Part shown: positions 1 through 64,000 of the stretch, piece by piece
How the letters are laid out: each line of letters opens with the position of its first letter
Numbering within the stretch: position 1 is the stretch's first letter
Source of the DNA: an uncultured Flavobacteriales bacterium
GTDB taxonomy: Bacteria > Bacteroidota > Bacteroidia > Flavobacteriales > UBA1820
Assembly: GCA_902462305.1 (NCBI GenBank)
Contig: CABQBC010000008.1
Span: 20,775-84,774, forward strand
DNA length: 64,000 nucleotides
Reading direction: 5' to 3'
Made by a program: the position numbers and the translations under genes
The notes under the pieces: model-generated
What the model saw: only the letters and a program-made list of their open reading frames with translations
Told to the model about the DNA's origin: nothing
The model's database searches: none

Positions 1-487
1 TGTAGAACGTCATATTGAAATCGGCATTACCGTCCTTTACTATGCAGAGAGGTTTTTTCCAATACGTGTCGTACTTTTTGAGCGTGACTTCGGATGGTAC
101 GCCGCCTTTGTTGGCCACGGAAATAATGAGTACATCGTTTTCTATGGTGGTAGCTTCTTTGCCGTTAGCGGCTGAAGGCAATGTTCCCGAATATGCGAAA
201 TCTCCGAATGCACGCACCAAAGCAGGCGAAATGCCGGCAGAATCGCCCGGGAGGGTATCGTCTGCGGCCGAGGCAATGGCTTTCAAATCCAGAGTATCGG
301 CTTTTTCGGCGGCTTCCTTTGCCTGTCTCTCGGCTTCGAGGCGGACAGCCTCTGCCCTTTTAGCCTCCTGTTCCTCCGCCGAAGGCATTGTAAACCACAT
401 ATAACCGATGAAAAGCGCACCCAAAAGCGCGAAACTTATCAGTGAACCTGTTCCGGAATTGGAGTTGTTGTCTTGTCCTAACAGCAT
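1..487 (-). CDS. yidC: membrane protein insertase YidC, N-terminal part (3' end outside the window)
   Basis: Absent from the ORF track because no stop is reached. The reverse-strand ATG at 485-487 reads MLLGQDNNSNSGTGSLISFALLGALFIGYMWFTMPSAEEQEAKRAE... then ...TIENDVLIISVANKGGVPSEVTLKKYD. That is one TM helix followed by a YidC-type periplasmic domain. It lies directly downstream of pyrG, as is usual in Bacteroidota. Confidence 0.75.
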   Translation of the reverse strand, partial: MLLGQDNNSNSGTGSLISFALLGALFIGYMWFTMPSAEEQEAKRAEAVRLEAERQAKEAAEKADTLDLKAIASAADDTLPGDSAGISPALVRAFGDFAYSGTLPSAANGKEATTIENDVLIISVANKGGVPSEVTLKKYDTYWKKPLCIVKDGNADFNMTFY

Positions 488-545
488 CTAAAATCTATTT
501 TTCTGTATTTATAAATTCGTTTCTTTGCCCGCAAAAGACGGGATA

Positions 546-2204
<1,659 letters not shown>

Positions 2205-2255
2205 TCATATCCCGCCCGGACGACACTTTTGTTCACATTAAAAAGAGACTGTCTT

Positions 2256-2555
2256 TCAAACGAAAAACACGATGTAAACCAGTGCGAAAAACAGAAGAGT
2301 TACGGCAAAGGCCTTGAAATTGGAACCCATAACGTTCCTTATGGCCGCAACGGACACTTTTTTCGTGGTAAAAAGTATCATCATGCCGGTAAAAAGCGAC
2401 AGGAAAAAAGCACCGAAAATTATATACGGAATTACAGCCAGTATCCATTTGCCTACCGATGCCCATACCACGAGCGTTATCAGGGCAAGCGATGTGAAAT
2501 AGCTGAACACACCGAAGTATTTTTTCCCGGTAATGCTTTTTTCCTGCTCATCCAT
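2256..2555 (-). CDS. small integral membrane protein (3 predicted TM helices), unknown function
   Basis: 99-aa ORF with strongly hydrophobic segments (FSYFTSLALITLVVWASV, ILAVIPYIIFGAFFLSLFTGMMILF, FAVTLLFFALVYIVFFV). It fits tightly between the E1 gene and pyrG on the same strand. Confidence 0.6.
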   Translation of the reverse strand: MDEQEKSITGKKYFGVFSYFTSLALITLVVWASVGKWILAVIPYIIFGAFFLSLFTGMMILFTTKKVSVAAIRNVMGSNFKAFAVTLLFFALVYIVFFV

Positions 2556-2559
2556 TTTT

Positions 2560-4950
2560 TTAATATTTGGAAGGATTGGATTCGTGCATCATTGCCAATA
2601 TGCCTTCAGCGATATCATCGGCGTTAGGTTTGGCGTAATAATCACCGTCGTCGGCATACGTCGTACGATGGGCTTTGGCCGTTATCAGCAGCGGTTTGCT
2701 GTCGAGCCAGCGGTATCCGTCCTGCGAGTTCATTACGTTGTCAAGTATGTAGGCCGAGGCCCCGCCGGGAACGTCCTCGTCGGCAATGACAAGACGTCCT
2801 GTTTTTTTCAGGCTGTCTCCTATCACGTGCGTGAGATCCAACGGCAGGAGCGACTGCACATCTATAAGTTCGACGTTTATGCCAAGGCTTTCCAGTTCGC
2901 GCGCGGCTTTTTCAGCCACTGCAAAAGTAGAACCGTAGGATACGAGCGTCACGTCAGCGCCTTGTTTGACTACTTCGGCTACACCTATCGGCGTGCGCAA
3001 TTCAGACAGGTTTGATGGCATTTTTTCCTTTTTGCGGTAGCCGTTTAGATTTTCCACCACAAGCGCCGGAGTGTCCACATCGAGCAATGAGTTGTAAAAA
3101 CCTGCCGCTTTTGTCATATTGCGTGGTACGAGTACGTACATGCCTCTGAGCAAATGTACGAGCGCCCCCATCGGAGAGCCCGAATGCCATATCCCTTCGA
3201 GGCGGTGTCCCCTGGTACGTATTATGGCCGGTGCTTTCTGGCGTCCGGCAGTGCGGAAACGCAGCGATGCGAGGTCGTCGCTCATCGTCTGCAAACCGTA
3301 AAGTATATAATCTAAATACTGTATTTCAGCTATGGGACGCAGGCCGCGCATGGACAACCCTATGGCCTGCCCTATTATCGTTGCTTCGCGTATACCGGTA
3401 TCCGACACCCGTGTCTGTCCGTATTTCGCTTGCATGCCTTCCATACCCTGATTCACGTCGCCGATATGGCCGGTGTCCTCGCCGAAAGTAAGCACTTCGG
3501 GATGCGAGGAGAATATGAGATCGAAATTGTCGCGCAGGATTATGCGCCCGTCCACATCCTGTGTATCGGGAGCATAAACCGGTTTTACATCCGGCGACTG
3601 TGCACCTGTTTTATCGGACTGGCTGTACAAGTGAGTTCCGTAACGCTGTTCGTTTCCCTCAGATACCTTGTCTATCCATTTTTTTAGCGCATCCCTTGCC
3701 GGTATATGTTCCGCAGCTGTCATGCGCATGACACGCCTGGCCAGGGAAAGGCCGTCCTTGCGGAAAAGCGGCATTATGGTATCCAAGGCCCCCGATGCCG
3801 CGTTTATATCGTCCTTGTGTGCGGAGGAAGAAGCTATTTCGGCCAGTATACCCTGAAGTTCTTTCATTTCGGCCGTTATCGGCGCCATTACGGCTTTCCA
3901 TGCGGCGTTCTTTTCATCGCGGACGTATTTTACAGCTTTATCTTCCAAGGTTTTGAGTTCGTCATCCGTCGCTATGCCGCTCTCGGTTATCCACTGGCGC
4001 ATCTTCACATTGCAGTCGAACTCGGATTCCCATTGCAGGCGTTCAGGTGATTTGTATCTGGTATGTGAGCCGGATGTTGAGTGTCCCTGCGGCTGTGTCA
4101 GTTCGGTTACGTGTACCAGCACCGGAACGCTTTCCTTACGGGCCGTAGCCTCGGCTTTGCGGTAAGCATCGACAAGCGCGGGATAATCCCAGCCTTTGAC
4201 AGTAATTATCTCTATACCGTTTTTTTCAGGTGTGCGGCGGAATCCCTCCATCGCTTCCGATATGTTTTCCTTTGTAGTCTGGTATTCGCTGGGAACGGAA
4301 ATACCGTAACCGTCGTCCCATACGGACACGACCATCGGAAGCTGCATGACGGCGGCCGCGTTCATAGTTTCCCAGAAATGGCCTTCGGATGTGGATGCGT
4401 TGCCTATCGTTCCGAAAGCCACCTCCCACCCGTCCTTAGAGAACAGGCCGTTGTCTTTCAACTCAGGTACATCACGATATACTTTCGAGGCTTGCGCCAG
4501 TCCCGTAAGGCGCGGCATCTGCCCGGCGGTGGACGATATGTCGGATGCCGAATTGTACTGTGCGGTCTGGTCTTTCCACGACCCGTCGGGGTTTACAAGC
4601 GGAGTGGAAAAATGGTTCACCATCTGCCGTCCGCCGGCGAAAGGTTCGGCTTCGATGTTCGTATCGGCATAAAGCGCGGAAAACATGTTGAATGGTTTCA
4701 TCAATCCTTTGGCCAGCATGAATGTCTGGTCGCGGTAATATCCTGAGCGGAAATCGCCCTTTCGGAACACTTTCGCCATAGCTATCTGAGGCAATTCCTT
4801 GCCGTCGCCGAAAATACCGAATTTGGCGCGCCCGCCAAGCACTTCCCGGCGTCCGGTAAGGCTCATATTCCGGCTTACCAGAGCCGTATAATAGTCGTCC
4901 AGCACCTCTTTTTTGTATTGTGCCGCAGGAATTATTTTTTCGTTTTCCAT
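2560..4950 (-). CDS. 2-oxoacid (branched-chain alpha-keto acid type) dehydrogenase E1 component, fused alpha/beta subunits
   Basis: 796 aa. The N-terminal half resembles a TPP-binding E1 alpha subunit and the C-terminal half an E1 beta / transketolase-like pyrimidine-binding domain. This fused architecture is typical of Bacteroidota. Confidence 0.85.
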   Translation of the reverse strand: MENEKIIPAAQYKKEVLDDYYTALVSRNMSLTGRREVLGGRAKFGIFGDGKELPQIAMAKVFRKGDFRSGYYRDQTFMLAKGLMKPFNMFSALYADTNIEAEPFAGGRQMVNHFSTPLVNPDGSWKDQTAQYNSASDISSTAGQMPRLTGLAQASKVYRDVPELKDNGLFSKDGWEVAFGTIGNASTSEGHFWETMNAAAVMQLPMVVSVWDDGYGISVPSEYQTTKENISEAMEGFRRTPEKNGIEIITVKGWDYPALVDAYRKAEATARKESVPVLVHVTELTQPQGHSTSGSHTRYKSPERLQWESEFDCNVKMRQWITESGIATDDELKTLEDKAVKYVRDEKNAAWKAVMAPITAEMKELQGILAEIASSSAHKDDINAASGALDTIMPLFRKDGLSLARRVMRMTAAEHIPARDALKKWIDKVSEGNEQRYGTHLYSQSDKTGAQSPDVKPVYAPDTQDVDGRIILRDNFDLIFSSHPEVLTFGEDTGHIGDVNQGMEGMQAKYGQTRVSDTGIREATIIGQAIGLSMRGLRPIAEIQYLDYILYGLQTMSDDLASLRFRTAGRQKAPAIIRTRGHRLEGIWHSGSPMGALVHLLRGMYVLVPRNMTKAAGFYNSLLDVDTPALVVENLNGYRKKEKMPSNLSELRTPIGVAEVVKQGADVTLVSYGSTFAVAEKAARELESLGINVELIDVQSLLPLDLTHVIGDSLKKTGRLVIADEDVPGGASAYILDNVMNSQDGYRWLDSKPLLITAKAHRTTYADDGDYYAKPNADDIAEGILAMMHESNPSKY

Positions 4951-5077
4951 ATTTTTTAGCTTTTACACTTCGGATTTATCAAAAATGAGGCTGAAAAAGC
5001 CTTTCTTTCTACAAAGATAACAATTTATGCATATGTCTATCCTCTCATGCGGTTATTTAATTTTACTTTAACGGCTG

Positions 5078-5107
5078 AAAAAAAGCCCCGGCGCGTTGCG
5101 CCGGGGC
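5078..5107 (-). terminator. rho-independent terminator after the C1 peptidase gene
   Basis: A perfect 10-bp GC-rich stem (gccccggcgc / gcgccggggc) with a 3-nt loop, followed on the minus strand by T7. Confidence 0.8.
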
Positions 5108-5143
5108 AGAAATTTCACATATGCTTCCGTTTCACGGGAATAG

Positions 5144-6286
5144 CTATCTCAATTTGCCTTTCACATCGGAAGGCACACCGTCCTTATGCAGGACGATGCA
5201 TATCGTCTTGTAACGCACGTAAGCCTCGCTGACGTAATACATTCCGGAAAAACCCTTTTCCGTTCCCCAGGAATTTTTGACGATATAATATTTCTTGCCG
5301 TTCACATCGCGTGCGATGCCGGTTATGTGCATGGCATGGTCATCCACCGTCGAATAATCGTCGAATGCCTGCTGACGCATCTGTTCGGTTATTTTCTTTT
5401 CGGGTTTCGGGCCGTCGAAAAGAAGCGAGTCCTTCGGGTTTTGCGGCACCACGGCTATGCCAAGAGGCACGGAAAAACCGTCTTCGGTCATGTCGGCCGA
5501 CCACATGGCCGTATATCCGTTATCAAGGGCGTAATCGAGCGTGCGCATCATATCGTCCAGAGGAATGTTATAGTATTTCTCCCATGTCCAGTTATCCGGC
5601 ACAAGCAAATGCGACTTCTTATAATAAGGCTCATAAGTCCAAGACATGAAATACATATAGTCCGACGGATTTATACCTACAACCTTGTCTGCAAAAGTCC
5701 GTGGCGTGTACTTCTTGCCCCGATACGTGAATTCGGAAGGAAGTTCGCCCAGATAACGGTCCAGTATGCCGTCGAAACCTTTTTTCCAGTCCCCGCGTAT
5801 GACTCTGGATGCGACTACGCTCTTTACATAAGCGGACAACGCTTTGTGCAGTTCTCCGTGGTCGTTGGCCGTTTCGCTGCCAGTAAGCCCCATATACGCC
5901 TCCTGCGGCATAGCTCCGTACATACGTATCACGTCAAGCACGTCCGTACCCTCTCCTCCGGGTGAAAACGGCATGTTGCCGTGCATACGGACATATTTGT
6001 CGGCTTTTCCTTGATAGGCTTTGTATGCTACGTACATCTCGGACAAATCGACCGGTTTTTTGCCCATGCGGAGCATCTCGGACTCGACGAACGATATACC
6101 GGCGTAGTCCCAGCACGTGCCGGATTTAGCCTGGTCTTTTACAGGAGTGACAGGAAGCGACTTTACAGCAGCAAATCCGAATTTTTCCTTCCACTGCTTC
6201 TGGATGGCGGGGTCGGCTTTCTGGGCCGCCAGAGTAAACGGGAAAAATGCCGCCATAAACAAAGCGGCGAATACATGTTTTTCCAT
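5144..6286 (-). CDS. secreted C1-family cysteine peptidase (aminopeptidase C / bleomycin hydrolase-like)
   Basis: 380 aa with a signal peptide (MEKHVFAALFMAAFFPFTLAAQ). The catalytic Cys motif is QAKSGTCWDYAG, and the C-terminal block DDHAMHITG...KNSWG carries the catalytic His/Asn region. Confidence 0.88.
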   Translation of the reverse strand: MEKHVFAALFMAAFFPFTLAAQKADPAIQKQWKEKFGFAAVKSLPVTPVKDQAKSGTCWDYAGISFVESEMLRMGKKPVDLSEMYVAYKAYQGKADKYVRMHGNMPFSPGGEGTDVLDVIRMYGAMPQEAYMGLTGSETANDHGELHKALSAYVKSVVASRVIRGDWKKGFDGILDRYLGELPSEFTYRGKKYTPRTFADKVVGINPSDYMYFMSWTYEPYYKKSHLLVPDNWTWEKYYNIPLDDMMRTLDYALDNGYTAMWSADMTEDGFSVPLGIAVVPQNPKDSLLFDGPKPEKKITEQMRQQAFDDYSTVDDHAMHITGIARDVNGKKYYIVKNSWGTEKGFSGMYYVSEAYVRYKTICIVLHKDGVPSDVKGKLR

Positions 6287-6305
6287 GACGTAATTTCAGT
6301 GTGTT

Positions 6306-7463
6306 TTATTTGAGTTTTTTAGTTATGTCGTCCGGAACACCGTCCTTATGCAATATTATCGACGTGGTTTTGTAGCGCACGTAAGCCTCGCTCACATATA
6401 CCATGCCGCCGTCGCGTCCGCGTTCGGTACCCCAGGAATTTTTCACCAGATAGTATTTTTTACCGTTCTGGTCTTTCGCCGTACCTATTATGTGCATTCC
6501 GTGGTCATCCTGTGTGGTATAATCGTCGAATGCCTGCTGGCGCATCTGTTCGGTTATTTCTTTCTCCGGTTTAGGGCCGTCGAGCATGTCCTCGGCTTCT
6601 ATCTGAGGCACTACCCCCACGCCCAGTTTTGACGAAAATCCTTTTTCGGACACGTCGGCCGCCCACAGTATGGTGTAACCGTTGTCCAGCGCGTGGTCTA
6701 TCGTACGCATCATATCGTCCAGAGGTATGTTATAAAACTTTTCCCATGCCCAGTTGTCCGGTACGAGAAGTTGTATTTTTTCATAATACGGCTCACAGGC
6801 CCACGAGGTGATGTAAATATAATCGTCGGGGTTTATACCCACCACTTTGTCGGCAAATGTGCGCGGGGTGTATTTTTTCCCCTGATAAGTAAACTCCTGA
6901 GGCAGGGAACCTAGATAAGCGTCGAGTATGCCGTCGAAACCTTTTTTCCAATCCCCGCGTATGACTTTGGACGAAGCTACCTCCTTAACGTATTCGGCCA
7001 GCTTTTTATCCATTTCGTTATGGTTGTTCGTGGTTTCGCCGGGAATAAGTCCTTCATACACTTCCTGGGGGACTATTCCGTATTTGCGTATCACGTCGAA
7101 CACATCGGAGCCTTCCGCCCCTGGAGCGAATGTGAGGTTCCCGTGCAGGCGCACGTATTTGTCGGCTTTGTCCTGGTACACTTTGTACACTACGAACATC
7201 TCGGCAAGGTCGGCTGGTTTCTTACCCATGCGCAACATTTCCGATTCGATGAGCGAAAGGCCGGAATATGACCAGCACGTGGACGATTTAGCCTGGTTTT
7301 TGACGTCCGTGGCAGGCAATTTCTTATCTACTGCGAACTGGAATTTTTCCTTCGCCGCCTCGTCGCCCTGACTGGTTTTGGCTACGAGGTTTTCCTGAGC
7401 GAAAGACACGAGGCTCATAAGGACAAATGCCCACAGAGCCAGCATACGGCGTAATTTTACCAT
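6306..7463 (-). CDS. secreted C1-family cysteine peptidase, tandem paralogue of 5144-6286
   Basis: 385 aa with a signal peptide. Motifs QAKSSTCWSYSG and DDHGMHIIG...KNSWG are present. It is collinear with the neighbouring paralogue along the whole length. Confidence 0.88.
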   Translation of the reverse strand: MVKLRRMLALWAFVLMSLVSFAQENLVAKTSQGDEAAKEKFQFAVDKKLPATDVKNQAKSSTCWSYSGLSLIESEMLRMGKKPADLAEMFVVYKVYQDKADKYVRLHGNLTFAPGAEGSDVFDVIRKYGIVPQEVYEGLIPGETTNNHNEMDKKLAEYVKEVASSKVIRGDWKKGFDGILDAYLGSLPQEFTYQGKKYTPRTFADKVVGINPDDYIYITSWACEPYYEKIQLLVPDNWAWEKFYNIPLDDMMRTIDHALDNGYTILWAADVSEKGFSSKLGVGVVPQIEAEDMLDGPKPEKEITEQMRQQAFDDYTTQDDHGMHIIGTAKDQNGKKYYLVKNSWGTERGRDGGMVYVSEAYVRYKTTSIILHKDGVPDDITKKLK

Positions 7464-7796
7464 TTTGATTGTGCTTAAATGCTTTTGGTTATGTATATTG
7501 TGTTTATAAATTTCCGTATAAATAAATCATACAGCCGCCAAAACGGCAACGTACAAAAGTAATGAAAAAAACATATACCGGCGGGATATGTCGCCTGAAA
7601 AAGCCCGGCATGTGCACGGCGGCACGCCGTCACGGAACCTTAACAACGATAATAATACGACGGAAATAATTACATTTGCACAATACGGGAGTCGCGCCTG
7701 ACTATTTGAAAATGCCATGGCATCCGCCATATTTTAGCAATATGGGATGTACCTCGGAATAGCTCAAGCGAGCTTGGCTCTTCTCCCCGCATTCGC

Positions 7797-7804
7797 TATA
7801 TTTG
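7797..7804 (+). promoter_or_regulatory. Bacteroidota -7 promoter motif upstream of rlmD
   Basis: TATATTTG, 29 nt upstream of the ATG at 7833. Confidence 0.55.
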
Positions 7805-7832
7805 CACGGTAAACAAAAAAAATCACGACCTG

Positions 7833-9281
7833 ATGTCGAGACGCCATCCCAAAGACCTCGTATTAGAAAACTTAGAAGTAACCGACGCCGCAGCACAGGG
7901 CAAATCGGTAGCCCACAGCGAGGACGGCCGCGCCGTGCTTATACTAGGAGCCGTACCGGGCGATATTGTCGACGTGCGTGTTACGAAAAAGAAAAGCAAG
8001 TATTACGAAGGTACCGCGGAACGTATCGTAAAACCTTCGGAAAAACGCACGACGCCGCCATGCGCGCATTTCGGGGTGTGCGGCGGCTGCAAATGGCAAA
8101 ACATGGACTACCGTTGGCAGCTTTTCTACAAACAAAAGGAAGTCGGGAACAACCTGCGCCGTCTGGGGGGACTGGACATGCCCGATCCGTTGCCGATAAA
8201 AGGCTGCGGTAACGAATATTTTTACCGCAACAAAATGGAATTCTCGTTTGCCACGCGGCGGTGGTACACTAGGGAGGAACTGGACATGGCAGGCGACATA
8301 GGCGATGGCGAACCTGGACTCGGTTTTCACATACCGGGCCGTTGGGACAAGGTTCTGGACATAAAAAAATGCCACCTTCAAAGGGACCCTTCCAATGCCA
8401 TACGCCTTGAGATGAAAAAATACGCGACGGAACACGGTCTTGAATTTTTCGATCCGCGCACCAACGAAGGCTTTTTAAGGACCATGATGGTACGCACGTC
8501 GTCCGTATCGCCCGACGTGATGCTGATGGTGCAGTTTTACCGCGAGGATAAAACGGCGCGTGAAGCCCTGTTGGAACACATGCACCGCACTTTTCCCGAA
8601 ATCAGCTCGCTGTTGTACGCCATAAATCCGAAGGTAAACGACTCGATATACGACCTCGATATAAAAACGTACTACGGGCAGGACCATATATTTGAACAAA
8701 TGGAAGGGCTTCGTTTCAAAATCGGCCCCAAGTCGTTTTACCAGACCAATTCGGCACAGGCGTACGAACTGTACAAAACGGTACGCGAGTTTGCTCACCT
8801 CACGGGTAGCGAAACTGTTTACGACCTGTACACAGGCACCGGGACCATATCGCAGTTCGTTAGTTCCGGCGCAGGAAAAGTCATAGGCGTGGAAGCCGTG
8901 CCTGAGGCCATTGAAGCTGCGCGCGTAAACGCCGCGATAAACGGCATAACCAACTGCGAATACCTGGTAGGCGACATGAAGGACGTGTTCGACGACGGAT
9001 TTACGAGCCGCTACGGGCGTCCCGACGTAGTTATAACGGATCCCCCGCGCGACGGCATGCACAAGGACGTAGTGGCGCAGCTTCTCCGCCTTATGCCGCA
9101 GAGGATAGTCTACGTGAGCTGCAATTCAGCCACACAGGCGCGCGACCTTGCCATGATGAAAGATTTTTACGAGATAAAAAAATCACAGGCCGTCGATATG
9201 TTTCCCCAGACGTTCCATGTGGAGAACGTTGTACTGCTGGAAGCGAGGGAACAATCAGGGTTAACGGACGATAAAGAATGA
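7833..9281 (+). CDS. rlmD: 23S rRNA (uracil-C5)-methyltransferase RlmD/RumA family
   Basis: 482 aa. It has an N-terminal TRAM-like domain, the Fe-S cysteines CAHFGVCGGCKWQ, the SAM-methyltransferase motif DPPRDG, and the catalytic block YVSCNSATQARD. Confidence 0.93.
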   Translation: MSRRHPKDLVLENLEVTDAAAQGKSVAHSEDGRAVLILGAVPGDIVDVRVTKKKSKYYEGTAERIVKPSEKRTTPPCAHFGVCGGCKWQNMDYRWQLFYKQKEVGNNLRRLGGLDMPDPLPIKGCGNEYFYRNKMEFSFATRRWYTREELDMAGDIGDGEPGLGFHIPGRWDKVLDIKKCHLQRDPSNAIRLEMKKYATEHGLEFFDPRTNEGFLRTMMVRTSSVSPDVMLMVQFYREDKTAREALLEHMHRTFPEISSLLYAINPKVNDSIYDLDIKTYYGQDHIFEQMEGLRFKIGPKSFYQTNSAQAYELYKTVREFAHLTGSETVYDLYTGTGTISQFVSSGAGKVIGVEAVPEAIEAARVNAAINGITNCEYLVGDMKDVFDDGFTSRYGRPDVVITDPPRDGMHKDVVAQLLRLMPQRIVYVSCNSATQARDLAMMKDFYEIKKSQAVDMFPQTFHVENVVLLEAREQSGLTDDKE

Positions 9282-9844
9282 AATACGCAAAAACACTTTA
9301 CATACCGGTTATGGCGGTGACCGCGGCGCTCATGTTCTGGGCATGCGAAAAAGACGACATATGTCCCGAAAACTCGCCTAAGACGCCCGATGCGAGGGTA
9401 GAATTCTACGTCATGACTGACGGGCGGCCGGAAGAGTCGAAACGTACCGCACTGAATGTATTCGGACTTGATGGTAAGGAACGTAAAGAGGCCATAAAAA
9501 TACTTGGCAGCGGGGAATACGTAAATCTGCCTGTAAATTTCGAAACCGGCCAGTCGCGGTATCTTTTCGAGGAAGGAACGCTCACCGACACGCTTACGCT
9601 TTCATACGAACCTGAAATGTCGTTCGTATCGAAAGCATGCGGATACCGCTTCACGTTCCTCAACGTAACGGTATCGTGTACCACCGGCGGGCCTGTGGAA
9701 AGTTTTTCCGGCGATATAGAGGAACAACCCGCCGATGGCCACCTGTTCAACACGGCACAGGTCACGGCAAAACTGGTATTCAAGAACAATACGCCGTTGC
9801 CGGAAGACAACCCAACCGCAAATCATTATTCCGGACAAAAATGA
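9278..9844 (+). CDS. putative lipoprotein, unknown function
   Basis: 188 aa with a lipobox-like LMFWAC after the signal sequence. Its start overlaps the rlmD stop (ATGA at 9278-9281). Confidence 0.65.
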   Translation: MKYAKTLYIPVMAVTAALMFWACEKDDICPENSPKTPDARVEFYVMTDGRPEESKRTALNVFGLDGKERKEAIKILGSGEYVNLPVNFETGQSRYLFEEGTLTDTLTLSYEPEMSFVSKACGYRFTFLNVTVSCTTGGPVESFSGDIEEQPADGHLFNTAQVTAKLVFKNNTPLPEDNPTANHYSGQK

Positions 9845-10827
9845 CAGGCGCCATGAAAAAACACATATCCGGATACGGCATCATCGTACTGTGCGCCGCC
9901 GCTATGACATTTTTACCCCGTCCTGCCTCTGCAGGGCAAATACTCGGATTCCGGGCCGACACTACCCTGCTGACATCCCGCATGATAACGGCTGCCGATT
10001 CCCTCATATCAGGAAAAGCGCCGTCAAAGGACTCGCTGCTGAAAGCGGATTCCCTTTCTCTGGATACAAAACAGGCCGTTCCATCGGATACGGTGAGGAA
10101 GGATTCGCTTCAGGAAGTACAGCATGCACTGAGGATAGGATTCGATATCGCCGCACCGCTGATACCAGTCATAAGCGGAAAAGACTACGATAAAGGATGG
10201 ATGATACAGGCCGATTTCCGTCTTACACCTAAATTGTATGTTGCGGCGGATTTCGGATACTCAAAACGCAGGTTCGATTTTTCGGCACAAAAAATGGATA
10301 TAGACGGGTGGTTTGCCCGCGCCGGCATAAATTACTCGCTCATGCGCGGCATATTCAGTTACGACGATATGATGTTCGTGGGCCTTAAGGCAGGATACAG
10401 CCAGTACGACCGCCATCTGTACGGTGCTTCTATAAACAACGATTACTGGGGAGGCACTGAAAATATCGATATAAACGACAGGCCTTCGGCCATATGGGGT
10501 GATTTGTCGCTTGGAGTTATGGTGCGCGTGGTTAAAAACGTTTACCTGTCCATGCAGGGAGGGTACGACCTGATACTATCATCCACAAAACCTAACGGCA
10601 TAGGCCCTCTGGCAGTACCAGGTATGGGCCAGGTGTACAATTCTTCGGCAGGATTTTCGTTTTCCTATACCATTTCATACCGCATACCTCTGTATAAAAA
10701 AATGCACAGGGTAAAAATAAGGCAAAAACCAGAAACCGAGGAAGACAGACAGAAAGCTCAGCAGGAACGCGAAAAGGAGAAACCGCTGGAACCTGCATAC
10801 AACCCGGTGGAAATTCTGGAGGAATGA
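9841..10827 (+). CDS. putative outer-membrane beta-barrel-like protein with charged C-terminal tail
   Basis: The ORF track extends to 9637. The likely start is the ATG at 9841, which overlaps the upstream stop (ATGA), or alternatively the ATG at 9853. The signal peptide is MKKHISGYGIIVLCAAAMTFLPRPASA. Alternating aromatic/aliphatic beta-strand patterns are visible (LYVAADFGYS, WFARAGINYS, GFSFSYTISYRIPLY). Confidence 0.6.
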   Translation: MTGAMKKHISGYGIIVLCAAAMTFLPRPASAGQILGFRADTTLLTSRMITAADSLISGKAPSKDSLLKADSLSLDTKQAVPSDTVRKDSLQEVQHALRIGFDIAAPLIPVISGKDYDKGWMIQADFRLTPKLYVAADFGYSKRRFDFSAQKMDIDGWFARAGINYSLMRGIFSYDDMMFVGLKAGYSQYDRHLYGASINNDYWGGTENIDINDRPSAIWGDLSLGVMVRVVKNVYLSMQGGYDLILSSTKPNGIGPLAVPGMGQVYNSSAGFSFSYTISYRIPLYKKMHRVKIRQKPETEEDRQKAQQEREKEKPLEPAYNPVEILEE

Positions 10828-10943
10828 CGACGACATATAAAGTGAAACGTTTGTTTGCCTGATGTACTTACCGGGAGCAAAGATTTCGATGTATATTTTT
10901 CCAGCGTTTAACGTTATATAAACACCTGGTAACAGAAAACAAC

Positions 10944-10975
10944 AAAAAGGCTGGCCCATACGGGCCAGCCTTTTT
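10944..10975. terminator. bidirectional terminator between convergent genes (10827 end / tpiA end)
   Basis: The stem is ggctggccc / gggccagcc with loop atac, flanked by A5 on the left and T5 on the right. Confidence 0.85.
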
Positions 10976-11008
10976 GTTGTTCATAAAAGTCCTGTAAAGA
11001 CAGTCCCC

Positions 11009-11770
11009 TTACATGCGCGCCATTATAATGGCTTTAAAGTCGGCAGCCTTGAGCGAAGCTCCGCCTATAAGTCCTCCGTCGACATCCGGTTTCGCAAACA
11101 GCGAAGCGGCATTGGAAGGATTGCACGAACCGCCGTAAAGTATAGATACTTCTTCGGCCAGTTCCTTGCCGTACTTCGACGCTATCACCCCGCGTATGTG
11201 GGCATGCATCTGTTGAGCCTGTTCCGGAGTAGCCGTTTCTCCTGTTCCTATTGCCCATACAGGTTCGTAAGCCAGAACTATATTACTCCATGCCGATGCC
11301 GGAAGATGGAAAAGAGCGTTCTTTATCTGGTCTTCCACCACTTTGAAATGCTCGCCTGATTTGCGCTGTTCCAACACCTCGCCGATGCAGAAAATAACTT
11401 CCATGTTTTCAGCCAGGGCGGCATCCGTCTTTTCGGCAAGGAACTGGTCAGTCTCACCGAAATACTGGCGGCGTTCCGAATGTCCGAGGATTACCTTGGA
11501 CGCACCTGCGGACTTGGCTATCGGAGCCGAAACCTCTCCGGTGTAAGCTCCGGAAGCCTTCGGATATATGTTCTGCGCAGCCACGGCCACGCCTGTTCCT
11601 TTCAGTTCCTGTGCCACGGCGCTTATATTGGTAAATACCGGCGCTACCACCATCTCGACACCGCAAACGGGCATATCGGCCATAGCCGCTTTCAGATCCT
11701 TGGCCAAAGCCACGCTGTCGGTGAGCGTTTTGTTCATTTTCCAGTTGCCTGCTACGATTTTACGTCTCAT
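11009..11770 (-). CDS. tpiA: triose-phosphate isomerase
   Basis: 253 aa with the classic motifs VAGNWKMNK, ILGHSERR and AYEPVWAIGTG. Confidence 0.97.
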   Translation of the reverse strand: MRRKIVAGNWKMNKTLTDSVALAKDLKAAMADMPVCGVEMVVAPVFTNISAVAQELKGTGVAVAAQNIYPKASGAYTGEVSAPIAKSAGASKVILGHSERRQYFGETDQFLAEKTDAALAENMEVIFCIGEVLEQRKSGEHFKVVEDQIKNALFHLPASAWSNIVLAYEPVWAIGTGETATPEQAQQMHAHIRGVIASKYGKELAEEVSILYGGSCNPSNAASLFAKPDVDGGLIGGASLKAADFKAIIMARM

Positions 11771-11851
11771 TTCTTCTTTTGTTTTTGATTTATTTATTCA
11801 GTTTTATCTTTTGTCTATCTCCTCATCGTCCATACGCACGAATAAAAGCCG

Positions 11852-12922
11852 TTAAGAACGTATTCTTGGGTCGAGCCACGCATAAACCACGTCCACTGCC
11901 ATATTTATCAGTATGAAAATAGTGGCTACCACCAGCACCGCCCCCATTACCACCGGCAGGTCCATCGAATTGAGCGCGTCCACTATCGCCTTTCCCAATC
12001 CGTTCCATGCGAAAATATATTCTATGAACACCGCCCCCGCCAGCATCCCGGCAAACCATCCGGAAGCGGCGGTAATGACAGGGTTCAGCGCATTCCGCAT
12101 GGCATGGCGCACCACCACCGATGCCGTACCGAGGCCTTTGGCACGGGCAGTGCGTATGTAATCCTGGTTCATGACATCCAGCAACGAGCCGCGCATAAGC
12201 TGAATAACAACCGCCAACGGACGCATACCAAGGGTCACAGCCGGTAGTATTATCGCCGATACGGTGAGAAATTCCCCCCGTCCGAGGTTGTCTATCGTGT
12301 AGAGATTGCCTGTCATCGAAAGCCCTGTATAACTGTGGAGCAGATATCCGAATATCCAGGCTACTATTATAGCCGCGAAAAACGAAGGCAGACTCATACC
12401 GAGGCTTCCGAGTACCGATACTGCACGGTCGAACAGAGAATCCCTCCACAGAGCAGCCAGAACGCCGATGAAAATACCTATTATCATGGCTATCGTCATG
12501 GCTACCACGGCCAGTATCACGGTATTTGGCAATGTCTGCGCTATAATGCTGCTGACGTTGAGCCCGTCCCTCTGGTACGACTGGCGCAGGTACGGCCATT
12601 TGAGTATGAGGCTGTACTTGCCGAAATCCAATAGTTTTACATAAGAGTATTTGCCTTCCGGACAGGTATAATCGCCAGGAGTATTGCTGTTTACCGACAA
12701 AGGCAGAAGGTCGTTGATATAATAGACGTACTGCATCGGCAGCGGTTTGTCAAAACCGTATTTTGCGCGTATGGCTTTGAGTTGTTCTTCGTCTTCCCTC
12801 TGGTCCAGCATCATGCGTGCAGGATCCGAAGGTATGGCCTGGAAAAGTACGAACAATATAGTGGCAAGCCCCCACAGAGTGACAAGGGCCTGTAAAATCT
12901 TTTTAAACGCCAATTTAAGCAT
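11852..12922 (-). CDS. ABC transporter permease (Opp/Dpp-type binding-protein-dependent transport family)
   Basis: 356 aa with multiple TM segments and an EAA-like loop (DYIRTARAKGLGTASVVVRHAMRNAL). Confidence 0.85.
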   Translation of the reverse strand: MLKLAFKKILQALVTLWGLATILFVLFQAIPSDPARMMLDQREDEEQLKAIRAKYGFDKPLPMQYVYYINDLLPLSVNSNTPGDYTCPEGKYSYVKLLDFGKYSLILKWPYLRQSYQRDGLNVSSIIAQTLPNTVILAVVAMTIAMIIGIFIGVLAALWRDSLFDRAVSVLGSLGMSLPSFFAAIIVAWIFGYLLHSYTGLSMTGNLYTIDNLGRGEFLTVSAIILPAVTLGMRPLAVVIQLMRGSLLDVMNQDYIRTARAKGLGTASVVVRHAMRNALNPVITAASGWFAGMLAGAVFIEYIFAWNGLGKAIVDALNSMDLPVVMGAVLVVATIFILINMAVDVVYAWLDPRIRS

Positions 12923-12943
12923 TATGAACTTCTCTTCTTTTCC

Positions 12944-14056
12944 CTACCTGATATTAAAATAGCTCCATTTTCCCTCCACAGTGCCGCGCCTGAGCTCCAC
13001 CACCCCTGGGTTGGAACGTATTATCGTCTTGAGCGTAACCGGATCGGCAAAATATACAGGAATCTTTATGCCGTACATATCGGCATACTTATCGTCCGTG
13101 GAATTTGCCAGCACGATGACCGGATTTTTTGCGGCTGCGGCTTTCGCATTGATTTTCTCCCATTTTTTTGGCGAAGACGAGGCTATATCGTAAGACACGA
13201 TCACGAACACGCGTTCGAGAGACAGTATGGAATCCGTAACGTCGCGGCCGTCGCCGGTTTCTATGGAAAATCCCGTTATTTCAGGCTCAAAACCTTTTTT
13301 CACCAGTCTTGTGGTGCGGCTGACGAACTGCGCGCCCGGTATATCCCAAGGTTCGTCGGCATCGGTATATTCTTTTTCCACGCCGTCCACAGAATACACC
13401 CATGTGTTCTCGTACACCGGTTTTTCGGCATCATCGGGTACTTTCATGGCATCAGGGATGTTCACACCAGCTTTATACGGTCTCAAATCGACGAAAGGTT
13501 CATTGTGAAAAACATAATAGGCCGTTCCGAGAGAAATGGCAAAGATACCCGCTACCACGCTCATGGCGGTACGGAAACGAGCTGTCGGTTTTATGAATCT
13601 CTGCCATACGATAAGCAGGATTATCATGGCCGTAAGCGCTACGTTCTTGAAAAACGAAGGCCAGGGCTCCATGTGTACGGCATCGCCGAAACATCCGCAG
13701 TCGGAAACTTTTCCTGTCAGCGCCGAATAAAAAGTAACTATTGTAAAGCCTGAATTAAGAACAAGCAACGTCCACAAAGTAAAAACCTTAAATCGTCCCA
13801 TCAGAAGCGATGCGCCGAGTATCAGTTCCAGTGTTATAAGCGCTACGGCAAATTCCGTTGCCAATGGCGCTAGGAACTGCATGTTGAACACTCCCGGAGA
13901 GAAATATTCCTCGATTTTAAATGCCAGGCCCATAGGGTCGTTAAGCTTTATCAGCCCGGAAAAAAGGAACACGACCCCGAGCAGTATCCTTACCGCCAGT
14001 GCCGCCGTTTTCTTTCGGCCGCGCAAAGCCTGTTCTGCATCATTGTTACCACTCAT
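12944..14056 (-). CDS. DoxX/MauE-like membrane protein with soluble C-terminal (thioredoxin-fold-like) domain
   Basis: 370 aa. The N-terminal half has about five hydrophobic helices plus SDCGCFG. The C-terminal half is soluble. The family assignment is tentative. Confidence 0.6.
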   Translation of the reverse strand: MSGNNDAEQALRGRKKTAALAVRILLGVVFLFSGLIKLNDPMGLAFKIEEYFSPGVFNMQFLAPLATEFAVALITLELILGASLLMGRFKVFTLWTLLVLNSGFTIVTFYSALTGKVSDCGCFGDAVHMEPWPSFFKNVALTAMIILLIVWQRFIKPTARFRTAMSVVAGIFAISLGTAYYVFHNEPFVDLRPYKAGVNIPDAMKVPDDAEKPVYENTWVYSVDGVEKEYTDADEPWDIPGAQFVSRTTRLVKKGFEPEITGFSIETGDGRDVTDSILSLERVFVIVSYDIASSSPKKWEKINAKAAAAKNPVIVLANSTDDKYADMYGIKIPVYFADPVTLKTIIRSNPGVVELRRGTVEGKWSYFNIR

Positions 14057-14618
14057 CGTTTTCCATGAATTTTATAAGTGCGAATATCGAATAGTTCAGC
14101 ATGTCGTAATAGTTGGCATCGACGCCTTCGGATACTTTCGTCAACCCGCCGTTGTCCTCTATCTGTTTCACACGCAGCAGTTTCTGAAGGATGATATCGC
14201 AAAGCGACGATATGCGCATCTCGCGCCAGGCTTCGCCGTAATCGTGGTTCTTACGCATCATCAGTTCTTTAGCCTCGCGGGCGTATTTGTCGTACAACGC
14301 TTCGACTTCTTCATGCGACATGTCGGGCCGTTCGGCTACGCCTTTTTCAATCTGTATCAGTGCGATTATACAGTAGTTGACTATCGCTACGAACTCGCCG
14401 GCTTCGTCCTCGTCGACAAGGCGTGTTTCTGCCTGTTGTATCGAACGTATGCGCTGGGCTTTTATGAATATCTGATCCGTAAGGGACGGAAGACGCAGAA
14501 TACGCCATGCCGGACCGTAATCCTCCAGTTTTTTTGAAAAAAGGCCCCGGCAGCGCTTTATCACCGCGTCGAACTGTCGTGCGGTATCCGTAAAACCTTC
14601 TGTGGCAGGCTGTGTCAT
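14046..14618 (-). CDS. DUF1599-like protein
   Basis: The ORF track starts at 14729, but the likely start is the ATG at 14616-14618 (MTQPATEGF...). The two-repeat helical pattern (YGPAWRILR...QIFIKAQRIRSIQ and YGEAWREMR...DIILQKLLRVKQIE) is characteristic of DUF1599. Its stop overlaps the start of the downstream gene by 11 nt. Confidence 0.7.
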   Translation of the reverse strand: MTQPATEGFTDTARQFDAVIKRCRGLFSKKLEDYGPAWRILRLPSLTDQIFIKAQRIRSIQQAETRLVDEDEAGEFVAIVNYCIIALIQIEKGVAERPDMSHEEVEALYDKYAREAKELMMRKNHDYGEAWREMRISSLCDIILQKLLRVKQIEDNGGLTKVSEGVDANYYDMLNYSIFALIKFMENDEW

Positions 14619-14761
14619 TGCTGATTGTCGTTCGTTTTGGTGTTTCCAAAGATAGTGATTTTTTTCTTTAGATACCTGTCCTGGGCGCGTAAAAATGAGC
14701 CGGCGTTTTTTTCGTTTAAATGTTTTCACAAAAAACCGGATTGCCTGATACCGTTATTCGC

Positions 14762-14769
14762 TAAATTTG
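14762..14769 (+). promoter_or_regulatory. Bacteroidota -7 promoter motif upstream of the MATE gene
   Basis: TAAATTTG, 38 nt upstream of the ATG at 14807. Confidence 0.55.
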
Positions 14770-14806
14770 CGCGCTGAAATAAAAAACGAAAAAGAAAAGC
14801 TATCAA

Positions 14807-16216
14807 ATGCCTAAAGGACAGGAAAATATCAGAAGGCAATTCCGTGCCCTGGCAGGGCCGATATTTGTGGAAACGTTCCTGGTGATGCTGTTGGGAGCGA
14901 TAGACATTCTCATGCTCAGTCAGTATTCGGACGACAAAGTAGCCTCGGCCGGTATGGCGAACCAACTTCTGAGCATGGTGTTCCTGATATATGCGGTTAC
15001 TTCGATAGGTACTTCGGTATGCTGTTCGCAGTTTTTCGGTGCCGGTGAACGGCTCAGCGTGATGCAGATACTCGGAGTGTCTGTTATTTTCAATACGATG
15101 CTCGGAGCGATCACCAGCGCGTTTTTGTATTTCTTTTCCGGAAACCTGCTCCGCGCTATGGACCTGGATACGTCGCTGCTGCCCGATGCCGTGGACTACA
15201 TGCAGATTGTTGGCGGTTTTTCGTTCCTGCAAGCCGTGTCAATGACCCTTTCGGCATTCCTTCGCGCGGCCAACAAGGCGTACTACCCGATGTTCGTAAC
15301 CCTGCTGATAAACATAATGAACATATTCGGCAACTACGCGCTGATATTCGGAAAGTTCGGCCTGCCGGAAATGGGAGTCGCAGGTGCGGCGGTATCGACA
15401 TCGGCAAGCCGCGGCATATCCCTGGCAATACTGCTGGCGATAGTTTTCAGACACGAAATGAAAGACTTCACGCTCCGGTGCCTGCGGCCTTTTCCATGGG
15501 TAAAACTCAAGAACGTATTGTCGATAGGGCTTCCGGCAGGCGGAGAACAACTCTCGTACAGCCTTTCGCAGGTGACGATAACGTATTTCATCAACATGCT
15601 TGGCAACGACGCGCTGACAGCGCGTACGTATGTAGTGAACATAGTTATGTTCTCGTACCTTTTCTCTACGGCAATAGGTATGGGAGGAGCCATCTGCATA
15701 GGACGTCTGGTAGGACGCGGAAAGAAGAACGGAGCATATTATCTGGGGCTCTACTGCCTTAAACTGTCACTTTTGTGTACTATCGCGATATCCTCGCTCA
15801 CGGCGGTGTTCGGACGTGGAATAATGGAACTGCTCACCTCCAACCCGGAAATAATACGCATGGGAGCCACAATACTCATCGTCGACATAGGCGTGGAGAT
15901 AGGCCGTGCGGTGAATATTTTCGGCGGGGCAAGCCTGCGTGCCACAGGAGATGCGCGTTACCCGTTCGTCGTGGGACTGATATTCATGTGGAGTGTTGCC
16001 ACGGCAATGAGCTATGTATTCGGAATCGTAATGGGGCTGGGAATAATAGGCATGTGGACGGCATTTCTTCTGGACGAGAATATCCGTGCCGCCATACTGG
16101 TACGAAGATGGACAAGCAAAAAATGGAAGTCCAAAGGTTTCATAAGGGACGGCAAACCGTTCAAATCCCGATACGAACCTTCGGACTTCAGCAAAACAGG
16201 TGTCAAGGTATCTTAA
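14807..16216 (+). CDS. MATE family efflux transporter
   Basis: 469 aa with 12 predicted TM segments. The N-terminal motif ALAGPIFVETFLVMLLGAIDILMLS is typical of MATE/NorM transporters. Confidence 0.88.
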   Translation: MPKGQENIRRQFRALAGPIFVETFLVMLLGAIDILMLSQYSDDKVASAGMANQLLSMVFLIYAVTSIGTSVCCSQFFGAGERLSVMQILGVSVIFNTMLGAITSAFLYFFSGNLLRAMDLDTSLLPDAVDYMQIVGGFSFLQAVSMTLSAFLRAANKAYYPMFVTLLINIMNIFGNYALIFGKFGLPEMGVAGAAVSTSASRGISLAILLAIVFRHEMKDFTLRCLRPFPWVKLKNVLSIGLPAGGEQLSYSLSQVTITYFINMLGNDALTARTYVVNIVMFSYLFSTAIGMGGAICIGRLVGRGKKNGAYYLGLYCLKLSLLCTIAISSLTAVFGRGIMELLTSNPEIIRMGATILIVDIGVEIGRAVNIFGGASLRATGDARYPFVVGLIFMWSVATAMSYVFGIVMGLGIIGMWTAFLLDENIRAAILVRRWTSKKWKSKGFIRDGKPFKSRYEPSDFSKTGVKVS

Positions 16217-16512
16217 TCGAAAGCACCGCTTATTCCCGCAGCCGATATTATAGCACCGAAAAACAGGGCATAGAACAATATCAGAAGGACTATCTTTATA
16301 GCCACGAACAGAAGCGACGCTTTGGCCCAGTTGGCCCGGTTGCGGTTTCCGTCATCCGAAAAAGCCCATACGAACAGCATTATGATGTTAACCAGCGGGA
16401 TGATCATTATCAGCAGCGTGACAAGCCAGTCGCTGACAGACATCACACGGGTATCGTTGTTAAAATAAGGCGGCATCTGTCCGCCGGACTGTTGTTGGTC
16501 GAAGTTTTCCAT
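16213..16512 (-). CDS. small membrane protein, unknown function
   Basis: 99 aa with two long hydrophobic helices after a Gln/Gly-rich N-terminus. Its stop overlaps the MATE stop (TTAA at 16213-16216). Confidence 0.55.
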   Translation of the reverse strand: MENFDQQQSGGQMPPYFNNDTRVMSVSDWLVTLLIMIIPLVNIIMLFVWAFSDDGNRNRANWAKASLLFVAIKIVLLILFYALFFGAIISAAGISGAFD

Positions 16513-16605
16513 TTCAAAAAAAGTGTGTTATATTAATGAACATAGTGAATTTCAGCGATGTGCACATTTTACGACAGTAAAAAAATATAATTCTCATTAA
16601 GGACA

Positions 16606-17268
16606 TCATTCCAGTTTTTCGACCGTTATTTCAGGGAATCCGCCCATAAAGGACAACAGGCGGTTGTCGTCGTTTCTCAACTTGGTCTTTACCGCCATCG
16701 TCACCAGGAACACATCCGGCCGGTTTTCTTTTTCATCCACTTGAAAACTGACTATATGATATTCTTTCGGGTTCATGCTTTGGGATATACGCCCGACAAC
16801 GCTCTTGTCGGCAGTAGAGAATATGACCAACGAAGTACGCATGCTCACACTTTTGAACACCATGCTCAGTACTTCGAGCCCTACGAGCGTCAGTATTGTC
16901 GCAGCAACGCCGAGAGAATACATGCCGGCCCCTACCGCCAGACCTATACCGGCCGTAGCCCATACGCCGGCGGCTGTGGTCAGCCCGCGCACGAACTGAC
17001 GCTGTATTATTATCGTTCCGGCCCCTATGAAACCTATGCCGCTCACCACCTGCGCGGCGATACGGCTTGGGTCAAGACCTACGCCGGCATCGGCCAATAT
17101 ATCGGCAAAACCGTATTTCGACACTATCATCATAAGCGCACTGCCGAGCGACACCAGGAAATGAGTCCTGTACCCCGCTTCCTTGGCCCTGTATTCCCTT
17201 TCAAGTCCTATCACTGCGCCAAGCACTCCCGCAACGAGCAGTCTGACTGCAAAATTCCATTCTTCCAT
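16606..17268 (-). CDS. mgtC: MgtC/SapB family membrane protein
   Basis: 220 aa. The N-terminal block LLVAGVLGAVIGLEREYRAKEAGYRTHFLVSLGSAL is the MgtC signature. A soluble ACT-like C-terminal domain follows. Confidence 0.85.
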   Translation of the reverse strand: MEEWNFAVRLLVAGVLGAVIGLEREYRAKEAGYRTHFLVSLGSALMMIVSKYGFADILADAGVGLDPSRIAAQVVSGIGFIGAGTIIIQRQFVRGLTTAAGVWATAGIGLAVGAGMYSLGVAATILTLVGLEVLSMVFKSVSMRTSLVIFSTADKSVVGRISQSMNPKEYHIVSFQVDEKENRPDVFLVTMAVKTKLRNDDNRLLSFMGGFPEITVEKLE

Positions 17269-17365
17269 CTTGTCTGTGTCTTGACGTTTACTAAATTATA
17301 CCCGCTGTAAACATGGCAGCGCGTTTACCGTCACAATTTAATAACAATCGGCCTTTCCGCCGAAA

Positions 17366-17373
17366 TATATTTG
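17366..17373 (+). promoter_or_regulatory. orphan TAnnTTTG motif pointing into the non-coding structured element
   Basis: TATATTTG on the plus strand. No plus-strand gene lies downstream before metF, which is on the opposite strand. Confidence 0.35.
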
Positions 17374-17460
17374 AAAAAAAATTCACACTTACAATCAGCC
17401 TTAGTCATTAATGGCAAGTGTTTGAGAACCGTACTTTTATTCCGTAATATCCTCTCCTCT

Positions 17461-17695
17461 TCACTTTCTTTTGTTTCTCCAGAAGGCCGGTAGTCCCGGC
17501 GGAACAGAGGGAAACATCGGCCCGTTATGGTAGCGGAGCGTCTGTTTCCGAGCAGAACAGCCCTGGAAAGGAGGGTTTTACACGGCACTACAACCGCCTT
17601 TCCAGGGCGTAGGGATGCGAGAGAAACCGTTAGCTCCGCGCACGAGGTCGCTCTTTTTCTTTGCCACTTTCTTTTGGAGAAGCAAAAGAAAGTGG
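17461..17695. repeat. inverted-repeat-flanked, highly structured non-coding element (MITE-like or ncRNA)
   Basis: The left 20-mer tcactttcttttgtttctcc (17461-17480) matches the reverse complement of 17676-17695 (ccactttcttttgcttctcc) at 18 of 20 positions. A third, direct copy of cactttcttttg lies at 17665-17676. Internal perfect stems are 17560-17571/17597-17608 (12 bp), 17510-17516/17543-17549 (7 bp) and 17486-17490/17496-17500 (5 bp). Confidence 0.6.
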
Positions 17696-17759
17696 AATAA
17701 AAGGCGAACGAGGTAATTAAATAATGCCGATGATTAATAGTACTTTTAATCAATCACGC

Positions 17760-17806
17760 AAAAAAAAACTGAAACGCCATACATGACACCACGTATAGCG
17801 TTTCAG
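17760..17806 (-). terminator. terminator of metF
   Basis: On the minus strand the stem is ctgaaacgc ... gcgtttcag (9 bp) followed by T9. It lies 22 nt downstream of the metF stop. Confidence 0.7.
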
Positions 17807-17827
17807 CACTGCCCGTAACACGCCGTA

Positions 17828-18778
17828 TCAGAATACTCTGGAGGCTATCGATGCAATATTGTCCGGACGGCCCATCGAATAGAAATGCAGAGCCGGCACC
17901 CCTGCTTTTATCAGTTCCCGGCACTGCCCTACGGCCCATTCTATACCTATATTCCTGACATGTGCGTTGTCCGGTGCTTTATCCACGGCAGAGGCCAGTT
18001 CTTCTGGTATGTTCACTCCGAACACCTGAGGCAGTAGCGAAAGTTGCGCTTTGGTAGAAAACGGTTTAAGCCCCGGTATTACAGGTACTTCTATTCCTGC
18101 CGCACGGCATTCGTTCACAAAAGAGAAAAATCTGGAATTGTCGAAGAACATCTGTGTGACTATGTAATTGGCCCCTGCGTCGACTTTTTCCTTAAGTCGA
18201 GCTATGTCTGACTTGACGTTCGGCGATTCGGCATGTTTTTCAGGATATCCGGCCACGCCGATACAGAAATCCGTAGGCGCGCAGTGCTCCACCTCACCCG
18301 AAAGATACTCGCCGCGGTTCATGGAGGCTATCTGCGAAACGAGTTCGCTGGCATGGCAGTGCCCGCCTTCGTGCGGGCGGAAAGTATGTTCGCCCCTCAT
18401 GTTGTCCCCGCGCAGGGCCAGCACGTTGTCTATGCCCAGAAAATTCATCTCGATAAGTGCGTCTTCCGTTTCATCGGCCGAAAAACCGCCGCAGATAAGA
18501 TGCGGAACCACATCTATCGAATAACGCGCCTGTATAGCTGCCGATATACCCACCGTACCGGGACGCTTACGCACCACGCGGCGTTCCAGAAGCCCGCCTT
18601 CGCGCTCCACCAGCTTTATTTCCTCACGGTGGTAGGTAACGTTTATATACGACGGGGAAAACTCCCTGAGAGTGTCTATCGCTGAATATATGGATTCGAT
18701 GTTCTGCCCTTTGAGCGGAGGCAGCAATTCAAATGCGAAAAGTGTGCGTCCGTCAGTGAATTTATCAGTCAGTTTCAT
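17828..18778 (-). CDS. metF: methylenetetrahydrofolate reductase
   Basis: 316 aa. The N-terminus FAFELLPPLKG and the segments YINVTYH and HLICGG are typical of MetF. Confidence 0.9.
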   Translation of the reverse strand: MKLTDKFTDGRTLFAFELLPPLKGQNIESIYSAIDTLREFSPSYINVTYHREEIKLVEREGGLLERRVVRKRPGTVGISAAIQARYSIDVVPHLICGGFSADETEDALIEMNFLGIDNVLALRGDNMRGEHTFRPHEGGHCHASELVSQIASMNRGEYLSGEVEHCAPTDFCIGVAGYPEKHAESPNVKSDIARLKEKVDAGANYIVTQMFFDNSRFFSFVNECRAAGIEVPVIPGLKPFSTKAQLSLLPQVFGVNIPEELASAVDKAPDNAHVRNIGIEWAVGQCRELIKAGVPALHFYSMGRPDNIASIASRVF

Positions 18779-18938
18779 TTTTTTCCTCGTTTTGTGTTGC
18801 GATGTGCAAATATGCGCATTTTTGATTATTTGTTTTTACCGCCGCCGAGTTTTATTGTTGTTTTTTTAACACAGCAGCGCAAACGGACACTAACCGGCAA
18901 ACATGGTTTAAGCACAATACGGATATGATAAAACCTGC

Positions 18939-20177
18939 CTAAAGGCTAACCAAATCCCGGAATTCCTTGGGAAACGCTATGAAGTACTTGGTTTCCGTTT
19001 TGTCGGCCGTAAAATTTATCTGCTCCGAAACCTCCGTTATGTTCCTTACGCTGCCGTCGCGGAGCATTATCCTGATATTGTCTTCCCTCGGGCGGTAAAC
19101 GTGGTTTTTTATCTCGCGGTATGTCAAAAGGTATTTCACCTGTTCGCGGTCCAGACCGTACTCCGACGCTATGGCTTCGCCTATCCTGCTTACCACAGCC
19201 GGGTCAAGCGGCCGGGAAAGCAGTTTGGCAAAGAAAAGCCTTCTCTCGCAAATGCAGCGCGAGAGATACGAGAGTATGAAATCATCCTGGTGCTTCCACT
19301 GTTTGAACACGGACCACATGTCTGATTCGTCTATATCCATGTATGTGCTTATGAACTTCGGCGACAAATCGGCGCTCGAAGCTTTCGTGGCAAGGAGTTT
19401 TCTAAGGGGCTCCGGAGCTGGCAGTGAACGTCCGGCAGCCGTGAGTTCAGCCGCGCGGCGGACTATTCCGTCGACCAACGTATCGGCTCCGAGCACAGTC
19501 TTGTGAAGGTACACCTGCCAGTACATCATACGACGGGCTATTACGAATTTTTCGACCGAATAAAGCCCTTTTTCCTCGAAAACGATATCTCCTGCCGAAA
19601 CGTTGAGCATGGCTATGATGCGTTCATGGCTGACTATGCCTTCCGATGCGCCGGTAAAAAAACTGTCGCGGTTCAGGTAATCGAGACGGTCCATGTCCAA
19701 CTGGGACGAGATAAGACTGTGAAGGTAATGTTTACCGTAACCTCCTTTGAATATTTCGACCGCCGTGTCGAACACAGGATGTGTAAATTCGTCCCTCATC
19801 ATGGCCATTACCGCAAGGGAGATGTCCTCGTGGGTAATGCCGTCCAGGAACTCCCCTTCCAATGTGTGTGAAAACGGCGCGTGGCCTATATCGTGCAACA
19901 ATATGGCCAGTTTTGCCGCAGCAGCCTCATGTGGCGTTATTTCGAAACCTTTTTCCCGGAGCGTGGATATGGCCCTGGACATCAGATGCATCGCTCCTAT
20001 CGAATGAGTGAAGCGGTTATGCACTGCGCCGGGGTACACCAGCGAGGATAGTCCTATCTGGGATATGCGCCGCAGACGCTGCATATACGGATGGGATATT
20101 ACCGACGATATCAGAGGGTCGTCTATGCGGATAAAACCGTAAACCGGGTCATTTATGTTCCTGTTATGAGTACTCAT
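18939..20177 (-). CDS. HD-domain phosphohydrolase (dNTP triphosphohydrolase-like)
   Basis: 412 aa. HD motifs are NRFTHSIG and LLHDIGHAPFSH, followed by DMDRLDYLNRDS. Confidence 0.85.
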   Translation of the reverse strand: MSTHNRNINDPVYGFIRIDDPLISSVISHPYMQRLRRISQIGLSSLVYPGAVHNRFTHSIGAMHLMSRAISTLREKGFEITPHEAAAAKLAILLHDIGHAPFSHTLEGEFLDGITHEDISLAVMAMMRDEFTHPVFDTAVEIFKGGYGKHYLHSLISSQLDMDRLDYLNRDSFFTGASEGIVSHERIIAMLNVSAGDIVFEEKGLYSVEKFVIARRMMYWQVYLHKTVLGADTLVDGIVRRAAELTAAGRSLPAPEPLRKLLATKASSADLSPKFISTYMDIDESDMWSVFKQWKHQDDFILSYLSRCICERRLFFAKLLSRPLDPAVVSRIGEAIASEYGLDREQVKYLLTYREIKNHVYRPREDNIRIMLRDGSVRNITEVSEQINFTADKTETKYFIAFPKEFRDLVSL

Positions 20178-20628
20178 GCGATATATTGTATGGAAACTTC
20201 GGCAAAATTAGTCTTTTCAAAATTAAAACACCCATAAAACACTGCCTGTGTGTGAAAAATCAGCCCTAAAAATGGAAAAACCGCATCTCGATTCGCATCG
20301 GGCACGGTTTTCCTGTCATAGTTTCAGAGGGGATATTCGGTTCCCCACGGTTCATATACAAATTGTGTACTGCAAATATCGGTGCAAACATGCTCCGGCA
20401 CACTATAAAATGATGTCTTATTGAGAATTAGCATTCCCTGCACATTATCTGTTAGTACAAATATCCGAGTCCGATACTCGTTTTTAAGGGCAAATCCGCC
20501 GGCATTGAACTTCATTTTCACAAAACGGACACAAAAAAACATCCGTGTTTCGTTTTCCGCATTTGTGGCATTCGTCATGAAATACGTCCATTTTCCCGGA
20601 CCTCCGGATATTAAAACCGTAAAAAGGT

Positions 20629-20636
20629 TATATTTG
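20629..20636 (+). promoter_or_regulatory. Bacteroidota -7 promoter motif upstream of tsaE
   Basis: TATATTTG, 24 nt upstream of the ATG at 20660. Confidence 0.55.
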
Positions 20637-20659
20637 CAACGCACAACAAAACATCGACA

Positions 20660-21085
20660 ATGGCTTCCACGATATATTTCAAAGACGTAACGTTAGAAGA
20701 CCTTCCTGCTACAGCCAAAACCATCGCGGACAACATAAAGGACGGCGCCACCGTACTTCTCGAAGGGGAGATGGGTGCGGGCAAGACCACACTGGCCAAA
20801 CATCTGGTAAGCGCTATGGGATCGGCCGACCAGGTTTCCTCGCCTACGTTCTCGATAGTCAACCAATACGGCACACAAAGCGGTAAGACCATATACCACT
20901 TCGATTTTTACCGTATAGACGACCCTGCCGAGGCGTTCGACATGGGTTACGAGGAATATTTCTACGGCGGGGCCACCTGTATAGTGGAATGGGGGGAAAA
21001 AGTGGAAGGCTTGCTGCCCGAAAAAGTATCGCGCATACGTATAGAGAAAACGCCTGCCGGACGTGACATTACCTTTATGGAGTGA
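20660..21085 (+). CDS. tsaE: tRNA threonylcarbamoyladenosine biosynthesis ATPase TsaE
   Basis: 141 aa with Walker A GEMGAGKTTL, the SPTFSIVNQY block, HFDFYR, and EWGE at the C-terminus. Confidence 0.92.
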   Translation: MASTIYFKDVTLEDLPATAKTIADNIKDGATVLLEGEMGAGKTTLAKHLVSAMGSADQVSSPTFSIVNQYGTQSGKTIYHFDFYRIDDPAEAFDMGYEEYFYGGATCIVEWGEKVEGLLPEKVSRIRIEKTPAGRDITFME

Positions 21086-21101
21086 ATAACGTTTTTAGGC
21101 A

Positions 21102-21154
21102 TGTAAAACATAAAGTTCCGTGAGGCATTGCCTCACGGAACTTTATGTTTTACA
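21102..21154. terminator. long perfect palindrome / bidirectional terminator between tsaE and dapD
   Basis: The arms are 26 nt and perfectly complementary (tgtaaaacataaagttccgtgaggca / tgcctcacggaactttatgttttaca), separated by 1 nt. Confidence 0.7.
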
Positions 21155-21172
21155 GGAACAGGATGAAAAACG

Positions 21173-21991
21173 TCATCCGGCCACGTCGTACTGGCGCAAG
21201 GCGTCATTCAGCGACGTTTTCTTATCCGTGCTTTCTTTCCTTTGACCTATTATAAGCGCACATGGTACGCTGAATTCGCCTGCCGGATACGTTTTTTTAA
21301 ACGAACCGGGTATAACGACCGAACGGGGCGGCACATAACCTTTGTATTCTTTTTTCTCCGGAGTCGTGGCGTCTATTATTTTGGTAGAACCGGTGAGCAC
21401 TACGCCTGCGCCCAACACGGCCTCACGGCCAACGTGGCAACCTTCGACCACAATACACCGCGAACCGATGAACGCATTGTCCTCTATTATCACGGGGGCG
21501 GCCTGAAGCGGCTCAAGCACACCGCCTATACCCACACCACCCGACAAATGCACGTGTTTGCCTATCTGTGCGCAGGAACCTACCGTAGCCCACGTATCGA
21601 CCATAGTCCCTTCATCGACATAAGCGCCGATATTGACATAGGACGGCATCAGTATGACACCTTTGGATATGTATGCTCCGTAACGCGCTACGGCCGCAGG
21701 CACGCTCCGCACGCCGGACTGAAGATAGTCCTGTTTCAGAGGTATCTTGTCATACCATTGCAGGGGCCCGGCCTGAAGCGTTTCCATAGGTTGTATAGGG
21801 AAATACATAACTACCGCCTTTTTAACCCATTCGTTCACTTTCCACGAACCGTCGGGACATGGTTCCGCAACCCTCAGAGAACCTTTGTCCAAAAGGTCTA
21901 TGACCTCCCTTACGGCCGCCTGTACGCCTCCGTCCGACAACATCGAACGGTCGTCCCATGCGCGTTCTATTGTCTGCCTTATATTTTCCAT
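21173..21991 (-). CDS. dapD: 2,3,4,5-tetrahydropyridine-2,6-dicarboxylate N-succinyltransferase
   Basis: The ORF track starts at 22081, but the likely start is the ATG at 21989-21991 (MENIRQTIERAWDDR...). Hexapeptide-repeat left-handed beta-helix segments are visible (IGAYVDEGTMVDTWATVGSCAQIGKHVHLSGGVGIGG). Confidence 0.88.
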   Translation of the reverse strand: MENIRQTIERAWDDRSMLSDGGVQAAVREVIDLLDKGSLRVAEPCPDGSWKVNEWVKKAVVMYFPIQPMETLQAGPLQWYDKIPLKQDYLQSGVRSVPAAVARYGAYISKGVILMPSYVNIGAYVDEGTMVDTWATVGSCAQIGKHVHLSGGVGIGGVLEPLQAAPVIIEDNAFIGSRCIVVEGCHVGREAVLGAGVVLTGSTKIIDATTPEKKEYKGYVPPRSVVIPGSFKKTYPAGEFSVPCALIIGQRKESTDKKTSLNDALRQYDVAG

Positions 21992-22094
21992 ATGCTTTTC
22001 GTTTTTTATCAATGGTACAAAATTACGCACGGCGAGGACATTTTTTTGAACCGACCGGACGTATTTTGTAAAAAATCCCACAACAACGGTGCTA

Positions 22095-23963
22095 TCAGTA
22101 GTTGAGATTCAGGTGCACTTCCCCGCCCCAGATATCGGGCGGCCCCAATGGCCTTTCTTCGAACCTCAGGTTGAAACCGCGCAGGCGTTTCGTTTCTTCG
22201 ACCATGTCCGTCTCGTCGCCCAACACTCCCGAAGGCGATTTGAGGAACCATATGCCCTGTATCCTCGATTCCTTAAGAAAGACCCTCATAAGAGAAGCCA
22301 GACTGCGGTTTATTCCTATGCGGACATTCTTGTCGTTATAAGAATAGTATATGGTTTCCGCATTGCCTATGATATTGACTATACGCAGATCGTCGTCTAT
22401 TATTTTGCCTTTCATCACCGTGCCCTTTATCTGGTTGTAGGCATTGCGGTCCTTTTCATCGCGTGCTATTATAAAAGCGTTGCTTCTCAGCAATACCGAA
22501 TCCATCACCTCGCGCTTCATATCGCGTTTGAGGGTTATCGTATCGGCCGTTATCTGGTTCTGGTCCGAAAATATGACAGGCGTCCCGAACATATCCATAA
22601 CGCCGGTATGCTGGTCGTAAAATATAGAATCGCACAATCCGGACATGTCTTTTTTGTAGTATTTCACGTTGTGGAAAGCGCGCAGCACCCGCAGACTGTC
22701 GTCTTTTTTCAGCGTATCCGACCCTGCATACAGCGGCGGGGCCGCATTTACACTATCCATACCGGGAATACCGGCGTCTTCATCCTGCCTGGCAACGGAA
22801 TCTTCCTTGGCAGCCAACGTATCCCGTACTTGCGCAACATTTCCGTCAGCCAGGACAACTGAATGAGCAGCAGAGGTAGTATCGTTTTCATTTCCCATAG
22901 TATCGGCAGGAGAGCCGCTGCCCTTTTCCATCGCCTCTATCGCTTTTTTCAACGCCTCATTGCCTTTTTGTAAAGAAGGACTATCGGAACCGGCAGCCGA
23001 TAACTTCTCAGCAGGCCGCGGAGTCACCATCATGGTATCGGAACGCATGTAAAGCGTATCGCCCTGCATGATATACGCCGCTTTCGGGTTAAGGGGGATG
23101 ATGACCGAATCCCGCAACTCGAAATATTCGGCCCGGTCGCCGAAAACAGCTATACGGCGCAGCGTGTCCTGCATCTCGACATTGGACTTGGCGCGCGCAT
23201 AACCGGCGAAACGGTCGTAATGTATCGTATCGGCTCGGAGCATGCGGTTGTCGTATATTATCTTCGAATTTTTATAAAAATCGGATATTTCGGTACGGGT
23301 ATCGTACGTGCCGCGTTCGGTGTATATGTGGTTCTGTTCGCCTATGATGTTGGTCGGACCCTCGACTTCTATGACCTTCGTGACCGTATGGTAATGCATG
23401 GTGTCGGAATACATGCGGTAGTCGGGACTCTGTGCGTCCACGTCTATGAAAAAGTCCACAACGTCGTCGGCCACATAGTATATGCCTATAACGCTTTTAA
23501 GCGTATTCTTGTCATCGGTTATCGTAGCTCCGTTGAAGTAATAGGCTTTCTGGGTCAGGCGTTCGTAGTCCAGCGTATCGGTGCGCAGCGTGGTGGTCTT
23601 GTTGACCAGAACGACGTTACCGTAGGCTTTTATAAGCTGTTCGTCGCCCGTATAGTGCATGTAATCGCTGTCGAGCGTCAGAGTGTCGCCTTCGTTGACA
23701 TGCACGTTCCCGTAAGCGAAAAACGTGTTCTGCCCGCGGTTGTACTCGGCCTTGTCGCACGTCATAAGGGTATTGCCGTGATAAAAACGAACATTACCGG
23801 TGAGCACCTGCACTCCGGGGGCCATGTCTTCGTTGTTGCTTATAAGGTCGGCGTTGTCTATGCGTACTTTCGACTGCTTTTTCCCCTGAGGCTGGCCCCA
23901 GGAGGCATATACAGTCAGTAAAACCACACACAGCGCAAAAAGCGGCAATATTCTGTATTTCAT
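22095..23963 (-). CDS. OstA/LptD-N-like repeat protein, secreted
   Basis: 622 aa with a signal peptide. It shows repeated OstA-like beta-jelly-roll segments (GNVRFYHGNTLMTCDKAEY, GNVHVNEGDTLTL, GNVVLVN...) and a low-complexity linker. Confidence 0.65.
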   Translation of the reverse strand: MKYRILPLFALCVVLLTVYASWGQPQGKKQSKVRIDNADLISNNEDMAPGVQVLTGNVRFYHGNTLMTCDKAEYNRGQNTFFAYGNVHVNEGDTLTLDSDYMHYTGDEQLIKAYGNVVLVNKTTTLRTDTLDYERLTQKAYYFNGATITDDKNTLKSVIGIYYVADDVVDFFIDVDAQSPDYRMYSDTMHYHTVTKVIEVEGPTNIIGEQNHIYTERGTYDTRTEISDFYKNSKIIYDNRMLRADTIHYDRFAGYARAKSNVEMQDTLRRIAVFGDRAEYFELRDSVIIPLNPKAAYIMQGDTLYMRSDTMMVTPRPAEKLSAAGSDSPSLQKGNEALKKAIEAMEKGSGSPADTMGNENDTTSAAHSVVLADGNVAQVRDTLAAKEDSVARQDEDAGIPGMDSVNAAPPLYAGSDTLKKDDSLRVLRAFHNVKYYKKDMSGLCDSIFYDQHTGVMDMFGTPVIFSDQNQITADTITLKRDMKREVMDSVLLRSNAFIIARDEKDRNAYNQIKGTVMKGKIIDDDLRIVNIIGNAETIYYSYNDKNVRIGINRSLASLMRVFLKESRIQGIWFLKSPSGVLGDETDMVEETKRLRGFNLRFEERPLGPPDIWGGEVHLNLNY

Positions 23964-24066
23964 CTCTTACGCTCTGTAAATCCCGCAAACGCAGGGTAAG
24001 GGCAAAGATAGCGAAAAAACCTCTACCGGAAGAGTACGGGCTTTGCCGCATAACCAAAAATATTCT

Positions 24067-24074
24067 TAAATTTG
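24067..24074 (+). promoter_or_regulatory. Bacteroidota -7 promoter motif upstream of the acyl-ACP thioesterase gene
   Basis: TAAATTTG, 27 nt upstream of 24101. Confidence 0.55.
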
Positions 24075-24100
24075 GAAAAATTTACCGGACTATAAAAACA

Positions 24101-24850
24101 TTGGAACAGAAAGACACTGCCGTAAAGGCCGTACACACGGAAAAATTCAAAGTAGAATGGGCCGACACATGCGCTTCGGGACATCTGTCGCTACCCGGCA
24201 TGCTCAATTTCATACAGGTTACCGCAGGCAACCACGCCAACGAACTGGGTATAGGATACTACCACATGGCCGCCGCAGGGCAGGCCTGGGTGCTCAACAG
24301 GCTCAAAGCGCGTTTTACCCGCATGCCGCGCTGGACCGAAGAAATAGAAGCTAGCACGTGGATAGAAAGTTTCAACGACGTAATCTCGGAGCGAAACATA
24401 CTGATAACGCATAAGGGACAGACGATAGCCCAGGTAAGCACCGTATGGGTGTGCATCAACTACGAAAAACGTGCGCCGGAAGCCATTGCTGTGCCCTACC
24501 CGCCGGAAGTCGTACTGCCGGAAAAGAAACTTGACATAAAGACCGCTTCGCGTGTCAGGATGCCGTCGGATGCACGCCCGCTCAGAACATACCGCGTATC
24601 TTTCAGCGACATAGACGCCATGGGACATGTGAACAACATAAAATACACGCAATGGATAGTCGACAGCCTGCCTTATGAGGCAGCCGTGGGGATAACTTCA
24701 GGTGAAATAGAAGCTAATTTCCTGTCCGAACTGCACTATGGCGACACGGTAGATATCGAATCGGCCAAATCCGGCGACGGATTCACGTTCGCCGTGCGCA
24801 GGCAGGGCTGCGAAAAACCTGCATTCATATCGCATTTCAATCCTTTATAA
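24101..24850 (+). CDS. acyl-ACP thioesterase
   Basis: 249 aa (TTG start in the ORF track). Size and pattern fit a double hot-dog fold (D..GH.....L.N..Q and a second DIDAMGHVNNIKY). Confidence 0.8.
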   Translation: MEQKDTAVKAVHTEKFKVEWADTCASGHLSLPGMLNFIQVTAGNHANELGIGYYHMAAAGQAWVLNRLKARFTRMPRWTEEIEASTWIESFNDVISERNILITHKGQTIAQVSTVWVCINYEKRAPEAIAVPYPPEVVLPEKKLDIKTASRVRMPSDARPLRTYRVSFSDIDAMGHVNNIKYTQWIVDSLPYEAAVGITSGEIEANFLSELHYGDTVDIESAKSGDGFTFAVRRQGCEKPAFISHFNPL

Positions 24851-25080
24851 GCATAAACATAACGGAAACCGAGTGGAACCAGAAAAAAGCCGAAGGTTTC
24901 GCGAGGCGCATCCTAATATTGTCAAAATATGTATAAAATACCCGCCAAGGTATTGCCCCGGCACTGCGCTTATACTATTTTTGCATCGGAATACCGCACA
25001 CGGACGATCGCCTGGACGGCACTGACATATCTCCCAAGGCGGCAGGAACATATACACATATTATTCTTAAGCGTAAAAAA

Positions 25081-25710
25081 ATGTTGATAATAGGAATAGC
25101 AGGAGGTACAGGATCCGGAAAAACGACCGTAGTAAAACGCATAACCGATGCGCTCGCACCGGGCGAAGTCGTCGTTATGAGCCAGGACTCCTACTACCGG
25201 GACAACTCCGGCATACCTTTGGAAGAGCGTAAAAAACTCAACTTCGACCATCCGGATTCCATAGAGTTCGACCTTCTGGTACAACATATCGAAGAACTGA
25301 AAAAAGGCAACGCGATAGAACAGCCGACATATTCCTACCTCACTTGCACGCGTCAAAAGGAAACGGTGCATCTGGAACCGAGAAACGTGGTAATCGTCGA
25401 AGGCATTCTGGCCCTGCAGAACCAGAAACTGCGCAAGATGATGGACATAAAGATATTCGTCGAAGCGGACGACGACGACAGGCTTTCACGCGTAATCCGC
25501 CGCGATATAGTGGAACGCGGACGCTCGGCAATAGACGTGCTGGACAGGTGGGAAAAGACCCTCAAGCCGATGCACAAACTGTTCATCGAGCCTTCGCGCC
25601 GGCATGCGGACATCGTGGTGCTTAACTACGACTGCCTCGACGTGGCTATAAACATCATCCTTACCGTGATAGACAAAAAACTGGGCAACCACAAAAACGC
25701 CAGGTTCTGA
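25081..25710 (+). CDS. udk: uridine kinase
   Basis: 209 aa with the P-loop IGIAGGTGSGKTT, the block NFDHPDSIEFDLL, and the RRDIVERGR lid. Confidence 0.95.
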   Translation: MLIIGIAGGTGSGKTTVVKRITDALAPGEVVVMSQDSYYRDNSGIPLEERKKLNFDHPDSIEFDLLVQHIEELKKGNAIEQPTYSYLTCTRQKETVHLEPRNVVIVEGILALQNQKLRKMMDIKIFVEADDDDRLSRVIRRDIVERGRSAIDVLDRWEKTLKPMHKLFIEPSRRHADIVVLNYDCLDVAINIILTVIDKKLGNHKNARF

Positions 25711-25740
25711 CCTTGCGCCGCCACAAAACATACCACATCC

Positions 25741-26070
25741 ATGAAAGAGAAAATAACGGCATACGTAAACGCCCGCCCCGCACTGCGCCGGAGCATAGAT
25801 TATGCCATGCGGCACAAAATACTTGTTATTATACTGGCTTTTCTGGTGTGGATGACATTTTTCGACCGCAATTCACTTATACTGCACGCCGAACGCGAAC
25901 GCTCGATAGCCGCATTGCAGGATTCGATAGCGTATTACAAACGCGAGATACAGCGCCAGCGCCAGTACCTGAACGAACTGAAGAGCGACCCGAAACAGAT
26001 GGAAAAATTCGCCCGGGAACGTTACAATATGAAAAAAAAGGGCGAAGACATCTATATCATCAAAAGATAA
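25741..26070 (+). CDS. septum formation initiator (FtsB/DivIC family)
   Basis: 109 aa with a single N-terminal TM helix followed by a coiled coil, ending in the conserved EKFARERYNMKKKGEDIYII. Confidence 0.85.
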   Translation: MKEKITAYVNARPALRRSIDYAMRHKILVIILAFLVWMTFFDRNSLILHAERERSIAALQDSIAYYKREIQRQRQYLNELKSDPKQMEKFARERYNMKKKGEDIYIIKR

Positions 26071-26106
26071 CCGCCGGCCGTCTTATAAAAAAACGTGCGG
26101 TACGTC

Positions 26107-26160
26107 TGCAAGCAATAAAAACGCGGGAGCTTGAAAGCTCCCGCGTTTTTATTGCTTGCA
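26107..26160. terminator. long perfect palindrome / bidirectional terminator between ftsB-like and 26175 genes
   Basis: The arms are 26 nt and perfectly complementary (tgcaagcaataaaaacgcgggagctt / aagctcccgcgtttttattgcttgca), separated by 2 nt. The core is a GC stem flanked by A5/T5. Confidence 0.75.
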
Positions 26161-26174
26161 ACACGTATGACCCG

Positions 26175-27167
26175 TCATAAAGGTTCCTCGCATATTAAAT
26201 CCGTATAAGCCCTCGGCCCCCAGAACACATACCCCCTGCCCTGGTAACCGGTTCCGGAGAGCATGGTATCTATAAATCCGTTGCGCTCCACCAACACGGT
26301 ATGGAATATCTCCCCATCAGGATTTTTCTTCAGTTTGAACACTGCACGGCCTGCTGGGGAATAAAAATTCAGGAACTGGCCGTCTTCCTTTTTTTCAAAG
26401 CGGAAAAAATCCGACAATCCCGTCTGCATATGCTTGCTGCGCCACCACGTACCGCCATGAGGACTTACCAACGGCTTGCCGTTGTACACGACCGTCGAAT
26501 CCTGGTACGAAGTCACGTTCAGGAAATGTTTTTTAGAGCGCGAAAGCCAATCGGCAAGTTTCTTAAGATGAAGGCTGTCCTCGTACCCGTAAGTACTGTC
26601 CAAAAATACTATCCGCTCCACCGTATCGGGAATACGGTCCTGAGTACGTATGTATTCGAAGATGAAATATCCTCCTCCGGAATGGCTGGAAAGCGTCACC
26701 GAAGGACGATACCTGCCGAACATGGAGGTTATATCGGCAATAACGGCAGGCAATATGTCCTTAGAATCCTGCCTGTGTTCGGTGCGCCATACCCCCCAGC
26801 TTTTCTTCGAAGCCATCATGTAAACGGTAACATAATTGTATTTAGCCGCATTTTCACGCAAAAAACGCGTCTGCGCCGCTATATGCTGTATATCGAAATG
26901 CCAGTCGTCGCCTTCGGATATTGTTTTCCCGGCAGTCCACTCTATTGTGTTGCCGTTGGGGAGGGCGTAAAACACTATTTTAGTTTTCTTGCGGGAGTCC
27001 ATTTCAGCAGGAAAATTCACCGCTATGCGCATATCGGGATATTTGTCTTCAATCAGAAGTATTTTTTCCCCCGGACATGAAGCGTCCCTGGCCTGCGTTA
27101 TATCCTGCGCCACAATATGCGCGCATGCCAACATCAGAAAAACCGGCAGCAATATGAGTTTTTTCAT
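26175..27167 (-). CDS. secreted protein of unknown function (possible esterase-like fold)
   Basis: The likely start is the ATG at 27165-27167 (MKKLILLPVFLMLACAHIVAQD, a signal peptide). It contains a nucleophile-elbow-like SSHSGGGY. There is no firm family assignment. Confidence 0.55.
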   Translation of the reverse strand: MKKLILLPVFLMLACAHIVAQDITQARDASCPGEKILLIEDKYPDMRIAVNFPAEMDSRKKTKIVFYALPNGNTIEWTAGKTISEGDDWHFDIQHIAAQTRFLRENAAKYNYVTVYMMASKKSWGVWRTEHRQDSKDILPAVIADITSMFGRYRPSVTLSSHSGGGYFIFEYIRTQDRIPDTVERIVFLDSTYGYEDSLHLKKLADWLSRSKKHFLNVTSYQDSTVVYNGKPLVSPHGGTWWRSKHMQTGLSDFFRFEKKEDGQFLNFYSPAGRAVFKLKKNPDGEIFHTVLVERNGFIDTMLSGTGYQGRGYVFWGPRAYTDLICEEPL

Positions 27168-27400
27168 CTTGAAAAAATAAATACGGTTAACGATTATCCG
27201 GCAAATGTAGCAAAAACCGCTTATCGAAACACTTTTTACCATCGGGAAACAACAATAAACATCGGACGACCTGTATACGCCGACGAGAGCCCGGCCATGT
27301 TTCGGCTTTTAAGCCCATTGATAACGGAAAATGCGGCTGCCGCACGTCGTTTTAACATTTACCGGAGGAAAAGACAGCCGTTTTCTTCCAGGAAAATGAC

Positions 27401-27408
27401 TACATTTG
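27401..27408 (+). promoter_or_regulatory. Bacteroidota -7 promoter motif upstream of dnaX
   Basis: TACATTTG, 41 nt upstream of the ATG at 27449. Confidence 0.5.
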
Positions 27409-27448
27409 TATTGTCTTAAAACAAAAAAGCAGAACAAAGGCAACGCAG

Positions 27449-28537
27449 ATGGAGCATTTCGTAGTATCGGCACGTAAATACCGCCCCCGCACTTTCGACC
27501 AGGTGGTAGGACAACAACACGTGGCCCGCACGCTTGAAAACGCCATAGAGAACAACCAGCTGGCACAGGCCATGCTGTTTTGCGGGCCGCGCGGAGTAGG
27601 CAAAACCACCTGCGCGCGAATACTGGCGCGCGAGATAAACCGCCGCACGATGCCCGATGCGCAGGACGAGGATTTCGCGTTCAACATACACGAACTCGAC
27701 GCTGCCTCCAACAACTCGGTAGAAGACATACGAACCCTGATAGACCAGGTGCGCTTTGCCCCGCAGACCGGCAAATACAAAGTGTACATCATCGACGAGG
27801 TTCATATGCTGTCTCAGGCGGCGTTCAATGCGTTCCTCAAGACATTGGAAGAGCCGCCGGCGCACGCCATTTTCATACTCGCCACAACCGAAAAGCACAA
27901 GATACTGCCCACGATACTGTCCCGCTGCCAGATATTCGACTTCAAACTCATATCGGTAGAGGACATACGCGAACACCTGGCAAGGATAGCTGCCGACCAA
28001 GGCGTTACGGCGGACGGCGAATCCCTGCACATGATAGCCACGAAAGCCGAAGGCGCATTACGCGACGCGCTGTCGATATACGACCGCGTGGTCAGCTTTT
28101 GCGGACGTGAACTGACAGGGGCCAAAGTGGCCGAAACGCTCAACGTGCTGGATTACCAGACTTATTTCGACCTTACGGATGCCATTCTGGGCTGCGACAT
28201 ACCCTCTGCCATGCTCCAGTTCGACAAAATACTGCGTACGGGATTCGACGCGCAGTATATGCTCTCTGGGCTGGCCTCGCACATACGCGATTTGATGGTA
28301 TCGAAAAATCCGGCCACCGTGTCGCTTCTTACCGTACCGGACGACGTCAAAGCCCGCTATTCACAACAGGCGTCCCGCCTGGATTGCGATGCGGCGGTGG
28401 AAGCGCTCACCATACTGGCACAGGCACAGGCTGAATACCGCCTGTCCAAAAATCCACGCCTTCTGACCGAAATAACGCTCATGAGGCTCGCTTCGCTGGG
28501 TATGGACCCTTCAAAAAAAAAAGCCCTGACTTTATAA
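27449..28537 (+). CDS. dnaX: DNA polymerase III subunit gamma/tau, clamp-loader domains I-III; this frame ends just after an A10 run
   Basis: 362 aa with RPRTFDQVVGQQH, Walker A GPRGVGKTT, Walker B IIDEVHMLS, and sensor SRCQ. The frame stops 5 codons after A10 (28513-28522). Confidence 0.93.
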   Translation: MEHFVVSARKYRPRTFDQVVGQQHVARTLENAIENNQLAQAMLFCGPRGVGKTTCARILAREINRRTMPDAQDEDFAFNIHELDAASNNSVEDIRTLIDQVRFAPQTGKYKVYIIDEVHMLSQAAFNAFLKTLEEPPAHAIFILATTEKHKILPTILSRCQIFDFKLISVEDIREHLARIAADQGVTADGESLHMIATKAEGALRDALSIYDRVVSFCGRELTGAKVAETLNVLDYQTYFDLTDAILGCDIPSAMLQFDKILRTGFDAQYMLSGLASHIRDLMVSKNPATVSLLTVPDDVKARYSQQASRLDCDAAVEALTILAQAQAEYRLSKNPRLLTEITLMRLASLGMDPSKKKALTL

Positions 28538-28572
28538 TCCCGCCTCAGGTTTACAGGCATTTTTCGTCCGCC

Positions 28573-29277
28573 TTGCCTTCCAGAGAGGAAATACTGTCTT
28601 TTATAGGCGAACTCCGACGCGGCCTGCAAGTGCCTTTTACGGAAAAAAAACTCCACTCCCCCGCCCCGCAGGCGCAAAACGCCAATCCGCAAATCAGGGA
28701 GAACCCGCCAGCGGCGTCGGAAAATAAACCTGTAGCCCCGGCACATATCTCCACCCCGCACACCGGGGAAAAGAAACCCGCCGTAGAACTGCGTCCCACG
28801 GAAATAACGGCCATTAAAGCGCGTTCGGCATTGTCGATAAGCAATATGCTAGCCCCTAAAAAGGAACCGGCTGCCCAGGAAACAGAAGAGAGCGAAGAAA
28901 GAAAAGACGATGCCTTCACCTGCGAACAATTACTCTCAATGTGGAGCAAATATGCCTCTCAGGCAAAAGATGACAAACGCATAGGACTATACACAGCCAT
29001 GTGTTCGGCCGATGTATCGCTGGAAGAAAACCATACTATAGGAATAACGGTAAGCTCGACAGTAATAGCCCGCGAAATAGAAGACGAAATACTGGATATA
29101 CTCCGTTTTTTAAAAGACGCTCTGAACAACACACAGATAACGCACAACATAACAGTAAGCGAAAGCGCGCGCGAACACATACCGTACACCCCGCGCGAGA
29201 AATACGAATATCTGCGCCTTAAAAATCCATTGATAGAAGAACTGAGGCGCACTCTGGACCTTAACATAGACTTCTGA
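28573..29277 (+). CDS. dnaX: C-terminal (tau-specific-like) portion of DnaX, in the -1 frame
   Basis: This frame is open from 28435, so it overlaps the end of the upstream ORF across the A10 run. A low-complexity Pro/Ala/Glu linker is followed by the conserved C-terminal block (WSKYA...LNNTQITHNITV...LKNPLIEELRRTLDLNIDF), as in full-length Bacteroidota DnaX. Confidence 0.8.
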   Translation: MPSREEILSFIGELRRGLQVPFTEKKLHSPAPQAQNANPQIRENPPAASENKPVAPAHISTPHTGEKKPAVELRPTEITAIKARSALSISNMLAPKKEPAAQETEESEERKDDAFTCEQLLSMWSKYASQAKDDKRIGLYTAMCSADVSLEENHTIGITVSSTVIAREIEDEILDILRFLKDALNNTQITHNITVSESAREHIPYTPREKYEYLRLKNPLIEELRRTLDLNIDF

Positions 29278-29281
29278 ACAA

Positions 29282-30364
29282 ATGGGACGACGATACTTAC
29301 GACTGATACTGCTTCCTCTGTGTCCCGTATGGGCACTCGTAACGCAACTGCGCAACGAATTGTACCGCGCAGGCGTGGTACGTAGGCGGGAATTTCCGCT
29401 GCCTACGTTCGTGGCCGGAAACCTGTCGGCCGGCGGCACAGGCAAAAGCCCTCATACCGAATTCCTGGCGCGCAAACTCTCACGCGCAGGAATAAAAACG
29501 GCCATACTCAGCCGTGGATACGGACGCCGCAGCCTCGGATTCATACTCTCGGACGATACGAGTACCGCCGCCACGATAGGCGACGAACCTATGATGATGA
29601 AACGCAGCCTAAAAGGCGTTGACATCGCGGTAGCCGAAGACAGGGCGTTCGGCATCGAAAAACTCATTGAAAAGATATCGCCGGAGGCTATCGTAATGGA
29701 CGATGCGTACCAACATCTGAAAGTCCGGGCATCGTGCTATTTCCTGCTTACGACATTCGCCCGTCCGTTTACCTCCGACTACCTGTTGCCGGCCGGCGAC
29801 CTGCGCGAAATGCGTATGAACGCCGAACGCGCACACTGCGTCATCGTGACCAAGACCCCCGAACAGTACACAGGAAGTACACCTGAAGCCATCGCAGGGA
29901 GAGAACGTTACAGACATGCCATTAAACGCTATACGTCGGCGCCGGTCATCTTTTCCACATACAGTTACAGCCCGCGCGTAATATCCTGCTCCGGCGACGA
30001 GATAAAGTCTGAAGAACTGAAAAAATACGGCCTGCTTCTGGTAACGGGAGTAGCCGACCCCACACAATTCCTGGAGCATATCGGCTCGCTCGGAGCGTCA
30101 TTCAGGCATTTGAATTTCCCGGACCATCATTTTTTCAGCCTGAAGGATGCGCAAAAAATAGAATCGGCGTTACATGATATGCCGGGGGACAAAAAAAACA
30201 TAATCCTTACCACCGAAAAAGACCTTGTAAGACTCCAGGGTATATTGCCGGCGCATTTGCCTCTTTATTCCATGCCGATAGAGGTACGTATGTCGGAGGA
30301 AGACGAAGCGGTTTTCGATTCCGTCGTTTCGTCCGCATTGGAAAAATATAATCTGAAAATATAG
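29282..30364 (+). CDS. lpxK: tetraacyldisaccharide 4'-kinase
   Basis: 360 aa with the P-loop GNLSAGGTGKSP preceded by the typical N-terminal membrane anchor. SRGYGR and DDAYQH blocks are present. Confidence 0.92.
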   Translation: MGRRYLRLILLPLCPVWALVTQLRNELYRAGVVRRREFPLPTFVAGNLSAGGTGKSPHTEFLARKLSRAGIKTAILSRGYGRRSLGFILSDDTSTAATIGDEPMMMKRSLKGVDIAVAEDRAFGIEKLIEKISPEAIVMDDAYQHLKVRASCYFLLTTFARPFTSDYLLPAGDLREMRMNAERAHCVIVTKTPEQYTGSTPEAIAGRERYRHAIKRYTSAPVIFSTYSYSPRVISCSGDEIKSEELKKYGLLLVTGVADPTQFLEHIGSLGASFRHLNFPDHHFFSLKDAQKIESALHDMPGDKKNIILTTEKDLVRLQGILPAHLPLYSMPIEVRMSEEDEAVFDSVVSSALEKYNLKI

Positions 30365-30448
30365 CGTGCAAACCGCTCTGCAATGTAAGCCAGCTTTCTT
30401 GATATCGTGCGGGGCGCAGGCCATATTTATGTAAACATATAATATACC

Positions 30449-31273
30449 ATGATTGAAAAACTCGAAGAAACAGCAAATTACCTCTCGCGTTATGCGGAAA
30501 AACCGATCGAATGGGGAATAATCCTGGGCACAGGTCTGGGCGATCTGGCAGGCGAGATAGACGTGAGGCACCGCGTGCCGTATTCGGAGATACCCAATTT
30601 TCCGGTTTCGACCGTCGAAGGACATTCCGGGGAACTTGTTTTCGGATACCTGGCAGGAAAATACGTCATGGCCATGAAGGGGCGGTTCCACTACTACGAG
30701 GGTTACCCGATGGAAAAGGTAACGTACCCCGTGCGCGTGATGAAACTGATGGGCATCGAACGCCTTATCGTGTCCAACGCGGCAGGCGGCATAAACCCGG
30801 CCCACGAAATAGGCGACATAATGATCATCAAAGACCACATAAACATGATACCGGAGCATCCATTGCGCGGACGCAATATCGATGCGTTGGGCCCGCGTTT
30901 TGTGGATATGAAGGACGCCTACAATCCGGATATGATACGCACAGTGGAAAAAATAGCATCCGACAATGGCATAAAAGTGTGCAAAGGCGTATATATGGCG
31001 CTCCAGGGCCCGACGTTCGAAACTCAGGCCGAATATTCTATGGTGCATATACTTGGCGGGGACGCTGTGGGCATGAGTACCGTGCCGGAAGTAATCGTGG
31101 CGCGGCACATGGGAATGGAAGTGTTCGGCCTGTCGATAATAACGGACCTGGGACTTCCAGGCAAAATGGCCAACGTATCTCACGAGGAAGTACAGGAAAT
31201 AGGCCGCCGCGCTACTCCGAAAGTTATTTTCCTCGTTAAAGAATTAGTGCGTACCTTTGGGGCGGAAAATTAA
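30449..31273 (+). CDS. purine nucleoside phosphorylase (PNP family I, inosine/guanosine type)
   Basis: 274 aa with the motifs GRFHYYEGY, NAAGGIN, GPTFET and GMSTVPEV. Confidence 0.92.
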   Translation: MIEKLEETANYLSRYAEKPIEWGIILGTGLGDLAGEIDVRHRVPYSEIPNFPVSTVEGHSGELVFGYLAGKYVMAMKGRFHYYEGYPMEKVTYPVRVMKLMGIERLIVSNAAGGINPAHEIGDIMIIKDHINMIPEHPLRGRNIDALGPRFVDMKDAYNPDMIRTVEKIASDNGIKVCKGVYMALQGPTFETQAEYSMVHILGGDAVGMSTVPEVIVARHMGMEVFGLSIITDLGLPGKMANVSHEEVQEIGRRATPKVIFLVKELVRTFGAEN

Positions 31274-31297
31274 AAACAAAGACATAAAAGACAGACA

Positions 31298-31864
31298 ATG
31301 GTTTCAAGAATCATCCGTATTTTCCTCATAGCGGCCCTTACGGGAGTATCCGTATGGCAGTTCTGGGACGGCAATATCGGCAACGGTATATTCAGTATAA
31401 TCCTTGCCCTTATCGTGCTTTTCACTTATTTTAAAAACGAATGGATGCTCATGGCCATGTTCGCCATGAGAAAAAACAACACGGAAAAAGCTGAGCGCTA
31501 CCTTATGCGCATAAAAGACCCTGACCGTGCGCTGGTGCGCCGTGAACGCGCCACTTATTACTTCCTTATCGCTGCGCTCAACTCGCAGAAAAACCTCACG
31601 GAAAGCGAAAAACTGTTCAAACGCTCGCTCGAAATAGGTCTTTCACGTCAGGAACAGGCCATGGCAAAACTCCAGCTATCGGCCATCGCCATGCAGAAAG
31701 GTCGCAAACGCGAAGCCGAGATACTGGTAAACGAAGCTAAGAAACTGGACAAAGGCAACCTTCTGGACGAACAGATAACGATGATAAAACAGGGGCTTAA
31801 ACGCGCACAGGGACAGCCCGGATTTTTCCAGCAACAGCAAATGCGCGGTATGCGCCGCCGTTAA
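31298..31864 (+). CDS. membrane-anchored helical-repeat (TPR-like) protein, unknown function
   Basis: 188 aa with two N-terminal TM helices followed by helical-repeat-like sequence. Confidence 0.55.
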   Translation: MVSRIIRIFLIAALTGVSVWQFWDGNIGNGIFSIILALIVLFTYFKNEWMLMAMFAMRKNNTEKAERYLMRIKDPDRALVRRERATYYFLIAALNSQKNLTESEKLFKRSLEIGLSRQEQAMAKLQLSAIAMQKGRKREAEILVNEAKKLDKGNLLDEQITMIKQGLKRAQGQPGFFQQQQMRGMRRR

Positions 31865-31880
31865 CCGTCACAAAAAAGCA

Positions 31881-32099
31881 ATGGAAGAAAAACGGTTCAG
31901 TCTCTGCGGGGCGGAATACATCGAATTGGACAAACTGCTGAAAATCCTGCGGTTGGTCGAAAGCGGAGGGCAGGCGCACGAATTGATATCCCGCGGACTG
32001 GTACGACGCGACGGCGTTGCCGAAACGCGCAAACGAGCCAAACTGCGCTCCGGTGACTCGGTAGTTTTTCTGGGAAACAGAATAACGGTAGAGCCGTGA
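31881..32099 (+). CDS. RNA-binding S4-domain protein (YbcJ-like)
   Basis: 72 aa. IELDKLLKILRLVESGGQAHELI....V..DG..ETRKRAKLRSGD matches the small S4 domain family. Confidence 0.8.
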   Translation: MEEKRFSLCGAEYIELDKLLKILRLVESGGQAHELISRGLVRRDGVAETRKRAKLRSGDSVVFLGNRITVEP

Positions 32100-32118
32100 T
32101 TTCCACGAGTCTAAACAA

Positions 32119-32155
32119 TAAAAAACCGGCGTGACAATGTCACGCCGGTTTTTTA
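32119..32155. terminator. bidirectional terminator between S4-domain gene and propeller gene
   Basis: A 12-bp perfect stem (accggcgtgaca / tgtcacgccggt) flanked by an A-run and a T-run. Confidence 0.85.
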
Positions 32156-32179
32156 TCCGAACGGCACGTTATTGCGCTT

Positions 32180-33364
32180 TCACCGTTTCAACTTACAGAT
32201 AAGCACTACCGGATTGTCATGCGGATTTATATTTTCAACAGCATTTTTCAAATCCGAAGAAAAATTCCCGCTGAAAACACGCCCGTCGTTTATTTTATCA
32301 AGTATTGCCGCTTTCGACTGATTTATCGTGAATGCATTATAAGAAAGTACAACACAACCGTCCTGTATGAAGCGTAACGTCATATTGAACGGAATTTTTG
32401 TAAATATCTTCCCGGCAAGCGTGGTCGTACCGGATGTTTTGTCGTATATGGCAGTATAAAAATCTACGCCAATATGAAAACCTAAAAACAGCAGATCGTG
32501 CGTACTGCTTACATAATCCGTAGAAACGACATATCGCCCCATATGACCTCCCCGTATCATCTCCAACGGATTTTTGCTTTTCAATTCATATGGAAGGTGC
32601 ATATCGCCAAAATCCAATTTGTATGCCGGCGCTACCTTACCGTTTTTTATCCTGTAAACAGTATCGTCCGTTTGCGTTAAAAACAATACCTCGCCGGCGG
32701 AAGCGGAATAACAATAGAGACCGCTTACCGACGTATATATATCATCTCTGTTGTAAGGGATATATTTTTCGACATTACGGCCATACTTATCCGACGAAAA
32801 AAGCTGGTACGTTTTACCGTCATTGGATTTTGAAGACACATTTACCGAAAAAAGCCTGTCACCGGAAGTAAAAATCATGTTCGAGAAAAAACCTTCGGTC
32901 TTAAAATCACGCACGAAATGTCCGTCAAGCCCGTAGACCAATATTCTGTTTATATAATAATCGGTTATAAATATATTATTCTCATCTATAAACACGTCTG
33001 AAATATCGGTGTACTCGCCAGGGCCTGCACCTATGGAGTGCACTTTATTCACATACTTGCCGGACATATCGAATATGTAAACTCCTTTGGTTTGTTTATC
33101 GAAAACATAAATATGCCCGTTTAAAACGAATATTCGGGAAACTTCAGCTATAAGGCAGTCCTGGTTTGTCTCCAATGGCACTATCTTTATATCGGAAGTA
33201 TCCATTAACGGGGTAATGTCGTATTCTTTTTCCGCAGAAGAAACATCCATCCTTATAACCGGTATATTATTACCGCCTCCGGCATCTTCGCCGGCACATG
33301 AAAATATGATAAAAAGAAACGGTAATACAAACAACGCAGCAAATAAATTCAGTGTAGTTTTCAT
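32180..33364 (-). CDS. 6-bladed beta-propeller lipoprotein (BF3164-like family)
   Basis: 394 aa with the lipobox FSCAG. Family-typical blocks are IVPLETNQDCLIAEVSRI, IYVFD...GVYIFDMSGKYVNKV..IGAGPGEY and DVFIDENN. Confidence 0.8.
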   Translation of the reverse strand: MKTTLNLFAALFVLPFLFIIFSCAGEDAGGGNNIPVIRMDVSSAEKEYDITPLMDTSDIKIVPLETNQDCLIAEVSRIFVLNGHIYVFDKQTKGVYIFDMSGKYVNKVHSIGAGPGEYTDISDVFIDENNIFITDYYINRILVYGLDGHFVRDFKTEGFFSNMIFTSGDRLFSVNVSSKSNDGKTYQLFSSDKYGRNVEKYIPYNRDDIYTSVSGLYCYSASAGEVLFLTQTDDTVYRIKNGKVAPAYKLDFGDMHLPYELKSKNPLEMIRGGHMGRYVVSTDYVSSTHDLLFLGFHIGVDFYTAIYDKTSGTTTLAGKIFTKIPFNMTLRFIQDGCVVLSYNAFTINQSKAAILDKINDGRVFSGNFSSDLKNAVENINPHDNPVVLICKLKR

Positions 33365-33379
33365 AATTTCAAGTATTTT

Positions 33380-33712
33380 TTAATTCCACGCCGAGCTGCA
33401 TGGCTTAGTAGTACATGTTTCCCCTTCGTTATCAATACACTCTATTCTATACCCATGATCTGCTTTGATTAATTGCCCTCCATCAGGAATGTCTTCGAGT
33501 GTATTGGCCTGCCATACGCCAGGTCCGTGATTCGGATGGTCGTAATAGTACAGAATATACAAGCAATAAACCATTTTACCTGATTTATCCTGATATGTCT
33601 GTGTTTCTCCCTCATTTCCTCCGCCGTCATCGCCGGCTTTTGCGAAATTGATAAAAGCTACAGCGAAAAAAAACACGCCTGCAACGATTAAAAATGAATT
33701 TTTCAGTTTCAT
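33380..33712 (-). CDS. small secreted Cys-containing protein, unknown function
   Basis: The likely start is the ATG at 33710-33712 (MKLKNSFLIVAGVFFFAVAFINFAKA, a signal or anchor sequence). The mature part has a Gly/Asp-rich spacer and a C-terminal region with four Cys (C..ECIDNEGETCTTKPC). It ends 16 nt upstream of the propeller gene start. Confidence 0.5.
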   Translation of the reverse strand: MKLKNSFLIVAGVFFFAVAFINFAKAGDDGGGNEGETQTYQDKSGKMVYCLYILYYYDHPNHGPGVWQANTLEDIPDGGQLIKADHGYRIECIDNEGETCTTKPCSSAWN

Positions 33713-33806
33713 AGCACTAATGTTTTGATTGATAAGGCAATTATACACAAAATATTTGTATATAAAAACAATGTTTATTATGTTTGTTAACTAAACAAAA
33801 TAAGCC

Positions 33807-34772
33807 ATGAGAAACTACGCAATCACCATCGCATTTATCGTCATCTCCGCCGGAGTTGTCTTCTGCAAAGGCAGGGAAGTAAAAGGACTACAAAAATGGG
33901 CCACATTCCCCGAACCGGAAAATGTCAAAGGAATATATCCTGAAGGCACTTCCGAGATGGACATTTTCGCCGATAAAATGGAGGGGCTCATATCAATGCT
34001 CCCTTACCCTGCCCGAGAGTGGAAAGAAGGCATAGAAGACATAGCATTCCTGACGATCAAGATAGATAAAAACGGCCGTCCCAGCGGAATGATAAGCAAG
34101 GACACACTCAACGCATTCGATTCGACGGCGCTGAAATTGTTGGATCTGATGCCTAAAAAAATGATACCTGCAATAGCCGACGACGGTAAACCGATAGGCA
34201 TAATGTTCATGCAACCGATTGTTTTCAGAAAAGGCGGAAAAGTCATGCCAGAGGTGAAACACCAGGCAGTGTTCGAAGGCGGGGAAAAATACATTGGCAA
34301 AGAAAAAGAGCTGGAAAAATACAATACCGAAATGATAATCAAATACCTGCGCAAGAATATAAAATACCGGAACTCGGTACAGGAAATGGCAAAAAACGAC
34401 GGTATTGTCGTTAAAATGACTGTCGGAGCGGACGGAAAAGCGAACTGTTACATGGTAAAAAAGTGCTGTTTCCCCGCACTTAACGATGCCATAATGACCG
34501 CACTTAACGCCTACGGCGGCAATATCGAACCGGCACAATACGTAACCGGAGAAAAAACAGAATCGACAATATACCTGCACATAAATCCTGTCAAAGGCGG
34601 GCTTAACAAATATCCGCCTAAAAATTATCATGAAGAATACATGAAGACCATATGGAATGATATTAAATACAGAGAAAATAATGGACCGGCCATCCGTAAC
34701 TACAAACCTCTCGTAAAGCCAAACGGCACTACTTCAAGTCAGACAACAAGCCATTATTCCATAAAGATATAA
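33807..34772 (+). CDS. secreted protein with two TonB-C-terminal-like domains
   Basis: 321 aa with a signal peptide. Two segments resemble the TonB_C fold pattern (YPAREWKEGIEDIAFLTIKIDKNGRPSGM and YRNSVQEMAKNDGIVVKMTVGADGKANCYMV). The assignment is tentative. Confidence 0.5.
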   Translation: MRNYAITIAFIVISAGVVFCKGREVKGLQKWATFPEPENVKGIYPEGTSEMDIFADKMEGLISMLPYPAREWKEGIEDIAFLTIKIDKNGRPSGMISKDTLNAFDSTALKLLDLMPKKMIPAIADDGKPIGIMFMQPIVFRKGGKVMPEVKHQAVFEGGEKYIGKEKELEKYNTEMIIKYLRKNIKYRNSVQEMAKNDGIVVKMTVGADGKANCYMVKKCCFPALNDAIMTALNAYGGNIEPAQYVTGEKTESTIYLHINPVKGGLNKYPPKNYHEEYMKTIWNDIKYRENNGPAIRNYKPLVKPNGTTSSQTTSHYSIKI

Positions 34773-34794
34773 ATCGTGACGGGAAAAACATCCC

Positions 34795-34828
34795 AAAGCC
34801 CCGTTCCTTCGGTTAGGAACGGGGCTTT
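34795..34828 (+). terminator. terminator after 33807-34772
   Basis: A 13-bp perfect stem (aaagccccgttcc / ggaacggggcttt) with an 8-nt loop and a T-rich trail. Confidence 0.75.
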
Positions 34829-35046
34829 ATCTTATCCAGTGACATTGAGGACAACTTACCGGAAAACAAGGACTTTTCCGCCGACGGCATTTTGACAACC
34901 TTTGCCAACCGAAAAACCGCCCTTCGAAAAGTGAAATGCAAAACAGCACCATACCGTAAAATAAAAATATTTGGCAGCCCGGATAAAAGGCCATACATTT
35001 AGCATCCTGAATAAATATATAACAGTACTTATTTAGTTAATAGCAT

Positions 35047-35922
35047 ATGAGATACACCCTGATATCCATACTGTGCATCGTATTGTGTAACGCCGCATAC
35101 GCACAGCAGGATTACAAGAAAAAAGATACGACAAGGCACAAGAACGAATGGCTTGAAAAACGCGACTATCCTTTGCGCGACAGCGTAAGGAGGGAACTGG
35201 AAACCATACCGCCTTTCAGCATTTACAAAGACAATTATTTCGTTACCGGTACGAATTTCGACGGAGGCGTCAACCAGAACAACAGCGACGCGAAGTTTCA
35301 GATAAGTATCATGCACCGCCTTATAAAAGGAGTGCTGCCTCACGACATGTACCTTTTCATCACGTATACACAGAAATCTTTCTGGGATATATACCGCAAA
35401 TCGGCTCCGTTTGAAGACTCGAACTACAATCCGTCCATAGGAATAGGCAACAACATAGTCGTCGACGACCGCGTACTCGGAGTAGGATTCCTTCAGATAG
35501 AACACGAATCGAACGGGTTGGACAGCATATGGAACCGCAGCTGGAACCGGGTGAGCTTTACCGCCATATACATGGTCAACCGCAATTTCAATGTTCAGTT
35601 CAAAGCCTGGATACCGTTCTGGAAAGCCAAGGAAAACAAGGACATAACGCGTTACGCCGGATACTGGCACGTGGCGGGGAATTTCCGGACACAAAACCAG
35701 CGTTTTTCTTTTTCGTCCGTGATAACCAAACGCGGAGGGTGGGACCTCAATGCCAACGTATTCCTCGAAGCGGCATTCCGGCTGACGAAAAAAAGCAATC
35801 AATATATATGCCTGCAATACTACAACGGGTATGCCGAAGGACTGCTCGATTACAACCGTTTCCAGAGCTATCTGCGTTTCGGCATACTGATAAAACCGAA
35901 CAAATGGGTAAGCATATACTGA
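35047..35922 (+). CDS. pldA: outer-membrane phospholipase A
   Basis: 291 aa with a signal peptide, the catalytic HxSNG motif (QIEHESNGLDSIWNRSWNR), and a beta-barrel C-terminus ending in an aromatic residue. Confidence 0.88.
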   Translation: MRYTLISILCIVLCNAAYAQQDYKKKDTTRHKNEWLEKRDYPLRDSVRRELETIPPFSIYKDNYFVTGTNFDGGVNQNNSDAKFQISIMHRLIKGVLPHDMYLFITYTQKSFWDIYRKSAPFEDSNYNPSIGIGNNIVVDDRVLGVGFLQIEHESNGLDSIWNRSWNRVSFTAIYMVNRNFNVQFKAWIPFWKAKENKDITRYAGYWHVAGNFRTQNQRFSFSSVITKRGGWDLNANVFLEAAFRLTKKSNQYICLQYYNGYAEGLLDYNRFQSYLRFGILIKPNKWVSIY

Positions 35923-36084
35923 CGGGAGCGTTTTGCCGCTAAAACCCTGCAATGCGCCTCTTAAAACCATCATATCCGATTTTTTACCGTCATACGGAGG
36001 ATATGTTTGTTTTCGGTCGCAAAATAGCCCTGCGTAACGATAAAAGTCCTATATTTACTCTCGTGCAATAAACGTACGTACAAT

Positions 36085-37170
36085 ATGATAAAGGACAAGT
36101 TCTTAAGGAAAGTCTTCATCCTGCTTGCGCTGGCGTTCCTGTTCTGGTTCCTATGGGCGGTAAAAGGTATTATAATGTACATGGCCGTAGCCTCGATAGT
36201 ATCGCTTGTGGCTACTCCTGCCGTGGATTTCCTGGATGGTCTGCACATAGGGCGCGTTAAAGTGCCGGATACGGCGGCCATAATAATCGTAATGCTCCTC
36301 ATGTTCGTTGTATGCGCCGGAGTGCTGGCGCTGCTGGTCCCGCTGGTGACATCCCAGGCGGAAAACCTTTCGCTTCTCGATGCGGCCAAAGCCAAGGAAA
36401 ACGCCCTTTTGATATACCACAACGCTATGGACATGCTCAAAGACTATGGCGTGATAAAACAAACCCCGGAACTGACCACCGATTACATAAAGACAGTGGA
36501 TTTTTCGTTTATCCCTAACTTTATCAATTCGGTCGTATCGTCCCTCGGCTCGATAATAACGTTCGTGTTTTCGGTCGTATTTTTCGCATTCTTTTTCTTA
36601 AAAGAACGAGGCCGGGCCTCGTCGTTCATACTTTCGGTAGTTCCCGACGGTACGGAAAAAAAAGTGTCCGACATGATGCAGAAAACACGCAGCCTGCTCT
36701 CGCGGTACGTGATAGGGCTGTTGGTGCAGCAGTCGCTGATATTCTGTTTCACGCTCATACTTTTACTTAGTTTCGGAGTGCAGAATCCGTTTATAATAGC
36801 GTTTATAGTGGCGCTTCTCAACATTGTCCCGTACATAGGGCCTTTTATGGGAGGAGTGCTTCTGGTATCGCTGACAATGCTGAGCAATATCTCCCAGCCG
36901 ATAGGCGAACTGATGCCTGTGACACTATGGGTGCTCGGAGGTTTCATAGTCATACAGCTGTTCGACAATTTCGTGTCGCAGCCGCTTATATTCTCAAACT
37001 CGGTAAAAGCCCACCCGATAGAAATATTCACCGTCACGCTCATAGGAGGCACGCTTTTCGGAGTACTCGGCATGATAGTGGCAGTACCGGCATACACCAT
37101 CATACGCATAATGGCAAAAGAATTCTTCTGGGAGTCCAAAATCGTAAGGGTACTGACCAAAAACATATGA
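36085..37170 (+). CDS. AI-2E family transporter (PerM-like permease)
   Basis: 361 aa with about eight TM helices. The conserved block is LNIVPYIGPFMGGVL....QLFDNFVSQPLIFSNSVKAHPIEIF. Confidence 0.85.
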   Translation: MIKDKFLRKVFILLALAFLFWFLWAVKGIIMYMAVASIVSLVATPAVDFLDGLHIGRVKVPDTAAIIIVMLLMFVVCAGVLALLVPLVTSQAENLSLLDAAKAKENALLIYHNAMDMLKDYGVIKQTPELTTDYIKTVDFSFIPNFINSVVSSLGSIITFVFSVVFFAFFFLKERGRASSFILSVVPDGTEKKVSDMMQKTRSLLSRYVIGLLVQQSLIFCFTLILLLSFGVQNPFIIAFIVALLNIVPYIGPFMGGVLLVSLTMLSNISQPIGELMPVTLWVLGGFIVIQLFDNFVSQPLIFSNSVKAHPIEIFTVTLIGGTLFGVLGMIVAVPAYTIIRIMAKEFFWESKIVRVLTKNI

Positions 37171-37188
37171 GCGCGGACATAAATTTCA

Positions 37189-37196
37189 TACCTTTG
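37189..37196 (+). promoter_or_regulatory. Bacteroidota -7 promoter motif upstream of obgE
   Basis: TACCTTTG, 46 nt upstream of the ATG at 37242. Confidence 0.5.
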
Positions 37197-37241
37197 CGAG
37201 ATAAACGGTTTAACGCCCTAAAGGCATAAAATGAAAGGAAA

Positions 37242-38327
37242 ATGGCGGAAAACAATTTCGTGGACTATATAAAAATTCACCTGACTTCAGGCAACGGAGG
37301 AGCGGGGTCCGCACACCTGCGCCGGGAAAAATACATCCCGAAAGGAGGCCCGGACGGCGGCGACGGAGGCCGCGGAGGCCACGTGATAGTAGAAGGCAAT
37401 TCGCACCTGTGGACACTGCAACACCTGCGTTTCCAGCGTCACATAAAAGCCGGACACGGCGACAACGGACACAGAAGCCGCTCATTCGGAGCGGACGGAC
37501 GCGACGAAGTGATACAAGTACCCATAGGAACCGTGATACGCGATGCCGAAACGAAAGAAATCATAGGCGAGATAATGGAGGACGGTCAGCGCATCATAGT
37601 CAAAGAAGGCGGAAAAGGAGGGTTGGGCAACTGGCACTTCCGCTCTTCCACCAACCAGACACCGCGTTATGCCCAGCCCGGCACGCCGGGACAGGAGGGT
37701 TGGGTGATAATGGAACTGAAAGTACTGGCCGACGTCGGTCTGGTAGGCTTTCCCAATGCCGGCAAATCCACACTGCTCGCATCCATAACGGCTGCAAAAC
37801 CTGAAATAGGCGACTATCCGTTCACCACGCTCACGCCTAACCTCGGCATAGTGCCCTACCGCGACGAACGTAGTTTCGTCATGGCCGACATACCGGGTAT
37901 AATAGAAGGCGCAGCCGAAGGGAAAGGCCTGGGCCACCGTTTTTTGCGGCATATCGAACGTAACTCAACGCTGCTGTTCATGATACCGGCGGACAGCCCC
38001 GACCCGATAAAGGAGTACGGCATACTGCTCGGAGAGTTGGAAAAATACAACCCCGAACTGCTGGACAAAGCGCGGGTATTGGCTATAAGCAAGAGCGATA
38101 TTCTCGACAGCGCGCGGATGGACGAAATAGAGGCCGTGCTTCCGGACGACGTACCGCACGTGTTCATATCGTCCGTCACGGGGATGGGGCTCGTATGGCT
38201 CAAGGACATGTTGTGGGAGGCTATGAACAAACAGGCGCGGGATAAAGAGCGCCGCAGTTTCGAGGAGGAACACGACCCCGGCATGCTCGGTGTCCCGTCA
38301 GGCGACCTTCTCGGCGGGGAAGAATAG
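37242..38327 (+). CDS. obgE: GTPase ObgE/CgtA
   Basis: 361 aa with the Obg fold [42 protein letters not shown]1 [11 protein letters not shown]3 DIPG and G4 SKSD. Confidence 0.96.
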
Positions 38328-38402
38328 GCAATCGGTGCATATCGTCCGGTAACGGACATCCTCGGCGGTGTTGAAAGCGACATACAAAACTATATATAAC
38401 AG

Positions 38403-39476
38403 ATGGATATAAACGAAAAAAAGATAAACCGCACGCGTTCGTTTGTAAACTGGACGGTAACTATAGTGCTGGCTTTGTTTTTGATACTCCTTTCCTCGTC
38501 CATACTCTACGATATGGGGTCGTCGGTAAAACAGCCGCGATACGAACATTTCACCTCCACTTCGGAAATAACTTCGGCAAGGCGGCATATCGACTCACTG
38601 GAAACATTCCGCACAGCTGTCTTGCGCGAGATAGACACTTTGGAGAAAAAACACGAAGCGTCCAATGCCGATTATGCACGTAAAAAGGAATCGTTCGACA
38701 ACTGGGTGGCCACACGCCGCGCATTGGGACGTCCCGACACCGACAGCGAAGTAGTATCCCGAACAATGGAAACGGACCGCCTGCTCGACACCCTCAAAAA
38801 CGAAGAGGCCGCAATCGGTCAGGCACGCTCCAGGCTCGGAGCCATATCCGAACAGCGGGACGATGCTGAAAACGGATTGAGGGCACTTGAGGAAAAGGCA
38901 ACAGAACTTTTCGAATCGGCCTACAACGTATACCAGTTGAAAATATTCGGGCTGAGGCTTCTTTTGGCAGCTCCTGTACTGGCTCTGGGGATTTGGTTCT
39001 TCATACGTTTCCGCCACCACAAATACAAAGCCCTGTTCCTCGGCTTCTCCCTGTATTCGCTGTACGTTTTCTTCGTAGGGCTTGTGCCTTACCTTCCCAG
39101 TTTCGGAGGATATGTGCGGTACGGAGTGGGCGTATTGCTGGCAGTGTCGCTCGGTTATTACGCGATAAAGTACATAAACACCTATGTGGAGCGCAAACAG
39201 GCCGCACTGAAGGAAGCGGCAGTACAAAGGGCAGCAAAGATACGTCAGGATACGGCTCAAAAGGCTTACGATGCCCATGTATGCCCTTCGTGCGGCAAGG
39301 ACTTTCTGGTCAAACCGTGGGAATACACTGAAAAAGGGCCGAAGGCCAGCTCCTTCTGCCAACACTGCGGCATGGAACTTTATATATCGTGCCCAAATTG
39401 CGGACATGAAAATTTCGCACATTTCCACTACTGCAAATCATGTGGAAAACCGCTCAAAAAAGAACAAAACGATTAA
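38403..39476 (+). CDS. membrane protein with coiled-coil region and C-terminal double zinc ribbon
   Basis: 357 aa. It has an N-terminal TM helix, a charged helical segment, three more TM helices, then CPSCGKDF...CQHCG...CPNCGHEN...CKSCGKPL. Confidence 0.6.
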   Translation: MDINEKKINRTRSFVNWTVTIVLALFLILLSSSILYDMGSSVKQPRYEHFTSTSEITSARRHIDSLETFRTAVLREIDTLEKKHEASNADYARKKESFDNWVATRRALGRPDTDSEVVSRTMETDRLLDTLKNEEAAIGQARSRLGAISEQRDDAENGLRALEEKATELFESAYNVYQLKIFGLRLLLAAPVLALGIWFFIRFRHHKYKALFLGFSLYSLYVFFVGLVPYLPSFGGYVRYGVGVLLAVSLGYYAIKYINTYVERKQAALKEAAVQRAAKIRQDTAQKAYDAHVCPSCGKDFLVKPWEYTEKGPKASSFCQHCGMELYISCPNCGHENFAHFHYCKSCGKPLKKEQND

Positions 39477-39485
39477 GGAAAAAGT

Positions 39486-40151
39486 ATGAACGTAAGAATA
39501 TCGGAAGGATGGGGCCGTATGCTCCGGGAAGAGTTCGACAAGGACTATTTCACTTCCCTGACTGATTTCGTCAGGACCGAATACAAAACTTACAGGGTGT
39601 ATCCGCCTGCGGCGAAGATATTTTCGGCGTTCGATACATGCCCTTTTGAAAACACGAAAGTAGTGATAATAGGCCAGGACCCATACCACGGTTACGGCCA
39701 GGCGCACGGATTGTGTTTCTCGGTAAACGACGGGGTACCCTTCCCCCCTTCCCTTCGCAATATTTTCATAGAGATACAAAACGAAACCGGGAAACCGATA
39801 CCGCCGTCAGGATGCCTTGACCGTTGGGCACGGCAGGGAGTGCTGTTGCTAAACGCCACTCTGACAGTACGCGAAGCCTCTCCCGGCTCGCATCAGGGCA
39901 AAGGCTGGGAACGGTTTACCGACAGCGTAATCGAAACGGTATCGAGGGAAAAAAATAACGTCGTGTTCATGCTTTGGGGCGCATACGCCAGAAGCAAAGC
40001 CCGTCTTATCGACCCCACGCGGCATCTTATACTCGAAGCCAACCATCCAAGCCCATTAAGCGCCAACCGCGGAGGGTGGTTCGGATGCGGACATTTCATG
40101 AAGGCCAACCAGTACCTCCAGTCCAAGGGCTTGCCTATGATAGAATGGTAA
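39486..40151 (+). CDS. ung: uracil-DNA glycosylase (family 1)
   Basis: 221 aa with VVIIGQDPYHG, GVLLLNATLTV and HPSPLSA. Confidence 0.96.
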   Translation: MNVRISEGWGRMLREEFDKDYFTSLTDFVRTEYKTYRVYPPAAKIFSAFDTCPFENTKVVIIGQDPYHGYGQAHGLCFSVNDGVPFPPSLRNIFIEIQNETGKPIPPSGCLDRWARQGVLLLNATLTVREASPGSHQGKGWERFTDSVIETVSREKNNVVFMLWGAYARSKARLIDPTRHLILEANHPSPLSANRGGWFGCGHFMKANQYLQSKGLPMIEW

Positions 40152-40252
40152 AAACGCCACGTGCTAATATGCCGGGCAAAGCATGTAAAAAAAGCATATC
40201 AGTAAAAGAAACGTAAAAAGCAAAACAAAAACACTGTTCCCACACACATAAA

Positions 40253-41317
40253 ATGGCAGCAAACACATTCGGCGAAATTCTGCGCCTTACCACATTCGGA
40301 GAATCGCACGGCCATGCAATAGGCGGCGTGCTGGACGGCATGCCCTCCGGCATACTGCTGGATACCGATGCGGTACAACACGCACTTGACCGACGCCGTC
40401 CCGGACAATCCGGCATTTCCACTCCGAGAAAAGAAAGCGACACGGTGAAAATACTCTCCGGCGTATTCGAAGGGCTCACCACCGGAACACCGATAGGCCT
40501 GCTGATTGAAAACGAAAACCAGCATTCTTCCGACTACTCGGATATGAAAGACAAATTCCGCCCTTCACATGCCGACTACACGTATTTCAAAAAGTACGGC
40601 GTGAGGGACTACCGCGGAGGCGGGCGTTCTTCGGCGCGGGAAACCGCAGTCCGTGTAGCTGCCGGGGCAATAGCAGCGCAAACTCTGCCTGCCGAAGTGA
40701 AAATAACCGCCTATGTTTCGTCCGTGGGAGGCATCTCGTTGTGGGGCGGGTATGAAGATTACGACCTTTCCCGCATAGACGACAATCCTGTGCGTTGTCC
40801 CGATGCGGCAAAGGCCGCGGAAATGGAAGCCCTTATAAAAGAAGTGCGCGCATCAGGAGACAGCATAGGCGGTATAGTGACGTGTATCGCCAGCGGAGTG
40901 CCGGCCGGATGGGGAGAACCGGTATTCGACCGCCTCGAATCTCGTCTTGCGGCAGCGTGCCTGAGCATACCGGCGGCCAAAGGTTTCGAGATAGGAAGCG
41001 GTTTTGCGGGTTCGGCGATGAGAGGGAGCGAACACAACGACGCAATACTTCCGTCGGGACGTACGGCCACAAACCGTTCCGGCGGCGTACAGGGCGGCAT
41101 ATCCAACGGTATGGACATCATGTTCCGCGTGGCATTCAAACCCGTTGCGACAATAATGACTGAGCAAAATACCATCGATATAAACGGAAACGCTGCGGTG
41201 ATAAAATGCCGGGGCCGACACGACCCTTGTGTCGTACCACGCGCAGTGCCTGTGGTAGAAGCTATGACCGCGCTGACATTAGCGGATTTTTTCTTAATTT
41301 CGTCCTCGCGGAAATAG
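40253..41317 (+). CDS. aroC: chorismate synthase
   Basis: 354 aa with N-terminal [15 protein letters not shown], then [17 protein letters not shown] and RHDPCV. Confidence 0.96.
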
Positions 41318-41509
41318 CGCCTCTGCCCTACCCGCCAACAAACACTTAAAAACCAACAAAAAAGGCAAAAGTAAAATGTGAGACAGGCCTCATCCGGGGA
41401 AAAACCGGAAATTCATCGCGCGCATACATGGCTGATGACCATGTCCGTACAACATTCGCGCCGGCATTAAGACATTGAAATACAGAAAACATACAATCGA
41501 TTTTTTAAA

Positions 41510-42022
41510 ATGGAACTGACAAAATACATACGCGACATACACGATTTTCCGAAAAAAGGCATACTGTTCAAGGATATTACCCCCTTGCTGTTGAGCCCCG
41601 AAGCCACAACCGAAGCCCTTACGCAACTGTGCGCACAGGCGGACGGTCTGGGTGTGACGAAAGTTGCGGCCGTGGAGTCGCGCGGATTCTTTTTCGGCTC
41701 TCTGATAGCCCATCAGTTAGGCGTAGGTTATGTGCCGGTGCGAAAGAAAGGCAAACTGCCCTACGATACTATAAGCATGTCCTATGACCTGGAATACGGT
41801 ACGGACGAACTGGAGATACACACCGATGCCATAAAACCGGGCGATAAAGTCCTGGTGCACGACGATGTGCTGGCTACCGGTGGTACTGCCGAAGCTGTCG
41901 TAAAACTGATAGAGAAAGCCGGAGGTCAGGTAGTGCTGGTATCGTTCCTGATGGAGTTAAAAGCCCTCGGAGGGGCCTCAAAACTCACAGGCCGGAACGT
42001 AAAATGCCTCATGGAATTTTAA
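41510..42022 (+). CDS. apt: adenine phosphoribosyltransferase
   Basis: 170 aa with FPKKGILFKDITPLL and the PRPP motif VLVHDDVLATGGTA. Confidence 0.95.
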   Translation: MELTKYIRDIHDFPKKGILFKDITPLLLSPEATTEALTQLCAQADGLGVTKVAAVESRGFFFGSLIAHQLGVGYVPVRKKGKLPYDTISMSYDLEYGTDELEIHTDAIKPGDKVLVHDDVLATGGTAEAVVKLIEKAGGQVVLVSFLMELKALGGASKLTGRNVKCLMEF

Positions 42023-42196
42023 GAAACGCCGCGTGCGGAAATACCGCACGTTAACAACTCTCGGTCCTTCGCGGATATGTTCCGCGTTAAAGGATTTATC
42101 GCATTTACATGACGGTACGGGAATGCAGTACATATATCATACGCAGTGTTACCACGGATATCCGTACCGTTTTTACAACTTCTAAAGACAAATTAT

Positions 42197-43444
42197 ATGA
42201 TTGAAATAAGAGACATTAATTATGAACGCGCCGTTCTGGTAGGGCTCGTAACGCCGTACCAGGATGAGAAAAAACTCGTCGAATACCTCGACGAACTGGA
42301 ATTCCTGGCACAAACGGCCGGAGCCGTGGTCGAAAAACGCTTTTCCCAAAAACTCGACATGCCCAACCCAAGGACTTTCGTGGGCGCTGGGAAACTCGAA
42401 GAGATAAAGCAATACATCGACGAGCACGGCAGTATAGATGTGGTTATTTTCGACGACGAACTTTCGTCAGGCCAGCTGCGCAATATCGAGCGTGAACTCC
42501 AGATAAAAATACTGGACCGTACGAACCTCATACTCGACATCTTTGCCCGGCGCGCCCAGACGTCCTATGCACGCACGCAGGTAGAACTGGCACAGTACCA
42601 ATACCTTCTGCCCCGCCTTACGCGCATGTGGACACACCTTGAACGCCAAAGGGGAGGTATCGGTCTGCGCGGTCCCGGTGAAACGGAAATAGAAACAGAC
42701 CGCCGTATAGTGCGCGACCGCATATCGCTGCTCAAGGAAAAACTGTCGTCGATAGACAAGCAAATGGCCACGCAGCGCAAAAACCGTGGCAAAACGGTGC
42801 GTGTTGCCCTGGTCGGATATACCAACGTGGGCAAATCAACGCTTATGAATCTGTTGAGCAAATCGGACGTCTTTGCCGAGAACAAACTGTTCGCCACACT
42901 CGATACCACAGTACGAAAGGTGGTGATAGCCAACCTTCCCGTCCTTCTCACGGATACGGTAGGTTTCATACGCAAACTGCCTACACAGCTCATCGAATCG
43001 TTCAAATCGACGCTTGACGAAGTGCGCGAGGCCGATGTGGTGCTTCACGTAGCCGATATTTCCCATCCGAGCTTCGAGGACCACATAGCTTCGGTAAACA
43101 AAATCCTATCGGAGATAGGAGCGTCCGACAAGCCGACGATAATGGTTTTCAACAAAATAGACGCTTACAACTACGTGCCTCGGGAAGAGGGCGACCTGTC
43201 CTCACCTTTGCCGGAGAACATTCCGCTCGAAGAACTGGAACGCACATGGATGGGCCGTACGGGAGAAAACACGGTATTCATATCGGCCAAATCGCGTATC
43301 AACATACCGGAACTCAGGCACAAGATATACGATACCGCCGCGCGGATACACATGGAACGTTTCCCGTACAACGATTTTCTCTTCGAGTATTACGACGAAC
43401 CGGAGGAAGACGAAGCGTCTGGAAACGACGGCAAAACCGAGTAA
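42197..43444 (+). CDS. hflX: GTPase HflX
   Basis: The ORF track starts at 42146, but the ATG at 42197 (MIEIRDINYERAVLVGL) fits the family N-terminus. Motifs are G1 GYTNVGKSTL, DTVGF and NKID. Confidence 0.92.
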   Translation: MIEIRDINYERAVLVGLVTPYQDEKKLVEYLDELEFLAQTAGAVVEKRFSQKLDMPNPRTFVGAGKLEEIKQYIDEHGSIDVVIFDDELSSGQLRNIERELQIKILDRTNLILDIFARRAQTSYARTQVELAQYQYLLPRLTRMWTHLERQRGGIGLRGPGETEIETDRRIVRDRISLLKEKLSSIDKQMATQRKNRGKTVRVALVGYTNVGKSTLMNLLSKSDVFAENKLFATLDTTVRKVVIANLPVLLTDTVGFIRKLPTQLIESFKSTLDEVREADVVLHVADISHPSFEDHIASVNKILSEIGASDKPTIMVFNKIDAYNYVPREEGDLSSPLPENIPLEELERTWMGRTGENTVFISAKSRINIPELRHKIYDTAARIHMERFPYNDFLFEYYDEPEEDEASGNDGKTE

Positions 43445-43452
43445 CGATCCTA

Positions 43453-43659
43453 ATGAGCGGAAAGAAGACATACGGTTTTTCATTTTCATGGAAGCGTGCG
43501 CTGGGCATATCGGGCCTTAGGCAGAAACTAGCCCGAAGGACAGGTGTCCCCACTACTCTTTCTGGTATGGAGCGCAAAACGGGTTCTTTGATCATAAGAA
43601 CTATAACGGATTCTTTCTCCTGGCTGTATCACAGGATTGGTAACAAAACCGGTAAATAA
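43453..43659 (+). CDS. small basic protein, unknown function (68 aa)
   Basis: This in-frame ATG lies inside track ORF 43246-43659, 9 nt after the hflX stop, and reads MSGKKTYGFSFSWKRALGISGLRQKLARRTGVP.... A hairpin plus T-run at 43671-43701 follows immediately. There is no family recognition. Confidence 0.4.
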   Translation: MSGKKTYGFSFSWKRALGISGLRQKLARRTGVPTTLSGMERKTGSLIIRTITDSFSWLYHRIGNKTGK

Positions 43660-43670
43660 ACAAGAATAAA

Positions 43671-43701
43671 CCGGCTACGGCCTGTTCCGTGGCCGGTTTT
43701 T
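43671..43701 (+). terminator. terminator upstream of mnmE (ends the hflX / small-ORF transcript)
   Basis: A 10-bp stem (ccggctacgg / ccgtggccgg, with one G-T wobble) and a 6-nt loop, followed by T5. Confidence 0.7.
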
Positions 43702-43724
43702 AAATATTTAAAACTATAAAAAAC

Positions 43725-45086
43725 ATGAACGAAGACACCATAGCGGCTCTTTCCACCCCGGCAGGGATGGGTGCTATATCCGTCATACGTATCAGCGGGC
43801 CTGAGGCTTTGCAGATAGCCGGCAAGGTATTCGTTTCCCCTTCGGGAAAAAGCCTTTCCGCCGCTGCCACGCACACGGCGCATTTCGGCACTGTCATGGA
43901 CGGTGATTCCGCCATCGACGAGGTCATTGCAACGGTATTTCGAGCTCCAAAATCTTTTACAGGCGAGGATACGGTCGAATTTTCATGCCATGGTTCGGTG
44001 TTCATACAACAGCAGATGCTTCAGCTTCTGGTGCGACGCGGGGCCCGTATGGCTATGGCGGGGGAATTTACAAAAAGGGCTTTCCTGAACGGCCGTATGG
44101 ACCTTTCACAGGCCGAGGCGGTGGCAGACCTTATAGAATCCGAGTCCTACGCTTCGCACGCTACGGCTATGAACCAGATGAGGGGCGGATACTCCGGTAA
44201 AATAGCTTCGCTGAAAAATTCGCTGACTGACTTTGCGGCTCTTTTGGAACTCGAACTCGATTTTTCCGACCAGGATGTCGAATTTGCTGACCGCACCCGC
44301 CTTACCGCCCTGGTACATGAAATAAAAAGCCTTACACGTAGCCTGGCTGATTCTTTTTCCGTGGGCAATGCGATAAAAAACGGCATTCCTGTGTCCATAA
44401 TCGGAGCTCCCAATGTCGGCAAATCTACTTTGCTGAATGCTCTTCTGGGCGAAGAAAAGGCTATCGTGTCGCATATTCCCGGTACTACCCGCGATTCTAT
44501 CGAGGACAGGATAACTATTTCGGGACTTTCGTTCCGTTTTATAGATACTGCCGGGCTGAGGGATACGGACGATTTTGTGGAAAAAATAGGCATCGAACGC
44601 ACTTACAAAAAAATCGACGAGGCTTCGGTTATCATTTATCTGCTCGATGCCGGGCGCGTATCGGCTTCCGATATGGATACTGTGACCGTATTAAAAAAGA
44701 AATACCCGGATAAGCATTTTATCGTAGCTGCAAATAAATCGGATGAATATGGCGGCGATTTTTTCGATTCGTTTTCCGATGTGCTGATGATTTCCGCACT
44801 CACTGGGGATGGTCTTGACGAATTGCGGGAAAAGATCGTCGGTTTTGTCAATATAGGGGATGTTTCCGACCGTATAATAGTGACAAATGCACGCCATTAC
44901 GAGGCACTGGTAAATGCGTGTTCATCTCTTGAAAATGTAGAGGCCGGGCTTTCCAACGGCTTTTCGGCAGATCTTCTGGCTGTAGATGTTAGAGATGCCA
45001 TATCGCACTTGGGAGAGATTACCGGCGATATTTCTTCGGACGATATTCTCGGTGTTATTTTCTCCAGGTTCTGCATCGGTAAGTAA
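43725..45086 (+). CDS. mnmE: tRNA modification GTPase MnmE (TrmE/ThdF)
   Basis: 453 aa. N-terminal DTIAALSTPAGMGAISVIRISG, G1 GAPNVGKSTLLN, DTAGLR, and the C-terminal FCIGK motif are all present. Confidence 0.96.
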   Translation: MNEDTIAALSTPAGMGAISVIRISGPEALQIAGKVFVSPSGKSLSAAATHTAHFGTVMDGDSAIDEVIATVFRAPKSFTGEDTVEFSCHGSVFIQQQMLQLLVRRGARMAMAGEFTKRAFLNGRMDLSQAEAVADLIESESYASHATAMNQMRGGYSGKIASLKNSLTDFAALLELELDFSDQDVEFADRTRLTALVHEIKSLTRSLADSFSVGNAIKNGIPVSIIGAPNVGKSTLLNALLGEEKAIVSHIPGTTRDSIEDRITISGLSFRFIDTAGLRDTDDFVEKIGIERTYKKIDEASVIIYLLDAGRVSASDMDTVTVLKKKYPDKHFIVAANKSDEYGGDFFDSFSDVLMISALTGDGLDELREKIVGFVNIGDVSDRIIVTNARHYEALVNACSSLENVEAGLSNGFSADLLAVDVRDAISHLGEITGDISSDDILGVIFSRFCIGK

Positions 45087-45218
45087 CTTAACTAATTGAC
45101 TTACAATTATTTACTATTTACGTAAATGTAAAACACTGATAAAATAGCACTTAAATAGAGGAAAAATAAGCTATTTTAGGAGTCATATTTTCTCTTGTTT
45201 GCTTATTTTTTCAGCATT

Positions 45219-45268
45219 TTTGTCCCCCGTTTGTTCCCTGAACGGATACAAGGGACAAAATTCTGTCC
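45219..45268. repeat. cluster of four TGTCCC-type heptamers at the island junction
   Basis: The copies are ttgtccc (45219-45225), ttgttccc (45230-45237), gggacaa (45251-45257, inverted) and tgtccc (45263-45268), all within 50 bp and about 130 bp after the mnmE stop. Confidence 0.5.
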
Positions 45269-45953
45269 CTCGTGCAATTTAACGGTGGTAAATAGACAAA
45301 TTTTATCAGCACCACTAAAACTTATCCAAATTACAGATAATATTCGAATAGAACTGAATTGTTTTTTAGCCAAAATAGATTCTGATAATCAAGCGATTGG
45401 TATATTTGAATATAACAGCAGAAATCATCACCAATGAGATTTCATATAATACATTTGATAAATATTCCCAACCATTATTGCGAAGTATTCGAATCATGGC
45501 ATATTGAACATCCTCTTAAGTCTCACAGTAATTTTTATAGGGTGATTTGAAGAATTCACTGAAAAATATTTGGAGTATTGCGAAATTATTCTGTACATCT
45601 GCGCCCCTTTTGAAAATTTACCATGCTGCAAAATAGAATGAACATATTATCCCAAACGACAATTCGAGGCAACAAATGCTTCGGAGTTCGGTCGTATGTT
45701 CTTCATGTTTGGAGCATTGAAACGTCTACAAATTTCATAAATACTTTCCAGCGAACACATATAGGGGATAAGATGCGATAGATGCTCGTATCTTAATCTT
45801 AGAATAAACAACAGAATAGTTGGAGAGTCCTTACCGAACTTTCCAACTATTTTGTTTTATGCCCATTGGTGACTGTTTGCTCCGTGCAATTCCTCTCCCG
45901 TCATTTCCGTCCAATGAGCGCAAGAACAACCAATTTTAATTAACCGCACAGCG

Positions 45954-46559
45954 ATGTGCACAAAAGAGAGCAAAATGAATTACAAATTTGACGGAAGCAA
46001 GGTGTATTTTACATCGGACACGCACTTTTATCATTCGAATATTATTAGCTTTTGCAAGAGGCCATTCAAGAATGTAGAAGATATGAATGAAACACTGATC
46101 GAAAATTGGAACCGGGTAGTTAGTCAAGATGATATCGTATTTCATCTGGGGGATTTTTGCCTGGGAGGATCCCATGAATGGACCAAGATTCTTAACAGAC
46201 TGAATGGGAAAATCTATCTCATTCTCGGTAATCATGATCTAAAAAATATCAGGCAAGGGTACACCTGTAGGTTTGAATTGACAACCATGCAAATGCACAT
46301 AGAGGTCGATAAGCAGAAAATCTACCTGAACCACTGTCCGCTCCTCTGTTATGGAGGTGCTTACGGGAATACGTGGCAACTGTTTGGGCACGTGCATACG
46401 TGCAAATATAACACGGGAAAAGACGCTTCACGACTGGATATGCTCTTTCCAACGCAATATGATGTGGGAGTGGATAATAATGACTTTACTCCGGTCTCAT
46501 TCGCGCAGGTAAAAAGGATAATCCAAAAGCAGATTGAACAATCAAATAAAAAACAGTAA
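45954..46559 (+). CDS. metallophosphoesterase (calcineurin-like, small COG4186-like type)
   Basis: 201 aa (an alternative start is the ATG at 45975). Motifs are FTSDTHFYH, HLGDF, LGNHD and GHVH. Confidence 0.8.
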   Translation: MCTKESKMNYKFDGSKVYFTSDTHFYHSNIISFCKRPFKNVEDMNETLIENWNRVVSQDDIVFHLGDFCLGGSHEWTKILNRLNGKIYLILGNHDLKNIRQGYTCRFELTTMQMHIEVDKQKIYLNHCPLLCYGGAYGNTWQLFGHVHTCKYNTGKDASRLDMLFPTQYDVGVDNNDFTPVSFAQVKRIIQKQIEQSNKKQ

Positions 46560-46560
46560 T

Positions 46561-47283
46561 ATGACAATACAATACATGAGCGATCTGCATTTTGAGTTCC
46601 GGGAGAACAGCAGATACATAAAACATAACGAATTCCCTGTAACGGGCGATATACTCGTATTGGCCGGAGACATTTTCTATCTGAAAGACAGAGTGGCTCC
46701 TTTGGGGAATTTCTGGAAATGGGCTTCTAAAAACTACAGACAGGTTCTTATTGTTCCCGGAAACCACGAGTATTACAATTATTGTGATGTAATGGAACGG
46801 GGATTACAATGGCGATGGATGTTCAAAGAGAATGTCGGTTATTATCAAAATAAAGTTTTGATAATAACCGACACCGATTTCATAATGAGCACACTCGGGT
46901 CGCATATCGAACCTGCAGACGAATATTTCGTTTGGAAAGGACTTAACGATTTCCGTCAGACCATGTATAAAGGGAAACTGCTCCAAACGGAAGCATATAA
47001 TCAGATGCATGACTTCTGTTTAGGTCATATCAAAAAGAGTCTTGCCGAAAGTACGGCAAAACACATAATGGTCGTAACTCACCACCCGCCTACTTTGCAG
47101 GTTGTTGCTCCTCAGCATAAAGGTTCCGTATTGAACATTGCATTTGCCAGTGAATACAGAGACCTGATCGGTAACAGCCGGATCGATGCTTGGATTTACG
47201 GACATTCGCATACCAACATCGACACGGAAATCGGGAGTACAAAAGTGAATTGCAACCAGATGGGATATATATTTAAAAACTAG
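46561..47283 (+). CDS. metallophosphoesterase (calcineurin-like)
   Basis: The track ORF uses a TTG at 46534. The ATG at 46561 lies 2 nt after the upstream stop and gives MTIQYMSDLHFEF. Further motifs are AGDIF, PGNHEYY, VTHHPP and GHSHTN. Confidence 0.82.
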   Translation: MTIQYMSDLHFEFRENSRYIKHNEFPVTGDILVLAGDIFYLKDRVAPLGNFWKWASKNYRQVLIVPGNHEYYNYCDVMERGLQWRWMFKENVGYYQNKVLIITDTDFIMSTLGSHIEPADEYFVWKGLNDFRQTMYKGKLLQTEAYNQMHDFCLGHIKKSLAESTAKHIMVVTHHPPTLQVVAPQHKGSVLNIAFASEYRDLIGNSRIDAWIYGHSHTNIDTEIGSTKVNCNQMGYIFKN

Positions 47284-47341
47284 CATGTAATCAACGGATT
47301 TGATCCAGGGAAATTTTTAACCATTTGACAAGAAAGAACAT

Positions 47342-48684
47342 ATGAAACAAAATAAGAAGACAAACTTTACCAGGCTTTTTTTCATAGACTTGGCAAAGGA
47401 ATACGGTTTGAATGCTACGATATTCAAACAGCTTGGAAGCAGGCGCGATACAGAAATCGTGGTTGATAACGATACATTGGAGATGTTAGTTAAACTTCAA
47501 GAGCAATTTGCTCGGCTGGAAGAGATGGGTGACGATGAATATAGAGGATTTTATATCGAATTGCCCCGCCCTACTCCGGAAGAATGGGGAGATTGCGAAG
47601 CGTCGATTGCAGACGGAGAATATGAGAGCACGGAAGAATACCTCCGGGATTGGGAATTGTCAAATCCCAGGGAAATGGCATGATATCATGTTAGCTCCGC
47701 CAGATACAAGGAAAAGCGTACCATACAATTCACGGACAGGAAACACTCGTATTTTACTATTGCGAATTATTCTCGATATATAAACCGAGTAGGTAACAAT
47801 TTTCCCAATGAATGGCAAAGGGATTTCTTGGCAAAGTTGGCCTTATATTTTCATAAGCTAATCGATGCTATCATACAAGATCCGAAAGGGTTCAATGATT
47901 ATGTGGCGAATCATCTTCCTTACCAGCAGCGAGACGGGAAAATTGCGAGAAAGGAGTTCAACAGAATCGAACCGAGATTTAAAATTGAGATCGAAGACGA
48001 GACGACGGCAATAAAAGCACTGGAGGATTCCGTCTGCAAGAATTTCGGGTGGCCGTTAGATACAATGACGATACGCGTTCGTATTGCAAATATTATCGGA
48101 TCGCTCATGAAGCCTATGGCCGGTATTTTGAAAGGTTTGATACTACACGAAAGAAGCGTACCCTTCCGAATGGAGTGCCATTGGAATTACAGGATGTCGC
48201 ATATTACAACATGGTTAAATTCTGTGATTTGCAGGATAAATACGCTCTCGACAGTGAAACGGATTTCAACAAATTCGCCTCGGACCATTATGGGGAACTG
48301 GGATTGTCGCGGCTGAACATACTCGCATCGGATTTTGACAGACCCGGATGGAGAATCATTGTTTCCAACAGTTACTCGGCGTATGTGGATGTTGCGGTAG
48401 AAGTCGCCACCGCGCTTTACAAGTCCGGCGCTCCTTTGGAAATACACGACGCTGACAAACTTTTGCGAATACTCAACAAGGAGGATCATGTGAAATTGAT
48501 TCCATACACATTCCACGATTACATGGGCCATCATGAAGAAGGAACCGTTTATCAACTTCCATGGGAGTACGAATGTATGGATAGCGAAGAGAATTCTTTA
48601 TCATTGGAACAATACCATGAAATCATCTCTCTGGCAGAATGGGATGAAATAGAAAAAGTAAACATTGACAAAAACGGGATATAA
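47342..48684 (+). pseudogene. disrupted gene of unknown function (one in-frame TGA plus one frameshift)
   Basis: ORFs 47342-47683 and 47828-48316 are in the same frame and separated only by the TGA at 47681-47683. Read-through gives ...NPREMA*YHVSSARYKEK.... The plausible protein then continues in another frame (48049-48684), with the junction near 48060-48080. Confidence 0.6.
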
Positions 48685-48952
48685 TCCCATAATTATTACT
48701 AACATATTTGGTAAATAATAATAGTCTGCCAAATATGTTACAATTAGCTATATAATTAAAAACAAGAGGAATTATTAAGAAGCGTGTGAAAGTATGGAAC
48801 TTGACGCAGATTTTATAGCATTCTGCAAGCAGAGCGTCGCATTGGAACAACGAATGGCGAAACAGGCGGGAAAACGGTTGAATGAAGCAATGCGCAACAA
48901 TATCCAAGATATTAATGTATTGGATCGGATTGCAGACTAGCTACTTGACACT

Positions 48953-49622
48953 ATGTCAGGGCTATCAGGTGCGGGAGAACGGACTTATATGAAATATATC
49001 AAATACTTGGGAACGTTTAACCCTAAAGCTACAAAAGAAACAAAAGATGCCTATGAAGATATCATGGGATATAAGATACATGTAGCATACGCAGCGACAC
49101 GATTGGTCAAAGAATTGCACAAAGGACAGGTAGATCAAGCAGATAAAGATTACTTTGAAGGACATTTATCGTCTGTCGGACGAAACGGTTTCGACTGGAA
49201 AGAAAAAACTGTGGGATTTCTACACGATGCAGCTGAAGATACAGGTCATACCGTAAAAGAGATCATTAGAAAACTGAAAGCGATACTGGATGACTGGGAG
49301 CAGAACAAGGAAAAACATGACTGGATTTATGAATTTGAAGATATCGTAGTATCAAAAATACCACAAATTAACAAAGCAAGAATAGGACGAGATTGAAGAG
49401 GCTCTCAATCTGATGGACTTCCGCACAACTGCCAATCGTGAAACATATATCGAGCGTTTCTGCAGACATCGTTTGGCCATCAAAGTCAAATTGAATGACC
49501 TTCAGCACAATATGAATATTGCCTGCATTCTACACCCGACAGACAAAGACCTTGAAAGTGTTGAGAAATACCAAAAAGAATACAATCTTTTACTAAAAAT
49601 GTTGGAAGAATATAAAACATAA
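48953..49622 (+). pseudogene. RelA/SpoT-type HD hydrolase-like protein, interrupted by a frameshift near 49386-49393
   Basis: The N-terminal ORF has LHKGQVDQADKDYFEGHLSSV...FLHDAAEDTGHTVKEI (the H...HD..ED pattern of the SpoT-like HD domain). The family-typical C-terminus EEALNLM...ETYIERF...AIKVKLNDLQHNMN continues in another frame (49386-49622). Confidence 0.6.
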
Positions 49623-50066
49623 CATTTATAGAAATATAATGTGACCATAAGGAGTTGCTTGACATGCACACATTTAAGAATGAGAAAGCAAGTCTTAGGT
49701 TCAGCGTTCTGATAACCTACATGGATAAACTCAAAAGATTCCTTGATGCAATAGCGAACCTCTTCCCGGAAACTACAGTCATACCGCGCATATCACAACC
49801 AGTTACATAAGGGAACCAAAAACCAAGATATCTTTCTGAAAAAACGCAAATTAAACTGTAACAAAAAAATAATTTTAAGGCATAATTTGATTCTTAGTAA
49901 TAAGGACTTGAATTTTGAACAATTCAGGTCAGATACTTAGAAAGTTATGTACTATGTAATCGCAAGTTACTAACAAACAAACGGGTATGGTTCATATGTG
50001 ATATTTGCCGCTTTCAGCATTGGCGAAAATTGACAAAGAGCCGGAAATAAAAAGGAAGGATTTTTA

Positions 50067-50097
50067 TTATCGCACATCTTTTCATATCTTTATCGCA
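50067..50097 (+). promoter_or_regulatory. direct repeat TTATCGCA x2 upstream of the XRE regulator (candidate operator / C-box)
   Basis: ttatcgca occurs at 50067-50074 and again at 50090-50097 (23-bp spacing), 20-50 nt upstream of the ATG at 50118 and followed by an AT-rich stretch. Confidence 0.35.
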
Positions 50098-50117
50098 AAA
50101 TATAATATATATTTTAT

Positions 50118-50309
50118 ATGAACCGCATAAAAGACGTGCTGACAGAAAAAGGCATCAAACAGACTTGGCTTGCCGAGAAACTCGGCAAGAGTTTCAGCGT
50201 AGTCAATTCCTATGTCTGTAACCGCCGCCAGCCGAGTTTGGAGGTACTGTTTGAGATAGCAAAGATTCTTCAAGTCAACCCGAAAGATTTAATTGAAAGC
50301 AAAGAATAA
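50118..50309 (+). CDS. XRE-family helix-turn-helix regulator (controller-protein-like), heads the type III R-M module
   Basis: 63 aa. IKDVLTEKGIKQTWLAEKLGKSFSVVNSYVCNRRQPSLEVLFEIAKILQV is a canonical HTH_3 pattern. Confidence 0.85.
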   Translation: MNRIKDVLTEKGIKQTWLAEKLGKSFSVVNSYVCNRRQPSLEVLFEIAKILQVNPKDLIESKE

Positions 50310-50315
50310 AATATT

Positions 50316-50459
50316 ATGGCAAAAATGCATTATTGGGTATTCCAGATATGGGAAAAATCTCAAATCGTAGCAAAAAAGAGACTTGCGAAAGGCTATTCAG
50401 CCTTAATAGCCGTCTACGACGAATGTATAACAAAAGCAACGGAACTTTTAAAAGTATAA
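50316..50459 (+). CDS. 47-aa ORF between the regulator and mod, unknown function
   Basis: Below the ORF-track cutoff. ATG at 50316 and TAA at 50457-50459 give MAKMHYWVFQIWEKSQIVAKKRLAKGYSALIAVYDECITKATELLKV. It starts 6 nt after the HTH stop and ends 4 nt before the mod ATG, so it fills the gap exactly. Confidence 0.4.
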   Translation: MAKMHYWVFQIWEKSQIVAKKRLAKGYSALIAVYDECITKATELLKV

Positions 50460-50463
50460 AAAT

Positions 50464-52107
50464 ATGCCTACACTGACTTGGATAGGAAAAGATAAAGTTG
50501 TGAATCATCATCAGGAGGTGCCATATCGGGTGCTGGAACACCAGTACGGGTTTCGGGCGGAGGATACAGATGATAAGACACCGACAAACAGCGGCAACAA
50601 GATCATACACGGCGACAACTTAGAGGCGCTGAAATCATTGCTACCCGAATACGAAGGTCGCGTTAAGTGCATCTATATCGATCCGCCGTACAATACGGGC
50701 AACGAAAAGTGGGTTTACAATGACAATGTGAACGACCCGAAAATCAAGAAGTGGCTGGGCGAGGTAGTCGGCAAGCAGGGCGAGGATTTGAGCCGTCATG
50801 ACAAGTGGCTTTGCATGATGTATCCGCGCCTGAAACTGCTGCACAAGTTATTGGCGGAAGACGGAGTTATTTTCATTTCGATTGACGATAACGAGCAGGC
50901 GAATTTGAAATTGCTGTGCGATGAAATATTCGGGGCGAATAAATTTGTCGGACAAGCAGTTTGGTTCAAAAAAAGAAAAGGATCATACTTGTCTAAAGAA
51001 TTTGTAAGCCTTACGGAGTACGTAATTTGTTATAGAAAAAATGATAAATTGAATCTATATGGAGGAAAGCCTAATAGTGGAGAATCTCAACCACTAGTAA
51101 AAAGAACCAACACTGTTGGATTACTAACTTTTCCAGCTAATATTGTTAGAACAAGACTTTTAGATAAGACATATCAATCGGGAATATACGGCAAAGGATC
51201 AAGTTCTGTTGAATTGTTAACGGATATTCATATCGAAAATGGAAGAATCATTAATGAATTTCAGCTTAAAGGGCCTTTTATTTGGACGCAAGACTTTTTA
51301 AATAGTGAATTAAAACAAGGTGCTGAAATCGTAATTAATACAATAAATTTACAGCCTCGAGTATTTAGAAATTCAGATGATAAATATAAAGGATTCCCAT
51401 CTTTTATTGATGGGCGTGAATTTTCTGCAACAAATGATGATGCTTATGAAAATTTAATAGACATCTTTGAAGAAGAAGGTATTTTCAATTATTCCAAACC
51501 TATGGAATTTGTTTCATTTTGTATCAATTCAATAGCATATTTCGATAAAAACGCCATTATCCTCGACTCCTTCGCCGGTTCAGGGACAACAGCCCATGCC
51601 GTACTGAATCTGAATAAGAAAGATGACGGTAACCGCAAATTCATTTTGGTTGAAATGGAAGATTATGCCGAAAACATTACTGCTGAGCGTGTACGGCGAG
51701 TAATGAAAGGTTACGGCGAGGGTAAAAATGCCGTAGCCGGAACGGGCGGCGCATTCGACTATTACGAGTTGGGCGAACGGATGTTCGACGAGAATCAAAA
51801 CCTCAACGAGAATATCGGCGAAGAGAAGATCCGCGAATATATCTACTACACCGAAACCAAGCGACATTTGGAACGCGAACGCACCAAAGTCGCTAAATAT
51901 CTGTTGGATACATACAATGCGACGGGTTACTATTTCTATTATGAAAAAGATTGTCTTACGACGCTAAGCATCGATACGCTGCATATCGTGACGGAGCGTG
52001 CCGAGCAGTATGTTATTTACGCCGACATCTGCACTGTACCGCCTCAAGTGATGGCAGCCCAAAATATTATTTTCAAAAAGATTCCGCGCGACATCAAACG
52101 ATTCTAA
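50464..52107 (+). CDS. mod: type III restriction-modification methyltransferase (Mod), beta-class N6-adenine/N4-cytosine type
   Basis: 547 aa. Motif IV DPPYNTG (50680-) precedes a variable middle region, which precedes motif I DSFAGSGTTAHA. This IV-TRD-I order is typical of Mod. The gene is directly followed by res. Confidence 0.88.
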   Translation: MPTLTWIGKDKVVNHHQEVPYRVLEHQYGFRAEDTDDKTPTNSGNKIIHGDNLEALKSLLPEYEGRVKCIYIDPPYNTGNEKWVYNDNVNDPKIKKWLGEVVGKQGEDLSRHDKWLCMMYPRLKLLHKLLAEDGVIFISIDDNEQANLKLLCDEIFGANKFVGQAVWFKKRKGSYLSKEFVSLTEYVICYRKNDKLNLYGGKPNSGESQPLVKRTNTVGLLTFPANIVRTRLLDKTYQSGIYGKGSSSVELLTDIHIENGRIINEFQLKGPFIWTQDFLNSELKQGAEIVINTINLQPRVFRNSDDKYKGFPSFIDGREFSATNDDAYENLIDIFEEEGIFNYSKPMEFVSFCINSIAYFDKNAIILDSFAGSGTTAHAVLNLNKKDDGNRKFILVEMEDYAENITAERVRRVMKGYGEGKNAVAGTGGAFDYYELGERMFDENQNLNENIGEEKIREYIYYTETKRHLERERTKVAKYLLDTYNATGYYFYYEKDCLTTLSIDTLHIVTERAEQYVIYADICTVPPQVMAAQNIIFKKIPRDIKRF

Positions 52108-52111
52108 CCTT

Positions 52112-54739
52112 ATGGAACTCAAACAATATCAAAAAGAGGTAATCGCCGATTTGGATGCATATATCGGGTATGTTGAAAAATACAACCGCCCCGATACGGC
52201 ATTCCATAAATTCTGGGAAGACAAAGGTATTCCGATCTCGGCAATCGACAATTACTATCTGCACCCGTACGACAACAGCATTACCGATTTGCCTCATGTA
52301 ACGGTCAAAGTGCCAACCGCCGGCGGCAAGACTTTTATAGCCTGCAATGCACTGAATACGATATTCAAGCATCTGCCCGCTGACAAGCCGAAAGTCGTGG
52401 CGTGGTTCGTGCCGTCGGATACGATTCTGAAACAGACCTATAAAAATCTGAACGACCCGTCGCACCCCTACCGGCAGAAGATCGACAGTCATTTCGGCAA
52501 TGCCGTATGCGTTGTCGACAAAGAAGCAGCATTGTTCGGGCATGGCATAAGTCCGACGGAGATTCGCGAGCAGCTGACTATTTTCGTATTGAGCGTGCAA
52601 TCGTTCGCCGCCAACAACAAGGACGGGCGACGTGTCTACCGTGAAAACGAGAATCTGGCGGAGTATGCCAAATTGTACGACACGATGACCAAACGAGTGG
52701 AAGGCTCAGACGAAACGGGATTGATCCAGGTACTGTCGTATCTGAATCCGGTCGTCATCATCGACGAAAGTCATAACTTCGAGGCCAACCTACGTGTGGA
52801 TATGCTTAAGGCTATCAATCCGTGTTTCATTCTCGACCTGACGGCGACGCCCCGCAATAAGAGCAATATCATCAGTTTCGTGGATGCCATTAAGCTCAAA
52901 CGGGCTAATATGGTGAAATTGCCGGTTATCGTATATAACCATCGCTCGACGAATGATGTCGTTTCGAGTGCGATACAGATGCAGCGTAGTCTGGAACAAA
53001 AAGCCATTGCGATGGAGGCAGAAGGTAGCCGGTACATTCGACCGATTGTGCTGTTCCAAGCCCAGCCGAAAACCGATGACGACAATATTACGTTCGACAA
53101 GATCAAAAAGAAGCTTATCGAAATCGGCATTCCTGAAGACCAAATAAAAATCAAAACGGCGAACAAAGACGAAATTAGAAACACCGACTTGTTGTCCCGC
53201 GACTGTCCGGTGCGTTACATCATTACGGTCAATGCGCTGAAAGAGGGCTGGGATTGTCCGTTCGCCTACATTCTCGCATCGCTGGCCAACAAGACCTCGC
53301 GGGTGGATGTCGAACAGATACTGGGCCGCGTATTGCGTCTGCCCTATACGACCAAGCACAAAGAGGAATTGCTTAACCTGTCATATGTATTTACCTCGTC
53401 CAACGATTTTCGGAATACGGTCGAGAATATCATAGAGGGGTTGAACCGTGCAGGCTTCAGCAAAAAGGATTACCGCGTAGCCGAGGCCCAGACAGAACCC
53501 GCTCCCGTTCCGACCGGGCAATCGTCTCCGAACCTGTTCGGCGACGACGAGCCGGTGCACGATACGCCTGCAATCACGACAACCGACGACATCGATGAGC
53601 AGATAAACACCGAAACGATTAAAACGGCGATTGCAACACCCTCCGAAAATACGGGGACGATCGAACTGGAGTCTTTTGCCCGGAAGGAGAATGAGAGCTA
53701 CAATCAACAGATGGCGCAGCAGACAGATAATAACGACATTCCGAATGATATTAAAGGTATGATAACCACATATCCGATTAAAGATATTTTTGCGGACAAA
53801 GCCAAAGAACTGGCATTGCCCCAATTCGTGAAAAAGATAAATGCCAACTTGATATTTGACGATGAATATGTTCCGTTGGACAAGGCTATGCTTGCTGAAG
53901 GGTTCGATTTGGACAAGTGCGACCACAATATCGACTTTACCCGAACCGAAAGTGAAGCGGTGCGTGTAGACCTGGAAAAATCCAGCGGAGATGAATATGC
54001 CGTTACAAGAAGAAACCTGACTGCAAATCAATTATCATTCATCAAACAACACTTTGCGACCTTATCGCCGGAAAGCAAACAGAGGCAACTGGCAGACATG
54101 TTAGCAAAAGGCCTTCGTTTCGACGAAATCTCCGAACCGCAGGTTGCACGTTATATCAAAAGGGCTATTGCAGGCGTAGATTCCGAGCAACTCGAAGATT
54201 TATACACGAACGATTGGCAGACAAGAAATACGATTCGCCAGAAGATCGAGTCGCTGCTGTCTGCCTATCAAGAAAAGAAATTCAAAGAGTGGCTCGACAC
54301 CGGTCAGATAAAATGTCAAGCTACATATCGCCTTCCGGAGCGGATAACCGTGAAAACAAAGTCCATCGGCTTGGCAAAAGGGCTTTATACGGAAGAGGAA
54401 AACATCAACGGTTTCGAGTATGACGTTATAAACGCTGTTGCCAATTTGGATAATGTTCTATTTTGGCATAGAAATCCGAGCCGCACGGGGTTCTGTATAA
54501 ACGGTTATATAAATCATTATCCCGACTTTATCGTCCTATTGAATAGCAACATTACCGTTCTTCTTGAAACAAAAGGCGATGATAGAGATAACTCAGACAG
54601 TCGGACGAAGGTCGAGTTAGGAAGGACTTGGGCCCATAAAGCAGGCGAGCAGTATCGTTATTTTATGGTATTCGAGAAGCAACAGATGGATGGTGCGGTT
54701 ACTATCAAGGAACTTTTGCAAAGATTGAGTGCAATGTAA
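52112..54739 (+). CDS. res: type III restriction enzyme Res subunit (SF2 helicase-nuclease)
   Basis: 875 aa with Walker A VPTAGGKT, DEAH-like IIDESHN, helicase C motifs (LKEGWDCPF, QILGRVLR), and a C-terminal PD-(D/E)xK-like block YPDFIVLL...VLLETKGDD. Confidence 0.88.
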   Translation: MELKQYQKEVIADLDAYIGYVEKYNRPDTAFHKFWEDKGIPISAIDNYYLHPYDNSITDLPHVTVKVPTAGGKTFIACNALNTIFKHLPADKPKVVAWFVPSDTILKQTYKNLNDPSHPYRQKIDSHFGNAVCVVDKEAALFGHGISPTEIREQLTIFVLSVQSFAANNKDGRRVYRENENLAEYAKLYDTMTKRVEGSDETGLIQVLSYLNPVVIIDESHNFEANLRVDMLKAINPCFILDLTATPRNKSNIISFVDAIKLKRANMVKLPVIVYNHRSTNDVVSSAIQMQRSLEQKAIAMEAEGSRYIRPIVLFQAQPKTDDDNITFDKIKKKLIEIGIPEDQIKIKTANKDEIRNTDLLSRDCPVRYIITVNALKEGWDCPFAYILASLANKTSRVDVEQILGRVLRLPYTTKHKEELLNLSYVFTSSNDFRNTVENIIEGLNRAGFSKKDYRVAEAQTEPAPVPTGQSSPNLFGDDEPVHDTPAITTTDDIDEQINTETIKTAIATPSENTGTIELESFARKENESYNQQMAQQTDNNDIPNDIKGMITTYPIKDIFADKAKELALPQFVKKINANLIFDDEYVPLDKAMLAEGFDLDKCDHNIDFTRTESEAVRVDLEKSSGDEYAVTRRNLTANQLSFIKQHFATLSPESKQRQLADMLAKGLRFDEISEPQVARYIKRAIAGVDSEQLEDLYTNDWQTRNTIRQKIESLLSAYQEKKFKEWLDTGQIKCQATYRLPERITVKTKSIGLAKGLYTEEENINGFEYDVINAVANLDNVLFWHRNPSRTGFCINGYINHYPDFIVLLNSNITVLLETKGDDRDNSDSRTKVELGRTWAHKAGEQYRYFMVFEKQQMDGAVTIKELLQRLSAM

Positions 54740-54752
54740 TTAGCAGATAGCT

Positions 54753-55661
54753 ATGGACGATAATAAAATAATTATTTACCAAGACGATAACGACGTAACG
54801 CGAGTGTCCGTTCGTTTTGCTGACGAAGATTTGTGGCTTACGCAGAATCAGCTGGCTGAGATATACGATACGACGCAGGAGAATATCTCCATGCACATTG
54901 CGAACATATATCGAGACGGAGAGTTGGAGTTGGACCGAACTTATAAGAAATTCTTATTAGTTCGTACCGAAGGTTCTCGGCAAGTGAAACGCAATATCGA
55001 CCATTACAACCTAGATATGGTTATCGCGTTGGGCTATCGCGTTCAATCACAGATCGCCACACGATTCCGTCGCTGGGCAACGCTTCGGCTTCACGAATAT
55101 ATCCAGAAGGGCTTTGTGATGGACGATGAACGACTCAAACAGGGCGGGAATCGCTATTTCAGGGAACTCTTGCAGCGCATACGGGATATTCGCAGCAGTG
55201 AACGCAATTTCTATCAGCAGGTTACGGATATTTACGCGACCGCCGTCGACTATGATCCACGCAGCGATATGACCAAAACATTCTTCGCTACGGTTCAGAA
55301 TAAGCTGCACTATGCCGTTCACGAGAATACCGCAGCCGAGGTAATCTATAACCACGTGGACAACGAAAAGCCTTTTGTCGGAATGACAAACTTCAAAGGC
55401 AACTATGTAACCAAAGACGATGTGAAAATTGCCAAGAACTATTTATCGGAAATCGAATTGCAACGGTTGAATCTTTTAGTATCGGGATTTTTGGATTTCG
55501 CAGAATTTCAGGCGTTGGAGATGAATCCGATGACAATGAAAGATTGGATTGAGACGCTCGATAATCAAATTATCGCCAACAAGTGCAAGGTATTGGCAGG
55601 CAAAGGCACTGTTTCCAAAAAGCTGAAAAGGAGTTCGACATATACCGTCGGCGCGAAATGA
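54753..55661 (+). CDS. rhuM: RhuM-family protein, C-terminal tail shifted out of frame
   Basis: 302 aa with IIYQDDNDVTRVSVRFADEDLWLTQNQLAEIY...NISMHI..IY, YNLDMVIALGYRV and FYQQVTDIYATAVDYD. The expected tail AEKEFDIYRRREMSLFESDFDRAIKML is encoded from 55622 to 55723 in another frame, after an A5 run at 55617-55621. Confidence 0.8.
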   Translation: MDDNKIIIYQDDNDVTRVSVRFADEDLWLTQNQLAEIYDTTQENISMHIANIYRDGELELDRTYKKFLLVRTEGSRQVKRNIDHYNLDMVIALGYRVQSQIATRFRRWATLRLHEYIQKGFVMDDERLKQGGNRYFRELLQRIRDIRSSERNFYQQVTDIYATAVDYDPRSDMTKTFFATVQNKLHYAVHENTAAEVIYNHVDNEKPFVGMTNFKGNYVTKDDVKIAKNYLSEIELQRLNLLVSGFLDFAEFQALEMNPMTMKDWIETLDNQIIANKCKVLAGKGTVSKKLKRSSTYTVGAK

Positions 55662-55730
55662 GCCTGTTCGAAAGTGATTTTGACAGGGCCATTAAAATGT
55701 TGAAAGGAAAAGACGAAAAATAGATTTCGT

Positions 55731-56360
55731 ATGATTCGCGAACTAACCTACAATAACAGGATACTGTCCGAACAAGAACGTGCAGAGTTCTGCAAAAAAT
55801 CAGATGAAGATATACACGAGTTTTCCGAGTGTATTGAGGGAATATGCCAACTTGCAAAGGAGGTTCCGGAATCTGAAAATTCTGATTATAACAAAATAAC
55901 TAATACAATAATCAATATCAGCACTTTTACAGGTTACTCTTTTTGTGATTGCATCGTATTGACAAAATTATTTGTCAAGGCGACGAATCCGTATGAAAAA
56001 AGTTTTCTTCGGGGCAAACTGAAGGTTCAACTGAATGAAGGCTTCAAAAAGCTATATGGGTTTAACAAGAAGGGGTATAAAGATTCATATTGCGCACATT
56101 TAGAAGATATTATAACAATGTTCCCCGGATTCAAGGACGAATTTGATGAACTATTGTCAGACTTGGAGCAAATTTCAAAAAATTCTTGGTGGAAAGACGA
56201 AAGAGATGCTGAAGTACACATCGACGCGACCAAACTCTATGAACTACGACATGAAGAGATAAATGAGAGTAAAATTGTCATGGAAGCAGTGCAATTAACG
56301 GATTTATTCAACCGTTTTAATCATCTTGTAGCCAGATTGCATCGAGTGTATCTCAATTAA
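55731..56360 (+). CDS. hypothetical protein (209 aa), no recognisable domain
   Basis: A clean ORF starting 8 nt after the out-of-frame rhuM tail. It is predicted helical, with several Cys near the N-terminus (CKK...CIEGIC...CDC). Confidence 0.55.
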   Translation: MIRELTYNNRILSEQERAEFCKKSDEDIHEFSECIEGICQLAKEVPESENSDYNKITNTIINISTFTGYSFCDCIVLTKLFVKATNPYEKSFLRGKLKVQLNEGFKKLYGFNKKGYKDSYCAHLEDIITMFPGFKDEFDELLSDLEQISKNSWWKDERDAEVHIDATKLYELRHEEINESKIVMEAVQLTDLFNRFNHLVARLHRVYLN

Positions 56361-56364
56361 TTAT

Positions 56365-56523
56365 ATGTTCTTCAAGGAGTACATGCCACGCTACGGTTAC
56401 AAATACCTCTGCACCGAAGATGATGACTACAAGTATTATCAGACACTTGGCTTGCAACTTATCCATCAAGACCTGTTCGGACAGGATAATTATGGATTAG
56501 CGATGAAAGATTTGAATATCTGA
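56365..56523 (+). CDS. 52-aa ORF, unknown function
   Basis: Below the track cutoff. It reads MFFKEYMPRYGYKYLCTEDDDYKYYQTLGLQLIHQDLFGQDNYGLAMKDLNI, starts 5 nt after the upstream stop, and is followed by a terminator-like hairpin. Confidence 0.35.
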   Translation: MFFKEYMPRYGYKYLCTEDDDYKYYQTLGLQLIHQDLFGQDNYGLAMKDLNI

Positions 56524-56539
56524 TACTTGGTTTAGAGTT

Positions 56540-56570
56540 AAGGAGGAGATTTTTTCCTCTCCTTTTATCT
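56540..56570 (+). terminator. probable terminator closing the type III R-M / rhuM module
   Basis: An imperfect hairpin, aaggaggaga-ttttt-tcctctcctt (9 of 10 positions pair, including one G-T wobble), followed by T-rich sequence. Confidence 0.45.
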
Positions 56571-56859
56571 TTATATAGCATAAGATTTTATATCTATGAC
56601 GTAAAAGCTATCAAATCTATGATTATGGTGTGTCAATTGCGTAATGATTTTAATACCATTCGCAAGATGCTACCGGACGGCGTATATCGTGTATCCTGAA
56701 ACTATTCCGTATGATGGCAAGAAGTGCTATTATCTTTCTCATCGTTCTCCAGATAGCAGCTTTCCAAAAAGTTGATGAATTTTCCAGAAAACATCATTGG
56801 TATATCGAAATAAATCACTAATTATGCAAAATACGCAATACTAATAGCGGTTTTTACAA

Positions 56860-57078
56860 ATGGGAAAAGAACTCAATCGACTAAAAGTGGTGCTTGCTGA
56901 AAAGAGACGCACTAATAAATGGTTGGCACAACAGCTTGGTAAAGACCCTGCTACTGTATCCAAATGGTGTACTAATACAGCGCAGCCTTCACTTGAGACA
57001 CTTTCTGATATTGCCATGAGTCTTGAAGTTGACGTTAAGGATTTACTTCAATCGTCAATTAAGAAACAGGATTATTAA
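56860..57078 (+). CDS. XRE-family helix-turn-helix regulator (controller-protein-like), heads the M/S/kinase operon
   Basis: 72 aa. LKVVLAEKRRTNKWLAQQLGKDPATVSKWCTNTAQPSLETLSDIAMSLEVDVKDLL follows the same HTH_3 pattern as the 50118 gene. Confidence 0.85.
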   Translation: MGKELNRLKVVLAEKRRTNKWLAQQLGKDPATVSKWCTNTAQPSLETLSDIAMSLEVDVKDLLQSSIKKQDY

Positions 57079-57132
57079 AATAGACCAAGATGGATATGGC
57101 AATAACTTTAAACTTATGTAATTTTGTATAAT

Positions 57133-59154
57133 ATGGCTAACTATGACATCGACAAAAAGCAGTTGCAGGATGAGGTTGTCCTTGATGACAACCAACTTGT
57201 CTGTGTCTTGACCAATTCTATAAAAACCGCCACCGAGAAAGAACTTCTTCTTCAATCTATAATCAACCAGATGGACGAGGAATATGAATTTGATCTTTCC
57301 GATATGAAACGCAACTATTCTTTCTCATATGAAGATGATGAGGGAAAGAAAAAGCGCATGACTATAGACTTGGCAATATTCCCTCATGGAGCAGAGAAAG
57401 AACCGGAAAATATAGAGCGTATTTGCATTGTCTTTGACTCTAAGGCAAAAGAAAGCGATAAGAAGAAGGGTGTCGAGGCTACTCTTCATAAGGCACTCCA
57501 AGCTACAGGGTGCGACTTCGGAATGTGGACTAATGGAGATAAACAATTCTTTGCCTATAGAAAAGAAGATGAGATTGGCAATGAACGAATTGAAGATATT
57601 AGCGATTTCCCCGGTTGCGATGAAACCATAGAAGATCTTGAAAGCATGGGCGACCGTGCCCAACCTCGTAAGGCTGCCAATGATACTCTTATTCGCACGT
57701 TTAAGCGTTGTCATGACTATCTTTACGGAAACGAGGGTAGAAAAAAGGATGCGTTTTGGGAACTTCTCAATCTGATATTTTGTAAGATTTTCGATGAAAA
57801 ACGTCGCTTTTCGGATACCGAGAAGGGGTTCAGTTATCGCCGCCAGTTCTGGGTTGGCGTTACAGAACAGAATACACCTGAAGGTCAAGCTACAGTTGCC
57901 AAACGAATTAAGGATATCTTTGAGAAACTGAAAAAGGATGACCTTTTTAAAACAGTCTTTGACGGAAACGAGCAGATTAGTTTGTCTGACCGAGGCGTTG
58001 CCTATGTCGCATCGCAGATAGCCAAATACAATTTCCTTGATGCTACTGTTGACGTCAAGGGTACTGCTTACGAAACAATCGTAAGCAATACTCTCAAACA
58101 GGAGGCTGGTCAGTTCTTCACACCACGCAATATAATAAAGTGTATGGTTGAGATTATGAATCCAAACCAGAATTGTCGCGTGCTCGACCCAGCTTGTGGT
58201 AGTGGAGGTTTTCTTGTAATGGTTCTCGACCATGTACGTCGCCAAATAACCCGCAATATCTATTCAGCTCGTTCCGAAGCTGAGATTGAGGCTCTATCAA
58301 ATACTGATGAAATAGTCAATAGAATTGTTCGTCAATATGCTGAGTCGATGATATTCGGTTTCGATTTTGACCCTGACTTGAAGAAAGCCGCAAAGATGAA
58401 TATGGTTATGGCAGGTGACGGACATAGCAACATATTCAATATCAACTCACTTGAATATCCTAATGGTTCATTGCCTGACCTCGGACGTATAAATGAAGCG
58501 ATCAAGACAAGCGTTGACCATAGAGGCGACTATGCCACATGTGACCAACATGCGGCTAAAGACAGTGCCTTCGGCAAGTTCGATATGATATTTACAAATC
58601 CACCCTTTGGCTCAAAGGTTGAGGTTGCACAGGGCATTGTGGAACACTATGAACTGTCAGCATGGATAAAATCGCCAGAGGGACTGTTCATAGAGCAATG
58701 TTATAACTTCCTAAAACCGGGTGGTAAAATGGCTATAGTCTTACCTGATGGCATACTCAGCAACCCCAATACTGAAAAGGTTCGTGAATGGATACTTTCA
58801 AAGTTCAAGCTGATTGCATCCATAGACCTTCCGGTCGAGGCATTTCTGCCGCAAGTAGGCGTTCAGTCATCACTACTCTTCTTACAGAAGAAGACAGGTA
58901 TTGAACTTGGTCAGAAGGAAGATTATGAAGTATTCATGGCAATAGCCGAAAAGGTTGGCAAAGACCGCAGAGGCAATCCTATTTACAAACGGGATGACGA
59001 TGGTGCAGAAATTCTCTACCCGACAAAGAAAGAATGGGCAGCCCGTAATCGTCATGGAGAACTCGTAACTCGCAGTCGTATAGAACGAGTGCGCCAGCTC
59101 GATGATGACCTTCCGGAAATTTCAGAGGAATATAAAAAAATTATGGGGATATGA
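57133..59154 (+). CDS. N6-adenine DNA methyltransferase, HsdM-like core with an N-terminal HsdR_N / PD-(D/E)xK-like module
   Basis: The track ORF starts at a TTG at 57124; the first ATG is at 57133 (MANYDIDKK). Core motifs are QFFTPRNIIKCMV, DPACGSGGFL (motif I) and FTNPPFGSK (motif IV). The N-terminal region contains KKRMTIDLAIF...ERICIVFDSKAK. Confidence 0.88.
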   Translation: MANYDIDKKQLQDEVVLDDNQLVCVLTNSIKTATEKELLLQSIINQMDEEYEFDLSDMKRNYSFSYEDDEGKKKRMTIDLAIFPHGAEKEPENIERICIVFDSKAKESDKKKGVEATLHKALQATGCDFGMWTNGDKQFFAYRKEDEIGNERIEDISDFPGCDETIEDLESMGDRAQPRKAANDTLIRTFKRCHDYLYGNEGRKKDAFWELLNLIFCKIFDEKRRFSDTEKGFSYRRQFWVGVTEQNTPEGQATVAKRIKDIFEKLKKDDLFKTVFDGNEQISLSDRGVAYVASQIAKYNFLDATVDVKGTAYETIVSNTLKQEAGQFFTPRNIIKCMVEIMNPNQNCRVLDPACGSGGFLVMVLDHVRRQITRNIYSARSEAEIEALSNTDEIVNRIVRQYAESMIFGFDFDPDLKKAAKMNMVMAGDGHSNIFNINSLEYPNGSLPDLGRINEAIKTSVDHRGDYATCDQHAAKDSAFGKFDMIFTNPPFGSKVEVAQGIVEHYELSAWIKSPEGLFIEQCYNFLKPGGKMAIVLPDGILSNPNTEKVREWILSKFKLIASIDLPVEAFLPQVGVQSSLLFLQKKTGIELGQKEDYEVFMAIAEKVGKDRRGNPIYKRDDDGAEILYPTKKEWAARNRHGELVTRSRIERVRQLDDDLPEISEEYKKIMGI

Positions 59155-60554
59155 TAGCCGGTAAAATGAAAATATCAGCTGTTGGAGAATGTCGTTCTCG
59201 CTTAGATGGTTCATATCATTTAAGTGAGGCTCAAATTGTAAAAAAGAAAATAGCGGCTTCTCCTTACCCCCTTTTGAATATAGGGAAAGTAACTGAAAGA
59301 ATCTGGCACGCTGGTCGTTGGAAAAGAGTATATGTTGATAATCCTAAGACTGGCATTACACTTTTAGGCAGCTCTGCCATGCTTAAAGGCGATTTATCTC
59401 ACGAAAAGCTTGTATCCAAGAGATACACAGATGACATTTCGGATAAAATCCTGCAAGCAGGATGGATTCTTATATCATGTTCTGGCACAATAGGTAATTG
59501 CGCGTTTACAAACGCGCAACATGCTGGGAAGCTTGCTTCCCAGGATGTTATTCGGCTTAAGCCGAATAACATCCTGGGGGCTGGACTGATATATGCATAT
59601 CTTGCCTCAAAATATGGGTATGTCATGCTCACACAAGGAACATCAGGCTCTGTTATACAGCATATTGAACCAGAAAATGTCGAAGTAATTCCAATTCCCA
59701 ACTTTCCGGATTCATTTAAAAATAATGTAAACCAACTTATACAAGACTCTTCAAAACTAAGAGATGAAGCTATGTATGAGTTAGATGCAGCGGACAAACT
59801 TTTAAAAGAGAAGGCCGGATTGCGGCCATTAACACCGGAAGACTATGATTACTTTGGTCAGCATAGTGCAACTCGGAAGCCAAGTTGCTTTATTCGCAAC
59901 AGTAATGAGATATCGACCCGTTCAATAAATGCGTTCAACTATTCACAAAGACTTGAACGACTGAAAAGATTACTTCCAGCGTCAAGGCCTTTGCGTAATA
60001 TTCTTTTGAATAATACAACATTTTCTACCGGTTCTTTTCCTCGAATAGAAGTAAAAAGGGGGAACGGAGTAATGCTTATTAATCAGTCTGATGCCTTTGA
60101 CACAATCATAAATGGCAAATGGATTTCATCACGCAATGTCAATCTTTCCAATCTTGTATCTTATGGAGAAGTTATTGTGGCGGGAGTAGGCACACTTGGC
60201 GAAAATGAAACCTTTTGTAGGACATTTTTCGCTAATGAAGATTTGAAAGGACAACTCATATCCGGAGAGTTCATCCGTATGAAAACTACGAGTGATATAC
60301 CTTCAGGATTCCTCTATGCATGGCTTAATTCTGAATATGGTTTTCGCCTTATTAGAGGGACACAGGCTGGCACAAAATTATGCCGTCCCATCCCGGAAGC
60401 ATTTCTCGACATACCTGTCCCAATTCTTGCAAATGAAGACATGAACGAGATTGATCGTATGGTCAGAGACGCACACACAAAACGCCGTCTGGCTAACGAG
60501 AAAGAATTGAAAGCCATAGCAATGGTAGAGGCTGAGATAGAGAAATGGAATTAG
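59151..60554 (+). CDS. restriction-modification specificity subunit (HsdS-like, two target-recognition domains)
   Basis: 467 aa. The ATG overlaps the methylase stop (ATGA). Two homologous halves each end in a helical spacer (…IPIPNFPDSFKNNVNQLIQDSSKLRDEAMYELDAADKLLKEK and …IPVPILANEDMNEIDRMVRDAHTKRRLANEKELKAIAMVEAEIEKW). Confidence 0.85.
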   Translation: MIAGKMKISAVGECRSRLDGSYHLSEAQIVKKKIAASPYPLLNIGKVTERIWHAGRWKRVYVDNPKTGITLLGSSAMLKGDLSHEKLVSKRYTDDISDKILQAGWILISCSGTIGNCAFTNAQHAGKLASQDVIRLKPNNILGAGLIYAYLASKYGYVMLTQGTSGSVIQHIEPENVEVIPIPNFPDSFKNNVNQLIQDSSKLRDEAMYELDAADKLLKEKAGLRPLTPEDYDYFGQHSATRKPSCFIRNSNEISTRSINAFNYSQRLERLKRLLPASRPLRNILLNNTTFSTGSFPRIEVKRGNGVMLINQSDAFDTIINGKWISSRNVNLSNLVSYGEVIVAGVGTLGENETFCRTFFANEDLKGQLISGEFIRMKTTSDIPSGFLYAWLNSEYGFRLIRGTQAGTKLCRPIPEAFLDIPVPILANEDMNEIDRMVRDAHTKRRLANEKELKAIAMVEAEIEKWN

Positions 60555-60580
60555 AACAATAGATAACACCAATCATACCA

Positions 60581-63500
60581 ATGGCAAAACTTTGTACTCC
60601 AATACATAGCACAGGACCCGTGAATGCCGGAGAGAAGCATTTATTTGACTTCCTACAAGTTAACTTGCCTGACAGCTATTATATCATACCCAATGGTGAA
60701 TATCCCTATATCAATCCGAATGGGGGTACTCAGTTCATGGAGTGCGACTGCATCGTGGTTGCTCCCCATGCAATCTATCTTATCGAAAACAAGGACTACA
60801 AAGGCCGTCTTGAAGCATACGATAGCGCATGGTTTCATAACGACCGAGAAATTAAGAATCCTATTAAGGGTGTTACATTCAAAGGCAAAGTCCTTAGCGA
60901 CTATCTAAAACGCAAGAACGGACATTGGAAGGCTGCATGGATTGAATCTATTGTAACCCTAAGTAACCTCAATCAGAACAAATCAGGATTTGAGGCCGGC
61001 TCTGCCAGCGACAACAAGACATTCCTGCTCAATGATGAACTTATCAATTTCATTAAGGAGCCTGACAGGTTGCCTCATTATGTCCCGGCAAGTGCGATTG
61101 CGTCTTACCAATTCGACATTACCGACTATCTTATGGGTAGCAGTGTTAGTCGGGCTCACGTCCGCACTAATGTATGTGGTATGATTATCGACGAGATACT
61201 TGATACTACTGATGATTATGTAGAATACCTTTGCCATAAGAAATTCCCAACTGACAAAAAGTATAAGGTTCGCGATTACGCATTAAATCAGGTCGGTATG
61301 TCGCCCGTTCAGATTGAGAAGTATGAAAAGTTGGTCCATAATGGTGAGATTACCGAGGATTATCTTCCTGACAATACCGGGGTAATCATTAAGAGTCGGT
61401 TTGAGTCGGAGGAGAATCACTATTATGTGATAACGCCCTATCAAGATGACCGTTCTCTACGAAGTGAGATGGCTCGCAACACATTCACAGAGTTGGATAA
61501 GATTCAGATTTTGTTGAATGTCGCTGAGGCTCTCTCTTTAGCTCATGAACAGAATGTGATACATAGAGATGTGCGTCCGGAGAATATTTTTATCCAATCA
61601 GACCGCAGGGCTGCGCTTGCTAATTTTGGGTTGGCATATAACGAAGCTCACGATGACGCAAGCTTTAATGTCACTGTAGATTTAGAGGATTTCGACTTGA
61701 ATGCCTATACTTCTGAGGATGTATTTATTGGAGACTACTCAGCAGCATCGGATGTTTATTCTTTCGGAGTTCTTGCCTATGAGCTAATGACAGGACAGAA
61801 GTTGCCATTCGACAATTTCAAAGAGTTGTTGATGAAAGGTGGTAAACTTCCCAAGGATTTGCTTCCCTCTGCGGTAAATTCCAACGTTGAGAAATGGGTG
61901 GATGAACTTTGCGAAAGAACAATAGTTGTTGATCCGACCGAAAGATGGGCCAACATAGATGAAGTACGCCAATTCATCTTTGAGAATGGTATAATTGCCC
62001 ACACGCAGCAATCCTCAGCTCCTGAAGCCAATGGAAGTCTTGATGACTTGAAACCTACAGACCGTATTACCAACGACATAGTTCTTGGTGAAATGCTTGG
62101 CGAAGGTGGATTCTCAAAGGTTTTCAAAGCAAAACACCAATATCAGCCCGGTGCTTTATATGTCGCCAAAATATTCAAAGAGGGCGTAAGCCCACAAGCA
62201 ACTGTTGATGAATTCAAGGCATTGAATGACCTGAATCATCCGAACATAGTGAGATTCCGTGGAAACGGGACAACCAATGGAGGGTTGTTCTATACTCTTA
62301 TGGACTATGTTGATGGAACAGACATCCGCCGCTATGCGAGTGGCGACACATTCCTTCCTCTCACACTGGTGAAATCATTTCTCAAACAAATGATTTCTGC
62401 TCTTGTGTATATACAGGAAAAACAGCCTCCGGTAATACACAGAGACATCAAGCCTGAAAATATAATGTATCGCAAAGATGGGGCGTTCGTGCTCATCGAT
62501 TTCAACATAGCTACAAACAAGGAAGGAGATCGACATAAGGTAGGCACTTATCGTTATGTGGCACCCGACCTGACAGTCGGAAGCAAGATGAACTGGGACT
62601 TAGGTGCAGATACATTTGCTCTAGGAGTCACGGCATATGAATTATTAAGCCATATCTATCCTTGGGGAAGTAGTCAGACACCTGTTCTTGACCAGACTCC
62701 GGTCAACATCCTTGACAGGAATCACCTCATTTCCGATAAATTCGCAAAATTCATAATGAAGGCTTGCGAAACACGAAAGGAGAACCGATTCCAAAACGCC
62801 AAAGAAATGCAAGAGGCATTTGATACTCTTGATCGTATAGATTCCTCTATTGAATTTTATAGTAAGGATGGGACAGAATACAATATCGTCGATTATATTA
62901 ATTCCCTCTATAGTCAGAGTGAACGAGGTAATGCCGGAACTCGTGCAGGATTTAAGAACGACAACATTCTTGACAAACTGACATATACCGAGACGCGCCT
63001 CGACTCCAAACTTTTAGAAGACATAAAGCATGGTGACTATAAGCTTATAATCATAACCGGTAATGCCGGCGATGGCAAGACTGCGTTTATACGTCAGGTT
63101 GAGAACGCCGGAACAGATCTCAATTATGTTGAGTCCCGCAATGGCGCAAAATTCCGTCTGGGTGGCGTCATATTTGAAAGTAACTACGATGGTTCTCAAG
63201 ATGAACATAACCTAAAGAATAACGATGTTCTGGCAAAGTTTTTTGAGCCATTCATCGGTATTGAGGATTATCGAAGTGCTGTGGAGGGCCGCATAATTGC
63301 TATTAATGAAGGTCGATTGATGGAATATCTGGAGTCAACTCCGGAGCTTACGGGATTACATAATGCCATTGACGAATACTTTTACAAAGAGGGTGTTGCC
63401 ACCCTTCCTGACGGCGTCATGGTTATTAATCTTAATCTTCGTTCGGTTACTGCCCTTGACGAAAATGGAGAGTCATTGTTGCGCAAACAGGTAAAGGTTT

Positions 63501-64000
63501 TGACCGATAAGAAGTTTTGGAACAAATGTCTGGGATGTCCGATAGCCGACCGTTGCTTCATTAAATATAACGTCGATTCACTCAACGATTCGGCTGTTGG
63601 CAACGAGATAATAAAACGTCTGGAGTGGATAGTCCGCACAATCGTATATAAACGGGAACTCCATATAACCATGCGTGATTTGCGCTCAATGATAGCGTGG
63701 ATGCTTACTCGTGATTATTCGTGCGCAGACATGCCCCACCTTATTGAATTATTAGATAAGGCAAAAAAAGAATACGAAGAGACACTGGAAGATGCGACTG
63801 ACGAGGAAAAGAATAATCGCAGGACCACATACGAACTTGAACGGCAAAGGTGGTGGACGCGCTATTATTTCAACATTACGGCGCCTGAACATTCATGGTT
63901 CCCCAATCAGCACTCCGAAGACCGAGTCGTAAAACTTCTGCGTGAAACAGATATTGCAAATGTTGCAATACCAGAGCTTGATCGAAATCTCTATTTCAGT
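60581..64000 (+). CDS. giant multidomain protein with NERD, kinase-like (degenerate), Ser/Thr kinase, P-loop NTPase and Cys cluster; C-terminus outside the window
   Basis: Not in the ORF track because there is no stop. I translated 60581-64000 by hand and found 1140 codons with no stop. Key motifs are ECDCIVVAPHAIYLIENK (NERD), HRDVRPEN + NFG, GEGGFS / YVAKIF / HRDIKPEN / DFN / GTYRYVAPD, ITGNAGDGKT and CLGCPIADRC. Confidence 0.85.
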   Translation, partial: MAKLCTPIHSTGPVNAGEKHLFDFLQVNLPDSYYIIPNGEYPYINPNGGTQFMECDCIVVAPHAIYLIENKDYKGRLEAYDSAWFHNDREIKNPIKGVTFKGKVLSDYLKRKNGHWKAAWIESIVTLSNLNQNKSGFEAGSASDNKTFLLNDELINFIKEPDRLPHYVPASAIASYQFDITDYLMGSSVSRAHVRTNVCGMIIDEILDTTDDYVEYLCHKKFPTDKKYKVRDYALNQVGMSPVQIEKYEKLVHNGEITEDYLPDNTGVIIKSRFESEENHYYVITPYQDDRSLRSEMARNTFTELDKIQILLNVAEALSLAHEQNVIHRDVRPENIFIQSDRRAALANFGLAYNEAHDDASFNVTVDLEDFDLNAYTSEDVFIGDYSAASDVYSFGVLAYELMTGQKLPFDNFKELLMKGGKLPKDLLPSAVNSNVEKWVDELCERTIVVDPTERWANIDEVRQFIFENGIIAHTQQSSAPEANGSLDDLKPTDRITNDIVLGEMLGEGGFSKVFKAKHQYQPGALYVAKIFKEGVSPQATVDEFKALNDLNHPNIVRFRGNGTTNGGLFYTLMDYVDGTDIRRYASGDTFLPLTLVKSFLKQMISALVYIQEKQPPVIHRDIKPENIMYRKDGAFVLIDFNIATNKEGDRHKVGTYRYVAPDLTVGSKMNWDLGADTFALGVTAYELLSHIYPWGSSQTPVLDQTPVNILDRNHLISDKFAKFIMKACETRKENRFQNAKEMQEAFDTLDRIDSSIEFYSKDGTEYNIVDYINSLYSQSERGNAGTRAGFKNDNILDKLTYTETRLDSKLLEDIKHGDYKLIIITGNAGDGKTAFIRQVENAGTDLNYVESRNGAKFRLGGVIFESNYDGSQDEHNLKNNDVLAKFFEPFIGIEDYRSAVEGRIIAINEGRLMEYLESTPELTGLHNAIDEYFYKEGVATLPDGVMVINLNLRSVTALDENGESLLRKQVKVLTDKKFWNKCLGCPIADRCFIKYNVDSLNDSAVGNEIIKRLEWIVRTIVYKRELHITMRDLRSMIAWMLTRDYSCADMPHLIELLDKAKKEYEETLEDATDEEKNNRRTTYELERQRWWTRYYFNITAPEHSWFPNQHSEDRVVKLLRETDIANVAIPELDRNLYFS

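What the first reader, a model, noticed from the sequence alone, without database searches (positions are those of the whole stretch)
28435..28575. dnaX is split at an A10 run: the 0 frame gives a gamma-like product and a -1 slip restores a full tau-like protein
The dnaX frame (27449-) runs through A10 (28513-22) as KKK and stops 5 codons later (…MDPSKKKALTL*). The -1 frame is open from 28435 through the A-run and continues to 29277. It encodes the Pro/Ala-rich linker and conserved C-terminal block expected of full-length DnaX, so the fused product would be about 610 aa. A one-base slip on the A-run would therefore produce tau, while normal decoding gives a 362-aa gamma-like clamp-loader subunit. 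E. coli makes gamma by -1 ribosomal frameshifting on A AAA AAG, and Thermus makes it by transcriptional slippage on an A-run. Here the polarity is reversed, with the short form as the default. Tau's C-terminal domains are normally essential, so there are two explanations. One is a homopolymer sequencing error, which is the mundane and a priori more likely reading. The other is obligatory programmed slippage.
Basis: partly seen in the sequence, partly recalled or inferred. Interest (0 to 1): 0.6.

Follow-up and report, generated by a model that had tools for sequence, protein, structure and literature searches.

The report
Split dnaX needing slippage for tau
The DNA-replication gene dnaX of this gut Flavobacteriales bacterium really is split at a run of ten A's, so normal decoding gives a short clamp-loader subunit and the full-length tau subunit needs a one-base slip; this layout is conserved, is not a sequencing error, and was already described for other Bacteroidota in 2013.

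Summary
dnaX (27449-28537, 362 aa) reads through A10 (28513-28522) as KKK and stops four codons later. The -1 frame is open from 28435 to 29277, and a fusion at the run gives 609 aa.

It is not a sequencing error. Every relative at 73-99% identity ends ...KKK[AVL]LT[LSIT]*. Four diverged lineages carry exactly A10 with the tau part in the -1 frame. An unbiased look-up anchored on the neighbouring lpxK gene found only the split form.

The -1-frame peptive starting two codons after the run (DFIIPPQVYR) aligns with the same motif in single-ORF homologues. The fused protein matches NCBIfam NF011531 end to end.

Of 76 scorable Bacteroidota dnaX loci, 62 carry exactly A10 at this boundary. Tau sits in frame 0, -1 or +1 depending on lineage, and the codon phase of the run varies. 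This favours transcriptional slippage by RNA polymerase over E. coli-type -1 ribosomal frameshifting. No stimulatory hairpin or SD-like element is present.

The two-ORF dnaX class, in which tau needs recoding at A10, was published by Antonov et al. 2013 (Flavobacterium, Cytophaga, Capnocytophaga, Chlorobium). This is a real, functional but known kind of recoding site in a new lineage.

The parts
27449..28537 (+). dnaX 0-frame ORF. It gives a 362-aa gamma-like clamp-loader subunit (AAA+ domains I-III) that ends ...DPSKKKALTL*.
   Evidence: ORF list and translation. Pfam hits to DNA_pol3_delta2, AAA, DNAX_ATPase_lid and DNA_pol3_gamma3. NF011531 positions 1-366.
28513..28522 (+). A10 slippery run, the recoding site. 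The first A is the third base of TCA(Ser) and the remaining nine are three AAA(Lys) codons in frame 0.
   Evidence: Sequence. Exactly A10 in four diverged lineages of the clade, in 11/11 loci found without bias, and in 62/76 Bacteroidota loci.
28535..28537 (+). 0-frame stop TAA, which ends the gamma-like product four codons after the run. It lies inside the -1-frame Ile-Ile codons ATA ATC.
   Evidence: TAA or TAG sits at the same place in L001-L007.
28527..28529 (+). +1-frame stop TGA. Transcripts with A9 or A12 would also give a short gamma-like product (...SKKKP* or ...SKKKKP*).
   Evidence: Frame analysis and sequence.
28522..29277 (+). Tau-specific part in the -1 frame: 251 codons plus stop, covering the linker and C-terminal domain. 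It is translated only after a one-base slip at the run. The frame is open from 28435.
   Evidence: Translation. NF011531 positions 415-613, E 1e-25. The fused 609 aa matches model positions 1-613 as one stretch, 666 bits.
28528..28557 (+). Conserved -1-frame motif DFIIPPQVYR, starting two codons after the run and upstream of any candidate start codon.
   Evidence: Conserved as [FY]I[IV]P[PA]xV[YF]R in L001, L004 and L006. It aligns with [FY]IIP[PA]..[YF] of single-ORF homologues.
28903..29274 (+). C-terminal globular domain of tau (DUF8439/PF28557 type, 124 aa).
   Evidence: PF28557 on the equivalent ORF in relatives and on full-length homologues. AlphaFold model with mean pLDDT 84. Only weak fold matches, which include the E. 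coli tau C-terminal domain.
29282..30364 (+). lpxK, the conserved downstream neighbour. It is context only and served as an unbiased anchor for sampling other assemblies.

Best explanation
This is a genuine, evolutionarily conserved two-ORF dnaX. Standard transcription and translation of the A10 template give a 362-aa gamma-like clamp-loader subunit.

The 609-aa tau subunit carries the linker and the C-terminal domain that tethers the polymerase in studied systems. It is made only from the fraction of expression events in which one extra base is gained at the A-run.

The most likely route is programmed transcriptional slippage (realignment). RNA polymerase slips on the T10 template stretch and produces mRNAs with A9, A10, A11, A12 and so on. 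Transcripts with A11 (or A8 or A14) put the downstream ORF in frame and give tau. Transcripts with A10, A9 or A12 terminate within 1-4 codons and give gamma-like products. A -1 ribosomal slip on A_AAA_AAA may add to this.

Shown: the gene architecture, its conservation, and the homology of the -1 ORF to the C-terminal part of full-length DnaX. Inferred: the slippage itself, its level, and the function of the two products.
For: (1) Not an artefact.
- All close relatives at 73-99% identity are 362-363 aa and end KKK[AVL]LT[LSIT]*.
- Exactly A10, a 0-frame stop four codons later and a -1-frame PF28557 ORF are seen in four diverged lineages from independent ENA, NCBI and Logan assemblies.
- The lpxK-anchored sample, which does not depend on run length, gave 9/9 shown places with A10 (22 contigs read). 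A pattern scan that allowed A7-A13 gave 2/2 with A10.
- Fused 609-aa versions are absent from a 15-billion-protein collection.

(2) Tau is continuous across the run.
- The motif [FY]I[IV]P[PA]xV[YF]R starts two codons after the run. It is conserved in the clade and aligns to single-ORF homologues.
- Candidate start codons in the -1 frame are not conserved in position, and all lie outside the conserved motif.
- The fused protein matches NF011531 at positions 1-613/614 in one stretch.

(3) Transcriptional rather than ribosomal.
- Across 76 scorable Bacteroidota loci, 62 have exactly A10 at this boundary and 68 have A9 or longer.
- Tau is in frame 0 in 51 loci (40 with A10), in frame -1 in 22 and in frame +1 in 3. 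The run starts at codon position 1, 2 or 3 in different lineages.
- The +1 arrangement is conserved in three Paludibacter lineages and many independent assemblies. A -1 ribosomal shift cannot serve it.
- The window has no significant 3' stem-loop (z -0.34) and no SD-like motif about 10 nt upstream.

(4) Precedent.
- T. thermophilus dnaX slips on A9 (Larsen 2000, as described in PMC1088944).
- Antonov 2013 proposed the same mechanism for two-ORF dnaX genes with A10.
Against: - There is no direct RNA or protein evidence for this organism or, in the papers I could read, for any Bacteroidota member.
- In the window's own clade tau is in the -1 frame and the run contains A_AAA_AAA in phase, so -1 ribosomal frameshifting would give the identical protein (S-KKK-S...). 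Sequence alone cannot exclude it.
- The 2016 review by Atkins et al. describes the reversed type in terms of ribosomal frameshifting for at least Chlorobium phaeobacteroides.
- AAA is the preferred Lys codon here (70 AAA to 21 AAG in five genes), so three AAA codons in a row in a single genome is weak evidence by itself.
Confidence: 0.75

Rival explanations
1. Programmed -1 ribosomal frameshifting is the main route. Ribosomes on unedited A10 mRNA slip back one base on A_AAA_AAA (P and A sites on Lys codons) and continue in the -1 frame to make tau.
For: The heptamer A_AAA_AAA lies in the correct phase of the 0 frame. Tau is in the -1 frame in the whole window clade. The E. coli precedent uses A_AAA_AAG, and the 2016 review discusses the reversed type as frameshifting. 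In Flavobacterium relatives the run is phased as A_AAA_AAG (L029, L033, L034).
Against: - The conserved element is ten A's, three more than a heptamer needs.
- Its codon phase varies between lineages.
- Paludibacter lineages keep A10 with tau in the +1 frame.
- There is no significant downstream stem-loop and no SD-like element at the E. coli spacing.
- From my own background knowledge, not tested here: Bacteroidota ribosomes make little use of SD pairing.
Confidence: 0.2
2. Homopolymer sequencing or assembly error: the true gene is one ORF with A11 or A8.
For: Homopolymers are error-prone, and a single genome cannot decide the matter. One relative (L037, Flavobacterium sp. YO12) has A9 where its close relatives have A10.
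Against: The same A10 and the split ORFs occur in many independent short-read assemblies of this species, sampled without regard to run length. They also occur in diverged species whose flanks differ at synonymous sites. No fused version is on record.
Confidence: 0.01
3. A truly split gene. The gamma-like protein and the C-terminal domain are made as two separate polypeptides, by reinitiation or an internal start, or the downstream ORF is a decaying remnant.
For: Gene callers do call a separate downstream ORF of 193-263 aa. The stop of ORF1 is close to candidate starts such as TTG 28573.
Against: - Candidate starts differ in position and codon between lineages, and none is conserved.
- The conserved motif directly after the run lies upstream of the window's first candidate start and would be lost.
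- That motif is contiguous with domain III in single-ORF homologues.
- The downstream ORF is intact and conserved across about 25% protein divergence, so it is not decaying.
Confidence: 0.03
4. DNA-level phase variation. Replication slippage changes the run length in subpopulations and switches tau on or off.
For: Homopolymer tracts are classic phase-variation sites.
Against: From general knowledge, dnaX/tau is essential, so an OFF state would be lethal. The consensus run length is invariant (A10) in every assembly examined.
Confidence: 0.01

Closest known systems
Two-ORF dnaX with poly-A, tau requiring recoding (Antonov et al. 2013, NAR 41:6514, PMC3711429). Examples: Flavobacterium johnsoniae, F. 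psychrophilum, Cytophaga hutchinsonii, Capnocytophaga ochracea, Chlorobium spp., Coraliomargarita.
   Same: The same gene and the same position at the domain III/linker boundary. The same A10 run, a -1 offset at the DNA level, the short product by standard decoding and the long product by recoding (searches compared).
   Different: A different lineage: uncultured gut 'Flavobacteriales bacterium' MAGs at only about 60% identity to Flavobacterium DnaX. The local context differs, with TCA-A9-GCC and the run starting at codon position 3. Nothing differs in kind.
Thermus thermophilus dnaX transcriptional slippage on A9 (Larsen et al. 2000, as summarised in PMC1088944 and PMC5009743).
   Same: A homopolymeric A run at the gamma/tau boundary. 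Nearby stops in the frames that do not encode tau. Two products from one gene through heterogeneous mRNA (proposed here, shown there).
   Different: In Thermus, tau is the templated product and gamma comes from slipped transcripts. Here gamma is templated and tau needs the slip. Most single-ORF Bacteroidota dnaX genes in my survey are of the Thermus type but with A10.
E. coli dnaX -1 programmed ribosomal frameshift (A_AAA_AAG with an SD stimulator and a 3' stem-loop).
   Same: The same gene and boundary. An A-rich slippery heptamer in phase. The same outcome of two DnaX forms.
   Different: The polarity is reversed. No stem-loop or SD-like stimulator was found. The run is longer than a heptamer and its phase is not conserved across the phylum.
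Shigella flexneri mxiE, and IS-element transposases that use transcriptional slippage to fuse two ORFs (PMC1088944).
   Same: Slippage is required for the longer, fused product.
   Different: These are regulatory or mobile-element genes, not an essential replication gene. They use runs of different base and length.

Membership tests
Two-ORF dnaX with recoding for tau (Antonov 2013 type) | The ORF for DnaX domains I-III ends a few codons after a poly-A run (7-10 A). | tested here: met
   362-aa ORF, A10 at 28513-28522, stop four codons later.
Two-ORF dnaX with recoding for tau (Antonov 2013 type) | The tau-specific C-terminal part is encoded by the adjacent ORF, offset by -1 at the DNA level. 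| tested here: met
   -1 frame open 28435-29277. It matches NF011531 positions 415-613. The fused protein matches positions 1-613. PF28557 is found on the equivalent ORF of relatives.
Two-ORF dnaX with recoding for tau (Antonov 2013 type) | The frameshift position, direction and motif are conserved among orthologues. | tested here: met
   Four diverged lineages and many assemblies show identical A10, a -1 offset and a stop four codons downstream.
Two-ORF dnaX with recoding for tau (Antonov 2013 type) | Both products, gamma and the fused tau, are actually made. | not testable with these tools
   No RNA or protein data are available.
Thermus-type dnaX transcriptional slippage | A sense-strand A run of at least 9 at the gamma/tau boundary. 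| tested here: met
   A10. Its position aligns with the runs of homologues.
Thermus-type dnaX transcriptional slippage | Tau is encoded in the templated frame and gamma comes from slipped transcripts. | tested here: not met
   The templated frame gives the 362-aa product and tau is in the -1 frame.
Thermus-type dnaX transcriptional slippage | Stop codons lie close to the run in the frames that do not encode tau. | tested here: met
   The 0 frame stops after 4 codons and the +1 frame after 1-2 codons.
Thermus-type dnaX transcriptional slippage | The mRNA population has variable A-run length. | not testable with these tools
   No transcript data are available.
E. coli-type dnaX -1 PRF | An X_XXY_YYZ slippery heptamer in the 0-frame phase. 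| tested here: met
   A_AAA_AAA at 28513-28519 and 28516-28522. It is not the A_AAA_AAG of E. coli.
E. coli-type dnaX -1 PRF | An SD-like stimulator about 10 nt 5' of the site. | tested here: not met
   The upstream sequence gcttcgctgggtatggacccttc has no GGAGG/AGGAG-like element. The nearest GAGG is about 27 nt upstream.
E. coli-type dnaX -1 PRF | A stimulatory stem-loop a few nt 3' of the site. | tested here: not met
   The first 17 nt 3' of the run are unpaired in the MFE fold, and the fold of 100 nt is no better than shuffles (z -0.34).
E. coli-type dnaX -1 PRF | The frameshift product is the short gamma. | tested here: not met
   The shifted frame gives the long product.
Full-length DnaX (tau) | A C-terminal extension homologous to that of single-ORF DnaX in the same phylum. 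| tested here: met
   50% identity over 100% of the fused query to Flavobacteriia DnaX of 560-650 aa. The junction alignment supports this, as do the NF011531 matches.
Full-length DnaX (tau) | The C-terminal domain has the fold of E. coli tau domain V, which binds Pol III alpha. | tested here: inconclusive
   The model has pLDDT 84. No Foldseek hit reaches E<=1e-3. The weak hits include 5fku_E (E 0.09, TM 0.40), 2aya (E 0.44) and DnaA domain I (4tps_B, TM 0.47/0.64). A PDB sequence search found nothing relevant.

The most novel reading that the evidence does not exclude
The window's site may be one state of a phylum-wide slippage module. Nearly all Bacteroidota dnaX genes keep exactly A10 at the gamma/tau boundary. 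The tau reading frame has toggled repeatedly between 0, -1 and +1, even within a genus: Paludibacter has A11 in frame in one lineage and A10 with tau in +1 in another, and Flavobacteriaceae have both 0 and -1 arrangements.

This would imply that RNA polymerase slippage on A10 supplies useful amounts of both +1-nt and -1-nt transcripts, so that any frame arrangement is viable. The +1 arrangement and the near-universality of A10 in single-ORF genes are not stated in the papers I could read. Antonov 2013 reports only -1 two-ORF genes.
Probability: 0.55. Interest if true: 0.5.

Novelty: new member of a known kind. Interest (0 to 1): 0.3.

Why it matters
For this genome the main consequence is annotation. 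The 362-aa 'DNA polymerase III subunit gamma/tau' and the following 'hypothetical/DUF8439' ORF are one recoded gene. Tau is not missing, and the locus should not be flagged as a pseudogene or an assembly error.

More broadly, an essential replisome subunit here depends entirely on non-standard decoding. The gamma:tau ratio is therefore set by the slippage rate of RNA polymerase (or the ribosome). The comparative pattern of conserved A10 with a movable frame gives a clean natural system for measuring transcriptional slippage in Bacteroidota. The principle itself has been in the literature since 2013.

Tried and rejected
- **Circular look-ups.** Look-ups by the exact 362-aa product gave 18/18 loci with A10. 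This is circular, because only A10 can encode that product. I replaced it with the lpxK-anchored look-up and a variable-length DNA pattern scan.
- **Genome scan missed the window's clade.** Taxonomy therefore rests on NCBI names of cluster members, 'Flavobacteriales bacterium'. The scan did give an unbiased phylum-level sample.
- **Pfam gap.** The local Pfam copy gave no hit for the -1 ORF. It appears to lack PF28557, which the precomputed tables show. NCBIfam settled the homology.
- **Structure route.** The PDB sequence search and the Foldseek search gave no significant match for the C-terminal domain.
- **RNA structure.** There is no convincing stimulator 3' of the run. Upstream there is only a 4-bp GGGU/ACCC hairpin 3 nt before the run, which is no better than shuffles and is explained by the conserved Gly/Asp-Pro codons.
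- **Other scans.** Rfam found nothing in the window. The promoter and terminator scan found nothing above the shuffle expectation between the ORFs.
- **Chance and codon usage.** Chance occurrence of A10 in 64 kb is not excluded on composition alone. Lys codon bias makes AAA AAA AAA unremarkable in one genome.
- **Literature.** Larsen et al. 2000 (PMC26496) is not held. Searches for experimental work on Bacteroidota dnaX recoding found none.
Full report
**1. Observation**

- An ATG at 27449 opens a 362-aa ORF with the full set of DnaX N-terminal domains: DNA_pol3_delta2, AAA, the ATPase lid and gamma domain III.
- Frame 0 reads TC[A AAA AAA AAA] GCC CTG ACT TTA TAA. The A10 run lies at 28513-28522 and the product ends ...MDPSKKKALTL*.
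- The -1 frame is open from 28435 to 29277.
- The +1 frame closes at TGA 28527-28529.
- Adding one A, or a -1 slip, gives a 609-aa protein.

One A10 in 64 kb of this composition is not surprising by itself: 1 was found and 1.18 are expected. The case rests on where the run lies and on its conservation.

**2. The split is real, not a sequencing error**

*Relatives.* A search with the fused protein showed that every close relative, at 99% down to 73% identity over the N-terminal part, is a protein of about 363 aa. More distant Flavobacteriia homologues (about 50% identity) are single proteins of 560-650 aa that cover 100% of the fused query and carry PF28557 (DUF8439) at the C-terminus. The short relatives all end ...DP[SAV]KKK[AVL]LT[LSIT].

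*DNA of three further lineages.* I fetched L001-3, L004-5 and L006-7 from independent ENA, NCBI and Logan assemblies. Each shows:
- exactly A10;
- a 0-frame TAA or TAG four codons later;
- a -1-frame ORF with PF28557;
- the same downstream genes, lpxK and a PNP_UDP_1 gene.

The flanks differ at many synonymous sites.

*Within the window's own species.* Look-ups by the 362-aa product gave 18/18 loci with A10. That test is circular, because only A10 can encode that product. I therefore anchored on the neighbouring LpxK protein, which does not depend on run length. All nine places shown (22 contigs read; the index lists 362 blocks) have the 362-aa DnaX and A10. A DNA pattern that allowed A7-A13 found two JGI contigs, both with A10. 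Fused 609-aa versions of the four commonest strain variants are absent from the 15-billion-protein collection.

*Organism.* NCBI names members of the cluster as MAGs of 'Flavobacteriales bacterium'.

**3. The -1 ORF is the rest of DnaX, and it is continuous with the first ORF**

- NCBIfam NF011531 (DNA polymerase III subunit gamma/tau, 614 positions) matches ORF1 at positions 1-366 and the -1 ORF at positions 415-613.
- The fused protein matches positions 1-613 as one stretch at 666 bits, just below the curated cut-off of 685.
- In an alignment of conceptually repaired split genes with single-ORF genes, the window's -1-frame peptide SPDFIIPPQVYRHF falls directly after the KKK. It lies on the motif [FY]IIP[PA]..[YF] of single-ORF homologues, for example Aquimarina DGEKKNDQPYIIPPSYF.
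- Within the clade this motif is conserved ([FY]I[IV]P[PA]xV[YF]R) and starts two codons after the run. Candidate start codons in the -1 frame differ in position and type between lineages, and none lies between the run and the motif.

This argues against a separately initiated second polypeptide.

*C-terminal domain.* The C-terminal 124 aa fold confidently (pLDDT 84) but have no significant PDB neighbour. The weak matches include the E. coli tau C-terminal domain (5fku_E, 2aya) and DnaA domain I. Structural equivalence to tau domain V is therefore suggestive only.

**4. Mechanism**

I scored 80 Bacteroidota representative genomes returned by the genome scan, of which 76 could be scored.

| Arrangement | Loci | Run length |
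|---|---|---|
| Split at an A-run at this boundary | 25 | 22 with A10, 1 with A9, 2 with A12 |
| Single ORF | 51 | 40 with A10, 2 with A11, 1 with A9; the other 8 have A7 or shorter, or no run |

- Of the 25 split loci, tau is in the -1 frame in 22 and in the +1 frame in 3.
- In the 43 single-ORF loci with A9 or longer, the run lies at the same place (codons about 345-387). Both alternative frames close soon after it: within 1-9 codons in the -1 frame and 1-15 codons in the +1 frame. This is the Thermus thermophilus arrangement.
- The run starts at codon position 1, 2 or 3 in different lineages. The encoded peptide therefore varies (EKKN, xKKK, KKKx) while the nucleotide run does not.

*The +1 arrangement is real.* I followed up L069 (Paludibacter). 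Three lineages at 88-94% identity, seen in many independent assemblies, all have A10 with tau in the +1 frame. The nearest single-ORF relative has A11 in frame. A -1 ribosomal shift cannot serve those genes.

*What unifies the cases.* The one explanation that covers all three arrangements is slippage of RNA polymerase on the homopolymer, which yields transcripts with both added and lost A's. In the window, A11, A8 or A14 transcripts encode tau. A10, A9 or A12 transcripts end within 1-4 codons as gamma-like proteins.

*No ribosomal stimulators.* The window lacks the E. coli-type stimulators. The 100 nt 3' of the run fold no better than shuffles (z -0.34). The only upstream hairpin is a 4-bp stem explained by conserved codons. 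No SD-like element sits about 10 nt upstream.

*Remaining doubt.* For the window's own clade, a -1 ribosomal slip on A_AAA_AAA would give the identical protein and cannot be excluded from sequence. I put transcriptional slippage as the main route at about 0.7-0.75 and ribosomal frameshifting at about 0.2. The reality of programmed recoding of some kind I put at about 0.95.

**5. Comparison with what is known**

- Antonov et al. [quoted passage not shown] They found 17 genes from 12 genera spanning two ORFs with a -1 offset. Nine have A10, including Flavobacterium johnsoniae, F. psychrophilum, Cytophaga hutchinsonii and Chlorobium spp.; Capnocytophaga ochracea is in the same alignment with a shorter run. 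They proposed transcriptional realignment by analogy with Thermus.
- The Atkins et al. 2016 review repeats this. [quoted passage not shown]
- Baranov et al. 2005 summarise the Thermus A9 mechanism and its roughly 50% efficiency.

The window's gene meets every sequence-level criterion of the Antonov class. It fails the Thermus and E. coli classes on polarity, and fails the E. coli class on stimulators as well. It is therefore a new member, in an uncultured gut Flavobacteriales lineage, of a known kind.

I found no experimental demonstration for any Bacteroidota member in the searchable literature.

**6. Verdict**

- The implied novelty of 'reversed polarity' does not hold.

Interest is modest at 0.3. 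The most novel reading the evidence leaves open is the phylum-wide pattern: exactly A10 is kept almost everywhere while the tau frame toggles among 0, -1 and +1, including a conserved +1 type in Paludibacter. I did not see this described in the papers I could read.

Noticed in passing
L008-L086 (single-ORF dnaX loci), e.g. L009 codon 356, L058 codon 354: 40 of 51 single-ORF Bacteroidota dnaX genes also carry exactly A10 at the gamma/tau boundary; two more have A11 and one has A9. In these 43 loci the -1 frame closes within 1-9 codons and the +1 frame within 1-15. This is a Thermus-like layout in which gamma would come from slipped transcripts.
   Followed up: partly
L069 2501-4247; L117-L125; L126-L127: A Paludibacter subclade has A10 with the tau part in the +1 frame. 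This is conserved in three lineages and many independent assemblies. Its nearest single-ORF relative has A11 in frame. This direction is not among the -1 cases reported in 2013.
   Followed up: yes
L037 (Flavobacterium sp. YO12), L061, L032, L075: These loci have odd run lengths or frames. L037 has A9 with tau in +1, while its close relatives have A10 with tau in -1. L061 has A10 with tau in +1. L032 and L075 have A12 with tau in -1. They are either true variants or homopolymer errors in single assemblies.
   Followed up: no
window 28534-28539; the same position in L001-L007, L029-L045 and many single-ORF loci: The stop that ends the short product is embedded in the conserved Ile-Ile/Ile-Val codons of the tau motif (ATA ATN or ATA GTN gives TAA or TAG out of frame). 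The same ATAAT recurs after the run in many Flavobacteriia loci of both arrangements. ATA is a common codon here, so significance was not established.
   Followed up: partly
Protein cluster of P0001: The downstream-ORF proteins (P0123 at 215 aa, P0129 at 234 aa, P0125 at 193 aa) are filed in the same 90%-identity cluster as the 362-aa DnaX, although they share no sequence with it. This hints at a bridging (fused) member somewhere in the collection. Exact look-ups of four fused variants found none.
   Followed up: partly
window 28573-29277 and equivalents (L001 4104-4895, L004 3126-3890, L006 4197-4829): Gene callers annotate the tau C-terminal part as a stand-alone protein with Pfam DUF8439 (PF28557). 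Its start differs in every lineage, and even within the species (193, 215 or 234 aa). DUF8439 appears simply to be the C-terminal domain of Bacteroidota DnaX.
   Followed up: partly
P0011 (371 aa), P0021 (373 aa): Two database proteins have the clade's C-terminal two-thirds, including KKK[AV]LT[LI]*, joined to an unrelated DnaX N-terminus. They are probably chimeric metagenome contigs.
   Followed up: no
window 17760-17768 and 28643-28650: The only other long A runs are these two. The A9 at 17760-17768 lies between ORFs, so it is apparently intergenic. The A8 at 28643-28650 lies inside the tau linker coding region in the -1 frame (E-KK-L).
   Followed up: partly

Follow-up and report, generated by a model that had tools for sequence, protein, structure and literature searches.

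The Methylation-Associated Defence System (MADS) is known from the work of Maestri et al. (bioRxiv 10.1101/2023.03.30.534895; also Cell Host Microbe 2024, cited in PMC12904381). The Pseudomonas system puts m6A on both strands of the bipartite motif TCAGNNNNTCC; phages and plasmids bearing this motif in unmethylated form are blocked, and phages escape by becoming methylated. In P. aeruginosa, mad3 and mad4 are needed for defence, and the restriction step was still given as unknown in 2026 reviews. The authors of MADS noted that Mad7 is similar to DndG and Mad8 to HerA, and the published MacSyFinder rule takes MAD6, MAD7 and MAD8 as the sole mandatory markers. For DndFGH, nickase and translocase activity is reported in PMC11662687.

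In the 64,000-nucleotide stretch of DNA analysed here (the window), a cluster of genes at the 3' end is very probably the 5' two-thirds of a MADS operon in its Bacteroidota form, within a Bacteroidales genome whose nearest genome matches are a Duncaniella sp. MAG and Bacteroides muris. All features lie on the + strand. An XRE-family HTH regulator (56860-57078, 72 aa), in the Mad1 position of canonical MADS, is followed by MAD2, a gamma-class N6-adenine DNA methyltransferase with an N-terminal HSDR_N_2-like domain, which ends at 59154 and starts either at ATG 57133 (public contig call, 673 aa) or at TTG 57124 (mechanical ORF list, 676 aa). MAD5, a specificity subunit with two target-recognition domains (59151-60554, 467 aa), is translationally coupled to MAD2, its own ATG overlapping the methylase stop as ATGA at 59151-59154, and its stop lies 26 nt before the start of MAD6 at 60581. 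The window edge falls inside MAD6, the last gene of the window, whose ORF runs for 1139 codons with no stop by 64000. Re-reading the sequence confirmed the ORF limits, the overlap, the gap and the open last frame as they stood in the initial annotation. Considering that profile E-values reach 1e-229 and that the ORFs are long, chance is excluded for the cluster genes.

The contig extension proposed in the initial annotation was provided by public contig ERZ28573330 scaffold_152, which matches window 49151-64000 at 100% identity across 14,850 nt. On this contig, the full MAD6 is 1390 aa and ends at window-equivalent 64753, followed by a 528-aa gene (MAD7) and a 1847-aa gene (MAD8), with no pglZ label. 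From the same contig and close relatives, the full operon order is XRE regulator, MAD2, MAD5, MAD6, MAD7, MAD8 and PP2C phosphatase, where the 3' end of MAD8 and the PP2C gene at this locus were taken from relatives with MAD7 90-95% identical. On the 5' side, homology at the DNA level starts at 56768 for the related cassettes L003 and L005 and at 56367 for L008 and L071, and the gene before the operon has a terminator-like hairpin at about 56543-56570. The conserved upstream leader at 56768-56859, delimited by this homology, probably acts as the cassette promoter. Directly upstream of the cluster are a type III-like Mod/Res pair and RhuM, and the region is a defence island.

To define MAD membership, we used the curated NCBIfam equivalog cut-offs, with MAD6 scored on its window part alone. 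MAD2 scored 763 bits against a cut-off of 720 (NF047738), MAD5 490 against 400 over its full length (NF047740) and MAD6 575.7 against 460 (NF047741), while MAD7 and MAD8 on the same contig scored 542 against 410 and 181 against 175, respectively. The scores of MAD2 and MAD8 barely exceed their cut-offs. PADLOC models mad2, mad5, mad6, mad7 and mad8 were all matched (mad7 at 2.5e-47 over the full model, mad8 at 1e-32), and PF26611 'MAD7' is the precomputed Pfam label of the gene after MAD6 and of 120/120 listed homologues. All three mandatory MADS markers were found on this contig. Family membership of the five MAD proteins, gene order and catalytic motifs are each directly supported in this analysis. 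By profile searches, the whole cluster falls within MADS, a named system, so the earlier description of it as undescribed and unnamed fails. The cluster adds a member to this system: a short Bacteroidota form without mad3 and mad4, with a terminal phosphatase gene in relatives, and thereby a natural minimal MADS carrying a kinase-phosphatase pair.

Among 65 Bacteroidota loci surveyed, 44 could be assessed for gene order and 54 for PP2C. The order M-S-MAD6-MAD7-MAD8 was co-directional in 44/44, across Bacteroidota classes, so that the M-S-kinase order raised in the initial annotation is conserved on to MAD7 and MAD8. Neighbouring genes overlap or have a few nt between them, the commonest M-S spacing being a 4-nt overlap (29 loci), and the cassette is found as one unit between differing flanks. 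The same order occurs in the 8-gene MADS of a Betaproteobacterial (Piscinibacter) plasmid, with end-to-end identities of 37% (M), 30% (S), 27% (MAD6), 30% (MAD7) and 29% (MAD8). Compared with the MADS of P. aeruginosa SMC4386 (mad1-8), the locus shares the order and strand, with the HTH gene first, then the N6-adenine methylase, S and effectors, as well as the effector sizes (a kinase protein of ~1390 aa, a DndG-like protein of ~530 aa and a HerA-type protein of ~1850 aa) and the setting within a defence island. However, the type system has mad3 (AAA_21/AbiEii-type ATPase) and mad4 (DUF4276) between M and S, and these accessory genes are absent from the Bacteroidota form. Furthermore, the PP2C gene after MAD8 is a feature of the Bacteroidota clade that the Piscinibacter example lacks, protein identity to a proteobacterial MADS is only 27-37%, and Bacteroidota were not among the phyla listed in the 2023 survey. 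The XRE protein matched HTH_26 (E 1.9e-10) and HTH_3 (2e-7) in Pfam, with no MAD1-named NCBIfam family among its matches and no PADLOC mad1 match, and it is detectably conserved in only a subset of related loci.

Based on its sequence, MAD6 (60581-64000 in the window, the first 1139 of 1390 codons) appears to be a fusion of a NERD nuclease, a pseudokinase, an active Ser/Thr kinase and a DndF/SspF-like P-loop core. The initial annotation had correctly read a NERD domain, two kinase domains and a Walker A motif in one protein, with K530 (within VAK), D622 (within HRD) and K833 (within GNAGDGKT) exactly as placed. The NERD (PD-(D/E)xK) domain spans aa 15-127 (60623-60961; Pfam NERD 7e-14), and its residues E54, D56, E69 and K71 are invariant in 48/48 Bacteroidota MAD6 sequences. 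Two protein-kinase stretches follow. In the first (best Pfam stretch aa 276-415, 61406-61825), the DFG aspartate is replaced (NFG) in 47/48 homologues and the HRD aspartate is variable, D being kept in 39/48; this domain is probably a pseudokinase. The second (aa 503-742, 62087-62806; Pkinase 1.5e-60) has K530, N627 and D640 invariant in 48/48 homologues and D622 in 47/48, and is predicted to be a catalytically intact Ser/Thr kinase. This arrangement agrees with the tandem 'inactive plus active' kinases published for PglW and kinase-fused DndF (PMC12839542, PMC10853773). The P-loop nucleotide-kinase-type core starts at aa 804 (62990-64000, running past the window) and carries the Walker A motif GNAGDGKT (827-834), invariant in 48/48 homologues; the C-terminal 621 aa of MAD6 matched PADLOC SspF at 8.8e-20 and DndF at 3.7e-7.

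MAD7 matched PADLOC SspG at 3e-10, and MAD8 matched SspH at 1.4e-5 and HerA at 3e-8. MAD8 carries a HerA/FtsK-type ATPase and a D…ExK nuclease motif: D1149, E1168-x-K1170, Walker A GVQGGGKS and Walker B FDEAH are invariant across 28 sequences, Proteobacteria and Bacillus included. Neither DndG nor DndH was retrieved when PDB sequences were searched with profiles of MAD7 and MAD8. The PP2C phosphatase gene adjoins MAD8 in 53/54 loci at a spacing of -29 to +3 nt, with its metal-binding motifs conserved; the accessible MADS and DndFGH literature makes no mention of it.

We propose that MAD2 and MAD5 would form a type I-like M2S1 methylase marking host DNA at a bipartite site, which the two swappable recognition domains of MAD5 would define. 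MAD6, MAD7 and MAD8, as presumed relatives of DndF, DndG and DndH substituting for HsdR, would act on DNA with unmodified sites. MAD8 may provide a HerA/FtsK-type motor and the D…ExK nuclease, MAD7 may bind DNA, and MAD6 may contribute a P-loop sensor that binds nucleotides, a NERD domain as second nuclease, and the active kinase. The kinase most likely either activates the complex or serves as a back-up by phosphorylating targets in the host or phage, and the adjacent PP2C phosphatase could reset it or keep it silent in uninfected cells, while the XRE protein would repress or tune transcription. As mad3 and mad4 are required in P. aeruginosa and absent here, the Pseudomonas mechanism may not transfer fully. 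A mainly abortive MADS, where unmethylated DNA triggers the MAD6 kinase to phosphorylate host proteins and halt growth, as with Stk2-type kinases, with nucleases secondary and PP2C as antidote, is unlikely but deserves some weight. The conservation of the active kinase together with its neighbour PP2C recalls that of a toxin and its antidote, kinase and NERD domains fused to DndF or PglW act as suicide back-up effectors in a proposal by the Aravind and Krishnan groups, and Pgl is called toxin/antitoxin-like in PMC4365076. However, P. aeruginosa MADS cultures grew normally at MOI 10 and excluded unmethylated plasmids, which fits direct restriction better, and MAD8 retains its invariant nuclease motif and motor ATPase.

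The effector half of this MADS seems closest to DndF/G/H and SspF/G/H rather than PglW/Y/Z. It shares with DndFGH/SspFGH the three-protein layout: a DndF-type P-loop core, sometimes with N-terminal NERD and inactive/active kinases, a mid-size DNA-binding DndG-like partner, and a DndH-type protein of ~1700-1850 aa in which a HerA/FtsK ATPase comes after a restriction-type nuclease. The similarity is weak (E 1e-5 to 1e-20), and the self mark here would be base methylation by the operon's M/S, not backbone phosphorothioation. A phosphorothioate-dependent DndFGH/SspFGH-type module, reading marks made by distant dnd/ssp genes beside an orphan methylase, would explain the SspF, SspG, SspH and DndF matches of the MAD6 C-terminus, MAD7 and MAD8. 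DndFGH is often uncoupled from dndABCDE (PMC10853773), and on a plasmid of Bacillus thuringiensis, a kinase gene and MAD7-like and MAD8-like genes occur with no M/S pair. Nevertheless, we consider this very improbable: MADS-specific models score far above Dnd/Ssp models, dndA-E and sspA-D labels are absent from the 21 kb loci, M/S linkage is strict (44/44 loci), and the self mark in the type system is m6A made by Mad2.

The MADS assignment also has to be weighed against the initial proposal of a previously undescribed hybrid system, combining a type I modification module with a Pgl/BREX type 2-like kinase sensor. Its view of a defence operon, with a type I-like M/S pair coupled to a PglW-like NERD/kinase/P-loop protein in place of HsdR, holds. 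The N-terminal 750 aa of MAD6 have the PglW-like NERD, pseudokinase and active Ser/Thr kinase (architecture described in PMC12839542), PglW is likewise ~1400 aa and belongs to methylation-based defence, and PglW models matched MAD6 (PADLOC 4e-65; NCBIfam 222 bits). That NCBIfam score is far under its cut-off of 990, whereas the MAD6 model was passed, and the C-terminal half of MAD6 is a DndF/SspF-like, active-looking P-loop, in contrast with the triple wHTH and inactive STAND domain of published PglW. Moreover, BREX PglX models reached at most 37 bits against cut-offs of at least 500, and PglZ, BrxC/PglY and PglX-type labels are absent from the operons of L001 (the public contig), L003 and B. 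finegoldii. With the whole cluster already named, we give hardly any credence to the hybrid. BREX type 2 itself, which the initial annotation rightly set apart, was ruled out, with no PglZ, BrxC/PglY, PglX, BrxD or BrxHI at the locus.

The modification half of this MADS resembles type I restriction-modification in having a gamma-class N6-adenine methylase with a separate, translationally coupled two-domain S subunit, in recognition-domain shuffling and in the bipartite m6A motif, shown in the MADS type system. It differs in the N-terminal HSDR_N_2-like domain of the methylase and in the lack of an HsdR (SF2 helicase-nuclease); MAD6, MAD7 and MAD8 occupy its place, and restriction would be left to them. 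As the initial annotation stated, no HsdR-like gene was found in the rest of the window after S. Least credible is a decayed or split type I system with hsdR elsewhere or lost and with the kinase and downstream genes as defence-island passengers: the N6_Mtase and Methylase_S families of M and S, the island with its Mod/Res pair and RhuM, and the unrelated genes inserted between S and MAD6 at some other loci accord with it, but the co-directional five-gene order in 44/44 loci and on the Betaproteobacterial plasmid, the tight junctions, the movement of the whole cassette between different flanks, and the matches of M and S to MADS-specific equivalogs rather than generic HsdM/HsdS models do not. 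MAD2 matched Pfam N6_Mtase at 5e-36 and HSDR_N_2 at 1.3e-6, and PADLOC MTase_II at 2e-267 and mad2 at 6e-67. The motifs DPACGSGGFL and NPPFG, reported earlier, are both present, at residues 355 and 492 of the 676-aa form (3 less in the 673-aa form). MAD5 matched Pfam Methylase_S at 3.5e-6, and PADLOC Specificity_II at 1e-142 and mad5 at 1e-28. Identity to the MAD5 of L003 is 20-40% over the N-terminal half and 80-95% over the C-terminal half, and against that of L005 the pattern is the opposite; such mosaic recognition domains point to diversifying specificity.

Judged by its protein profiles, the cluster at 56860-64000 (forward strand) is a known, named system, the Methylation-Associated Defence System (MADS), which is covered by PADLOC, NCBIfam and Pfam. 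The XRE gene at its head (56860-57078, 72 aa) encodes an HTH_26 domain (1.9e-10), and the methylase gene (MAD2) starts at the ATG at 57133 in the public gene call or at the TTG at 57124 in a mechanical ORF list, ends at 59154, and carries the motifs DPACGSGGFL and NPPFG. The ATG of the specificity (S) gene, MAD5 (59151-60554), overlaps the methylase stop as ATGA and, after a 26-nt spacer, a kinase ORF (MAD6) begins at 60581 and runs for 1139 codons to the window edge at 64000 without a stop. This ORF encodes a NERD domain at aa 15-127, two kinase domains and the Walker A motif GNAGDGKT. The four ORFs, the ATGA overlap, the spacer and both methylase motifs lie where the initial annotation had placed them, and K530, D622 and K833 of the kinase ORF were found exactly at the positions it had named. 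The same S protein is carried by scaffold_152 of the ENA contig ERZ28573330 (181 kb), and a 21.4-kb stretch of it, denoted L001, was 100% identical to window positions 49151-64000. In L001, MAD6 has a full length of 1390 aa, and its stop overlaps the start of a 528-aa gene (L001 15600-17186) with the precomputed label PF26611 'MAD7'; the 1847-aa MAD8 gene begins 13 nt past MAD7 and runs from L001 17200 onwards, with 1401 aa available. In L003, a close relative whose MAD7 is 92% identical, MAD8 has 1846 aa and overlaps at its stop with a PP2C phosphatase gene of 221 aa, after which unrelated genes follow. For the source contig, we infer how MAD8 ends, and that PP2C follows it, from relatives only.

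MADS was found in P. aeruginosa SMC4386 as an eight-gene operon, mad1-8 (Maestri et al., preprint). Its supplement describes Mad1 as HTH, Mad2 as an N6-methyltransferase, Mad3 as an AbiEii-type ATPase (AAA_21/AbiEii), Mad4 as DUF4276, Mad5 as an S subunit, Mad6 as a kinase, Mad7 as DndG-like and Mad8 as HerA-like. The NCBIfam MAD models are equivalogs with curated cut-offs, and five of them were exceeded on the contig: MAD2 (NF047738, 763 bits, cut-off 720), MAD5 (NF047740, 490 bits, cut-off 400, full length), MAD6 (NF047741, 575.7 bits from the window sequence alone, cut-off 460), MAD7 (NF047733, 542 bits, cut-off 410) and, by a narrow margin, MAD8 (NF047742, 180.9 bits, cut-off 175). PADLOC matched mad2 (6e-67), mad5 (1e-28), mad6 (1e-75) and mad7 (2.5e-47, full model), and the C-terminus of the L003 MAD8, which is 91% identical by tblastn, matched PADLOC mad8 (1e-32) and HerA (3e-8). 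MAD7 and MAD8 were without match in a local Pfam scan, though the precomputed table gives PF26611. MAD2 carries the catalytic NPPF and SAM-binding motifs, UniRef names one Dysgonomonas homologue as a MADS protein, and the eight-gene MADS of a Piscinibacter plasmid, with the exact mad1-8 layout, encodes proteins that align end to end with those here at 27-37% identity. NCBI's current models would name the cluster MADS. The M/S pair was already covered by older models labelled type II, since PADLOC files the pair under these models (methylase 2e-267, specificity 1e-142). Because the profile searches (PADLOC, NCBIfam) put the whole cluster in MADS and not in an unnamed system, the undescribed system proposed in the initial annotation is not borne out.

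The XRE HTH gene occupies the MAD1 position at the operon head, with no match to the NCBIfam or PADLOC MAD1 models. In the case of mad3 and mad4, there were no matches in the downstream genes or in the genes inserted in relatives, and there is no room for them between M and S because S begins before M has ended; both are absent throughout the related Bacteroidota loci. In the published MacSyFinder model, MAD6, MAD7 and MAD8 are mandatory and MAD1, MAD2 and MAD5 accessory (Maestri et al., preprint). MAD3 and MAD4 are accessory in the model because they were 'not reliably detected in all systems' (Maestri et al., preprint), yet they are required in P. aeruginosa (Maestri et al.). The MADS of the type system methylates TCAGNNNNTCC, with m6A on both strands, and the exclusion of phages and plasmids with the unmethylated motif was demonstrated for P. 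aeruginosa SMC4386 only.

MAD6, MAD7 and MAD8 stand where HsdR would be expected. The cluster resembles type I restriction-modification in its HsdM-type N6_Mtase (5e-36) and in an HsdS with two recognition domains (Methylase_S, 3.5e-6), whereas the SF2 helicase-nuclease HsdR is absent downstream of S; no ResIII/HsdR-type gene follows S on the contig, nor in 44 related loci. The N-terminus of MAD2 (aa 43-162; window 57133-57620) matched HSDR_N_2, 'type I R protein N terminus' (PF13588, 1.3e-6). The effector half had been read as Pgl-like, as in BREX type 2, and this reading failed on each component. PglZ and BrxC/PglY are the core of all BREX types, and the downstream search for them found no such labels in the 21-kb loci L001 and L003 or in the annotated Bacteroides finegoldii locus (L071); scanning the downstream genes with PADLOC and Pfam gave neither. 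Against the BREX MTaseX models, with cut-offs of 500-900 bits, the methylase reached at most 36.8 bits and so is not PglX. MAD6 scored 222 bits against the PglW model NF033442, with a cut-off of 990, and only its N-terminal 750 aa aligned.

The effector half instead matched the Dnd and Ssp proteins. The C-terminal 621 aa of MAD6 matched SspF (9e-20) and DndF (4e-7), MAD7 matched SspG over its C-terminal 64 aa (3e-10), and MAD8 matched SspH (1.4e-5) and HerA. PDB searches with single sequences of MAD6, MAD7 and MAD8 and with profiles of MAD7 and MAD8 returned generic kinases and HerA-like ATPases, and no Dnd proteins. DndF variants are described as fusing NERD and tandem inactive/active S/T/Y kinases to a P-loop core, and DndH as a protein of ~1700 aa with a restriction-type nuclease and a HerA/FtsK ATPase at its end (Rakesh, Aravind and Krishnan, PMC10853773); the same N-terminal 'grammar' was pointed out for PglW by this group (PMC12839542). 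Across 48 Bacteroidota MAD6 sequences, the NERD residues E54, D56, E69 and K71 and the Walker A motif are invariant. Kinase 1 of MAD6 is likely a pseudokinase, since NFG replaces DFG in 47 of these 48 sequences and the HRD aspartate is variable; in kinase 2, K530, N627 and D640 never vary, and D622 is conserved in 47/48. The MAD8 motifs D1149...E1168-x-K1170, Walker A GVQGGGKS and Walker B FDEAH are invariant in 28 sequences, a set that takes in the Piscinibacter, Hymenobacter and Bacillus thuringiensis homologues. Considering the Ssp/Dnd matches and these conserved residues, the effector half MAD6-8 is, on sequence grounds, DndFGH-like in architecture and not Pgl-like. The likeness to DndFGH/SspFGH consists of domain-level matches only, along with D...ExK and Walker A/B in MAD8; it points to a homologous architecture, not to family membership. 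The dndA-E and sspA-D genes are absent from the loci examined (L001, L003 and the B. finegoldii locus).

Scanning one genome per species gave 65 loci; all but a few, which lie in MAGs under other labels, belong to Bacteroidota. Carriers include Duncaniella (95%), Bacteroides muris (90%), Prevotella/Segatella, Muribaculaceae and Parabacteroides, and also Dysgonomonas, Chitinophagaceae, Sphingobacterium and Myroides; within this phylum, the form is widespread among both gut and environmental members. The M-S-kinase order seen in the window is kept across relatives, as M-S-MAD6-MAD7-MAD8 in all 44 loci with enough DNA, and the M-S junction is most often a 4-nt overlap (29 loci). The cassette flanks differ between genomes, and the B. 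finegoldii copy (one record) adjoins mobilisation genes. In three loci (L060, L061 and L062), MAD2, MAD5, MAD6, MAD7 or MAD8 is split into several ORFs, which are either decaying copies or assembly frameshift errors.

Unrelated genes interrupt the S-MAD6 junction in ten Bacteroidota loci, and none does so in the window. Such insertions were listed for L011, L030, L040, L041, L044, L046, L052, L055 and L057, and also for L039 and L047. We considered these genes as displaced mad3/mad4 and rejected this assignment: they encode SIR2/pAgo-N-like proteins, Schlafen-AlbA_2 with HATPase_c_4 and wHTH, PDC-S02 PD-DExK, or CpXC, the last accompanied by a protein of ~735-910 aa. This cargo looks like 'embedded' defence genes at another position than mad3/mad4 of Pseudomonas. 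Separately, the B. thuringiensis plasmid pKK1 (L072, NZ_AP014865.1, 5193-20724) carries a kinase, a MAD7-like and a MAD8-like gene without the M/S pair, preceded by two genes whose products have 255 aa and 1308 aa, the latter with a faint BrxC/BrxD match; the effector trio can therefore couple to other front ends.

The PP2C gene abuts MAD8 (-29 to +3 nt) in 53 of 54 Bacteroidota loci, with L025 as the sole exception, and is translationally coupled to the MAD8 end across this clade (for instance at L003 17133-17798 and L071 19133-19798). Its metal-binding motifs are conserved: R13, D18, DGMGG 36-40, GD 108-109, DG 181-182 and DN 212-213. An annotated PP2C is absent from the Piscinibacter eight-gene system, the Hymenobacter plasmid copy and the B. 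thuringiensis kinase-MAD7-MAD8 cluster. Neither the MADS preprint with its supplementary material nor the two DndFGH/BREX comparative papers mention a phosphatase. Directly after PP2C, a protein of ~183-190 aa without a family match recurs in about 12 loci, often with a stop/start overlap (L026, L039, L047, L050, L052, L053, L055, L059 and others; L003 20617-21189). Its identity is 47-59%, rising to 75% in the close relative L005, and it may represent an additional accessory component. In L003, the genes of 179 aa and 741 aa after PP2C were rejected as parts of the system because they are not conserved among relatives.

In comparison with L003, the first recognition domain of MAD5 is swapped, and in comparison with L005, the second. 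Against L003, L005, L008 (B. muris NM69_E16B) and L071 (B. finegoldii TSDC17.2-1.1), identity is 85-97% in one recognition domain and 20-60% in the other, which one depending on the relative. Since this mosaic MAD5 lies beside neighbours (M, MAD6) that are 92-97% identical, the alignments indicate recognition-domain swapping, and such mosaicism is the pattern expected for a specificity subunit under diversifying selection.

For this locus, membership in MADS, gene order and intact catalytic motifs are established. The m6A-based discrimination of self from non-self by MADS has been shown by others, and reviews published in 2026 continue to give its restriction step as unknown. In the mechanism that we propose, MAD2 and MAD5 would mark host DNA, and a MAD6-7-8 complex would act at unmodified sites through the motor and nuclease of MAD8 and perhaps also through MAD6 NERD. 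The P-loop and kinase of MAD6 would serve in sensing or signalling, PP2C would reset the MAD6 kinase or restrain it, and the XRE protein would regulate expression. The main mechanistic alternative is an abortive, kinase-driven mode, against which stands the observation that MADS-positive cultures of the type system grow at MOI 10.

What may be new here is a subtype with a Bacteroidota host, no Mad3/Mad4 and a conserved PP2C; Bacteroidota were not among the phyla listed in the 2023 MADS survey. We suggest tentatively, and with somewhat less than even confidence, that the Bacteroidota clade is a distinct, undescribed MADS subtype, M-S-MAD6-7-8 without Mad3/Mad4, in which an obligatory, translationally coupled PP2C would work with the MAD6 kinase as a phospho-switch. 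On that reading, the DndFGH-like trio would suffice as the MADS restriction engine, reversible phosphorylation would act as the gate on a nuclease-motor complex that senses methylation, and the Pseudomonas Mad3/Mad4 would be an embedded Menshen-like add-on, not core. The value to the field is modest but real, as a natural minimal MADS that is free of mad3 and mad4, the accessory pair by which the Pseudomonas system is complicated, and that brings in a conserved pairing of kinase and phosphatase. The Bacteroidota form is convenient for asking whether the trio is the restriction engine, how m6A is read and what the kinase is for, and it is relevant to how tractable Bacteroides, Prevotella and Muribaculaceae are genetically and to phage therapy in them.

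The MADS operon lies in a defence island, since a type III-like restriction-modification pair and a RhuM-family gene (54753-55661) are directly upstream. The pair comprises Mod (50464-52107, N6_N4_Mtase) and Res (52112-54739, ResIII), the latter being part of this upstream pair and not of the M/S operon, and a small HTH gene (50118-50309) lies in the same upstream region. The G+C content is 42% in 56860-64000 vs 47% in the whole window. No operator-like inverted repeat was found around the XRE gene. After a 52-aa ORF (56365-56523), a G+C-rich hairpin with a trailing T run is present at window positions 56543-56570, GGAGGAGA-TTTTTT-CCTCTCC-TTTT, which is likely a terminator between the upstream genes and the MADS operon.

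What the first reader, a model, noticed from the sequence alone, without database searches (positions are those of the whole stretch)
57133..60554. Methylase carries its own PD-(D/E)xK-like N-terminal module and pairs with a separate S subunit (BcgI-like plan), which may explain the missing HsdR
The first ~150 aa of the methylase (…KKRMTIDLAIFPHG…ERICIVFDSKAKE…) resemble the HsdR_N / PD-(D/E)xK nuclease-like module, with D...D-x-K spacing. This module is fused to an HsdM-like gamma-class core, and a separate two-TRD S-like protein follows. A nuclease-methylase A subunit plus an S-like B subunit is the layout of BcgI-type IIB restriction enzymes. The pair could therefore be a self-contained cutter-modifier. 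Alternatively, the N-terminal module is non-catalytic and the pair only supplies specificity and self-marking for the downstream kinase protein. The two readings give the operon very different mechanisms.
Basis: inference. Interest (0 to 1): 0.55.

Follow-up and report, generated by a model that had tools for sequence, protein, structure and literature searches.

The report
MADS defence methylase with dead nuclease domain
The methylase and specificity genes are the MAD2 and MAD5 parts of an already described phage-defence system (MADS); the methylase does carry a nuclease-like front end, but its usual cutting residues have been replaced, so the pair most likely recognises and marks DNA for the neighbouring kinase and ATPase genes and does not cut by itself.

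Summary
ORF 57133..59154 (673 aa) has an N-terminal HSDR_N_2 / PD-(D/E)xK-like domain (aa ~20-160) fused to a gamma-class N6-adenine methylase. It overlaps by 4 bp a two-TRD S gene (59151..60554). Its closest solved structure is the type IIB enzyme RM.BsaXI.

The pair is not a self-contained cutter. Both proteins pass NCBIfam equivalog cut-offs for MAD2 and MAD5 of the Methylation-Associated Defence System. MAD6 starts at 60581, and MAD7 and MAD8 follow on the same scaffold. Nearly every one of 80 species-level loci with enough downstream DNA keeps the order MAD2-MAD5-MAD6-MAD7-MAD8.

A sister family of stand-alone methylase+S pairs (80 loci, none with MAD6-8) keeps E, D, ExK and Q of the QxxxY motif in 78-80 of 80. 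In 77 MADS MAD2s the ExK position is never acidic; in the window it is I99-V-F101. It is conserved only in Bacteroidota and is lost or shifted in intact operons.

The NERD nuclease motif of MAD6 is almost invariant (58-61 of 61). This is a new member of a known system.

The parts
56860..57078 (+). 72-aa HTH regulator in the mad1 position
   Evidence: Pfam HTH_26 41 bits and HTH_3 31 bits. A gene is called at the same place on the identical scaffold L001 and in B. finegoldii. No MAD1 NCBIfam equivalog hit was found, so the assignment rests on position and fold class only.
57133..59154 (+). mad2: N6-adenine DNA methyltransferase with an N-terminal nuclease-like domain (673 aa)
   Evidence: NCBIfam NF047738 MAD2 equivalog 763 bits, cut-off 720. 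PADLOC mad2 225 bits. Best PDB match is RM.BsaXI by sequence (E 3.8e-35, aa 191-594) and by fold (E 1e-22, 656-696 columns).
57190..57612 (+). MAD2 N-terminal HSDR_N_2 / PD-(D/E)xK-fold domain (aa ~20-160)
   Evidence: Pfam PF13588 above gathering score. AF2 pLDDT about 90-95. hhalign probability 100% to the canonical family. Foldseek best hit 8w0p_A.
57367..57369 (+). D79, the only canonical catalytic residue retained (beta2)
   Evidence: D in 80/80 canonical relatives. In 77 MADS MAD2s it is D 36, E 27, S 8, with T and A among the rest.
57427..57435 (+). I99-V100-F101: the position of the canonical catalytic E-x-K, replaced by hydrophobic residues (beta3, aa 96-100)
   Evidence: The alignment between D79 and G113 needs no gaps apart from a one-residue indel near aa 86. 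hhalign pairs I99-V-F101 with E-C-K. E99 and K101 are 80/80 in the canonical family. Position 99 is never acidic in 77 MADS MAD2s.
57436..57444 (+).
   Evidence: DSSP of both models puts beta3 at 96-100 and a loop at 101-114. D102 and K104 are 95% conserved within 55 Bacteroidota sequences and absent in other MADS clades. K104 is S or Q in L014, L036 and L041. The acidic residue shifts to position 103 in L033, L050 and L051. All six have MAD6 downstream.
58051..58989 (+). N6_Mtase catalytic domain (aa 307-619), motif I DPACGSGGF (58186..58212), motif IV NPPF (58597..58608)
   Evidence: Pfam PF02384 125 bits. Motif positions.
59151..60554 (+). mad5: specificity (S) subunit, 467 aa, two TRD halves (about 59172..59762 and 59892..60485)
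   Evidence: NCBIfam NF047740 MAD5 equivalog 490 bits, cut-off 400. Pfam Methylase_S on aa 87-183. The halves align at E 2e-14.
60581..64000 (+). mad6 (first 1140 of 1390 aa; runs off the window): NERD domain, two protein-kinase domains and a P-loop motif (GNAGDGKT)
   Evidence: NCBIfam NF047741 MAD6 equivalog 572 bits, cut-off 460; 575 bits on the full protein from L001. Pfam NERD and 2x Pkinase. The P-loop motif is read from the translation.
60623..60961 (+). NERD (PD-(D/E)xK) domain of MAD6 with intact E18, D56, E69-x-K71
   Evidence: Pfam NERD 52.7 bits. Across MADS loci: E18 61/61, D56 61/61, E69 58/61, K71 61/61. Codon coordinates.

Best explanation
The two genes are mad2 and mad5 of a MADS (Methylation-Associated Defence System) operon. 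The operon order is HTH regulator, MAD2, MAD5, MAD6 (NERD-kinase-kinase, with a P-loop motif), MAD7 and MAD8. The last two lie just beyond the window end.

Proposed mechanism:
- MAD2 and MAD5 assemble into a type I / type IIB-like methyltransferase. By analogy the stoichiometry is M2S1.
- The two TRDs of MAD5 read a bipartite site and MAD2 N6-methylates adenines there, marking host DNA as self.
- As with HsdM and HsdS in type I enzymes, the same complex is probably also the sensor of unmethylated sites on invading DNA. It hands that signal to MAD6, MAD7 and MAD8.

The N-terminal domain of MAD2 descends from an HsdR-N / RecB-like PD-(D/E)xK nuclease domain. The same domain is intact in a sister family of stand-alone methylase+S pairs. 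In MAD2 the catalytic E-x-K and the QxxxY motif are lost, so the domain most likely serves as a structural, DNA-contact or docking module and not as a nuclease. The best-conserved nuclease candidate in this MAD3/MAD4-less operon is the NERD domain of MAD6.

Shown here: family membership, operon context, the fold, and loss of the canonical residues. Inferred: stoichiometry, the sensor role, and what the N-domain does now.
For: - NCBIfam equivalogs pass their cut-offs: MAD2 763/720, MAD5 490/400, MAD6 572/460; MAD7 542/410 and MAD8 182/175 on scaffold L001, which is identical to the window over the shared stretch.
- Of the 80 species-representative loci that encode a MAD2 relative, nearly all with enough downstream DNA have MAD5-MAD6-MAD7-MAD8 in the same order, in several phyla including Bacteroidota, Acidobacteriota and Chloroflexota. 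L068 and L082 are decayed remnants.
- The aa 1-195 domain has only 243 relatives (E <= 1e-3) among 1.84 billion representatives. In 14 of the 15 near-full-length hits (557-1093 aa) the match begins within the first ~55 residues; P0147 is the exception, with the match at aa 168-349.
- The alignment between D79 and G113 needs no gaps apart from a one-residue indel near aa 86, and hhalign (probability 100%) places canonical E-x-K on I99-V-F101.
- Canonical stand-alone family (80 loci, 0 with MAD6-8): E61 78/80; D79, E99, K101 and Q117 all 80/80. In 77 MADS MAD2s position 99 is never acidic, position 101 is mostly Q, and position 117 is mostly T.
- Pfam HSDR_N_2 scores 84-95 bits in canonical proteins against 29 here.
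- The MAD6 NERD motif is E18 61/61, D56 61/61, E69 58/61 and K71 61/61.
- Published genetics of the P. aeruginosa system (bioRxiv 10.1101/2023.03.30.534895): a bipartite site TCAGNNNNTCC is methylated in a mad2-dependent way. mad2 is also needed for defence. mad5 cannot be deleted unless mad2 or mad3 is deleted too.
Against: - D102 and K104 are 95% conserved within 55 Bacteroidota MAD2s, and position 79 stays acidic in 51/55. Some function for this charged cluster is likely, and a relocated active site cannot be excluded without model coordinates or biochemistry.
- This operon lacks MAD3 (OLD/Toprim) and MAD4 (DUF4276), the obvious nuclease candidates of the 8-gene system, so some other nuclease must act. 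The MAD6 NERD domain is a candidate, not a demonstrated effector.
- No experiment has been done on any Bacteroidota MADS. The mechanism of MADS is unpublished in the papers I could read; the final Cell Host Microbe paper was not held.
Confidence: 0.78

Rival explanations
1. Self-contained type IIB (BcgI/BsaXI-like) restriction-modification enzyme. MAD2 would be an RM fusion subunit that both cuts and methylates, MAD5 its S subunit, and the kinase gene an unrelated neighbour.
For: RM.BsaXI is the best PDB match by sequence and by fold over the whole length. The gene pair has the same two-gene layout. A sister family with the same architecture does occur as stand-alone pairs. An HsdR_N-HsdM fusion plus S restricts DNA without HsdR in Zymomonas mobilis (PMC8432527).
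Against: The residues essential for BsaXI cleavage (E73, D90, E105, K107; PMC11997821) correspond to E61, D79, E99 and K101 of the canonical family. Only D79 survives here: the window has N61, I99 and F101. The pair is followed by MAD6-8 in nearly all related loci with enough downstream DNA. The proteins pass MADS equivalog cut-offs.
Confidence: 0.06
2. MADS member, but the MAD2 N-domain is still a nuclease using a relocated active site (E37, D79, D102, K104). It would supply the DNA-cutting step in Bacteroidota operons that lack MAD3 and MAD4.
For: D102 and K104 are 95% conserved and position 79 is 93% acidic in 55 Bacteroidota MAD2s whose mean N-domain identity is 57%. E37 and Q41 are invariant in both families. 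Migration of active-site residues is known in the PD-(D/E)xK superfamily (my own knowledge). This operon has no MAD3 or MAD4. In P. aeruginosa, mad5 loss is tolerated only if mad2 or mad3 is also lost, so MAD2 takes part in the toxic activity.
Against: D102 and K104 lie in the loop after beta3, three residues past the canonical site. Loci with MAD6 downstream have S or Q at 104 (L014, L036, L041) or the acidic residue moved to 103 (L033, L050, L051), so the i/i+2 spacing is not kept. Other MADS clades have AKPGTK or QPPGTK there, and S, A or G at 79. The QxxxY motif is gone.
Confidence: 0.12
3. Orphan type I HsdM+HsdS pair that borrows an HsdR encoded elsewhere in the genome.
For: The methylase core and S subunit are type I-like. 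Sharing of HsdR between systems is known (PMC8432527).
Against: No HsdR-like ORF is present in the 64-kb window; the only ResIII protein belongs to the adjacent type III Mod/Res pair. The conserved partners are MAD6-8. The N-terminal extension is not a feature of type I HsdM.
Confidence: 0.03

Closest known systems
MADS, Methylation-Associated Defence System of Pseudomonas aeruginosa SMC4386 (Maestri et al., bioRxiv 10.1101/2023.03.30.534895; Cell Host Microbe 2024)
   Same: MAD2, MAD5, MAD6, MAD7 and MAD8 all pass NCBIfam equivalog cut-offs. The gene order is the same, with an HTH gene in front. The logic is methylase + S + kinase + DptG-like + large ATPase.
   Different: There is no mad3 (AbiEii/OLD-Toprim ATPase) and no mad4 (DUF4276) between mad2 and mad5. 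The full 8-gene layout is seen on a Piscinibacter plasmid. A 96%-identical operon in Bacteroides finegoldii is followed by a PP2C phosphatase and a Fic gene. The host phylum is Bacteroidota (Duncaniella-like MAG). The preprint and its supplementary notes describe mad2 only as an N6-methyltransferase and do not mention the N-domain.
Type IIB restriction-modification enzymes BsaXI (PDB 8w0p, 8w2p, 8w2q; PMC11997821) and BcgI (PMC3592470)
   Same: N-terminal PD-(D/E)xK-fold domain, helical linker and gamma-class N6A methylase in one chain, with a separate two-TRD S subunit. BsaXI is the best PDB hit by sequence and fold.
   Different: BsaXI cleavage needs E73, D90, E105 and K107. The equivalent set here is reduced to D79. 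MAD2 (673 aa) is 243 residues shorter than RM.BsaXI (916 aa), whose 'paddle' residues lie at 811-823, beyond the end of MAD2. The pair is never stand-alone; it is embedded in MADS.
Stand-alone HSDR_N_2-methylase + S pairs (canonical sister family found here; probable experimental example Zymomonas mobilis ZMO1934/ZMO1933, PMC8432527)
   Same: 32-38% identity to MAD2 over nearly the full length. Same domain order and an overlapping downstream S gene.
   Different: E61, D79, E99-x-K101 and Q117 are conserved in 78-80 of 80 loci. No MAD6-8 lies within 10 kb in 0/80 loci. Neighbours are otherwise unconserved. Whether ZMO1934 belongs to exactly this family was not tested.
Type I restriction-modification methyltransferase M2S1 (EcoKI, 2y7c; StySJI M, 2okc)
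   Same: HsdM-like catalytic core and a two-TRD HsdS-like subunit reading a bipartite site.
   Different: There is no HsdR motor subunit. MAD2 has an extra N-terminal nuclease-fold domain. The partners are a kinase and ATPases.
BREX type 2 / Pgl system (PglW kinase, PglX methylase)
   Same: A methylase is combined with a large NERD-kinase protein. MAD6 matches the PglW models weakly.
   Different: MAD6 scores 222 bits against a PglW cut-off of 990. The methylase here is type I/IIB-like with a separate S subunit, not PglX. No PglY or PglZ was seen.

Membership tests
MADS (MAD2/MAD5) | MAD2 and MAD5 proteins match the curated equivalog models above their cut-offs | tested here: met
   NF047738 763 bits (cut-off 720); NF047740 490 bits (cut-off 400). 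MAD2 is only just above its cut-off, so this is a divergent member.
MADS (MAD2/MAD5) | Same-strand operon with the mandatory MAD6, MAD7 and MAD8 (the MacSyFinder rule of the describing paper) | tested here: met
   MAD6 is in the window from 60581. MAD7 and MAD8 are on the identical scaffold L001.
MADS (MAD2/MAD5) | mad3 (OLD/Toprim ATPase) and mad4 (DUF4276) present (accessory in the paper's model) | tested here: not met
   mad5 overlaps mad2 by 4 bp, so no gene lies between them. These genes are classed as accessory, so their absence does not exclude membership.
MADS (MAD2/MAD5) | mad2-dependent m6A methylation of a bipartite motif and a methylation-sensitive defence phenotype | not testable with these tools
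   Needs a methylome and phage assays. Only the catalytic motifs DPACGSGGF and NPPF and the two TRDs are shown.
Type IIB restriction enzymes (BcgI/BsaXI) | One chain with an N-terminal PD-(D/E)xK-fold domain and a gamma-class N6A methylase, plus a separate S subunit | tested here: met
   Pfam HSDR_N_2 + N6_Mtase. Foldseek full-length match to 8w0p, 8w2p and 8w2q. Two-TRD S subunit.
Type IIB restriction enzymes (BcgI/BsaXI) | Conserved catalytic E...D...(D/E)xK in the nuclease domain | tested here: not met
   Canonical E61, E99 and K101 are N61, I99 and F101 here; only D79 is kept. No residue-level structural superposition on BsaXI itself was available.
Type IIB restriction enzymes (BcgI/BsaXI) | Self-sufficient two-gene system | tested here: not met
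   MAD6-8 follow in nearly all related loci with enough downstream DNA. By contrast, the canonical family has 0/80 with MAD6-8.
Type IIB restriction enzymes (BcgI/BsaXI) | Double-strand cleavage on both sides of the recognition site | not testable with these tools
   Biochemical assay needed.
Pfam HSDR_N_2 (PF13588, PD-(D/E)xK clan) | Profile match above the gathering score | tested here: met
   28.9 bits for the whole protein and 31.8 bits for the domain alone, against 25. Canonical relatives score 84-95 bits.
Type I restriction-modification | HsdR subunit with an SF2 motor and nuclease, encoded with HsdM and HsdS | tested here: not met
   No such ORF is in the window. The ResIII protein at 52112..54739 pairs with the type III Mod at 50464..52107.
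BREX type 2 / Pgl | PglW equivalog kinase with PglX, PglY and PglZ | tested here: not met
   PglW model 222 bits against a cut-off of 990. BREX PglX models score 20-37 bits against cut-offs of 500-900.

The most novel reading that the evidence does not exclude
MADS arose by capturing a type IIB-like nuclease-methylase+S module, and the captured nuclease domain was rewired, not simply killed. In the Bacteroidota MAD3/MAD4-less operons the conserved cluster E37, D/E79, D102 and K104 would form a relocated active site, or a regulated one switched on through MAD6 (for example by phosphorylation or docking). MAD2-MAD5 would then be both the sensor and one of the cutters.
Probability: 0.12. Interest if true: 0.55.

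Novelty: new member of a known kind. Interest (0 to 1): 0.3.

Why it matters
For annotation, the pair should be read as MAD2/MAD5 of a MADS operon. It is neither an orphan type I M+S pair nor a type IIB enzyme.

For biology, the comparison gives a clean natural experiment. The same nuclease-methylase+S architecture exists in two sister forms:
- stand-alone, with the E/D/ExK/QxxxY motif positions conserved in 78-80 of 80 loci;
- inside MADS, with the ExK position never acidic in 77 sequences.

This suggests that MADS borrowed a type IIB-like recognition and modification module and moved the killing function to other proteins. It points experiments on the still unknown MADS mechanism at two targets: the MAD6 NERD domain, and the role of the degenerate MAD2 N-domain. 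I did not find the N-domain mentioned in the MADS preprint. The gain is incremental, because the system itself is already described and has curated models.

Tried and rejected
- Sequence searches of the N-domain against the PDB found nothing useful, either with the single sequence (no hit at E <= 10) or with a profile (one chance hit at E = 2). No residue-level alignment to the BsaXI nuclease domain could therefore be made, and Foldseek output gives no residue mapping.
- Model coordinates are not exposed, so distances between D79, D102 and K104 could not be measured. I relied on DSSP and alignment register.
- A first MAFFT run with gappy loops left open a 3-residue shift that would equate D102-S-K104 with ExK. 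I rejected this after the near-gapless alignment anchored by E92/N93, K106, D109 and G113 and after hhalign.
- The second homologue search returned only sequences of 184-359 aa, and the two whose loci I examined were a split gene and a transposon-flanked remnant. Full-length context came instead from the metagenome scan.
- The published Cell Host Microbe paper could not be read. Only the preprint and its supplements were used.
- Type I with a shared HsdR, and BREX type 2, were considered and rejected (see the membership tests).
- Whether Z. mobilis ZMO1934 belongs to the canonical family could not be checked, because no sequence was at hand.


Full report
**What is at the coordinates**

Two same-strand ORFs fill the stated interval.
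- A 673-aa protein runs from the ATG at 57133 to 59154. An in-frame TTG lies at 57124, but gene calls on identical contigs use the ATG.
- A 467-aa protein runs from 59151 to 60554 and overlaps the first by ATGA.
- A 72-aa HTH gene lies just upstream (56860..57078).
- A very long ORF starts at 60581 and runs off the window.

- The first protein matches Pfam N6_Mtase (aa 307-619, 125 bits) and HSDR_N_2 (aa 40-159). The HSDR_N_2 score is 28.9 bits for the whole protein and 31.8 bits with E 1.6e-7 for the domain alone, against a gathering score of 25.
- Motif I (DPACGSGGF, aa 352) and motif IV (NPPF, aa 489) are present in that order.
- AlphaFold2 models, built on a 90-row alignment, give the N-domain (aa ~20-160) pLDDT of about 90-95. 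The secondary-structure order is helix 35-50, strands 58-67, 73-82 and 96-100, helix 115-125, strand 129-133.
- The full-length model's best PDB matches are the three RM.BsaXI entries (type IIB), at E about 1e-22 over 656-696 aligned columns, ahead of type I HsdM structures.
- The N-domain model alone again finds 8w0p_A first (E 8e-4). Weak hits follow to a putative restriction endonuclease domain, tRNA splicing endonuclease and EcoR124I HsdR.
- By sequence, RM.BsaXI is also the best PDB hit (E 3.8e-35), but only for aa 191-594.
- The second protein is an S subunit. Pfam Methylase_S matches aa 87-183, and its two halves align with each other at E 2e-14.

The N-domain holds five [DE]xK triplets against 4.2 +/- 1.7 in shuffles, and 99% of shuffles contain D-x(10-30)-[DE]xK.

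**What the genes are**

- Both proteins pass NCBIfam equivalog cut-offs for the Methylation-Associated Defence System: MAD2 763 bits (cut-off 720) and MAD5 490 bits (cut-off 400).
- The downstream ORF is MAD6 at 572 bits (cut-off 460). It has a NERD domain, two protein-kinase domains and a P-loop motif (GNAGDGKT).
- A 181-kb metagenome scaffold, identical to the window over the shared stretch, continues with MAD7 (542/410) and MAD8 (182/175).
- PADLOC gives the same picture (mad2, mad5, mad6), and its best-scoring models for the pair are labelled type II methyltransferase and type II specificity subunit.
- The operon is HTH-MAD2-MAD5-MAD6-MAD7-MAD8. It lacks mad3 and mad4 of the 8-gene P. aeruginosa prototype. 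The full 8-gene layout is seen on a Piscinibacter plasmid.
- A 96%-identical operon in Bacteroides finegoldii is followed by a PP2C phosphatase and a Fic gene.

**Is the pair ever self-contained?**

- A scan of one genome per species returned 80 loci with MAD2 relatives. They include Bacteroidota, Acidobacteriota, Chloroflexota and proteobacterial genomes; the best match is a Duncaniella MAG at 96%.
- Nearly every locus with enough downstream DNA carries MAD5, MAD6, MAD7 and MAD8 in the same order.
- The two exceptions with flank, L068 and L082, have a truncated S gene and look like remnants.
- The N-domain is a narrow family, with 243 relatives at E <= 1e-3 among 1.84 billion representatives. 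In 14 of the 15 near-full-length hits (557-1093 aa) the match begins within the first ~55 residues; P0147 is the exception, with the match at aa 168-349.

**Are the catalytic residues there?**

The more distant relatives form a canonical family. Its invariant residues are EEYVRQ, an E in beta1, R-x-D in beta2, E-x-K in beta3, and QLxxY. This is the RecB-like motif set of HsdR nuclease domains; that comparison rests on my own knowledge.

Between D79 and G113 the two families have the same length apart from a one-residue indel near aa 86, and they share E92/N93, K106 and D109. The alignment therefore needs essentially no gaps. It places the canonical E-x-K on I99-V100-F101 of the window protein, and Q...Y on T117...A121. 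An independent profile-profile alignment agrees (hhalign probability 100%, E 2.8e-46).

Counts at the motif positions:

| Position | Canonical family (80 loci) | MADS-context MAD2 (77 sequences) |
|---|---|---|
| 61 | E 78/80 | D 68, N 6 (the window has N) |
| 79 | D 80/80 | D 36, E 27, S 8; T and A among the rest |
| 99 | E 80/80 | I, V, L or F in 73; Q in 1; never acidic |
| 101 | K 80/80 | Q 40, K 14, A 7, R 6, F 3 |
| 117 | Q 80/80 | T 43, Q 6 |

Pfam HSDR_N_2 scores 84-95 bits in canonical proteins against 29 here.

- It is 95% conserved within 55 Bacteroidota sequences.
- It is missing in other MADS clades, which have AKPGTK, QPPGTK or an EPK variant.
- K104 is S or Q in L014, L036 and L041. 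The acidic residue moves to 103 in L033, L050 and L051. All six loci have MAD6 downstream.
- A strict i/i+2 catalytic pair would not tolerate these changes.

**What the canonical relatives are**

- A metagenome scan with the canonical N-domain profile gave 80 loci.
- Where the contig reaches that far, each has a full-length methylase (32-38% identical to MAD2 over about aa 30-670) and an overlapping S gene. None has MAD6, MAD7 or MAD8 within 10 kb.
- In 15 long loci only M and S are conserved. A gene with an Mrr_cat domain is next to S in four of them.
- This is the BcgI/BsaXI plan in stand-alone form. An HsdR_N-HsdM fusion plus S has been shown to restrict DNA without HsdR in Zymomonas mobilis (PMC8432527).
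- For BsaXI, E73, D90, E105 and K107 of the N-terminal domain are essential for cleavage (PMC11997821).

**Where a nuclease may be instead**

- The NERD domain at the start of MAD6 keeps E18 (61/61), D56 (61/61), E69 (58/61) and K71 (61/61) across MADS loci. This contrasts with the decayed motif in MAD2.
- No HsdR-like gene is in the window. The only ResIII protein belongs to the neighbouring type III Mod/Res pair.

**Mechanism proposed**

- Shown here: membership in MADS, the operon, the fold, loss of the canonical catalytic residues, intact methylase motifs, and two TRDs.
- From the literature on the P. aeruginosa system:
  - a bipartite site (TCAGNNNNTCC) is methylated in a mad2-dependent way;
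  - unmethylated sites are targeted;
  - mad2 is needed for defence as well as for methylation;
  - mad5 can only be deleted together with mad2 or mad3.
- Inferred:
  - MAD2 and MAD5 form an M2S1-type complex that marks self DNA.
  - As in type I enzymes, the complex also recognises unmodified sites for the effector proteins MAD6, MAD7 and MAD8.
  - The N-domain is a former nuclease kept as a structural, DNA-contact or docking module.

I put this at about 0.78. A relocated active site in the Bacteroidota clade remains possible (about 0.12). The self-contained type IIB reading is unlikely (about 0.06).

**Novelty**

MADS is published and has curated NCBIfam and PADLOC models, so the window holds a new, MAD3/MAD4-less Bacteroidota member of a known system. 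The preprint and its supplementary notes call mad2 simply an N6-methyltransferase. The link to an intact stand-alone sister family, and the systematic loss of ExK and QxxxY in MADS, may therefore be a small new point. I could not read the final paper to check this.

Noticed in passing
window 50464..55661: A complete type III restriction-modification pair lies directly upstream of the MADS operon: Mod 547 aa (N6_N4_Mtase) and Res 875 aa (ResIII). A RhuM-family gene follows it (PADLOC PDC-S05). This is a defence island downstream of mnmE (43725..45086).
   Followed up: partly
window 55731..56360: A 209-aa ORF between RhuM and the HTH gene has no significant hit in Pfam, NCBIfam or PADLOC. It is also called as a gene on the identical scaffold L001.
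   Followed up: partly
L168 (Bacteroides finegoldii NZ_OY725936.1) 28753..30019: After MAD8 of a 96%-identical operon come a PP2C phosphatase (221 aa) and a Fic protein, which are not part of the published 8-gene MADS. A kinase-phosphatase pairing may be a feature of this variant. In that record the operon is preceded by integrase, relaxase and mobilisation genes, and it again lies next to mnmE.
   Followed up: no
L006 4602..6005 (Duncaniella MAG): MAD2, MAD6, MAD7 and MAD8 are 94-96% identical to the window, but MAD5 is only 77% identical. TRD1 is 92-97% identical and TRD2 (aa 241-400) only 40-65%. This is a TRD swap that should change one half-site of the recognition sequence.
   Followed up: partly
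L079 9914..13938 (Chloroflexi UBA6077): Two tandem MAD2 paralogues (667 and 674 aa) precede MAD5. The second has an even more degenerate N-domain. This is reminiscent of M1M2S methyltransferases such as PacII (PDB 7vru). Similar ~2-kb gaps between MAD2 and MAD5 occur in L081, L083 and L084.
   Followed up: partly
L104 13424..14428, L142 13371..14447, L162 13444..14472, L098 10630..11694: In 4 of 15 long loci of the stand-alone canonical methylase+S family, a ~340-aa protein with an Mrr_cat restriction-endonuclease domain sits next to the S gene.
   Followed up: partly
window 57313..57315 (MAD2 residue 61): The window protein has N61. At this position 68/77 MADS MAD2s have D and 78/80 canonical relatives have the beta1 glutamate. 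Even the 96%-identical L006 copy has D.
   Followed up: partly
L013 6310..7992; L016, L018, L025-L027 (gap between MAD5 and MAD6): Several Bacteroidota MADS operons carry a ~2-kb insert between mad5 and mad6 (a 560-aa ORF in L013). In others the extra distance reflects a longer MAD6 (1490 aa in L026). The inserted ORF was not identified.
   Followed up: no
L086 10001..13511; L087 10001..10933: Canonical-family N-domains occur as short ORFs. In L086 the gene is split into a 234-aa N-domain ORF and a 365-aa methylase ORF followed by an S gene; this could be a frameshift or a long-read assembly error. In L087 a 310-aa ORF sits among transposase genes.
   Followed up: no
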